A stretch of DNA of 32,000 nt, taken from the NCBI RefSeq assembly GCF_900289195.1, contig NZ_OMOH01000004.1, positions 90,001 to 122,000 of the forward strand, written 5' to 3'. Below, piece by piece: positions 1 through 32,000 of this stretch. The DNA comes from Propionibacterium ruminifibrarum. Its GTDB lineage: Bacteria; Actinomycetota; Actinomycetes; Propionibacteriales; Propionibacteriaceae. How positions within the stretch are numbered: position 1 is the first letter of the stretch; every line of letters begins with the position of its first letter. The notes beneath the pieces were generated by a model that did not search any database, was not told the DNA's origin, and saw nothing but the letters and a program-made list of their open reading frames with translations. Position numbers and translations under genes: made by a program.

Positions 1-1
1 G

Positions 2-289
2 TTCTCGGGCGGCAGCTCGGGCCTGTCGCTGGGGCACATCAGCCCCGAGGCCGCCGCCGGTGGCGCGATCGGCCTGGTGCGCGACGGCGACATCATCGAC
101 ATCGACATTCCCGCCCGCGCGATCAATGTGCGGGTCAGTGACGAGGAGTTGGCCGCGCGCCGCGCCGAGCAGGACGAGGCCGGCTGGAAACCGCGCCACC
201 GCGACCGGGTGGTCTCGAACGCGCTGAAGGTCTTCGCCCTGCTGGCCCAGAGCGCCGACAAGGGCGCGGCCCGCCGCCGACTCGACTGA
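2..289 (+). CDS. ilvD: dihydroxy-acid dehydratase, C-terminal end (5'-partial, gene continues upstream of window)
   Basis: Frame 2 is open from the window edge. Translation [54 protein letters not shown]...[12 protein letters not shown] matches the conserved IlvD C-terminus. TGA at 287-289. Confidence 0.85.
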
Positions 290-303
290 ACCCCCGCACT
301 CGT

Positions 304-685
304 CCTGCGGTTCTTGTGCGTCATTCCACGACGACCGCAGGACTAGTGCGGGCAACGGACCGATCGGAGTCCAAGCGCATCCCCATGCTCACCCGCCCAC
401 CGGACCATCGCCCTGCGCATCTTGTGCGTCATTCCACGACGACCGCAGGACGAGCGAACATGGGCTGCTCAGACGAGCCCCGCGGACACCTGTCCCCAAG
501 CCACCTTCAACCTCCACCCTGCGGTTCTCGTGCGTCATTTCACGACGACCGCAGGACGAACCACAGAAGACCGACGGCAGCTCACCCTGCGCTTTACGCC
601 GACAAGGGCGCGGCCCGCCGTCGACTCGACTGAACCCCCGTACTCGTCCTGCGGTTCTTGTGTGTCATTCCACGAAGACCGCAGG
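304..685 (+). repeat. tandem array of a 38-bp GC-rich hairpin element (4 full copies plus fragments)
   Basis: Full copies at 304-341, 412-449, 518-555 and 648-685. Consensus CCTGCGGTTCTCGTG-(T/C)GTCATT(T/C)-CACGAGAACCGCAGG: stem up to 15 bp, 8-nt loop. Left-arm fragment CCTGCGC at 586-592; lone right arm ACCGCAGGAC near 728-738. The array lies between convergent ilvD and lysE. Confidence 0.9.
597..685 (+). repeat. near-exact duplicate of the ilvD 3' terminus plus first hairpin copy
   Basis: 597-685 aligns to 253-341 at a 344-nt offset with 85/89 identities by eye. It includes the last 12 ilvD codons ([11 protein letters not shown]), the TGA, a 14-nt spacer and the hairpin. Confidence 0.85.
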
Positions 686-767
686 ACGAGGGGGCTCCCC
701 GTCGCAAGACAAACCGGTTCGGAAGCCAAACCGCAGGACGAAGCCGCGTTTCCCCATGGCGAGCCGG

Positions 768-1376
768 TCAGATCGCGCCGAGGGCCAGTCGCACGGCCAG
801 GGCGAGCATGACGACACCGATGACCAGGTCAAGACCGCGCCACACCCTCGGACTGGACATCGGCCCGGAGAGGGCCCGGGCGCCGAAGCCGAGGGCGCTG
901 AACCAGCAGACCGATCCGGTCATGGACCCGGCCGTGAACACCCAGCGCAGGCCGCCGTACTGGTTGGCGAGGGAGCCGAGGAAGACCATCGTGTCGAGGT
1001 AGACGTGCGGGTTGAGCCAGGTGACGGCCAGCGTCGCACCGACCACCGCGCCGAGTCCGGGCCCCGCCGCTCCCTGGGCCCTCAGTCCCTCGGCGTCGGG
1101 ACGCAGCGCGGAACGGAAACTGGTGAACGCGAACCAGCACAGGTAGGCCACGCCGGCCCAGGTCAGGACGGTGAGCACCCAGGCCGCCCGGTCGACGATG
1201 GCGCCGATGCCGAGTGTTCCGGCGGCCATGAGGACCAGATCGGAGGCGATGCAGATGCCGACGACCCAGCCCATGTGGGCCCGGCGCAGCCCCTGCCGCA
1301 GCACCCACGCGTTCTGGGCGCCGATGGCGACGATGAGCCCGAGCCCCGCGGCGAAACCGGTGACGAAGACATCCAC
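768..1376 (-). CDS. lysE: LysE/ArgO family basic amino acid exporter
   Basis: 202 aa with a GTG start. N-terminus DVFVTGFAAGLGLIVAIGAQNAWVLRQG is typical of the LysE family. Multi-TM hydrophobic profile. Divergently paired with an ArgP/LysG-type LysR regulator, as in the C. glutamicum lysE-lysG arrangement. Confidence 0.8.
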   Translation of the reverse strand: MDVFVTGFAAGLGLIVAIGAQNAWVLRQGLRRAHMGWVVGICIASDLVLMAAGTLGIGAIVDRAAWVLTVLTWAGVAYLCWFAFTSFRSALRPDAEGLRAQGAAGPGLGAVVGATLAVTWLNPHVYLDTMVFLGSLANQYGGLRWVFTAGSMTGSVCWFSALGFGARALSGPMSSPRVWRGLDLVIGVVMLALAVRLALGAI

Positions 1377-1415
1377 CTCACCGACGCTAGACGAGACCCA
1401 TGATGAAGACCAGCG

Positions 1416-1441
1416 AATGATTCTTCAGCATCATTAGAATC
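1416..1441. promoter_or_regulatory. AT-rich overlapping dyads in the lysE-lysG divergent promoter (candidate LysR/ArgP box)
   Basis: AATGAT(1416-1421)/ATCATT(1430-1435), and GATTCT(1419-1424)-N11-AGAATC(1436-1441), which is T-N11-A-like. A low-GC patch 6 nt upstream of the lysG ATG. Confidence 0.45.
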
Positions 1442-1446
1442 ACTTC

Positions 1447-2313
1447 ATGGATGCAGAGCAGCTTCGGGCGCTGAGGGCCGTCGCCGACGCGGGCACCTTC
1501 GACGCGGCGGCCACTGCGCTGCACGTCACGCCATCGGCCGTCAGCCAGCGCATCAAGGCCCTCGAACGCCAGACCGGTCAGGTGCTCGTGCAGCGCACCA
1601 GACCCTGCAAGGTGACCGACGCCGGGCAGGTGCTGTTGTCGGCGGCACGGCGTTTCGCAGAGATCGAGTCAGACGTGGCTCTCGCGCTCGATCGGATCAG
1701 CGCCGCGCCGCTGCGGGTCGCGGTCAACGCGGACTCGCTCGCCACGTGGTTCACCGCCGTGCTCGCCGAGGCCGCGCGATGGCGTGACACCGACCTGCGC
1801 CTGCTGGTCGAGGACGAGCAGCTGACCCACCGCCTGCTGACCAGCGGCGAGGTGATCGCCGCCGTCACCACGGCCACCAGGGCGGCGGCGGGCTGCCGCA
1901 GCACCAGGCTCGGCGCGATGCGCTACCTGCCGGTGGCCTCCCCCGCCCTGTGGGACGGCGGCCCCCTGCCGGGCGAGCAGCTGGCCGCGATGCCTGCGGT
2001 CTGCTTCGACGAGAAGGACCACATCACCGAGGACTTCCTGGCCGGGCTCGGCAGCCCCGCTCCGGAAAGGCGCCACCTGGTGCCCTCGCCGCACGCCTAC
2101 CTGACCGCCGTCGAGGCGGGCCTGGGTTGGGGCATGGTGCCGGCGCGCATGGCCGCCGAGCCGCTGCGCGCCGGAAGTCTCATGCGCGTACACCCGGGGC
2201 ACGTCGACGTCACCTTGTACTGGCAGTGCTGGGCGCTGCACACGCCCCGCCTGGAACGACTCACCGAACTGGTGCTGCGGTCCGCCCGAGAGCTCGACGC
2301 CCCGACGCCCTGA
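1447..2313 (+). CDS. lysG: LysR-family transcriptional regulator, ArgP/LysG type
   Basis: 288 aa. N-terminal HTH LRALRAVADAGTFDAAATALHVTPSAVSQRIKALE. Divergent from the lysE-like exporter. Confidence 0.8.
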   Translation: MDAEQLRALRAVADAGTFDAAATALHVTPSAVSQRIKALERQTGQVLVQRTRPCKVTDAGQVLLSAARRFAEIESDVALALDRISAAPLRVAVNADSLATWFTAVLAEAARWRDTDLRLLVEDEQLTHRLLTSGEVIAAVTTATRAAAGCRSTRLGAMRYLPVASPALWDGGPLPGEQLAAMPAVCFDEKDHITEDFLAGLGSPAPERRHLVPSPHAYLTAVEAGLGWGMVPARMAAEPLRAGSLMRVHPGHVDVTLYWQCWALHTPRLERLTELVLRSARELDAPTP

Positions 2314-2353
2314 CCCACGACACGCAGCCGAGCCGCAACGGCCCCCGAACACC

Positions 2354-2437
2354 GGGCCCTGCACACACCCGCTTGGAACTACTGACGGAAGGCGCCCCAG
2401 CCCGCGCGAGAGTTCGACGCACCGGCACCCTGACCAG
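2354..2437 (+). repeat. degenerate tandem duplicate of the lysG 3' end
   Basis: 2354-2437 aligns to 2231-2316 (offset about 120-123 nt, roughly 75% identity by eye). Shared blocks: CTGCACAC.CCCGC.TGGAAC, CGAGAG.TCGACGC and CCCTGACC, the last including the stop-codon position. Confidence 0.6.
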
Positions 2438-2524
2438 GGCGTCGACGACGTACGGCCGGGCCGCGACGGTGTCCCGGAGGGAACTCGCCGCGGCCCGGCC
2501 GCTGCTCTCATCGAGGGCCGGCTC

Positions 2525-3508
2525 TCAGGCCTTGCTCGCCTCCTCCTGGGCCTGGATGACCTCCTTGTCACGGTCCATGCCGAACAGGCGGGTGGCCGCA
2601 AGCAGGACAGTGCCCACGCCGGCGAAGACGGCCAGGACGTAGAGCCCGGCATTGCCCGAGCCGAAGGTGCCCTCGGCCCACACCCTGATGTTCGGCCCCA
2701 CGAAGCCGCCGAGGTTGCCGAGAGCGCCGATGAGGGCGATGCCCGACGCGGCGGCGCCGGAGGTCAGATAGGTCGAGACGTTCGTCCAGAAGAGCGGCTG
2801 CACGACGATGTGCCCGGTGTACGCAAGGCACAGCGCGGCAATGGTCAGCAACGGGTTCCCGCTCAGGACGCCCGAGAGCGCGATGCCGATCGCACCCATC
2901 GCGTAGATGGCCACGGCGACCTGCCGACGCCTGCCGATGCGCTCGGCGTACCGCGGGACGACCGCGAGCCCGATGACGGCGAACACCGCGGGGATCGCCG
3001 TGACGAGTCCGACGGCCAGCCCGACGCTCCGGCCGAGCAGCGCCGCGACCTGGGAGGGGATGTAGAAGTTGTACCCGTATCCGAGTACCTGGATCGTGAA
3101 GCACACGAAGCAGAAGTACAGGACGCGCCAGTCCACGAGGGCCCGGAACATGCCGCGCTGGGCGTGCTCCTGCTTCTCGGAGTCCTCTGCGTCGATCGCG
3201 ACGGTGAGCGCCTGTTTCTCCTCCTCGCTCAGCCACGTGGCGTCCCGGGGGCCGTCGGGAAGGTAGAACCAGGCGATGACGCCGACCAGGCAGGCCACGA
3301 GTCCCTCGATGAGGAACATGTTCTGCCAGCCCCGCGAGCCGGACCAGAACCAGCCCTCCGAGACGCTCAGCAGCCAGCCCGAGACGGGCCCGCCGATCAC
3401 GAACGCCAGGGGCGCCCCGAACTGGAAGAGCGCGTTCATGCGCGCCCTCATCCTGGTGGGGAACCAGAAGGTCATGTACAGGATCGCGCAACCGAATCCA
3501 CCAATGTT
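2525..3508 (-). pseudogene. MFS transporter (anion:cation symporter-like), 5'-truncated
   Basis: The ORF 2525-3475 (316 aa) begins mid-protein. The frame stays open upstream to 3508 and still reads IGGFGCAILYMTFWFPTRMRARMNALF, which resembles the conserved TM3-TM4 region of ACS-type MFS proteins. About 110 N-terminal residues and any promoter are missing. The open frame ends at an in-frame TGA (3509-3511) inside an AT-rich palindrome. Confidence 0.6.
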
Positions 3509-3544
3509 TCATTCAGAGAACCAATTTGGTTTGTTGTATGAAAC
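3506..3544. repeat. AT-rich 39-bp imperfect palindrome at the truncation point of the MFS gene
   Basis: GTTTCATTCAGAGAACCAATTTGGTTTGTTGTATGAAAC, centred at 3525. Outer arms GTTTCAT/ATGAAAC, core AACCAA-T-TTGGTT, 15/19 arm positions symmetric. About 33% GC in a roughly 70% GC background. Confidence 0.8.
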
Positions 3545-3611
3545 AGCATCAGAGTAGTGCTGAATCCGCCTGGCCGTCAAGCGGGAGGGCCCGACCCGCG
3601 GGCACACGAGA

Positions 3612-3643
3612 AACGGGGCCGGCCCCGAAGGGTCGGCCCCGTT
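3612..3643 (-). terminator. hairpin terminator candidate downstream of fba
   Basis: 10-bp stem AACGGGGCCG/CGGCCCCGTT with a 12-nt loop, 24 nt after the fba stop. Followed on the minus strand by TTCTC, a weak U-tract. Confidence 0.5.
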
Positions 3644-3666
3644 GTGCTGCGTGCGTGCGAGAGCGA

Positions 3667-4689
<1,023 letters not shown>

Positions 4690-4868
4690 GAAAACTTCCT
4701 TCTCTCGCTGTCACCCGAACGCACGCGGTGTTCGGGCCCGCTGGCCGAACGGTTCAACCTGGCGGGCATGGCCTAGTGGCCGTGCTGGTTCTGATTCTCT
4801 CAAATGCGGGCGCGCATGTGAACCCGGTTCGGCCGCGATGGGACTCTTCACAGCCATCCGGGCCTGGT

Positions 4869-5522
4869 TCAACGACCCTTGCCCGACCAGATGTCGTCGC
4901 AGACGATCATGTCGAGGTTGAGACGTCCGCCCGAGTAGGCGTACAGGCCACCGTCGATGCCGCCGGGCAGTACGTCGAGAATGGCGAAGGGCACCGCCCA
5001 GTGGGTGCCGTCGGTGCGCTCCACGCGCAGCTCGGGGCCGGGGGTGTCCCAGCGGCGCACCCCGCGCACGGCGGCCACCTGCGCCCAGGGCAGGTACTCC
5101 ACGTGGTCGCTGTGCCGCAGCACCAGGCCGAGACGTTCGATGCGCATCACCTGGCCGGGCACGAGCACCCTGAGGGCCCGGCGCAGGCCCCGGTGCCTGA
5201 GGAGGCGGACGATGAGCCGCCCGAGCGAGTAGAGGGTGGGCGCGCACATGAGCACGATGACGAACAGCTTCATGGGTGTGAGCGGGAGCAGCCCTGAGGA
5301 CTCCAGGTAACGGCGCAGGAGCGTCACGCTGATGGCGATGCTGATGACCAGTGAGAAGATCAGGCCGATCAGGCCCTTCTTGGCGAAGGCCGCGCGTTCG
5401 GCGAACAGCGCGGGCGTGACCGACACCGTGAAGGCGGTGTGCACCGGCTGGGCGGCAGCACCCGGGTCGGTTGTCACGTTCGTCTGGCTCACGCGGGCAA
5501 GTCTAACCGGCCAGCTGGCCAC
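4869..5522 (-). CDS. hypothetical membrane protein (two predicted TM helices plus a C-terminal soluble domain)
   Basis: 217 aa with a GTG start and high GC3. Hydrophobic segments GLIGLIFSLVISIAISVTLL and MKLFVIVLMCAPTLYSL. Located between fba and the TrmH-like gene. No family recognised with confidence; the start codon is uncertain. Confidence 0.6.
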   Translation of the reverse strand: MASWPVRLARVSQTNVTTDPGAAAQPVHTAFTVSVTPALFAERAAFAKKGLIGLIFSLVISIAISVTLLRRYLESSGLLPLTPMKLFVIVLMCAPTLYSLGRLIVRLLRHRGLRRALRVLVPGQVMRIERLGLVLRHSDHVEYLPWAQVAAVRGVRRWDTPGPELRVERTDGTHWAVPFAILDVLPGGIDGGLYAYSGGRLNLDMIVCDDIWSGKGR

Positions 5523-5643
5523 GGGCCGTCGGACCGAAGGGTCCGCCTAGGCCCCGGGGATGCCCGCGGCCTCGAACGAAACCCGGGGTTCCGGCCTGCC
5601 CCGGGAGATGCTCCTGCGCGGAGCCCGGGGCCACGGCGTGGCG

Positions 5644-5853
5644 GCCCCATCCACGCCCGCGCGGCAATGCCTGGCCGTCGAGCCAACCCATGACCACGCC
5701 CGCGCCCCATCCGCGCACGCGCGGGCGTTGCCACGCCGCCCGCCCCGACACCGTCCCGGCCCCGGCCCCATCCGCGCACGCGCGGGCGTTGCGCTGGTCT
5801 CCTGCGTGTACCAAGTGGCGTCAGTGCCTCATCCGCCCACGTCCGGGCAATGC
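5644..5853 (+). repeat. four 28-bp dyad-symmetric repeats at exact 61-bp period (28-bp repeat / 33-bp unique spacer; CRISPR-like geometry)
   Basis: R1 5644-5670 GCCCCATCCACGCCCGCGCGGCAATGC (27 nt). R2 5704-5731 and R3 5765-5792 are identical: GCCCCATCCGCGCACGCGCGGGCGTTGC. R4 5826-5853 GCCTCATCCGCCCACGTCCGGGCAATGC (22/28 vs R2). Repeat ends are at 5670/5731/5792/5853. The three 33-nt spacers are dissimilar. Core palindrome CCGCGC-AC-GCGCGG. Confidence 0.75.
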
Positions 5854-5881
5854 TCAAGGTCTCCCGGAGTCGTCGCAGCCC

Positions 5882-6610
5882 TCACCCGGTGGGGTCGGAC
5901 ACGCCCGGCCCTGCCGTGCCTGCGTGCTGGAGCGCCCAGTGGTACATCGCGATGGCCGAGGCGGCGCCGGCGTTGAGGGAGCGGGTGGAGCCGTACTGGG
6001 TGATCGAGACGATCATCGCGCAGGCGGCCACGAGCTCGTCGGTCAGCCCGTCGCCCTCCGAACCGAAGACCAGGCAGCAGCGTTCGGGCAGCCGCGCGGT
6101 CTCGAGCGGCACCGAGCCGGGCAGGTTGTCCACACCCACCATCGTCAGGTCGTGTCCGCGGCACCAGGTGACGAGCGAGGCGACGTCTGGGTGGTGGTGC
6201 ACGTGCAGATAGCGGTCGGTGACCATGGCCCCGCGGCGGTTCCACTTGCGGCGGCCGAGGATGTGCACGCCGGCGACGTTGAACGCGTTGCCGGTGCGCA
6301 CGATCGATCCGATGTTGAAGTCGTGGGCCCAGTTCTGGATGGCGATGTGCAGCGGGTGCCGCCGGCTGTCCAGCTCGGCGACGATCGCCTCGGTGGTCCA
6401 GTAGCGGTAGCGGTCGAGCACGTTGCGGTGGTCGCCCTGGGCGAGAAGCTCCGGATCGTAGCGCTCGTCACTGGGCCACGGCCTCGGGGCGGGTCCGACA
6501 CCGACCCTCGGAGCCGTCGGGTCGGCGGGCTCGGCGGCCCTGCGCGCCACCGCCTCGTAGGGGTGCGTCACCTCGCGAGGGGGCTCGGCGCCGCGTCCAG
6601 GGGTCTCCAC
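5882..6610 (-). CDS. SpoU/TrmH-family RNA 2'-O-methyltransferase
   Basis: 242 aa with a GTG start. C-terminal motifs LVFGSEGDGL and ITQYGSTRSLNAGAASAIAMY are typical of the SPOUT/TrmH family. Confidence 0.8.
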   Translation of the reverse strand: METPGRGAEPPREVTHPYEAVARRAAEPADPTAPRVGVGPAPRPWPSDERYDPELLAQGDHRNVLDRYRYWTTEAIVAELDSRRHPLHIAIQNWAHDFNIGSIVRTGNAFNVAGVHILGRRKWNRRGAMVTDRYLHVHHHPDVASLVTWCRGHDLTMVGVDNLPGSVPLETARLPERCCLVFGSEGDGLTDELVAACAMIVSITQYGSTRSLNAGAASAIAMYHWALQHAGTAGPGVSDPTG

Positions 6611-6643
6611 GAGCCTTCAGGCTACCCTTGTGGCGTGAATCTC

Positions 6644-7339
6644 ATGACCCTGCTCACGCTCGTGCCCATGATGCCGTCCTGGCTGGACCCGGCGGCCATC
6701 ATCCACGCCCTCGGGAACGGGGCGCTGTGGGGCGTCTGTCTCATCCTGTTCATCGAATGCGCCATCTTCCCGGTCCTGCCCGGCGATTCCCTGCTCTTCA
6801 CGGTCGGCATGTTCATCGCCATGAACCCACCGTCCATCACCTTCGGGTCGATGCCCAAGCCGCTCGTCTACATCGTGGCGTGCGCGATCATGACTGTCTT
6901 CGCGATCGGCGGCAACATCGCCGGCTACTACATCGGCAAGACCATCGCCCCGTGGCTGTTCAAGCCACGCGAGGGCTTCATCGGCAAGATCTTCAGCCCC
7001 AAGCACCTGGCGGACACCCACGCCTTCTTCGAGCGGTACGGCTCGAAGGCCCTCGTGCTCGGCCGGTTCGTGCCCTTCGTCCGCACGTTCGTGACCATGG
7101 TGGCCGGCGCCGCCGGAATGACCTTCCGCCACTTCATCTCGTGGACGGCCATCGGCGGCATCGTCTGGGCGTGGGGCATCACCCTGGCCGGCTACCTGCT
7201 GGGCAATGTGAAGTTCATCGGCGACCACATCGACCTGATCCTCGTCCTCATCGTCCTCGTCTCGGTCGTCCCCATGGTCGTCGAGTGGTGGAACGGCAAG
7301 CGCAAGGCCGCCAAGGAGGCGGACGCCGCGGCGGTCTGA
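6644..7339 (+). CDS. dedA: DedA family membrane protein
   Basis: 231 aa from the ATG at 6644, in frame within the long ORF 5690-7339. Motifs FIECAIFPVLPGDSLLFTVG, FFERYGSKALVLGRFVPFVRTFVTMVAG. A GTG at 6635 is an alternative start. Confidence 0.85.
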   Translation: MTLLTLVPMMPSWLDPAAIIHALGNGALWGVCLILFIECAIFPVLPGDSLLFTVGMFIAMNPPSITFGSMPKPLVYIVACAIMTVFAIGGNIAGYYIGKTIAPWLFKPREGFIGKIFSPKHLADTHAFFERYGSKALVLGRFVPFVRTFVTMVAGAAGMTFRHFISWTAIGGIVWAWGITLAGYLLGNVKFIGDHIDLILVLIVLVSVVPMVVEWWNGKRKAAKEADAAAV

Positions 7340-7356
7340 CGGGCCGCACGGCGCCG

Positions 7357-8100
7357 TCACTGCTGGGTTGGCGGCTGCTGCCCGGGCCGGCGGAACTGCT
7401 GATCGGCCTGCGGCTGGGGGGCAGGGGCCTGATAGCCGGGCGCCTGGAAGCCCGGGGCCTGGGGCTGCTGGCCCTGGGTGATCTGTCCCGGGGTCTGGGA
7501 CTGGACGCCGGAGCCATAGCCGAGCTGGCTGAAGTCGACCCCGGGGTTGGCGCGCATGGTCGGGTCGTCCAGCTGGAAGTAGGCGGCCTGGGTGAAGTGG
7601 AACATGTTCGCCACGATGTTCGACGGGAACGACTCGACCTTGGTGTTGTAGTCGCCGACGACCGCGTTGTAGTAGCGGCGTGAGTTGGCGATGCGGTCCT
7701 CGGTCTGGGAGAGCTCGCTCACGAGCTGACGGAACCCCGCGTCGGCCTTGAGTTCGGGGTAGGCCTCGGCGGTGGCGATGAGGCCGCCCACGGCACCGCT
7801 CAGCCGGGACTCGACGGCGACCCGTTCGGCGCTCGGCGCGGCGGTGGTGTCGAGACTGCGGGCCTGGTTGCGCAGCGCGATGATGTCCGACAGCGTGTTG
7901 TGCTCGTGCGTGGCGTATCCCTTGACGGTCTCCACCAGGGACGGGATGAGGTCGTAGCGCCGGTTCAGCTCGACGTCGACCTGGCGCCACGCCTCCTGCA
8001 GCTTGTTGCGCAGCGCGACGAGCCGGTTGTACGGCCCGACGAACAGGCCGCCGGCCAGGGCCAGCAGCACGACCAGGACGATGATGATTCCGATGAGCAT
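7357..8100 (-). CDS. lemA: LemA family protein with Q/P-rich C-terminal tail
   Basis: 247 aa from the ATG at 8100, internal to ORF 7357-8436. N-terminal TM MLIGIIIVLVVLLALAGGLF, then YNRLVALRNKLQEAWRQVDVELNRRYDLIP, the LemA signature. Start lies 1 nt after the pyrE stop. Confidence 0.85.
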   Translation of the reverse strand: MLIGIIIVLVVLLALAGGLFVGPYNRLVALRNKLQEAWRQVDVELNRRYDLIPSLVETVKGYATHEHNTLSDIIALRNQARSLDTTAAPSAERVAVESRLSGAVGGLIATAEAYPELKADAGFRQLVSELSQTEDRIANSRRYYNAVVGDYNTKVESFPSNIVANMFHFTQAAYFQLDDPTMRANPGVDFSQLGYGSGVQSQTPGQITQGQQPQAPGFQAPGYQAPAPQPQADQQFRRPGQQPPTQQ

Positions 8101-8101
8101 G

Positions 8102-8644
8102 TCAGAGCCCCAAATCCTTTGCTGAATAGGCGAAACGGTATTCCAGGCCGGCCTTGGCCATGGCCTCGGAGACGACCTTGCCGGAGCGGTCGACGATGTC
8201 CGCGACGCCGACGACGGTGGCGCCGGCCTCGCGCAGGGCGCGGACCGCGGTGAGCGCGGAGTTACCGGTGGTCGAGGTGTCCTCGACGACGAGCACGCGG
8301 CGGCCCTCGACGCCCGGGCCCTCGATGCGCTTGTGCAGGCCGTGGGTCTTGGACTCCTTGCGGACGACGCAGGCGTCCACTGGCCTGCCCGCCGCCGCAG
8401 CGGCGTGCAGGATCGCGGCGGCGACCGGGTCGGCACCCATCGTCAGACCGCCGACGACGTCGAAGTCCCAGTCCCTCACGAGGTCGAGCATGACCCGGCC
8501 GACGAGCGGAGCCGCCACGCCCGACAGGGTGACCCGACGCATGTCGATGTAGTAGTCGGCCTCCTTGCCGCTGGACAGCACGACATGTCCGCGCACGACG
8601 GCCTCGTCGACGATGTGGTGCAGGAGCTCTTCACGGTCAGTCAT
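8102..8644 (-). CDS. pyrE: orotate phosphoribosyltransferase
   Basis: 180 aa from the ATG at 8644. PRPP-binding motif VLVVEDTSTTGNS; LSSGKEADYYID. Confidence 0.9.
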   Translation of the reverse strand: MTDREELLHHIVDEAVVRGHVVLSSGKEADYYIDMRRVTLSGVAAPLVGRVMLDLVRDWDFDVVGGLTMGADPVAAAILHAAAAAGRPVDACVVRKESKTHGLHKRIEGPGVEGRRVLVVEDTSTTGNSALTAVRALREAGATVVGVADIVDRSGKVVSEAMAKAGLEYRFAYSAKDLGL

Positions 8645-8775
8645 GACACAGAGCCTATCCGGGCCCGACGGCAGGGCACGTTTCCCGGGCCGGGCCGACC
8701 GTGCGCCGGGACTCCGGGAATTCCCCGAGACGTTCCCGGGCCAGCGAGCCGACGAGGGACATGCGGCACCGGGGG

Positions 8776-8806
8776 TTGACAGTGACGTTGCGTCACCTGC
8801 TGGGGT
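8776..8806 (+). promoter_or_regulatory. MerR-type promoter/operator candidate (19-bp spacer with dyad), possibly leaderless
   Basis: TTGACA (8776-8781). Perfect dyad GTGACG-TTG-CGTCAC (8782-8796) inside a 19-nt spacer. Weak -10-like TGGGGT (8801-8806). The merR-like ATG is at 8813, 7 nt after the -10. Confidence 0.45.
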
Positions 8807-8812
8807 GGATGC

Positions 8813-9670
8813 ATGCGCATCAAGGAGATGGCCGACCTGGCGGGCACGACCCCACGAGCCGTGCGCCACTACCACCAGCTGGGTCTGCTCGACGTGCCGC
8901 CCACCGTGCGGGGCCGGCGCGAGTACGGCGTCGAGCACCTGGCCAGGCTGCTGCGCATCCGTTGGCTGGCCGGCGGCGGGCTTCCGCTGCCGCGGGTGGC
9001 CGACATGCTCGCCGCCGACGAGTCGGGGGCCGACCGCGACTCGGTGCTGCGCGATCTGCGCGCGGCCCGCCGGAGCATCGACGCGCAGCAGCGGGCGCTG
9101 CGCGAGCAGGCCGACCGCATCGACGGGCTCATCGCCCAGGTCGCCGACGGCGGGACGCTCTCGCCGCTGCCCAGCGTGCTCGCCCGCTTCTACGACGACA
9201 TCGAGGACCGAATCCGCGCGGTCGGGCAGGGGGTCTCCGACAAGGCCCTGCGGACCGTGCGCGCCGAACGACAGATCATGATGATCCTCGCCTCGCGCGG
9301 CGCGATCCCCGCCAGCGCCGGCCTCCTCGTGGAGGGACTCGACGGGGCGGAACGCGACGAGTGCGCCCGCCAGATCATCGCGTTCGCCCGCCTCGACGAG
9401 ACGGGCGAGGCGAGCGCGCTACGGCTGGCCCAGGACACCTGGGAGCTCGCGCTGCGGCACAAGGAGCAGACCCTGGCCGTCCTGGACGACCTGCCCGGCG
9501 GCCCCCTCGGGCGCGCCCTGTGGGATCTCGCCGAGGTGCTGGCGGGTATCAGCTACTCGCAGAAGGCGCAGCAGGTCTTCACCACCAGGCTGCTCGCCCT
9601 GATGCTGTCCGACCCGGAATTCGCCGCAACGATCCGCCGCTCGGCGGGAAGGGAGCACCCACGACTGTGA
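8813..9670 (+). CDS. MerR family transcriptional regulator
   Basis: 285 aa. N-terminal MerR HTH MRIKEMADLAGTTPRAVRHYHQLGLLDV...R.YGVEHLARLLRIRWL, then a coiled-coil-like segment. Confidence 0.8.
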   Translation: MRIKEMADLAGTTPRAVRHYHQLGLLDVPPTVRGRREYGVEHLARLLRIRWLAGGGLPLPRVADMLAADESGADRDSVLRDLRAARRSIDAQQRALREQADRIDGLIAQVADGGTLSPLPSVLARFYDDIEDRIRAVGQGVSDKALRTVRAERQIMMILASRGAIPASAGLLVEGLDGAERDECARQIIAFARLDETGEASALRLAQDTWELALRHKEQTLAVLDDLPGGPLGRALWDLAEVLAGISYSQKAQQVFTTRLLALMLSDPEFAATIRRSAGREHPRL

Positions 9671-9681
9671 CGACACCGACG

Positions 9682-10584
9682 ATGAACGACGACGCCCCCG
9701 TGCGCGTGCGCTCCCTGGTCAAGCGTTTCGGGCGTTTCACGGCCCTGGACGGCCTCGACCTCGAGGTCGCGGCCGGGCAGGTGCACGGCTTCCTCGGCCC
9801 GAACGGGGCCGGGAAGTCGACGACGATCCGTGTGCTGCTGGGCCTGTACCGCCCCGACGGCGGGACCGTGCGCGTGCTCGGGCGCGACCCGGCGCACGAG
9901 GCCTCGGCCATCAACCGGGAGATCTCCTACGTGCCCGGCGACGTGGCGCTGTGGCCGAACCTGACCGGCGGGCAGGCGCTCGACACCCTGGCGGGGCTGC
10001 GCGGGCGCCGCGACCGCGCCCGCGAGGAGGAGCTGGTCGAACGCTTCGAACTCGACCCGACCAAGAAGGTGCGCACCTACTCCAAGGGCAACCGGCAGAA
10101 GGTCGCGCTCGTCGCGGCGCTCGCCGCACCGACCCGGCTGCTCGTCCTCGACGAGCCGACCAGCGGCCTGGACCCGCTCATGGAACGGGTCTTCACCGAG
10201 GAGATCGCCCGTGCCTCGGCGCAGGGGCGCACCGTGCTGCTGTCGAGCCACATCCTCGCCGAGGTGCAGCACCTGTGCTCGGCGGTGACGATCATCAAGC
10301 AGGGGCGCGTCGTCGAGCACGGCGACCTGGAGACGCTGCGCAGGCTGGCCCGCACCCAGATCGAGATCCGCGCCGACGACCAGACCCTGAACCGCGCGGC
10401 CGCCGAGCTGGAGGACCGGGGCATCCCGGCCGATCGGGCGGACGACCAGCTGTCGGTCCAGGTGGAGTCCGCGCTGGTGCCCCGGGCGATGGAGGTCGTC
10501 GCCGCCTGCCGGGTCACGGACGTGAGGTGCGGGCCGGCCAGTCTTGAGGACCTCTTCCTGCGTCACTACGAGGACGCCCGATGA
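9682..10584 (+). CDS. ABC transporter ATP-binding protein
   Basis: Walker A GPNGAGKST, signature YSKGNRQK, Walker B LLVLDEPTSGLD. An alternative GTG start at 9667 overlaps the merR-like TGA (GTGA). Confidence 0.85.
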   Translation: MNDDAPVRVRSLVKRFGRFTALDGLDLEVAAGQVHGFLGPNGAGKSTTIRVLLGLYRPDGGTVRVLGRDPAHEASAINREISYVPGDVALWPNLTGGQALDTLAGLRGRRDRAREEELVERFELDPTKKVRTYSKGNRQKVALVAALAAPTRLLVLDEPTSGLDPLMERVFTEEIARASAQGRTVLLSSHILAEVQHLCSAVTIIKQGRVVEHGDLETLRRLARTQIEIRADDQTLNRAAAELEDRGIPADRADDQLSVQVESALVPRAMEVVAACRVTDVRCGPASLEDLFLRHYEDAR

Positions 10585-12254
10585 GCACCACGGTGAATCC
10601 GACCCCGACCGTCCACGACGCCGCACCGCGCCGGCCGGTGACGCGGCCGGGCCGGACCGGCCCGCTACGGGGGCTGGGACCGTCGGTGCGCCTGCTGCTG
10701 CGACGCCTGCGGGTGCAGGTACTCGCCTGGACCCTGCCCCTGTGGCTGCTGGTCGCCGCGACACCCCCGGCCTACGAGGACGTCTACCCCTCGCTGCAGG
10801 AGCGGGAACTGCTCGTGCAGAGCATGCGCGACACGGCGGGCACCCGGCTGCTCTACGGCGTCCTGCCGCTGCCCGGACGGATCGGGCAGCTCGTCCAGTG
10901 GGAGACGGGCACCTATCTGCTGATCTGCGCGGCCCTCATGGCGATCCTGCTCACCTGCCGGTCGATGCGCGCCGATGAGGACGACGGCCTGGTCGAGGTG
11001 CAGCGCGGCAGCGGCGTCGGCCATTTGGTGCCCTTCATTGCACCCGTCCTCGTGGTCTGGGGCGCGGTCGCCCTGTTCGCGGGCGGGGCGGGTCTCGTCC
11101 TCACCGTTCTGACCGGCTCCGTGACGGAGCTGACCGTCCCCGGGGCCTGGGCGCTGGCCGGCGCCATCGCGGTGACGGGCTGGGCCTTCGCCGCACTGGC
11201 GGCCCTGGCCTGCCAGCTGTGCCGGCAGACGGGTCCGGCCCGGGGGCTCGCCCTGGCCGCGCTGGGCTGCTCCTTCGCGCTGCGGGTACTGGCCGACGAG
11301 TCCGAGACCGGCCGGCTGCGCTGGTTCACGCCCCTGGCGTGGCGCGACCTCGTCCGCCCCTACAGCGACGACCGTGTCTGGCCGCTGGCCGTGTGCGCCG
11401 GTGCCTGCGTCCTGCTGACCGTCGTGGCGGCGCGGCTGTTCGCGCGCCGGGAGTACCTGGGCGGCTATCTGCCCGACCGCAGCTCGTCGCGTCGACGCTG
11501 GCGGCTGAGCGGATACCCCGATCTGCAGGCGCGCCTGGCGCTGCGCGCCATGGCGGCGTGGTCGGTGACCGTGGCGGCGGCGTCTGCCCTGTTCGGCGCG
11601 ATGGCGTCCAGCATCACCGAGCTGTTCGCACCGGACTCGGCGACCAGCTCCTACGTCGAGAAGATGGCGAGCGGCAGCCCGGTCGAGCAGTTCATGGAGC
11701 TGCTCACCATCATGACCGTACTGCTCGTCGCGGTGGCGGGCGCGCAGCGGGTGAACGCCCTGGCCGCCGACGAGCGGGCCGGTCTCGTGGAGTTCGAGGC
11801 CTCCGTCGGGGGTTCACGTGCCCGGATGTTCGTGGCGCAGGCGGGCGTGGCCGTCGTGGAGTCGGTCGTCCTGCTGGCGCTCTCGGGCGCGGTGTTGGCG
11901 GCCATGACGGGCACCCAGTTCACCGACGACCACGCCGTGGGGCGCGCCTTCGTGTTCACGGTGAGCCAGCTGCCCGGCGTCCTGGCGACGATCGGCATCG
12001 CGCTGGCGCTGGTCGGCCTGGCACCGCGCCTGTCCGCGCTCGTCTGGGCGGTCGTGGGATGGAGCGTCTTCGCGCAGTTCTTCGGCGGGCTCGTCGAGCT
12101 GCCCGACTGGGCGCAGGACCTCAGCGTGCTCGGCCACCACCTCGACGTCGTCGGTGACCCGGACTGGGGCCCGCTGGCCGTGCAGGCGACGATCGGGATC
12201 GCCGGCGCACTCATCGGCCTGCTCGCCTACCGGCGCCGCGACCTGGCCCGGTGA
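10581..12254 (+). CDS. ABC-2 type exporter permease, about 12 TM (polyketide/antibiotic exporter-like)
   Basis: 557 aa, strongly hydrophobic throughout. ATGA overlap with the upstream ATPase gene. Size and pairing resemble the large fused ABC-2 drug exporter permeases; the family assignment is tentative. Confidence 0.7.
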   Translation: MSTTVNPTPTVHDAAPRRPVTRPGRTGPLRGLGPSVRLLLRRLRVQVLAWTLPLWLLVAATPPAYEDVYPSLQERELLVQSMRDTAGTRLLYGVLPLPGRIGQLVQWETGTYLLICAALMAILLTCRSMRADEDDGLVEVQRGSGVGHLVPFIAPVLVVWGAVALFAGGAGLVLTVLTGSVTELTVPGAWALAGAIAVTGWAFAALAALACQLCRQTGPARGLALAALGCSFALRVLADESETGRLRWFTPLAWRDLVRPYSDDRVWPLAVCAGACVLLTVVAARLFARREYLGGYLPDRSSSRRRWRLSGYPDLQARLALRAMAAWSVTVAAASALFGAMASSITELFAPDSATSSYVEKMASGSPVEQFMELLTIMTVLLVAVAGAQRVNALAADERAGLVEFEASVGGSRARMFVAQAGVAVVESVVLLALSGAVLAAMTGTQFTDDHAVGRAFVFTVSQLPGVLATIGIALALVGLAPRLSALVWAVVGWSVFAQFFGGLVELPDWAQDLSVLGHHLDVVGDPDWGPLAVQATIGIAGALIGLLAYRRRDLAR

Positions 12255-12276
12255 AGCCGCGCCCCGCGCGACAAAC

Positions 12277-12325
12277 CCTGCGGTTCTCGTGTGTCTTTTC
12301 ACGAGAACCGCAGGGCGACCGCAGG
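12277..12325 (+). repeat. single 38-bp hairpin element plus an extra right arm
   Basis: 12277-12314 CCTGCGGTTCTCGTG-TGTCTTTT-CACGAGAACCGCAGG, a perfect 15-bp stem, 22 nt after the permease stop. Additional GACCGCAGG at 12317-12325. Confidence 0.9.
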
Positions 12326-12346
12326 AGAGGACGTGACGCGCGTTCC

Positions 12347-12847
12347 TCAGCGGGTGACCTCGGTGAGGGTGCCGTCCTCGACGTCGTAGAGGAAGCCCCT
12401 GGCCTCGGCACCGGCCGGGATGTGCGGGTCGGCGGCCAGGGCCGCCATTTCCTCGCGCAGGTCCTGAGCCGGATCGGTGAAGCCGCCGGGGCGCCAGGTG
12501 GGGCGCTGCCCGGTCTCGGCCGCGAGCCGGTCGGCGAAGGCCTGGTCGTCCAGGTGCGACATGCCGCAGTCGGTGTGGTGAATGAGCATGATCTCGCTCA
12601 CCCCGAGGGCGTGCTGGGCGATGGCCAGGGAGCGGCGCACGTCGTCGGTGAGGATGCCGCCGGCATTGCGGATGACGAAGGCGTCGCCGTTGGCCAGGCC
12701 GAGCAGGCGGGTCACGTCGAGACGGTTGTCCATGCAGGCGACGACGGCGAGCCGGGCGCCCAGCTCGACGGGCGCGAAGTCGGCCGTATAGCCCTCGGCG
12801 TTGGCCAGGACGTCCCCGACACTGGGCCCAGTGGATATCGGATTCAT
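12347..12847 (-). CDS. beta-class carbonic anhydrase
   Basis: 166 aa from the ATG at 12847, with RBS AAGGAG 7 nt upstream. Zinc-ligand motifs VVACMDNR and HHTDCG. Confidence 0.85.
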   Translation of the reverse strand: MNPISTGPSVGDVLANAEGYTADFAPVELGARLAVVACMDNRLDVTRLLGLANGDAFVIRNAGGILTDDVRRSLAIAQHALGVSEIMLIHHTDCGMSHLDDQAFADRLAAETGQRPTWRPGGFTDPAQDLREEMAALAADPHIPAGAEARGFLYDVEDGTLTEVTR

Positions 12848-12958
12848 TGAAAGATCTCCTTCACAACGGATGATGGTGAGAATCACCGCCGTCCATGATG
12901 TATTCCCCGGTCAATTCCCCCGCCGGAGGAGCTCGTCCGATCAGCAGCATTCGGCTCG

Positions 12959-13186
12959 CCTGCGGTTCTCGTGTGTCATTCCACGAGAACCGCAGGCGGA
13001 GGCAGCCCACCGGGACACCAGATCGGGACGGATCGACCGAATGTGGTCATCGCCCTGCGGTTTCCGTGTGTCATTTCACGAGAACCGCAGGGCGAGGCAG
13101 CTCATCACGGACACCGGATCGAGACGGATCCACCCGAATGGTCATCGCCCTGCGGTTTCCGTGCGCCATTCCACAAGGACCGCAGG
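12959..13186 (+). repeat. tandem array, 3 copies of a 95-bp unit (38-bp hairpin + 57-bp conserved linker)
   Basis: Hairpins at 12959-12996, 13054-13091 and 13149-13186 (period 95). Linkers share GGCAGC.CA.C.CGGACACC.GA.CG.GACGGATC.ACC.GAATG.GGTCATCGC. Located in the divergent promoter region between the carbonic anhydrase and tetR-like genes. Confidence 0.9.
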
Positions 13187-13275
13187 GACAGGTGCTGCAA
13201 AGGTCCTCACTGGCTCACTCATCACTGGCTCTCTCATCGGCCTCGTTGACGTTGCGGCGACCGTTTCCTAGAGTG

Positions 13276-13305
13276 TGACTCATCAGTCATATGACTGGGG
13301 AGTCA
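13276..13305. promoter_or_regulatory. 30-bp palindromic operator candidate upstream of the tetR-ABC operon
   Basis: TGACTCATCAGTCAT|ATGACTGGGGAGTCA, 13/15 symmetric. Perfect core CAGTCATATGACTG (13284-13297). AT-rich, directly upstream of RBS AGGAG and the ATG at 13318. Confidence 0.55.
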
Positions 13306-13317
13306 TAGGAGTCGCAC

Positions 13318-14025
13318 ATGCCTCACCCCACCTTCTTCAACCTCCCCGAGGAGAAGCGATCCCGCATCGAGGAGGCCCTCAAGGATGAGTTCGCCGCGAG
13401 GACCTACACCCAGGCCTCGGTCGATCGCATCACGGCCGCCGCCGGCGTCTCGAAGGGGAGCTTCTACCAGTACTTCGTCGACAAGCTGGACGCGTACACC
13501 CATCTGGTGCGCGGGCTCATGAGCGCGCGGATCGACCTGGCGGGCACACCCCCGCCGGAGGCAACCTTCGAGGAGGTTCTCACCGCGATCGTCCTGGGCA
13601 GCCACGACTTCCACCGGCGCGACCCCCGGGGGTGGGCCGTCCTGGCGCGCTCCCTCTCCGACGACGCCCCCGCAATCCTCGACTCGGACGAGGCGCTCTC
13701 CGAGGACATCCGCCAGTGGACCACCACCGCCATCGCCGCGGGGCAGGCCACCGGTGAGCTGCGCGACGACGTCGATCCCGGTACGGCCGCCTGGATGATC
13801 GAGAGGGTCCTCCTCGGCGTGCCCCACTACGTCATGGCCCGCTTCGGCATCGCACCTGACCACGCCGCCACCACCGGAAGTGCCTTCGACCAACCGGAGA
13901 TCGCGGCGGTCGCCCGGGATCTCGTCGCCATGCTCGTGGCTGCGCTCGCCGGGAACGGGACGCCCGGACGGCGAGACGCCGGGACCGCCCAGGGCACACC
14001 GTTGGGGGCCCAGAACAGTGACTGA
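13318..14025 (+). CDS. TetR/AcrR family transcriptional regulator
   Basis: 235 aa. N-terminal HTH YTQASVDRITAAAGVSKGSFYQYFVDKLDAY. Confidence 0.85.
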   Translation: MPHPTFFNLPEEKRSRIEEALKDEFAARTYTQASVDRITAAAGVSKGSFYQYFVDKLDAYTHLVRGLMSARIDLAGTPPPEATFEEVLTAIVLGSHDFHRRDPRGWAVLARSLSDDAPAILDSDEALSEDIRQWTTTAIAAGQATGELRDDVDPGTAAWMIERVLLGVPHYVMARFGIAPDHAATTGSAFDQPEIAAVARDLVAMLVAALAGNGTPGRRDAGTAQGTPLGAQNSD

Positions 14026-14866
14026 GGCGATCCGCGCCCATGGCTTGGGCTTCACCTACCGCGGCGCCCCGCAGCCCGCGCTCGAAGACGTCGATCTGGC
14101 TGTGGCCGCGGGCGAGATCATCGGCCTTCTCGGGCCGAGCGGCGCCGGGAAGTCGACGCTGCAGCGCGTGCTGACCGGCCTGCTCACCGGGTACCGGGGC
14201 TCGGCCCGCATCCTCGGACGGGAGATCTCGGGATGGGGACGCGGGGTCTACGAACGGATCGGCGTGGCCTTCGAGACACCCGTGGCATTCGGGCGACTCA
14301 CCCTGCGCGAGAACCTGGCCTACACCGCCCACCTGTACTCCGGGCCGACCCGCGATCCGCAGGAACTGCTCGACGCGGTCGGTCTCGCCGAGGACGCCGG
14401 CACCCGGGCGGCGCACCTGAGCAAGGGCATGGGGGTGCGTCTCAACGTGGCCCGTGCGCTCCTGCACGACCCCGAACTCGTCTTCCTCGACGAACCCACC
14501 TCGGGTCTGGATCCGGTGCGGGCCCACCGCATGGCACGGCTCATCGCCGCCGAGCGCGCACGGGGCTGCACCGTCGTCGTCACCACCCATGACATGGACC
14601 TGGCCAGGCGCGCCTGCGACCGGGTCGGCTTCATCGTCGAGGGCAGGCTCGTCGAGATCGGCGAGCCGGACGCACTGTGCCGCCGTCACGGTTCACGACA
14701 GGTCCGTGTCACCTGGGACGACGGCGAGGCCCTGTTCCCGCTGGACGGTCTTGCCGCGGACGAGGGCTTCCGCGAGACGCTGCGCACCCGGCGCATCCAC
14801 ACGATTCACTCCCGCGAAGCCGACCTGGCCGAGGTCTTCGCGGCCGTCACGGGACGAGAGCTGTGA
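14018..14866 (+). CDS. ABC transporter ATP-binding protein
   Basis: 282 aa from the GTG at 14018, overlapping the tetR end by 8 nt. Walker A GPSGAGKST, signature LSKGMGVR, Walker B LVFLDEPTSGLD. Confidence 0.85.
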   Translation: MTEAIRAHGLGFTYRGAPQPALEDVDLAVAAGEIIGLLGPSGAGKSTLQRVLTGLLTGYRGSARILGREISGWGRGVYERIGVAFETPVAFGRLTLRENLAYTAHLYSGPTRDPQELLDAVGLAEDAGTRAAHLSKGMGVRLNVARALLHDPELVFLDEPTSGLDPVRAHRMARLIAAERARGCTVVVTTHDMDLARRACDRVGFIVEGRLVEIGEPDALCRRHGSRQVRVTWDDGEALFPLDGLAADEGFRETLRTRRIHTIHSREADLAEVFAAVTGREL

Positions 14867-14871
14867 CAGTC

Positions 14872-15606
14872 ATGGGCGCAGACCGGCACGGGCCAGCAGC
14901 CGCCATGAGGCGCAGCGCGGCCACTCTCGTCCTCGATCTTCGCAGGCATGCCCAGGAGGGCTTCTGGCTCGTCGCCCTGCTCACCGGGTTGACCGTGGCC
15001 GCCCTCCTGTCTCCTCTCGCCGCGGACCTGGTCCGGTGGTGGCCGGTGATCGTCCTGGGGGAGCTGACCATCACGTCCTTCTACTTCGCCGCGGTCCAGG
15101 TCCTGCAGGAGCGCAACGAGGGGACCCTCGCCGCCCGGGCGGTCAGCCCGCTGAGAGCCTGGGAGTACCTGACGGCTCTGGTGGTCTCCCTGGCTCTGCT
15201 CTCCCTGGCCGAGGTGACCGTGCTGGTGCTCGTCCTCCACGGTCCACTGGCGCTCTGGCCCGCCCTGGCCGTCGGGGTCGGCCTCGTCTCCTGCGTCTAC
15301 ACCCTCTACGGTGTCGTCGCGGTTGCCGGCTACGAGTCGATCGGCGCCTTCCTGCTGCCCTCCGGGGCGTGGACGCTCGTGCTCAGCCTGCCTCTGTTGC
15401 CGCTCATCGGCGGGCCGGGCGGGTGGTGGCTGTGGCTGCACCCGCTCCAGCCGGCCGTCGTCCTGATCGACGTGGCATTCGGGGCCGCCCCGTCCTCGGC
15501 CGCCGCGCCCTGCCTGCCCCTCGGCGCCGCGTGGTGCGCAGGACTGGGCGGACTCGCCAGGCACCGGCTCCGCCGGGCCGTCACGCCGGCGGGGGCACGC
15601 GGATGA
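14872..15606 (+). CDS. ABC-2 type transporter permease, small subunit 1
   Basis: About 244 aa, multi-TM. An alternative GTG at 14863 forms a GTGA overlap with the ATPase stop. The ATPase-plus-two-small-permeases layout resembles the M. tuberculosis Rv2688c-Rv2686c fluoroquinolone exporter; this comparison is from memory. Confidence 0.7.
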   Translation: MGADRHGPAAAMRRSAATLVLDLRRHAQEGFWLVALLTGLTVAALLSPLAADLVRWWPVIVLGELTITSFYFAAVQVLQERNEGTLAARAVSPLRAWEYLTALVVSLALLSLAEVTVLVLVLHGPLALWPALAVGVGLVSCVYTLYGVVAVAGYESIGAFLLPSGAWTLVLSLPLLPLIGGPGGWWLWLHPLQPAVVLIDVAFGAAPSSAAAPCLPLGAAWCAGLGGLARHRLRRAVTPAGARG

Positions 15607-16337
15607 GGCCCCGTACCGTACTGGGCCTGCTGCCGGCCGATCTGGCCCGCCTTGCCCGGGACGAGCTGCTCGCATGGATGCCCGCGGTTCCCGTCATCAT
15701 GGCCCTGGCGGTCCGACTCGGCGCCTCACCGGTCCTCGCGGCGCTCGGTCTTCGCGCGGAACTCGCGCAGGAGTGGTCCGCCCGCATCGACGTGACCGCC
15801 TTCGGGATCGTCGTCCCGGTGCTCATCGGGACGGTCGTCGGTTTCATGCTGCTGGGCGAGAAGGAGGATCGGGTGTGGGACGCGCTGGCGGTGACGCCGG
15901 TGTCGCTGCGCGGCTACCTGGCGTGGCGGGCGGCGGGTGCGTCGCTCGTTGCGGTTGGGGCGTGCGCGATGTGCCTGAGGATCGGGGGTCTCAACGACCT
16001 GGGCATCGCCCGGGTCTGCGGTGTCGCCCTGGCCGCCGCTCCCCTGGCCGGGGCGACCGCGCTGGGGCTCGCCTGCTGGACGACGGACACCGTCCAGGGG
16101 TTCGCCGCCGTCAAGCTGTCCCTCGTCGTCCTCATCCTGCCCGCCGTATTGCCCGGCGCGGGCATCGGCGGGTGGCTGCTCGCCGTGGTCCCGAGCTGGT
16201 GGCCCGCGCGGGCGTACCGGGAGTTCGCCGCCGGGAACGCCTCAGCGCCCGCTTGGGCCGCGGGATCGATACTGGTATGTGGCGCAGTGGCCGGGACGGC
16301 CCTGCGGCGAATCACCCGGCACGGCGCCCCGCGGTGA
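15603..16337 (+). CDS. ABC-2 type transporter permease, small subunit 2
   Basis: 244 aa, multi-TM. ATGA overlap with the preceding permease gene. Confidence 0.7.
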   Translation: MRPRTVLGLLPADLARLARDELLAWMPAVPVIMALAVRLGASPVLAALGLRAELAQEWSARIDVTAFGIVVPVLIGTVVGFMLLGEKEDRVWDALAVTPVSLRGYLAWRAAGASLVAVGACAMCLRIGGLNDLGIARVCGVALAAAPLAGATALGLACWTTDTVQGFAAVKLSLVVLILPAVLPGAGIGGWLLAVVPSWWPARAYREFAAGNASAPAWAAGSILVCGAVAGTALRRITRHGAPR

Positions 16338-16352
16338 GCAACGCCGACTCGC

Positions 16353-16578
16353 CCTGCGGTTCTCGTGTGTCATTTCACGAGAACCGCAGGCAGAGGCAGC
16401 CCATCGCGGACACCAGACCGGGACGGATCCACCCGAATGGTCATAGCCCTGCGGTTTCCGTGCGTCATTCCACAAGAACCGCAGGACCAGGCCACGGCCG
16501 CCTCAGCACGCAACTCCCCTCCGGTGCCCCACGCATTCGCCCTGCGGTTTCCGTGTGTCATTCCACGAAGACCGCAGG
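16353..16578 (+). repeat. tandem array, 3 copies of the hairpin element (periods 95 and 93 bp)
   Basis: Hairpins at 16353-16390 (perfect stem), 16448-16485 and 16541-16578. The first linker is nearly identical to the linkers of the 12959-13186 array. The array starts 15 nt after the permease stop, and its last copy overlaps the 3' end of the convergent MFS gene. Confidence 0.9.
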
Positions 16579-17805
16579 GCCAGCCGCGGAGGCGCGGCGG
16601 AAGCTGCGGTGCACGAGGACGAAGACGAACACGAGGGCGAGGATCACGCCCCCGACGACGATCGGCAGCGTCGGCGAGAGCCCGTACATGGCGGTGCCCG
16701 CCGTCGGCGAGACGACGTAGGTCAGCCCGTTGGTCGCGCCGATCAGGCCGGCGAGGCCGCCCTGCTCCTCCCGGCTCATGTGCAGGGTGGGGCCCGCCGT
16801 GTAGCCCGGCATGCCGATGCCGATGCCCGCTCCGATCAGCGTCACGGCGACGATGAGGAGCACCGCCCCGCCGTCGACCACGAGCAGGGCGAAACCCACC
16901 GCGCCCGTGCAGGTGCCCACCCGCAGCAGGACGGGAGGCGACCACTTCGAGTGCGGCACGATGACGCTCTGGGCGAGCACCATGCCGACACCCGCGGCCA
17001 GGAGCGCGCCGCCCGAGACGAGCCCCGTCGTATTCGCATCGAGGTGGAGGCGGTCCTGCACGAGGAAGCCGGTGACGACCTGGATGAGGCCCATCGCGGT
17101 GAACATGCCGAAGCCGGCGACGAGGTAGGGCCAGACCCGCGGGTCGAAGGGGCGGATCCGCGCCGGCTCGGCGACCAGCTCGGCGCTGGTCTCGCGGCGC
17201 ATGCCGACCACGACGACGAGCAGCCCCACGAGAAGGAACACGGGCACCATGTCGACCGAGACCATGAGCGAGATGCCCGACAGGAGTCCCCCGACGAGGG
17301 CCCCGGCGATCGAGGCCATCCCCTGGGAGGCGCCGACGCCCGCCATGCCGCGCACCCGCTCCTCCTCGTTCGTGGTGATATCGGCGACGTAGGCCTGCGC
17401 GGTCGGCAGGATCGCGGCGAGCGCCGTGCCGAAGATCAGGCCGCGCGCCAGGACGAACAGGCAGAACAGGGGCGTACCGCTCAGGGCGCCGCGCACCCCG
17501 AGGGCGGCGATGACGGCGAAGAGCACCATGGCCGCGGTGCAGGTGCCCAGCGCGGCGGCGAGAACCGGCTTGCGTCCCCACGACTGGGAGCGGCGCCCCC
17601 AGAGCTGGCTCGTGAGCACGACCATGACCGCCGCGACGCTGATCGTGAAGCCGACCTGCCACTCGGCCAGGCCGACCTCGCGGGACAGCGGCGCGATGAC
17701 GGGGTTGAGCGTCGTCTGGCCCAGATAGGCCAGGAAGACCGCCGACAGGACGATCCTGATCTGCGGAGAACTCGTTCCCTGCTGTGTCTCGTGCGAGGCG
17801 GTCAT
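16558..17805 (-). CDS. MFS transporter (drug efflux-like)
   Basis: 415 aa, about 12 TM. MFS motif WGRRSQSWGRKPVL between TM2 and TM3. Downstream of a tetR-like gene on the same strand. The last 7 codons and the TGA lie inside hairpin copy 16541-16578. Confidence 0.85.
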   Translation of the reverse strand: MTASHETQQGTSSPQIRIVLSAVFLAYLGQTTLNPVIAPLSREVGLAEWQVGFTISVAAVMVVLTSQLWGRRSQSWGRKPVLAAALGTCTAAMVLFAVIAALGVRGALSGTPLFCLFVLARGLIFGTALAAILPTAQAYVADITTNEEERVRGMAGVGASQGMASIAGALVGGLLSGISLMVSVDMVPVFLLVGLLVVVVGMRRETSAELVAEPARIRPFDPRVWPYLVAGFGMFTAMGLIQVVTGFLVQDRLHLDANTTGLVSGGALLAAGVGMVLAQSVIVPHSKWSPPVLLRVGTCTGAVGFALLVVDGGAVLLIVAVTLIGAGIGIGMPGYTAGPTLHMSREEQGGLAGLIGATNGLTYVVSPTAGTAMYGLSPTLPIVVGGVILALVFVFVLVHRSFRRASAAGPAVFVE

Positions 17806-17917
17806 GACCCCGATCCCCTCTCCGACTCATCGGTCAGGCAAAGGCCGCACCAGGCGGCCGGTGTTGTGGCGCGCTTCGACCCACGAACCGCGAAACAACA
17901 CCTAGTGCACCCTAAGT

Positions 17918-17939
17918 GAACACTGTTCTCATTGCAATG
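17918..17939. promoter_or_regulatory. AT-rich palindromes between tetR-like gene and MFS gene (operator candidate)
   Basis: GAAC-ACT-GTTC (17918-17928) and the perfect 10-bp palindrome CATTGCAATG (17930-17939). A low-GC patch about 115-135 nt upstream of the MFS ATG. Confidence 0.35.
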
Positions 17940-17986
17940 CCTCGGACCACACGGGTCTCTTCGGTCCTGGCGGATCGGACGACCGT

Positions 17987-18721
17987 TCAGCCGGTTTCGC
18001 CGCTTCTCAGCCTGAGTTCGAGACCATCCATGAGTCGTTCGAGGACGAAACGGTAGTAGTGGTCCTGGGCGGCGGCGATCTCCTCGGGGGTGCCGGTGAA
18101 CTGGACCAGCAGGTCGCGCGTCACCTGTGAGATGCCCTCGCTGTGCGCCGAGACGCCCTCGATGCCGCGGATGAGGCTCGCCTGATCGCGGGGAGCGTCC
18201 CCCTCGTACAGGATGCGGTCGTCGGCCCCGGCGATCATCATCATCGCCGTGTTGACCAGCGCGGCGTAGGCGATCGCAGCCTCCTGACCGAAACCGTCCC
18301 GCCGCAACGAGGCGATCCCCGAGTCGATGACCGGGGCGAGGTCGGCCAGGACCGGCCCGTGCAGCAGCACCCACCGGGCCGTTCCCGGGTAGGTCCTCAG
18401 GACGGGGCGGATCGGGAAGAGCGCCTCACGAAACCACTGCCTCCAGGGCATGACCTGCGTCGGCAGCCCCACCAGGGCCATGACCCGCCCTGCGACAAGG
18501 TGGTTGAGCGCCTCGCGGCCGCCAACGTGGTGGTAGATGACCGACGGGGCGACCCCCAGCTTCTGAGCGAGATCGCGCAACGACCAGACCGTCAGCCCCG
18601 TCTCCCGTGAGAGCTCGACGGCGGCGTCGACCACCGCTTCCGTGGTGAGCCCGGCGTGGTAGGTGTCCCGCCCGCCGCGCGCTCCGCCGGCACGTGCCCT
18701 GCCACCCGACATCTGCATCAC
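17987..18721 (-). CDS. TetR-family transcriptional regulator
   Basis: 244 aa. HTH region WSLRDLAQKLGVAPSVIYHHVGGREAL. Same strand as and upstream of the MFS gene. Start codon uncertain (MMQM...). Confidence 0.75.
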   Translation of the reverse strand: MMQMSGGRARAGGARGGRDTYHAGLTTEAVVDAAVELSRETGLTVWSLRDLAQKLGVAPSVIYHHVGGREALNHLVAGRVMALVGLPTQVMPWRQWFREALFPIRPVLRTYPGTARWVLLHGPVLADLAPVIDSGIASLRRDGFGQEAAIAYAALVNTAMMMIAGADDRILYEGDAPRDQASLIRGIEGVSAHSEGISQVTRDLLVQFTGTPEEIAAAQDHYYRFVLERLMDGLELRLRSGETG

Positions 18722-19031
18722 CGCCAGTCATAGCCCCGTAGGGACAGGCTACTCGGCTCGACGCCGGGCCCTGCTCCACTCGGGGCCTTGCACGGGACGC
18801 GCAGCCACAACGGCCGCGGGGCGCATGCGATGGCGATCGCCCCAGAAGGACGGCGATTGCCGGCGTGCGGCGTCGTGGCCGCCCAGGAAACGAACGCCGA
18901 TCTGCGCGCAGCGCTCTCCCCCGCCGGACGGGCAGGCCCGAGCACGCTTCTGGCGGAACTCGACCTGTCAGGGCGATGACCGGAGCCGGCCGGCTGGTCC
19001 GGCCGAACGAACCGCGGGCACGACGAGGACC

Positions 19032-19064
19032 GGCCCGCGGCAGCACTCATGGCCGCCGCGGGCC
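19032..19064 (-). terminator. GC-rich hairpin downstream of ino1 (terminator candidate without U-tract)
   Basis: 10-bp stem GGCCCGCGGC/GCCGCGGGCC with a 13-nt loop, 33 nt after the ino1 stop. Confidence 0.35.
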
Positions 19065-19096
19065 GACCTGCATGTGTGGGCAGCGGGTCCGGCCGC

Positions 19097-20176
19097 TCAG
19101 CGCTCGACGCGGCCCGCGATGAAGTCCTCTGTGGAGTCCATCGCCTCCTCGTCGGGGCGCTGCTGCGGCGGGGACTTCATGAAGAAGGACGACGGGGACA
19201 GCAGCGGGCCGCCGATGCCGCGGTCCAGGCCGATCTTCGCGGCGCGGACGGCGTCGATGACGACGCCCGCCGAGTTCGGGGAGTCCCAGACCTCCAGCTT
19301 GTACTCCAGGCTGACCGGGGCGCCGCCGAAGTTGCGTCCCTCCAGGCGGACGAAGGCGAACTTGCGGTCGTCGAGCCAGCCGACGTAGTCGGAGGGGCCG
19401 ATGTGGATGTCCTTCTCGTCGAACGTCGTGGCGACGTTCGAGGTGACGGCCTGCGTCTTGGAGATCTTCTTCGACACCAGCCGCTCGCGCTCCAGCATGT
19501 TCTTGAAGTCCATGTTGCCGCCGACGTTCAGCTGGTAGGTGCGGTCGAGCGTGATGCCGCGCTCCTCGAACAGCCTTGCCAGCACCCGGTGGGTGATGGT
19601 GGCGCCGATCTGCGACTTGATGTCGTCGCCGATGATGGGCAGCCCCGCGTCGGTGAACCTCTGCGCCCAGGCCGGGTCGGAGGCGATGAACACGGGCAGG
19701 CAGTTGACGAAGGCGCAGCCGGCGTCGATCGCGCACTGGGCGTAGAACTTGTCGGCCTCCTCCGAGCCCACCGGCAGGTACGAGACGACGACGTCCGCCC
19801 TGGCGTCCTTGAGCGCCTGGACCACGTCGACCGGCGGCTCGGCGGACTCGGTGACGGTCTCGCGGTAGTACTTCCCGAAGCCGTCCAGGGTGACGCCGCG
19901 CTGCACCGTGACGCCGGTCTGGGCGACGTCGGCGATCGTAATGGTGTTGTTCTCCGACGCGCCGATGGCGTCGGCCAGGTCGAGCCCCACCTTGGCGGCG
20001 TCGACGTCGAAGGCGGCCACGAACTCGATGTCCGAGACGTGGTAGTCGCCGAACTGGACGTGCATGAGCCCGCCCACGGTGTCGGTCGGTTCGGCGTCGG
20101 CGTAGTGGGTGACACCCTGCACCAGTGACGCCGCACAGTTGCCCACGCCAACGATGGCGACACGAACTCTGCTCAT
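19097..20176 (-). CDS. ino1: myo-inositol-1-phosphate synthase
   Basis: 359 aa. [18 protein letters not shown]...[10 protein letters not shown]...[10 protein letters not shown]...[16 protein letters not shown], full-length actinobacterial Ino1 pattern. Confidence 0.95.
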
Positions 20177-20512
20177 CTCTGTTTCCCCTCAATGGTCGGC
20201 AATGACTACTCGGGGGTGCCTCGCATGACTCTAGCCATCAGCCGGGAGCGAACACATCCCACCATGGTCTGAACGTGGGTCAGACCCGGCGACGAGCCGA
20301 TCGCGCGTGGCGGCGAGATGGGCGGTCTGCCCCGGCATCGCTCAGCTGAGCCGGGAGCACAGGCGTCCGCTCTCGGACCGGGCCGAACCGCCACGGCGGG
20401 CAGACGATCCATGAGTCCCAGCCGCGTGGTGGTCGCCCCGCGATTGGGGCGGCGCCCGGCCGGGCCGTACTCGTCACAGCTGCGGCGCCCTGCCGGGCGC
20501 CGCCGAGCCTCT

Positions 20513-20977
20513 TCACCCCCTGGACCACCTGCGGGGCAGCCCGGGAATGGGAATGAACCACAGCCGCAGGGACGAGGGGCCCAGCAGCGACAGGTCGGCG
20601 GGCGCGTCGGGGCTCAAGCGTCTGGGACGGTAGTAGCCCCGCGTCTCGCACTGGGCGCGCCGGGGATGGCTCGCCCACCACCAGTCCGGCACCGTTCCCG
20701 TCCTGACCCGTCGTGGGGCGGGCATGCCCCTGCGCGGGGAGTAGATCTGACGGGCGGCGGGCTCGTCGAGGCCGCGGGCCGCCGAACGGGCCACGCCCAG
20801 GCCCCATGCGTGGAGCCCGCGCTTCTCGGTCGCGGCGACCTCGCCGGTGCCGGACGCGGCGGCTCGGGCGGGCTGGGCTCTGGCCGCCCACGACTCGGGT
20901 TCCTCCGGCCCGCCCTCACCCGCGTGACCGGCCTCGTCCGGCGTCGGTTGCCTCCCACGGCCGCTCTCAGCACACAT
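20513..20977 (-). CDS. hypothetical protein (weakly supported ORF)
   Basis: 154 aa. ATG preceded by AGGAG with a 6-nt spacer. GC3 is high by eye (roughly 85%). The composition is R/G/A/P/W-rich and no motif was recognised. It overlaps two other minus-frame ORFs. Confidence 0.3.
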   Translation of the reverse strand: MCAESGRGRQPTPDEAGHAGEGGPEEPESWAARAQPARAAASGTGEVAATEKRGLHAWGLGVARSAARGLDEPAARQIYSPRRGMPAPRRVRTGTVPDWWWASHPRRAQCETRGYYRPRRLSPDAPADLSLLGPSSLRLWFIPIPGLPRRWSRG

Positions 20978-21094
20978 GCGCCACTCCTGTCCTGAACCCG
21001 CCGGACAAGACTACGACCATGGGCCCCTGTCCGGTGACGCGGCACGCGAGTCATTGCCCTCGCCGAGCGGGGGCGAGGGCCGAGCGTGAGCGGC

Positions 21095-22315
21095 TCACCG
21101 ACCGGACTCCTCGTCCGACCGCTGCTCGGCCCAGTGCCCCAGATCCGCACCCTCGATGGCTGCCGCGATGAGCTCGGGGAAGGCGTCGGGTGTGCAGCCG
21201 AAGGCGGGCACCCCGAGCGCCGCCAGTTCGGCGGCGGCCGACCTGTTGTATGAGGGGACGCCGTCGTCGCTCAGTGCCAGCAGCGCGATCATCGTGGCGC
21301 CGTCGGCCCGGATCTGCCGCGCCTGGTCGATCATGCGCTCGGGGCGGGCGTCGTACAGGTCGCTGATGAGGATGACGACGGCGTCGGAAGGCCTGGTGAT
21401 GGAGCGCCGGCAGTACTCGAGGGCCGGGGCGGTGTCGGTGCCGCCGCCGAGCTGGGCGCCGAAGATCACGTCGACGGGATCGCTGAGCATCGAGGTGAGG
21501 TCGGCGATGTCGGTGCTGTAGGCCACCAGGTGCGTGCGCAGCGCGCTGATCGAGGCCATGACGCCCGCCATGATCGAGGCGTAGACCACCGAGGAGGCCA
21601 TCGACCCGGACTGGTCGAGGCAGATGACGAACTCGCGTTGGACGCCGCGGTGCCTGCGCCCATAGCCGACGAGCCGTTCGGGCACGATGGTGCGCTGCTC
21701 GGGCAGGTAGTTCTTGAGGTTGGCGGCGATGGTACGGCCCCAGTCGATGTCGCTCGGGCGCGGCCGCGCGGTGCGGTTGGCCCGGTCGAGCGCGCCGTGC
21801 ACCGACTGGCGCATGCGGTTGGCGATGCGTTCGGCCACCTGCTCGGCCACCGTGTTCACCACCTGGCGGGCCGTCTGCTTCGACTCCTCGGGGATCACTG
21901 ACGACAACCGGGCGAGGGTGGCCACCAGGTGCACGTCGGGTTCGAGGGTTTCGAGGATCTCGGGCTGGGCCAGCATCGCCGCCAGACCGAATCGCTCGAT
22001 GGCGTCGTTCTGCATGACCTGCACCACCCGGTTGGGGAAGTAGCGCCGGATGTCACCCAGCCAGGCCGCCACGGACGGCATGGCGGACTCGAGCCCGCCG
22101 CGCCCGGCCCTTCTCCGGCCGGCCTGCCCATCCTCGTCACCGACGTCGTAGAGCCGTGCCAGCGCGCGGTCCATGGCGCGCTGTTCCACGGTCAGCACCT
22201 CGTTGCTCCTGGCCCCGCCGGTGCTGTCCGTGCCGAGCATGAGCCGCCAGCGCTGTTCGGCGCTGATCGGCCCGGAGCCGGTCTGCTGGTCTCCCGCCGC
22301 CGGTGCCGTGCTCAT
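21095..22315 (-). CDS. vWA domain protein, CoxE-like (cluster gene 5)
   Basis: 406 aa from the ATG at 22315 (ATGA overlap with the upstream gene). The C-terminal vWA domain has a complete MIDAS motif: VICLDQSGSM (DxSxS), GGGTD, LISD. Helical N-terminal region. Confidence 0.85.
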   Translation of the reverse strand: MSTAPAAGDQQTGSGPISAEQRWRLMLGTDSTGGARSNEVLTVEQRAMDRALARLYDVGDEDGQAGRRRAGRGGLESAMPSVAAWLGDIRRYFPNRVVQVMQNDAIERFGLAAMLAQPEILETLEPDVHLVATLARLSSVIPEESKQTARQVVNTVAEQVAERIANRMRQSVHGALDRANRTARPRPSDIDWGRTIAANLKNYLPEQRTIVPERLVGYGRRHRGVQREFVICLDQSGSMASSVVYASIMAGVMASISALRTHLVAYSTDIADLTSMLSDPVDVIFGAQLGGGTDTAPALEYCRRSITRPSDAVVILISDLYDARPERMIDQARQIRADGATMIALLALSDDGVPSYNRSAAAELAALGVPAFGCTPDAFPELIAAAIEGADLGHWAEQRSDEESGR

Positions 22316-24630
22316 CGTCCGCCTCCCAGGATCGCGCCGACCGTTTCCAGGACCGGGCCCGCGTGCAGCAGGTCCTCCGCCGCCTCGGCGGCGTGCGTCT
22401 GCGGATCGCCCAGGTGCGCCACCCGGCCGGCCAGCATCCGGCGTTCGGCGGTGGACCATGTGCCGAAGGCCCGCCGCAGCGCCGGCAGGACGCGGCGGAA
22501 GGCCTCATCGGGGATGTCGGTGGCCCATTCGTCGATGACGGTGAGGAGCTGGCGGTCCTCGAGCAGGAGCAGGGCGCTGCCGGCGAGGAAGCCCTCGATC
22601 CAGTGGGCCTGGCGCTCCGGTTCGGCACCGGGCGACAGTGCCCTGCCCAGGCGACGGGCCGCCTCGTCGGCGGTGAGACGGCCGGCGTCGAGCAGGAGAC
22701 GCACGATGCGCCCGGACAGCAGGCCGGGCAGGGTCCTCGAGGCGAGCAGGGAGCGCAGCGTGTCGTGCCACAGCCGGCCGGACCGCTCGTCGAGCAGGGC
22801 GACGACGCCCTGGACGTCGTCGATGGCCCGGCGCAGCGTCTCGGCGGCGTCCTCGCTCGTGCCGGAGGCCGCGGCCGGCAGGCCGGCGCAGGCGCGTGTC
22901 AGCACGGTCTGCGCCACGGCGCCCAGCGCCCGGGTGTCGGTGCCGCGCACGTCGCCGTAGCGCATGCTCCTGGCCAGGGCTGGGATCGACTGCAGCAGGT
23001 GCAGGACGTCCGGTTCTCCGGCGGCCCGCTCGTCGAGGGTGGCCAGCAGCTCGGGCAGCACCTCGCCGAGGTCGGCGAGCAGGGCCTGCTCGACGGCGGC
23101 GGTCACCTCGGGCAGCGTCGAGGTCCGGGTGAGCAGCGCGTTGCCCGCGGCCGATGCCACGGTGTTGCCGAAGGCCGCGGCCTCGATGACGGCCACGGAG
23201 AACTCGGGGTCCCACAGCAGCTCCCAGGCCTCCTTGAAGGTGCCGGTGCCGCGGGCGCTGCCCTGCTTGCCCCAGTCGATGCCGAGGATGGCGAGGCGGC
23301 GCAGCAGCCGGGACTTCGCCAGGTCGTTCGGCTTGCGCAGGTCGAGGGTGATGGTCCGCTTCGTGGCACTCATGGTCAGGCGCAGGCTGCGGGCGGTGGC
23401 CCGCAGGTCCGCGTCGAGGGGCACCATGGGCACGCCCGGCGGCACCTCGCCGAGCGCCTGGCCGACGACCACCTCGCGGGTCACCAGATCCGCCTGGACG
23501 CTGCTGCCCGCGCACAGCACCGACCAGGTGGCCTCACTCACCTCGGCGAGCCCCGGCTGGGGGCGCCCGCGCAGCGCGGCGAGGGCGTCGGCGAGGCGGG
23601 AGGCCTCGATGACGTGGGCGGAGGAGACGGGCAGGTCGTGTTCGCGCATCGACCTGGCCACGAGGGTGAACCACCGCGCGACGGGTTCGTCGGGCGCGGT
23701 GAACAGGTGGTGGTACCAGCCCGGGGAGTCGATGCCGGCCCCGTAGCCGCTGACGGTGGCGAGCCGGCCGTGGGTCCAGGGCACCCAGGTGAGGGCGGTC
23801 TTCACCTTGGGGAGGCCCTTGAGCAGGGCGTTGTCGGCCTTGAGCGTGGGCGCCGGGCCGGCCAGGGCCGGTGCGTGCCAGGCCCCGCAGACCACGGCGA
23901 CCCGTTCGTGGCCGCGCCGCCTGGCGGCCCTGAGCACCTTGCGCATGTGGGCCTCGCGGCGCAGGGTGCGCGGATCGGTCTCGGGCGTGGCCTCGCGCAG
24001 CAGACCGATGGCCTCGGTGAGGTCGTCGAAGGGATCCCCCGTGCTGCGCAGTTCCACCGCGTCCTCCCACCAGGCCTCCGGGTCGTCGTAGCCGGCGATC
24101 CGCGCCAGTTCCGCGATGGGGTCGGTGCGGTGGCCGGCCCGTGGGTCCTCCTCGGGCGCCTCCCCGGCCGGTCCTTCGGGGTCGTCGGTGAGCCGGTCGG
24201 CCCCGGCCTCGGGAAGCTCCCCGTCGGCCGGTACCTGGCCCTGCGCGTCGTCCGGATCGGGTTCGTCCGGGTCCTGCCGGCCGGTGGCGGCGAGTGTCAT
24301 GGCGGCGGGCAGGTCCATGAAGTGGGTCTCGGCGCCGTTGCGGGTGGCCCAGCCCAACGCCTGCCACTCCGGCGAGAACACGGCCATCGGCCAGAACGCG
24401 GCGTTGGCGGGACGATCGGTCTGCCAGGCCAGCAGCGCCACGGGCGGCCTCATGACGGGGTCGGCGACCCACTCGATGAGCTTGTCAGCGTCGGCGGGCC
24501 CCTCGATGAGCACGCAGTCCGGGGCGTAGGCGTCGAGCGCGGCCGCGAGGGCGCGGGCGGACCCGGGGCCGTGGTGGCGCACCCCGAAGACCCGTACCGG
24601 CGGGGGCGCCGCGGCCTCGGCGCTGCTCAC
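22312..24630 (-). CDS. large uncharacterized protein, DUF5682-like (cluster gene 4)
   Basis: 772 aa with a GTG start at 24630 (GTGA overlap with the AAA gene stop). N-terminus VRVFGVRHHGPGSARALAAALDAYAPDCVLIEGPAD. High GC3 over the whole length. The DUF name comes from memory of annotations of similar actinobacterial clusters and is unverified. Confidence 0.75.
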   Translation of the reverse strand: MSSAEAAAPPPVRVFGVRHHGPGSARALAAALDAYAPDCVLIEGPADADKLIEWVADPVMRPPVALLAWQTDRPANAAFWPMAVFSPEWQALGWATRNGAETHFMDLPAAMTLAATGRQDPDEPDPDDAQGQVPADGELPEAGADRLTDDPEGPAGEAPEEDPRAGHRTDPIAELARIAGYDDPEAWWEDAVELRSTGDPFDDLTEAIGLLREATPETDPRTLRREAHMRKVLRAARRRGHERVAVVCGAWHAPALAGPAPTLKADNALLKGLPKVKTALTWVPWTHGRLATVSGYGAGIDSPGWYHHLFTAPDEPVARWFTLVARSMREHDLPVSSAHVIEASRLADALAALRGRPQPGLAEVSEATWSVLCAGSSVQADLVTREVVVGQALGEVPPGVPMVPLDADLRATARSLRLTMSATKRTITLDLRKPNDLAKSRLLRRLAILGIDWGKQGSARGTGTFKEAWELLWDPEFSVAVIEAAAFGNTVASAAGNALLTRTSTLPEVTAAVEQALLADLGEVLPELLATLDERAAGEPDVLHLLQSIPALARSMRYGDVRGTDTRALGAVAQTVLTRACAGLPAAASGTSEDAAETLRRAIDDVQGVVALLDERSGRLWHDTLRSLLASRTLPGLLSGRIVRLLLDAGRLTADEAARRLGRALSPGAEPERQAHWIEGFLAGSALLLLEDRQLLTVIDEWATDIPDEAFRRVLPALRRAFGTWSTAERRMLAGRVAHLGDPQTHAAEAAEDLLHAGPVLETVGAILGGGR

Positions 24631-25718
24631 TCGTCCACCTCGCGGCAGGCGCGGTAGAAGTCGGCCCAGTCGGGGCGCTCGCGCACCACGGTCTCGAGGT
24701 ACTCGGTCCAGACGGCCCGGTCCGACACCGGGTCGGAGACGACGGCGCCGAGGATGCCGGCGGCCACGTCCCTGGGGCGCAGCACGCCGTCGCCGAAGTG
24801 GGCGCTCATGGCCAGCCCGTTCGTCACCACCGAGATGGCCTCGGCGGTGGACAGCGTGCCCGAGGGGCTCTTGAGGCTCGTCGCCCCGTCCTCGGTGGCG
24901 CCCTGGCGCAGTTCGCGGAACACGGTGACGACGCGGCGGATCTCGTCGACCGCCTGGTCGGCGGGCGGCAGCTGGAGGGCCGAGCCGAGGTCCCGGACGC
25001 GGCGGGTGACGATCGTCACCTCCTCCTCGGCGGAGGCCGGCAGCGGGAGCACCACCGTGTTGAAGCGGCGGCGCAGGGCCGAGGACAGGTCGTTGACGCC
25101 CCGGTCGCGGTCGTTGGCTGTGGCGATGAGGTTGAAGCCGCCGCGGGCCTGCACCTCGCTGCCCAGCTCGGGCACGGGCAGGGTCTTCTCGCTGAGCACG
25201 GTGATGAGGGCGTCCTGGACGTCGGAGGGCATGCGGGTGAGTTCCTCGACGCGGGCGATGCGGCCCGAACCCATGGCCTCCATGACGGGCGAGGGCACGA
25301 GTGCGGCCTGCGAGGGGCCCTCGGCGATGAGCCGGGCGTAGTTCCAGCCGTAGCGGACGGCCTCCTCGGTAGTGCCAGCGGTGCCCTGGACGAGCAGCGT
25401 GGACGTGCCGCTGATGGCGGCGGCGAGGTGTTCACTCACCCACGACTTGGCGGTGCCGGGCACGCCGAGGAGCAGCAGGGCGCGGTCGGTGACCAGGGTG
25501 GCGACGGCGATCTCGGCGAGCCGCCGGTTGCCGACGTACTTGGGCGTGATGACGGTGCCGTCGCCCAGCGTGCCGCCCATGAGGTAGGTGACGACGGCCC
25601 AGGGCGAGAGCCGCCAGTTGGCGGGTCTCGGCCGGTCGTCCACGGCGGCCAGGGCGGCCAGCTCGCCGGCGTAGCGCTGCTCGGCGTGGGGGCGCAGGAG
25701 GGTGGTCTGGGTGTTCAT
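24627..25718 (-). CDS. AAA+ ATPase, MoxR/AAA_5 type (cluster gene 3)
   Basis: 363 aa from the ATG at 25718 (ATGA overlap). Walker A LLLLGVPGTAKS, Walker B-like RIARVEELTR, sensor-1 NLIATAN, SSALRRRF (Arg finger region). Confidence 0.85.
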   Translation of the reverse strand: MNTQTTLLRPHAEQRYAGELAALAAVDDRPRPANWRLSPWAVVTYLMGGTLGDGTVITPKYVGNRRLAEIAVATLVTDRALLLLGVPGTAKSWVSEHLAAAISGTSTLLVQGTAGTTEEAVRYGWNYARLIAEGPSQAALVPSPVMEAMGSGRIARVEELTRMPSDVQDALITVLSEKTLPVPELGSEVQARGGFNLIATANDRDRGVNDLSSALRRRFNTVVLPLPASAEEEVTIVTRRVRDLGSALQLPPADQAVDEIRRVVTVFRELRQGATEDGATSLKSPSGTLSTAEAISVVTNGLAMSAHFGDGVLRPRDVAAGILGAVVSDPVSDRAVWTEYLETVVRERPDWADFYRACREVDE

Positions 25719-27178
25719 GTGGTCTCCTCGTCGATGATCCGGGTGAGTTCCTGGCGTCCGCGCAGATGGCTCAGTGCCTGCTCGATGCCCCGAGTGTTCT
25801 GCTTGGGGGCGACCGGGACGGCCTCGAGCAGGGACAGCGCCTCGGGGATCAGCTCCGCCGGGGTGTCCTGCGCCATGACCCAGCACAGCTCGAACAGCTC
25901 GAGCCCCATCCGCTGAGTCGAGGACCAGGCGGTTGCCTCGGCGACCCGGTGCAGCATCGCCCGGGACAGTGGCCGTGGCCAGAAGCGCCCACGGAACCTG
26001 GCGAGGGTGGGCGTGTCGAACAGTTCCAGGATGAGCTGCTCACGCCGGCCCGCGCCGAGGACGTCGAGGAGCTCGCTGGGCTCGGGGCGGGCCCTGAGAA
26101 GGGCCTCTGCCAACTCCGCGTCATGGAACTTGTGGGCAGACCTCTTGAGCGCGTCCTGGAACGCCTCGCTGATGTCGGCACCCTCGAGGAGCACGTGGGC
26201 GGACGCGAGTTCGGTGGTGGACAGGCCGATGAGCCCCGCCAGGCGGCGGGACGGCACCCGACTCACCGCCAGCTGCAGCCGCGTGACCGGCATCGGCGTG
26301 CCGAAGCCGTGCTCCCAGTCGTAGCCGTCGCGGATGAGCTCGTCGGTCGGCTCGATCGGCGTGCCGTCGATCACGGGGGGATCGGGCGGGCCCGCGCTGA
26401 CTTCCAGGTGTGTTTTGAGCAGTTCCTCGGCCTGCCGGACAGTCCTCGAACCCTTGATCGAGCTCAAGAGCTCGGCTGCGACCCACCGGACGTGTGCGTC
26501 CTCGTCGTCGAGGAGGGCCTCGAGATGGGGTTCGTCGTCGGGACCGAGCCCGACCGACATCTTCTTCAGCATCAAACTGCGTATCTTCGACTCCTCGCCC
26601 AGCCAGGTGCCGTCGGCGAGCAGGGTCCAGGCTGCCGTGGGGTCATCGCGTCGCACCTGCCCGAGGTAGTCGACGCGTTGCCAGGGCGTGCCCTCGTCCC
26701 ACAGCGCACGACCGGACTTCGGGATGTCCAGGCCCGGTCTGTCGGTGTCGAACAGGGCGCGGGCCCTGTCGTCCATGATCACGTGGGCGCGGTCGGGCGT
26801 GGGAAGGGAGTTCAGCACGCGCAGCAGCAGGTCGGGCGGCAGGGTCCAGCCCTGGGCACCGACCATGCTCAGGGTCTCGTGAAACAGCTTGCGCCGCGCC
26901 TGGTCGCCGAACAGGCGGCGGACTCTCGTCTCCAGATGTGGCGGCAGCACCTCGCGGGTGGCCGGGGGGAGCCCGAGCGGACGGGCCCGCGGAGAGGAGC
27001 CGATCCGGGCGCGGTGCGCGACCGCGTAGGCCGCAGCGGCGTCGAGTGCCAGGTCTGTGGTCGTGGCCGAGTCCTCGGCCAGGGCCGACCGCACCTCTGG
27101 TTCGAGGCCGTCGGCGGTGAGGGGCCGGGTTCCCAGCCCCACCGTCGCGCACCGCACCAGCTCGTCGAAGCCGTTCAC
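25715..27178 (-). CDS. uncharacterized helical-repeat protein, DUF5691-like (cluster gene 2)
   Basis: 487 aa from the GTG at 27178 (GTGA overlap with the SWIM gene stop). The ORF-track N-terminal extension to 27655 overlaps the SWIM gene out of frame and is R/P-rich. Contains a HEAT-like segment LLDDEDAHVRWVAAELL. The DUF name is from memory and unverified. Confidence 0.7.
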   Translation of the reverse strand: MNGFDELVRCATVGLGTRPLTADGLEPEVRSALAEDSATTTDLALDAAAAYAVAHRARIGSSPRARPLGLPPATREVLPPHLETRVRRLFGDQARRKLFHETLSMVGAQGWTLPPDLLLRVLNSLPTPDRAHVIMDDRARALFDTDRPGLDIPKSGRALWDEGTPWQRVDYLGQVRRDDPTAAWTLLADGTWLGEESKIRSLMLKKMSVGLGPDDEPHLEALLDDEDAHVRWVAAELLSSIKGSRTVRQAEELLKTHLEVSAGPPDPPVIDGTPIEPTDELIRDGYDWEHGFGTPMPVTRLQLAVSRVPSRRLAGLIGLSTTELASAHVLLEGADISEAFQDALKRSAHKFHDAELAEALLRARPEPSELLDVLGAGRREQLILELFDTPTLARFRGRFWPRPLSRAMLHRVAEATAWSSTQRMGLELFELCWVMAQDTPAELIPEALSLLEAVPVAPKQNTRGIEQALSHLRGRQELTRIIDEETT

Positions 27179-28527
27179 AGCGACCTCACCCGCCCGCCGT
27201 CGAGGACGCTCAGGGGCCGCAGCCCCTCGGTGGAGAGTTCGCCGAATGCGACGAGGTCGTCGCGACCCGCCGCCAGGGCGAGCCTGCGCAGGCCCACGAG
27301 GCCGCCGACGAGCGGCAGCGCCCCGTCGTCGTCGCTCAGGGCGTAGCTGCCCGAGTCGTCGACGGCCAGGCGTCCGGCGACGAGCACCGGGTGGTTCTCG
27401 GTCCACGGGTCGAGGGCCACCGCGTCCCGCCACGCCACGCGTGCCGCGGCGGTGCCGACCGGCTGGGGCTGCCAGGACAGCGGCTGGGGCTCGCGCTGCG
27501 AGGAGAGGGCGCAGCGCAGCTGGCCGCGGCCCGGGTAGGGGTGGGTGCTGGCTTCCACCTGCTGGCCGGGGAACAGGTCGGCCGGAAGCGCCACGTGGTT
27601 CGCCGCGAAGGACAGCTGGAGCGCCCAGCGGCCGGTCCGCCGGCCGAGCAGCCACACGCGGCGCGCGACGACCCGACCCTCCTTGCTGTCACGCATGCCA
27701 AGGACGGCCCAAGTGTCCTCGATGCCGGGGCCCGCGAGGACGTCCTCGACGTGCACCGGCACGCCGAGGTGGGAGCGGACGGTGGCCGCGACGTCCTCGG
27801 GCAGTTCGGCGCGGCGCTGCCAGGCTCTGGTCAGCAGCCGCATCATGCCGAACCCTTCGACGACGGCGGCGGGCCAGCCGGGTGTGGCGTCGCTGACGTC
27901 GGCGAGCGCGGTGAGCCGGGTGGCCATGCCTGGGGCCTGGGCGTCGACCATCCGGGCGGCCATGTCGCGCAGCTCGTCGCGGCGGTGCGTGCCGGCCCTG
28001 GCCAGCCCCTCGTGCAGCTGGTCACCGAGCCAGCGGTCGAGATCGGCGAGCCCGTCGGTGATGCGCTGCTCGCGGCGGGCGGCCCGCGCCTCGGCGTCGG
28101 CCCTCTGCTCGGCGGAGCGTTCGCTCCTGGAGGTCTTGGCGGCCGCTTTCGTGGCACGGTCGGCCCGGCGCCTGCGCCATTCCTCGGCGAAGTCGGCGGG
28201 CTCGGCCGGCTCGACCTCGCCCTGGCTCCACAGGTGGAGCAGGGCGACGGCGTGCTTGCAGGGGAACTTGCGGCTCGGGCAGGAGCACTTGTAGGCGGGG
28301 CCCGACAGGTCGACGCACACCTGGTAGGGCTTCTTGCCCGATCCCTGGCACAGGCCCCACAGCAGGGCTTCGGAGACACCGAGCCCGGGCCACCGATCCG
28401 GCACGGCCAGTTTGAGACCCGCCCTGGTCGTCTGGGCGTCGGGGGCCTGCGCGTCGATGCGCTCGGTCGTCCATCGTTCGATGGCGGGGGTGCTCATGGA
28501 TGCCACCCTAACGGAGCCCTCCGACAC
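27175..28527 (-). CDS. SWIM zinc finger protein (cluster gene 1)
   Basis: 450 aa from a GTG at 28527; an alternative ATG at 28497 gives MSTPAIERW. SWIM signature CSCPSRKFPCKH (CxCx6CxH, nt 28252-28287). Followed by a highly charged R/A/E-rich segment. Confidence 0.85.
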   Translation of the reverse strand: MSEGSVRVASMSTPAIERWTTERIDAQAPDAQTTRAGLKLAVPDRWPGLGVSEALLWGLCQGSGKKPYQVCVDLSGPAYKCSCPSRKFPCKHAVALLHLWSQGEVEPAEPADFAEEWRRRRADRATKAAAKTSRSERSAEQRADAEARAARREQRITDGLADLDRWLGDQLHEGLARAGTHRRDELRDMAARMVDAQAPGMATRLTALADVSDATPGWPAAVVEGFGMMRLLTRAWQRRAELPEDVAATVRSHLGVPVHVEDVLAGPGIEDTWAVLGMRDSKEGRVVARRVWLLGRRTGRWALQLSFAANHVALPADLFPGQQVEASTHPYPGRGQLRCALSSQREPQPLSWQPQPVGTAAARVAWRDAVALDPWTENHPVLVAGRLAVDDSGSYALSDDDGALPLVGGLVGLRRLALAAGRDDLVAFGELSTEGLRPLSVLDGGRVRSL

Positions 28528-28687
28528 GAATCGGTCTGTTCATCAGATGCGTCCCGCTGCGAAGTGACCCTCGGAACAGCCGTCTCGCAGCCCCGGTGGC
28601 CGGGGAGCATTCACCGATCGCACCGGCCGCAGCCGTGTCGTTCACCCACCGAGGAGCCCTCGGATGCACCTCCGTGATGCTCTTCCG

Positions 28688-29269
28688 TCAGTCCCCCAGG
28701 GCCGCGATGGCTCGGGCGCAGGCGGCGGTGGCGTCGTCGATCCAGTCGGGAATCGGCCCGCCCAGGTGAGGACGCACCAGCCCGTAGGGGCACTGTCTGG
28801 TGGCCGTGGTCAGCAGCGTGGTCCGCCACTCATCGGCGACTCCGTAGCGTCTGCGTGTCAGTTCGAGCGAGAGGGCGTTGACCTGATCGTTGACGGTCGC
28901 CACCTCGTCTCGCAGGGACTCGGGGGCGGCACGGACCAGCTCGGCCTGCCGATAAAGCGTCATGGCTCGCGCCTCGGCCGGATGCTCACGGCAGTAGACC
29001 GGGATGTGCCGTGCCGCGGCCACGACGGCGTCGGCTGCCGGCTCCAGGCGGCAGGCCGCCATGAAGCCCTGCTGGAAGTCGCGCACGGAGCGCAGCCAGA
29101 GGCTGACGAGCAGCTCGTCCCGTGAGGCGAAGCGGTAGTAGACCGAGCCGACGGGCGCCCCGACCTCGCGGGCGATCTCCGCGACCGGCGGGCTCCCTGA
29201 GCGTGTGAGAACGACTCGGGCGGCGGCATCGAGGATGTCATCGGCGCTGAACTTCACCGGCCTTGCCAC
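28688..29269 (-). CDS. TetR/AcrR family transcriptional regulator
   Basis: 193 aa. HTH PVAEIAREVGAPVGSVYYRFASRDELL. Divergent from a membrane protein gene, and 160 nt upstream of the five-gene cluster on the same strand. Confidence 0.85.
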   Translation of the reverse strand: MARPVKFSADDILDAAARVVLTRSGSPPVAEIAREVGAPVGSVYYRFASRDELLVSLWLRSVRDFQQGFMAACRLEPAADAVVAAARHIPVYCREHPAEARAMTLYRQAELVRAAPESLRDEVATVNDQVNALSLELTRRRYGVADEWRTTLLTTATRQCPYGLVRPHLGGPIPDWIDDATAACARAIAALGD

Positions 29270-29291
29270 GGTCCGAAGTGTACAAGGACAA

Positions 29292-29311
29292 TTTAGAACA
29301 TGGATTCTAAA
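29292..29311. promoter_or_regulatory. AT-rich inverted repeat in the tetR/membrane-protein divergent region (operator candidate)
   Basis: TTTAGAA-CATGGA-TTCTAAA, perfect 7-bp arms. It spans the ATG (29300) of the membrane protein gene. Confidence 0.5.
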
Positions 29312-30001
29312 ACTGTTTCGCAGGCAGCGACCACGGGCCGCCGACCGCAGCGCTGGGCGACAATCGCCTGCTGGACCGCCTTCTGTTCGGTGCTGCCCTC
29401 AGCGGCATGGCGCCTGGCGATGCTCGCCGGCGTGGATACCGGATTCGGATATGCGCAGTTCTACCGCGACGGCGGCGCAATGACGGCCTATGTGCTGAGG
29501 CTGGAGGCGATTCAGCTCGGCGCCGCGGCACTGTGCCTGGGCCTGTGCCATTCGTGGGGCGAACGGGTGCCGCGGTGGGTGCCGGGAATCGGCGGGCGCG
29601 TGATCCCCCGCTCGCTGCCCGTCGCGATCGGCGGACTGGGCGACGCGATGCTGTACGCGATCATCGGTAGCACGGCGGCCAGGTTCGCCAGCAGGTGGAT
29701 GGGGATGTCAGTGGGGCTGACGCCCACCGATGGCATGAGCTCGGGCGCGGTCACCGTCCTGGCCCTCGCCTACGCCCCCATGCTCATCTGGCCCGTCGCG
29801 CTGACTGTTGCCCTGGTGGGCTACTGGAGGCGGCGCTCGCCACGCGCGCACCGACATGCGCCGCCTGGTGATCGTCGAAGGGGACGGGCCGATGAGACGG
29901 GAGAGGACGACGCCGACCGGAGACCGAGCTCTGCCCATCGGGCGTCTGACGCGTCGCCGCGGCGGCCGGAACAGGGGGACCATGAAGAAAACCATGGATG
30001 A
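29300..30001 (+). CDS. hypothetical membrane protein
   Basis: 233-aa ORF with about 5 hydrophobic segments in the first 175 aa. The R-rich C-terminal 55 aa have lower GC3 and may be read-through rather than genuine protein. No family assigned. Confidence 0.55.
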   Translation: MDSKTVSQAATTGRRPQRWATIACWTAFCSVLPSAAWRLAMLAGVDTGFGYAQFYRDGGAMTAYVLRLEAIQLGAAALCLGLCHSWGERVPRWVPGIGGRVIPRSLPVAIGGLGDAMLYAIIGSTAARFASRWMGMSVGLTPTDGMSSGAVTVLALAYAPMLIWPVALTVALVGYWRRRSPRAHRHAPPGDRRRGRADETGEDDADRRPSSAHRASDASPRRPEQGDHEENHG

Positions 30002-30596
30002 CTACTGGAACCACAACACCGCGTACCACCGGTGGATCCTGCGCACCGTCGAACGGCAGGGGCACCGCGACGTCCTCGACGTCGGCTGCGGCGAGGGGCT
30101 GCTGCTGCAGCGGCTGGCGCCCCTGGTGTCGACCGTCACCGGTGTTGAACCGGATGCGGAGGCCCTAGAGAGGGCCCGGGTACGCCTCGCCGGGCTGCCC
30201 ACCGCGCGCCTCGTCCCGGACCGGTTCGAGCAGGCCGCTCTGGACGAGGCGGGCTACGACCTCATCACCTTCGTCGCGAGCCTGCACCACATGGAGCCCC
30301 GGCGGGCGCTGAGCCGTGCGGCGCGGCTGCTCAGGCCCGGCGGTGACCTGCTGGTGGTCGGCCTGGCGGCGAATCGCAGCCCGGTGGACTGGGCGTTCAG
30401 TGCCCTGACACTGCCGGCCGCCAGGATCGGCTCACTGGCGCATCACGAGACCCGCGACATCGGCGTGCCGGTCGCCGAACCCCCGGAGGACCTGCGCGAG
30501 ATCCGCCGGACGGCCGGGGAACTCCTGCCCGGCGCGCGGATCAGGCGGGGCCTGTACTACCGCTACCTACTGCGCTGGACGAGACCCGCCGACTGA
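29982..30596 (+). CDS. class I SAM-dependent methyltransferase
   Basis: 204 aa from the ATG at 29982, with RBS-like AGGGGGA upstream. Motif I VLDVGCGEGLL; post-I and motif IV-like LRPGGDLLVVG. The start is uncertain because the in-frame ORF extends up to 29808. Confidence 0.75.
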   Translation: MKKTMDDYWNHNTAYHRWILRTVERQGHRDVLDVGCGEGLLLQRLAPLVSTVTGVEPDAEALERARVRLAGLPTARLVPDRFEQAALDEAGYDLITFVASLHHMEPRRALSRAARLLRPGGDLLVVGLAANRSPVDWAFSALTLPAARIGSLAHHETRDIGVPVAEPPEDLREIRRTAGELLPGARIRRGLYYRYLLRWTRPAD

Positions 30597-30623
30597 ACCC
30601 GGAACACCCGGGCCTCGCCCTCG

Positions 30624-31247
30624 CTACTCCTGCAGGTGCGCGAACCCGACCGCACGGTCGCCGGTGGGCAGCAGATCCTGGTTCGCGGTCAGCGTCATGA
30701 CCGCCTCCGTCGGCAGCTGCTCGGGACGCCCCGGCACCGCGTCGAGCACCCAGCCGTCGTCGGAGGCCACCGTGAGATCGCGCGGAGCCACGTCGATGAC
30801 GTAGGTGTAGGTGTCCTGGCAGACCTGCACCGTGATCTCGTCGCCCTCGTCGAGGTCGAGGAGGCCGGCGAACGGTTGGCCGTAGCCGACGCGGTAGCCG
30901 GCCACGGCGAAGTTGCCGACCTGTCCGGGTTCGGCGCTCGTGGGGTACCAGCCGACCCCGCCGCGCAGCGAGACACCGCCGGTGCCCTTGCGAATGGGGG
31001 CCTCGACGTCCAGCGCCGGGATGGACAGCGAGCCGATGACCTCGCCGTCGGCGGCCGCGTCGAACTCCTGCCCGGTGCAGCCGGCGCGGTAGGTAGCCAG
31101 CGCGTCCGCCTGGTGCGAGGAGGCCCAGGCCGTGGAGCCCCAGCCGACCCAGGCGATGCATGCGGCACCGGCCACGACGGCCAGCACGAGGACGCCGACG
31201 ACCACGCCGAACAGCCGTGACCGTCTCCCCTGCGCGTGCCCGACCAT
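30624..31247 (-). CDS. class E sortase-like protein lacking catalytic His and Cys
   Basis: 207 aa from the ATG at 31247 (the ORF extends to 31370). N-terminal TM. GGVGWYPTSAEPGQVGNFAVAGYRVGYGQPF...PTEAVMTLTANQ...DRAVGFAHL aligns by eye to class E sortases (..GNFSVAGHRVTYG.., ..TLTTCNP.., ..QRLIVHA..). His is replaced by Tyr (codon 30894-30896) and Cys by Asn (30681-30683). Confidence 0.65.
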   Translation of the reverse strand: MVGHAQGRRSRLFGVVVGVLVLAVVAGAACIAWVGWGSTAWASSHQADALATYRAGCTGQEFDAAADGEVIGSLSIPALDVEAPIRKGTGGVSLRGGVGWYPTSAEPGQVGNFAVAGYRVGYGQPFAGLLDLDEGDEITVQVCQDTYTYVIDVAPRDLTVASDDGWVLDAVPGRPEQLPTEAVMTLTANQDLLPTGDRAVGFAHLQE

Positions 31248-31430
31248 GGCCCCCAGCTTATGGCCCGCCCTCTGCCGGGTGCGGACCGAACCAGACGCAA
31301 GGCCAGGGCGCAGGTCACGCCCCGCCTCGGACGATGGCGGGACGAGCACGGCAGCCGTGCGGGGCTGCACGGCATGACCGCCGCATCGTGGCCGCTCGCC
31401 TGCGGCTGCCGGCCGATGGGCACCCGGCCG

Positions 31431-32000
31431 TCATTTCTGAAGTTTGCCCTCGCAGACAAGGTCCTCGCCGGGCAGTTCGCCACGCAGCAGGTAGGTGTCC
31501 ACCGTGTCGTTGACGCAGTCGCCCAGCCGCTGGTAGGCGCCGTGCCCGTTGCCCGTCACGGTCACCAGACGGCCGTATTTGAGCTGGGAGACCAGGGCCT
31601 GGGCCCACTCGTACGGGGTTGCGGGGTCGCCGGTGACGCCGAGGACGAGGATCGGCGCGGCCCCGGTCGACGTGAGTTCGGCGGGCTCGTGCCCGCTGTG
31701 GTGGCCCCACCCCTGGCAGAAGGCGTCCTGGTAGGCGAGGCCCTCGCCCATGATCGGTGCGACCTCCTTGATCCTGGCAGCCTCGGCCTCCCAGGCGGCA
31801 TGGTCGCCCTTGACCGGGTAGTCCTGGCAGTCGACCGCCCGGTCGGCGGCCTGGTTGGCCAGCTTCCTGGCGGCCGCCTCCGGGGTCTCGTCGGGATCCT
31901 GCGGGTCGATCAGGTCGTTGAGGGCCGTGGCGTCGTTGTCGGTCATCGCCTTGCTCAGCGCCTCGTTCAGTTCCGGCCAGAGCCGGTCGTCGTAGAGCAG
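31431..32000 (-). CDS. alpha/beta hydrolase, tripeptidyl aminopeptidase (TAP)-like, C-terminal part (5'-partial)
   Basis: The frame is open to the window edge (LLYDDRLWPELNEALSKAMTDND...). C-terminal TAP-like motifs PILVLGVTGDPATPYEWA and TVTGNGHGAY, with conserved Cys pairs. Confidence 0.7.
   Translation of the reverse strand: MLYDDRLWPELNEALSKAMTDNDATALNDLIDPQDPDETPEAAARKLANQAADRAVDCQDYPVKGDHAAWEAEAARIKEVAPIMGEGLAYQDAFCQGWGHHSGHEPAELTSTGAAPILVLGVTGDPATPYEWAQALVSQLKYGRLVTVTGNGHGAYQRLGDCVNDTVDTYLLRGELPGEDLVCEGKLQK

Follow-up and report, generated by a model that had tools for sequence, protein, structure and literature searches.

A conserved five-gene SWIM-DUF5691-MoxR-DUF5682-vWA module of Propionibacterium ruminifibrarum related to E. 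coli yehLMP

The Propionibacterium ruminifibrarum window (the whole stretch of 32,000 nucleotides that was analysed) carries five contiguous genes of a widespread bacterial module, a predicted ATP-driven protein machine that is related to E. coli yehLMP and is catalogued yet functionally unstudied. The module is an uncharacterised variant of the MoxR-vWA systems. The family already appears in the databases as Pfam DUFs, RefSeq names and the "YehL subfamily", and the P. ruminifibrarum locus is one more member. No functional paper on the module was found in the literature, in agreement with an earlier note on this DNA that had called its client and role undescribed.

An operon-like cluster of five recognizable families

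All five genes lie on the minus strand, in the order SWIM (28527..27175, 450 aa), DUF5691 (27178..25715, 487 aa), MoxR (25718..24627, 363 aa), DUF5682 (24630..22312, 772 aa) and vWA (22315..21095, 406 aa). The earlier note had described five co-directional genes without intergenic space, leaving the strand unstated; indeed, at each of the four junctions the start and stop codons overlap by 4 nt (GTGA or ATGA). The coding signature of the five ORFs is textbook for a 71% GC genome (GC3 0.89-0.97, GC2 ~0.5). The profile search that the note had proposed places all five proteins above the curated Pfam cut-offs: SWIM (26.7 bits, E 3.9e-6), DUF5691 (175.6 bits, E 3.6e-51), AAA_5 (130.6 bits, E 5e-38), DUF5682 (867.4 bits, E 1e-260) and VWA_CoxE (151.8 bits, E 2.5e-44).

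No promoter-like or terminator-like sites were found on the coding strand inside the cluster. A GC-rich hairpin with a 9-bp stem (GCCCUCGCC/GGCGAGGGC; 21056..21080, minus strand), located 14 nt past the vWA stop, possibly marks the operon end; its fold energy is -30.2 kcal/mol with a z of only -1.7, and it has no U-tract. At the other end, the SWIM gene may start at the ATG at 28497, giving 440 aa, rather than at the GTG at 28527: the sequence GGGTGG upstream of this ATG is Shine-Dalgarno-like, and the alignment with homologues begins only near residue 13. The tetR-like gene noted earlier upstream of the SWIM gene is present (28688-29269, minus strand) and oriented divergently from another gene, which has a promoter-like site of its own; neighbourhood comparison showed that it is not a conserved partner of the module. 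The rest of the window contains housekeeping neighbours and shows no GC anomaly.

The motifs that had been read from the translations are all present. In the SWIM protein, an N-terminal beta region with the SWIM finger is joined by a charged linker (~105-165) to a C-terminal domain without a known family. SWIM is the sole Pfam match in all 32 scanned family members, and a search of the PDB found no relative. Within the CxCx6CxH motif (CSCPSRKFPCKH, residues 81-92; 28252..28287, minus strand), the ligands C81, C83, C90 and H92 are invariant in sets of 32 and 70 homologues. The DUF5691 protein is alpha-helical and HEAT-like. The HEAT-like repeat previously reported in this 487-aa protein (residues 216-256, LDDEDAHVRWVAAELL...; 26411..26533, minus strand) is below the cut-off here (HEAT/HEAT_2, E 0.005-0.006) but is found again in 6 of the 28 family members (best E 1e-6); in the PDB, the region matches alphaRep designed HEAT proteins (E 1e-4 to 3e-5), and residues D215, L219, D225, A234 and L238 are invariant in homologues. 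At 13 loci from two actinomycete lineages, SWIM and DUF5691 form one in-frame fused ORF, which indicates that both proteins act together.

The MoxR-type AAA+ ATPase belongs to the YehL subfamily, the type of which is E. coli YehL. Its nearest solved structures are the AAA modules of Midasin (E 3e-14) and NorQ (E 1e-6), and across 76 loci 200 of its 363 columns reach 93% identity or more. Walker A (GVPGTAKS, residues 85-92; 25443..25466, minus strand) is invariant in homologues. In the Walker B-like motif (ARVEEL, residues 155-160; 25239..25256, minus strand), Glu-Glu replaces the usual Asp-Glu; neither E158 nor E159 varies in 76 homologues, and the YehL counterpart is VRFEEITR. Sensor-1 (LIATAN) spans residues 197-202, and the Arg-finger region (ALRRRF) residues 214-219. 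The vWA protein, of the CoxE type, combines a conserved N-terminal region (20-165) with the vWA domain (165-380). Its MIDAS begins with DQSGS (DxSxS, residues 234-238; 21602..21616, minus strand) and is completed by T293 (GGGTD, from 290) and D319 (ISD, from 317); across 76 homologues, the conservation of D234, S236, S238, T293 and D319 is 93% or higher.

The DUF5682 protein and its likeness to TIKI/TraB proteins

In the AlphaFold2 model of the DUF5682 protein (pLDDT 86, pTM 0.81), an alpha/beta N-domain is followed by a middle region of mixed structure and, at the C-terminus, by an alpha-solenoid (residues ~477-767; 22330..23202, minus strand). The solenoid region has all-helix secondary structure with high pLDDT, and its Foldseek matches are helical-repeat proteins alone, all at E >1e-3. 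The N-domain (residues ~10-300; 23731..24603, minus strand) contains the invariant motifs G16-x-R18-H19-H20, E43-G-P, S86-P-E88-W, D106-L-P, R225-E226 and C248-G-x-x-H252, which are unchanged from P. ruminifibrarum to E. coli. It also contains an acidic disordered loop (residues 109-169, with 17 D/E and 4 K/R; 24124..24306, minus strand; pLDDT <50) that in 82 homologues varies in length from 15 to 101 residues, with a median net charge of -5.

Judging from the model, the large subunit looks like a TIKI/TraB-type hydrolase. The sole significant Foldseek match of the N-domain in BFVD is a 'TraB family protein' (E 2.3e-4, probability 1.00, 289 columns). In the PDB there was no match at E <=1e-3; the best one is a Tetrahymena complex IV subunit (E 0.015), and that complex, taken as a whole, has been reported to contain a TraB-family protein (PMC10060162). 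Aligned with 92 TraB/GumN sequences, DUF5682 has its GxxH / E / R-[EN] / GxxH elements in register; neither their order nor the secondary-structure elements that carry them differ. TIKI-superfamily enzymes have a 2His/2Glu site and a conserved basic residue (PMC6254334), and the invariant 2His/Glu/Arg set of DUF5682 corresponds, as aligned, to the site of the active enzymes. Membership by sequence profile is weak, however: the Pfam TraB model gave no match even at E up to 10, and the hhalign probability is just 0.2-8%. Of the earlier description of this protein as TraB/Tiki-like, the fold and the in-register motifs hold, whereas the profile statistics do not bear it out. TIKI-fold proteins can also be non-enzymatic.

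Conservation of the module across phyla

Mapping of neighbourhoods, as the earlier note had suggested, showed that the five-gene unit is conserved. All five families are present at 65 of the 68 judgeable loci (those with enough flanking sequence), which come from at least six phyla; the arrangement is well beyond chance. The five-gene loci come from Actinomycetota, Chloroflexota, Gemmatimonadota, Gammaproteobacteria and cyanobacteria, and the module is also found on Deinococcus and Rhizobium replicons, where the RefSeq labels name the set SWIM / DUF5691 / AAA / DUF5682 / VWA that the earlier note had named and that Pfam recovers here. Three loci break the pattern: L076 and L077 carry DUF5682 alone, and L072 has no detectable vWA gene. 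In Streptomyces, the SWIM-DUF5691 pair is transcribed divergently, and the synteny around the module is stable.

The five subunits evolve at different rates. Across the same 57 loci, mean pairwise identity is 0.78 for MoxR, 0.67 for vWA, 0.55 for DUF5682, 0.45 for SWIM and 0.36 for DUF5691, the fastest-evolving subunit, a gradient that points to a constrained core and a variable receptor. The MoxR identity of 67-77% across phyla suggests transfer of the whole unit. The module behaves as a stable chromosomal function and not as a mobile immunity island. The yehM gene is present in 98% of complete E. coli genomes and single-copy in 5333 of 5426; the module was detected in one of 2.9 million viral contigs, plus one unverified phage record, and on 37 of 72,556 plasmids, mostly megaplasmids. 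The Iodobacter copy, in which the ATPase-DUF5682-vWA order is retained too, is carried by a mobilizable plasmid, with IS200 and a type I R-M system as neighbours. The neighbourhoods contain no sixth gene conserved with the module, and no client gene is conserved next to it in any lineage compared, which leaves DUF5682 as the one candidate partner that is universally linked to the MoxR-vWA pair.

Possible function and comparison with known systems

We tentatively propose, at somewhat less than even chances, that a YehL-type MoxR hexamer with its MIDAS adaptor gates or loads a TIKI-fold hydrolase that is targeted by a faster-evolving SWIM-HEAT receptor. The five proteins would physically assemble into one cytoplasmic ATP-driven complex of three modules; translational coupling, cross-phylum conservation and the SWIM-DUF5691 fusions all speak for the stoichiometric multi-subunit machine that the earlier note had envisaged. 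The MoxR ring and the CoxE-type vWA/MIDAS adaptor would form the ATP-dependent remodelling or gating core, as other MoxR-vWA pairs do. DUF5682 would be the dedicated partner of this core, as effector rather than client, with the hydrolase domain mounted on the alpha-solenoid scaffold and the acidic disordered loop as a plausible ligand of the MIDAS or the pore. SWIM and DUF5691 would make up a two-part, sometimes fused receptor, the fast-evolving end of the complex, which would select the target. The receptor would bind a cellular target whose gene lies elsewhere in the genome; MoxR-vWA would spend ATP to activate DUF5682 or to feed it the target, and the TIKI-type site would then cleave a peptide or ester bond.

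Against a hydrolase, characterised MoxR-vWA systems mostly mature metal centres, and we know of none that controls a hydrolase. Metal-centre maturation or cofactor insertion, as by CoxD-CoxE, NorQ-NorD, CbbQ-CbbO or the CobS-CobN-CobT and BchI-BchH-BchD chelatases, is an alternative that we consider unlikely. In that case, DUF5682 would serve as the large subunit that holds the substrate or the metal, with the metal bound by its His/Glu/Cys cluster; MoxR-vWA would power insertion into a client whose gene lies at another locus. The order of AAA_5, large protein and vWA genes mirrors CobS/CobN/CobT; the invariant H19, H20, E43, E88, D106, C248 and H252 could ligate a metal; the vWA protein belongs to the VWA_CoxE family, and NorQ is among the nearest solved relatives of the AAA_5 ATPase. 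High conservation and core-genome status fit housekeeping, and the MoxR-vWA pairs characterised so far are all maturation factors (PMC3893208; PMC7159879). However, unlike the cox, nor, cbb and gvp loci, the module adjoins no conserved client enzyme gene in any lineage, the motif set of DUF5682 matches the catalytic residues of TIKI hydrolases, Pfam and PDB searches revealed no sequence relationship between DUF5682 and CobN/BchH, and the SWIM/HEAT receptor pair is left unexplained.

A MoxR-vWA-type threat-sensing or anti-invader conflict system, in which SWIM/DUF5691 senses the invader, MoxR-vWA sets the threshold and the TIKI-fold protein is the effector, appears distinctly improbable. MoxR-vWA cores with variable sensors have been proposed as conflict systems (PMC7159879), the Esr class has been reported to sense epibionts in Actinomycetales (PMC13622651), TIKI-fold domains occur in the bacterial toxins RRSP, PMT and HopBA1 (PMC6254334), and H-NS binds yehL and yehM, which become de-repressed in hns/stpA mutants (PMC3686432). 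The variable receptor on a conserved core, the apparent unit transfer between phyla and the Iodobacter plasmid copy fit such a system. On the other side, the PADLOC anti-phage defence models gave no significant match to the cluster (three were marginal, E 0.004-0.007), the bpMoxR model scored 26.4 bits against a cut-off of 27, and no beta-propeller, STAND, kinase, FHA or toxin domain is present. In the window, the module is flanked by housekeeping genes and there is no GC anomaly; yehM is core-like and single-copy in E. coli, Streptomyces synteny is stable, and phages almost never carry the module while plasmids seldom do; the conflict lead in the earlier note is accordingly disfavoured. The conflict-system survey does not mention YehL, TraB or SWIM (PMC7159879).

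A Rea1/Midasin-like machine that strips assembly factors from a large ribonucleoprotein or nucleoprotein complex is very improbable. In this reading, the AAA_5 ring and the MIDAS would detach a factor, with SWIM binding nucleic acid, as SWIM fingers can, and DUF5682 serving mainly as a scaffold. The best solved ATPase relatives are Midasin modules, the MIDAS partner is present, and a module that moves between phyla as a self-contained unit should have a universal target; but the Midasin match is generic AAA_5 similarity over ~130 residues, there are no linked ribosome or RNA genes, and the invariant catalytic-type residues of DUF5682 remain unexplained. Finally, incidental adjacency of five functionally separate genes, to which the three pattern-breaking loci and the divergent Streptomyces pair might point, is effectively refuted by the co-occurrence, the overlap at every junction, the in-frame fusions and the ATPase-DUF5682-vWA order common to E. 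coli.

Among known systems, CoxD-CoxE, NorQ-NorD, CbbQ-CbbO and RavA-ViaA likewise pair an AAA_5/MoxR ATPase with a MIDAS vWA protein, the Walker A, Walker B, sensor and Arg-finger motifs are intact as in these pairs, and NorQ is a detectable structural relative. In contrast, those pairs adjoin client enzyme genes, and none has a DUF5682/TIKI-fold protein, a SWIM finger or DUF5691; the NCBIfam equivalog models for ViaA, GvpN and MadB scored far below their cut-offs against the cluster proteins. Class I chelatases (CobS-CobT-CobN; BchI-BchD-BchH) consist of an AAA+ ATPase and a vWA/MIDAS subunit plus a third subunit of very large size, a three-part logic resembling MoxR, vWA and DUF5682. They have no counterpart of the SWIM and HEAT proteins, and no tetrapyrrole genes were found near the module. 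The vWA-MoxR ternary conflict systems (VMAP, iSTAND and beta-propeller types; Kaur et al. 2020) and Esr also join a conserved MoxR-vWA pair to more variable components and, like this module, occur in Actinomycetales and Propionibacteriales, but the genomic behaviour of this module is core-like and not island-like. Of the TIKI/TraB/PrgY/GumN/erythromycin-esterase superfamily (Tiki Wnt protease, RRSP Ras protease, EreA/B, ChaN), a TraB-family protein matches the N-domain model of DUF5682; DUF5682 differs in its doubled His (R-H-H), the invariant Cys before the second GxxH, the long acidic insert and ~470 extra residues (middle domain and alpha-solenoid). No TIKI-family protein working with a MoxR-vWA pair was found in the literature.

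The closest relative is the E. coli yeh cluster. YehL, YehM and YehP are full-length homologues of MoxR (41% identity, E 9e-76), DUF5682 (27%, E 1e-38) and vWA (31%, E 3e-66), encoded in the same ATPase-DUF5682-vWA order by overlapping or near-abutting genes, so that the resemblance to yehLMPQ drawn in the earlier note is homology for these three proteins; with YehQ, the SWIM finger is the sole detectable similarity. In both bacteria, the core is chromosomal, stably inherited and accompanied by a SWIM protein and a large helical protein. The SWIM gene, however, follows the vWA gene in E. coli and heads the operon in Propionibacterium, and in place of DUF5691 E. coli has, upstream, the DUF4132 protein YehI (1210 aa), with no detectable relation between the two. 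The SWIM-DUF5691-AAA-DUF5682-vWA layout of the actinomycete type represents a separate kind of module, which is shared with Deinococcus, Rhizobium, Chloroflexota and others.

Gene families and surroundings of the five-gene unit

The five genes are located on the minus strand of the window and encode a SWIM protein (28527..27175, 450 aa), a DUF5691 protein (27178..25715, 487 aa), a MoxR-type ATPase (25718..24627, 363 aa), a DUF5682 protein (24630..22312, 772 aa) and a vWA protein (22315..21095, 406 aa). The tight run of open reading frames (ORFs) described in the earlier note was recovered in full, with a 4-nt overlap, GTGA or ATGA, at each of the four junctions, and every motif quoted there was found at the protein position claimed for it. 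In all five genes, GC3 is 0.89-0.97 and GC2 is about 0.5. A scan of the cluster detected no promoter-like or terminator-like site on the coding strand; the GC-rich hairpin that is present 3' of the last stop codon is statistically ordinary for the window composition. The 5' end of the SWIM gene is ambiguous by 30 nt (GTG at 28527 vs ATG at 28497). The window itself is actinomycete sequence of 68-75% GC with no anomaly in the GC profile, and the closest protein match, at 98% identity, belongs to a metagenome-assembled genome of the Propionibacteriaceae. The genes around the cluster serve routine metabolism and transport; neither Rfam nor tRNA scanning of the window gave a match.

The domain set named in the earlier note, SWIM / DUF5691 / AAA / DUF5682 / VWA, is exactly the Pfam outcome, with each domain above its curated cut-off: AAA_5 at 130.6 bits vs 22 (E 5e-38) for the MoxR protein, VWA_CoxE at 151.8 bits vs 26.4, DUF5682 (PF18934) at 867.4 bits over profile positions 1-727 of 727, DUF5691 (PF18944) at 175.6 bits over positions 1-489 of 491, and SWIM (PF04434) at 26.7 bits vs 19.6, with invariant Cys and His ligands in the CxCxnCxH motif. 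The RefSeq names for the unit are identical in a Deinococcus plasmid and a Rhizobium chromid. The motifs of the ATPase (Walker A GVPGTAKS, Walker B ARVEEL, sensor-1 LIATAN and the Arg-finger region ALRRRF) are invariant in 76 homologs, and the MIDAS of the vWA protein is complete (DQSGS, GGGTD, ISD) and conserved among homologs. The Walker B motif (window 25239-25256, residues 155-160) carries an acidic Glu-Glu pair in place of the usual Asp-Glu; because this pair is invariant in the 76 homologs and is shared by E. coli YehL (VRFEEITR), it could be a hallmark of YehL-subfamily members. The HEAT-like repeat noticed earlier in the 487-aa DUF5691 protein is below the threshold in this sequence and recurs across the family.

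Sequence searches of PDB chains with the five proteins and three family profiles returned nothing for DUF5682, SWIM and vWA, and designed HEAT repeats only for DUF5691; the nearest solved structures to MoxR are the Midasin AAA modules and NorQ. [quoted passage not shown] NCBIfam includes no specific model for any of the five proteins, and hhalign detected no relation among the three non-enzyme families.

A TetR-family gene (28688-29269, minus strand) was considered as a dedicated regulator of the unit and is disfavored: it is not conserved in other loci and is divergent to another gene, a 233-aa ORF (29300-30001, plus strand) with no Pfam match and a weak coding signal. A methyltransferase gene (29808-30596) also lies on the divergent side. 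The sole sigma-70-like site of the region (29263-29292) is on the plus strand and oriented toward that side, so the probable target of TetR is the divergent gene and not the five-gene operon. The ~900 nt between the vWA stop codon and the inositol-1-phosphate synthase gene (20200-21090) contain no convincing gene. The long ORFs on both strands there have no coding GC3 signal, and a weak third-position bias is seen only at ~20460-20850, fitting a 154-aa ORF (20513-20977) that is disfavored given the lack of a Pfam family and an implausible, Arg/Pro/Gly-rich composition. Elsewhere in the window, gene calls are uncertain at 8701-12254, where a 557-aa ORF with no more than a weak ABC-2 permease match comes after an ABC ATPase fusion gene (8701-10584), and at 14454-16337, where a 627-aa ORF combines a poor coding signal with an equally weak match.

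Conservation, module types and distribution

A pattern scan with one genome per species yielded at least 600 stretches, at least 594 of which encode relatives; the searches also gave at least 8000 protein clusters. The six-frame ORFs of the best 80 loci were searched iteratively with profiles, and 68 of these loci had enough flank to be judged. Among these best 80 of at least 594 stretches, the five-gene unit is complete in 65 of the 68 judgeable loci, with three exceptions. Gene order is colinear, as in the window, in 32 of the 65 complete loci, and five more are colinear with a truncated DUF5691. In 13 complete loci, from Nocardia and the Actinoplanes/Phytohabitans/Symbioplanes group, SWIM and DUF5691 share one reading frame, and in the remaining 15 (Streptomyces), the SWIM-DUF5691 pair is divergent from the ATPase-DUF5682-vWA genes. 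Chloroflexota, Gemmatimonadota, the gammaproteobacterium Thiolinea and cyanobacteria are represented among the best 80 loci. The flanks of the 80 loci contain no recurring family that could be a sixth gene or a client, besides the Streptomyces-lineage synteny pcrA ... sucCD. Mean pairwise identity, computed over the same 57 loci for all five families, declines from MoxR (0.78) through vWA (0.67), DUF5682 (0.55) and SWIM (0.45) to DUF5691 (0.36).

Individual loci show further variation. The in-frame SWIM-DUF5691 polypeptide of Nocardia and Actinoplanes-group genomes is ~950 aa long and is encoded in 15 loci, 13 of which were counted as fused and complete, with two more on short contigs. Six loci, belonging to a Microlunatus genome and to uncultured Actinomycetota of one group, retain of DUF5691 only what corresponds to the N-terminal 150-170 residues of the family profile. 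In Rivularia, the ATPase and DUF5682 genes are separated by a Uma2-family endonuclease gene (9304-9888 of the locus), and DUF5682 is not followed by a vWA gene. The DUF5691 and vWA genes of a Chloroflexia MAG (locus L060) are each fragmented into several ORFs, a sign of decay or assembly errors. Acaryochloris and an uncultured bacterium encode DUF5682 alone, with MoxR, vWA, SWIM and DUF5691 absent within 10 kb; the neighbors are methyltransferase, hydrolase, acyltransferase, GGDEF-EAL and histidine-kinase genes.

The E. coli K-12 counterpart has the gene order yehI (DUF4132), yehK, yehL (MoxR), yehM (DUF5682), yehP (vWA), yehQ (SWIM). The window MoxR protein is 41% identical to YehL over 361 residues (E 9e-76), the genes directly 3' of it match the YehM/YehP-like neighborhood, and DUF5682 and vWA are 27% and 31% identical to YehM and YehP, respectively, over nearly the full length. 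The resemblance to yehLMPQ put forward earlier therefore holds for YehL, YehM and YehP, which are homologs, and fails for YehQ, which has only the finger in common: hhalign found no relation of the SWIM family to YehQ or YehI, and none of DUF5691 to YehI, YehQ or YehK. The E. coli-type module shares the ATPase-DUF5682-vWA order with the window and likewise adds a SWIM protein and a large helical protein. The E. coli-type layout is repeated on the Iodobacter plasmid pl1 (1-16238), with two DUF4132 genes, AAA, DUF5682, vWA, SWIM and one hypothetical gene. Given this recurrence and the lack of any further E. coli relation of SWIM and DUF5691, there are two module types, actinomycete-type and E. 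coli-type, with a common ATPase-DUF5682-vWA core. YehL is the type of a recognized MoxR subfamily, one of seven to nine MoxR branches, that has no assigned function (PMC3893208, PMC11432383).

The window MoxR protein is 67-77% identical to those of four loci from Gemmatimonadota, Chloroflexota (including L060) and Gammaproteobacteria, compared to only 41% for YehL. This level of identity between phyla suggests that the whole actinomycete-type unit may sometimes have been transferred horizontally, and megaplasmid copies are consistent with such movement. DUF5682 relatives are present in 37 of 72,556 plasmid records (mostly megaplasmids, chromids and mislabeled chromosomes), in one unverified phage scaffold and in 1 of 2.9 million viral contigs, and yehM is single and chromosomal in 5333 of 5426 complete E. 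coli genomes. Four of the plasmid matches, on Streptomyces linear plasmids of 0.85-1.27 Mb, are a second DUF5682 paralog with 27-30% identity to the window protein, which hints at paralogous modules within one genome. PADLOC defense models returned nothing significant, only noise at E 0.004-0.007, and among conflict-system features sought in the window proteins with Pfam, VMAP, iSTAND and beta-propeller are absent and bpMoxR is below its cut-off. All in all, the behavior of the module is that of a stable cellular function.

The N-terminal domain of DUF5682

The AlphaFold2 model of full-length DUF5682, built from 62 homologs (pLDDT 86, pTM 0.81), consists of a predicted alpha/beta N-domain (~residues 10-300), a middle region of mixed structure and a C-terminal alpha-solenoid. 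Inside the TIKI/TraB-like domain, the model includes an acidic disordered insert (residues 109-169, window 24124-24306); across 82 homologs, this insert is 15-101 residues long with a median net charge of -5, with a short acidic counterpart in E. coli YehM (SEEEDDSPDTQD). In a Foldseek comparison with the PDB, the full-length model gave only weak, uninformative helical-repeat matches, including ZSWIM8 at E 0.01, so residues 1-335 were modeled separately (pLDDT 81). When this N-domain model was compared with BFVD, the sole significant match was a marseillevirus 'TraB family protein' (E 2.3e-4, probability 1.00, 289 columns, TM 0.42 on the target), with the runner-up at E 2.3. There is no PDB match at E ≤1e-3; the top three are one Tetrahymena complex IV subunit (7w5z_E, E 0.015, 325 columns), and the erythromycin-esterase-like 2rad_B appears lower in the list (E 3.7). 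Tetrahymena complex IV is reported to contain a TraB-family protein (PMC10060162); comparison of 7w5z_E with YbaP or the TraB/GumN profile did not confirm it as that subunit.

Sequence comparison gave little signal. Pfam TraB (PF01963) does not match DUF5682 at E ≤10, and the hhalign probability of the N-domain is 0.2% against a low-diversity YbaP alignment and 8% and 2.7% against a diverse TraB/GumN alignment (92 representatives among the matches listed; P 0.004-0.017). The diverse TraB/GumN alignment extends over both domains, and four hallmark motifs coincide in it: G-x-R-H-H of DUF5682 with G-x-x-H of TraB/GumN, L-I-E-G-P with V-V-E-a-D, R-E-A-x-M with R-N-x-x-w, and V-V-C-G-A-W-H with V-V-G-A-l-H. 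The invariant H19/H20, E43, R225-E226 and H252 align with G38xxH41, E67, R228-N229 and G249xxH252, respectively; these DUF5682 residues are invariant from the window to E. coli, and their counterparts are invariant columns in TraB/GumN. The active enzymes of the TIKI superfamily possess a 2His/2Glu site and a conserved basic residue (PMC6254334). We conclude that the modeled N-domain adopts a predicted TIKI/TraB-type fold, as judged by the structure match, with family membership not supported by sequence; the aligned residues suggest that the catalytic set is probably retained. A histidine-phosphatase reading of R-H-H-G is disfavored, the Sts-1/2 Foldseek matches being local, with probability ≤0.16.

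Possible functions of the module and comparison with known systems

At somewhat less than even confidence, we favor a single complex in which a MoxR-MIDAS core switches or loads a TIKI-type hydrolase that is targeted by SWIM-DUF5691. The ATP-dependent core would consist, on the pattern of other MoxR-vWA systems, of the MoxR ring together with the MIDAS adaptor. DUF5682, the only universally linked partner of this core, would for that reason be its effector or client, and SWIM and DUF5691, which presumably act together because they are fused in some loci, would form the variable targeting end. ATP-driven remodeling would then activate or load the hydrolase against a target encoded elsewhere; the acidic DUF5682 loop (net charge ~-5 in homologs) is, by conjecture, a candidate MIDAS or pore ligand.

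Metal-centre maturation by the module appears possible, if on the unlikely side. This explanation agrees with the CoxE type of the vWA protein and with the precedent set by every characterized MoxR-vWA pair. It has to contend with the absence of a linked client gene and leaves the SWIM/DUF5691 receptor pair unexplained. The client-linked MoxR-vWA systems (Cox, Nor, Cbb, Gvp, RavA-ViaA) were not recognized in the unit, with NCBIfam ViaA, GvpN and MadB scoring 18-51 bits vs cut-offs of 267-500, and for a class I chelatase large subunit (CobN/BchH), Pfam finds only DUF5682 and there is no PDB sequence relative. We regard as doubtful a machine for ATP-dependent regulated hydrolysis, in which a TIKI-fold peptidase would be loaded or switched by MoxR and MIDAS and the choice of substrate would fall to a SWIM-HEAT receptor; the target would be a universal one, for example a protein-nucleic-acid complex that is stalled or damaged. 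Threat sensing or defense is improbable. In its favor, MoxR-vWA ternary systems and the Esr pathway provide a precedent (PMC7159879, PMC13622651), the 77-kb, mobilizable Iodobacter plasmid carries its copy beside a type I restriction-modification system and an IS200/IS605 transposase, and H-NS binds yehL/yehM, whose repression is lost in hns/stpA mutants (PMC3686432). Against it stand a distribution that is core in E. coli and almost absent from viruses and plasmids, and the lack of the domains that define the ternary and Esr systems. A Midasin-like remover of assembly factors, for which the support is generic AAA_5 similarity, is very unlikely, and incidental adjacency of the five genes is excluded.

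The searchable literature includes no paper containing DUF5682 and no functional study of DUF5691, yehLMPQ or SWIM with vWA. Because the family is already on record (DUF5682 and DUF5691 in Pfam, product names in RefSeq, the YehL subfamily), the term 'undescribed' applied to the cluster in the earlier note stands in the sense of unstudied and not in that of undiscovered; the window module is a variant of the MoxR-vWA kind and the locus itself is one more ortholog. Few AAA+ systems are as widespread, or as little understood, as MoxR-vWA pairs. The module is present in nearly every E. coli genome and is, for that reason, a blind spot in a model organism, where it is directly testable. In place of five DUF genes, the analysis offers an architecture that can be tested, in which a variable SWIM-HEAT receptor accompanies a constrained core of ATPase, MIDAS and TIKI-fold proteins, and the residues to be tested are H19/H20, E43, R225 and H252 of DUF5682, the Walker B E158/E159 of MoxR and the MIDAS D234 of vWA. 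Were the TIKI-type hydrolase assignment true, it would be the first link of a MoxR-vWA pair to a TIKI-family enzyme; under metal-centre maturation, a metallo-enzyme client would still have to be discovered. If regulated hydrolysis proved correct, bacteria including E. coli K-12 would possess a non-chambered AAA+-controlled protease, unlike Clp, Lon, FtsH and HslUV, and the YehL subfamily would gain its first function. None of the characterized MoxR-vWA systems has the three further components of this module, whose SWIM-HEAT receptor architecture bears a loose resemblance to the eukaryotic ZSWIM substrate receptors.
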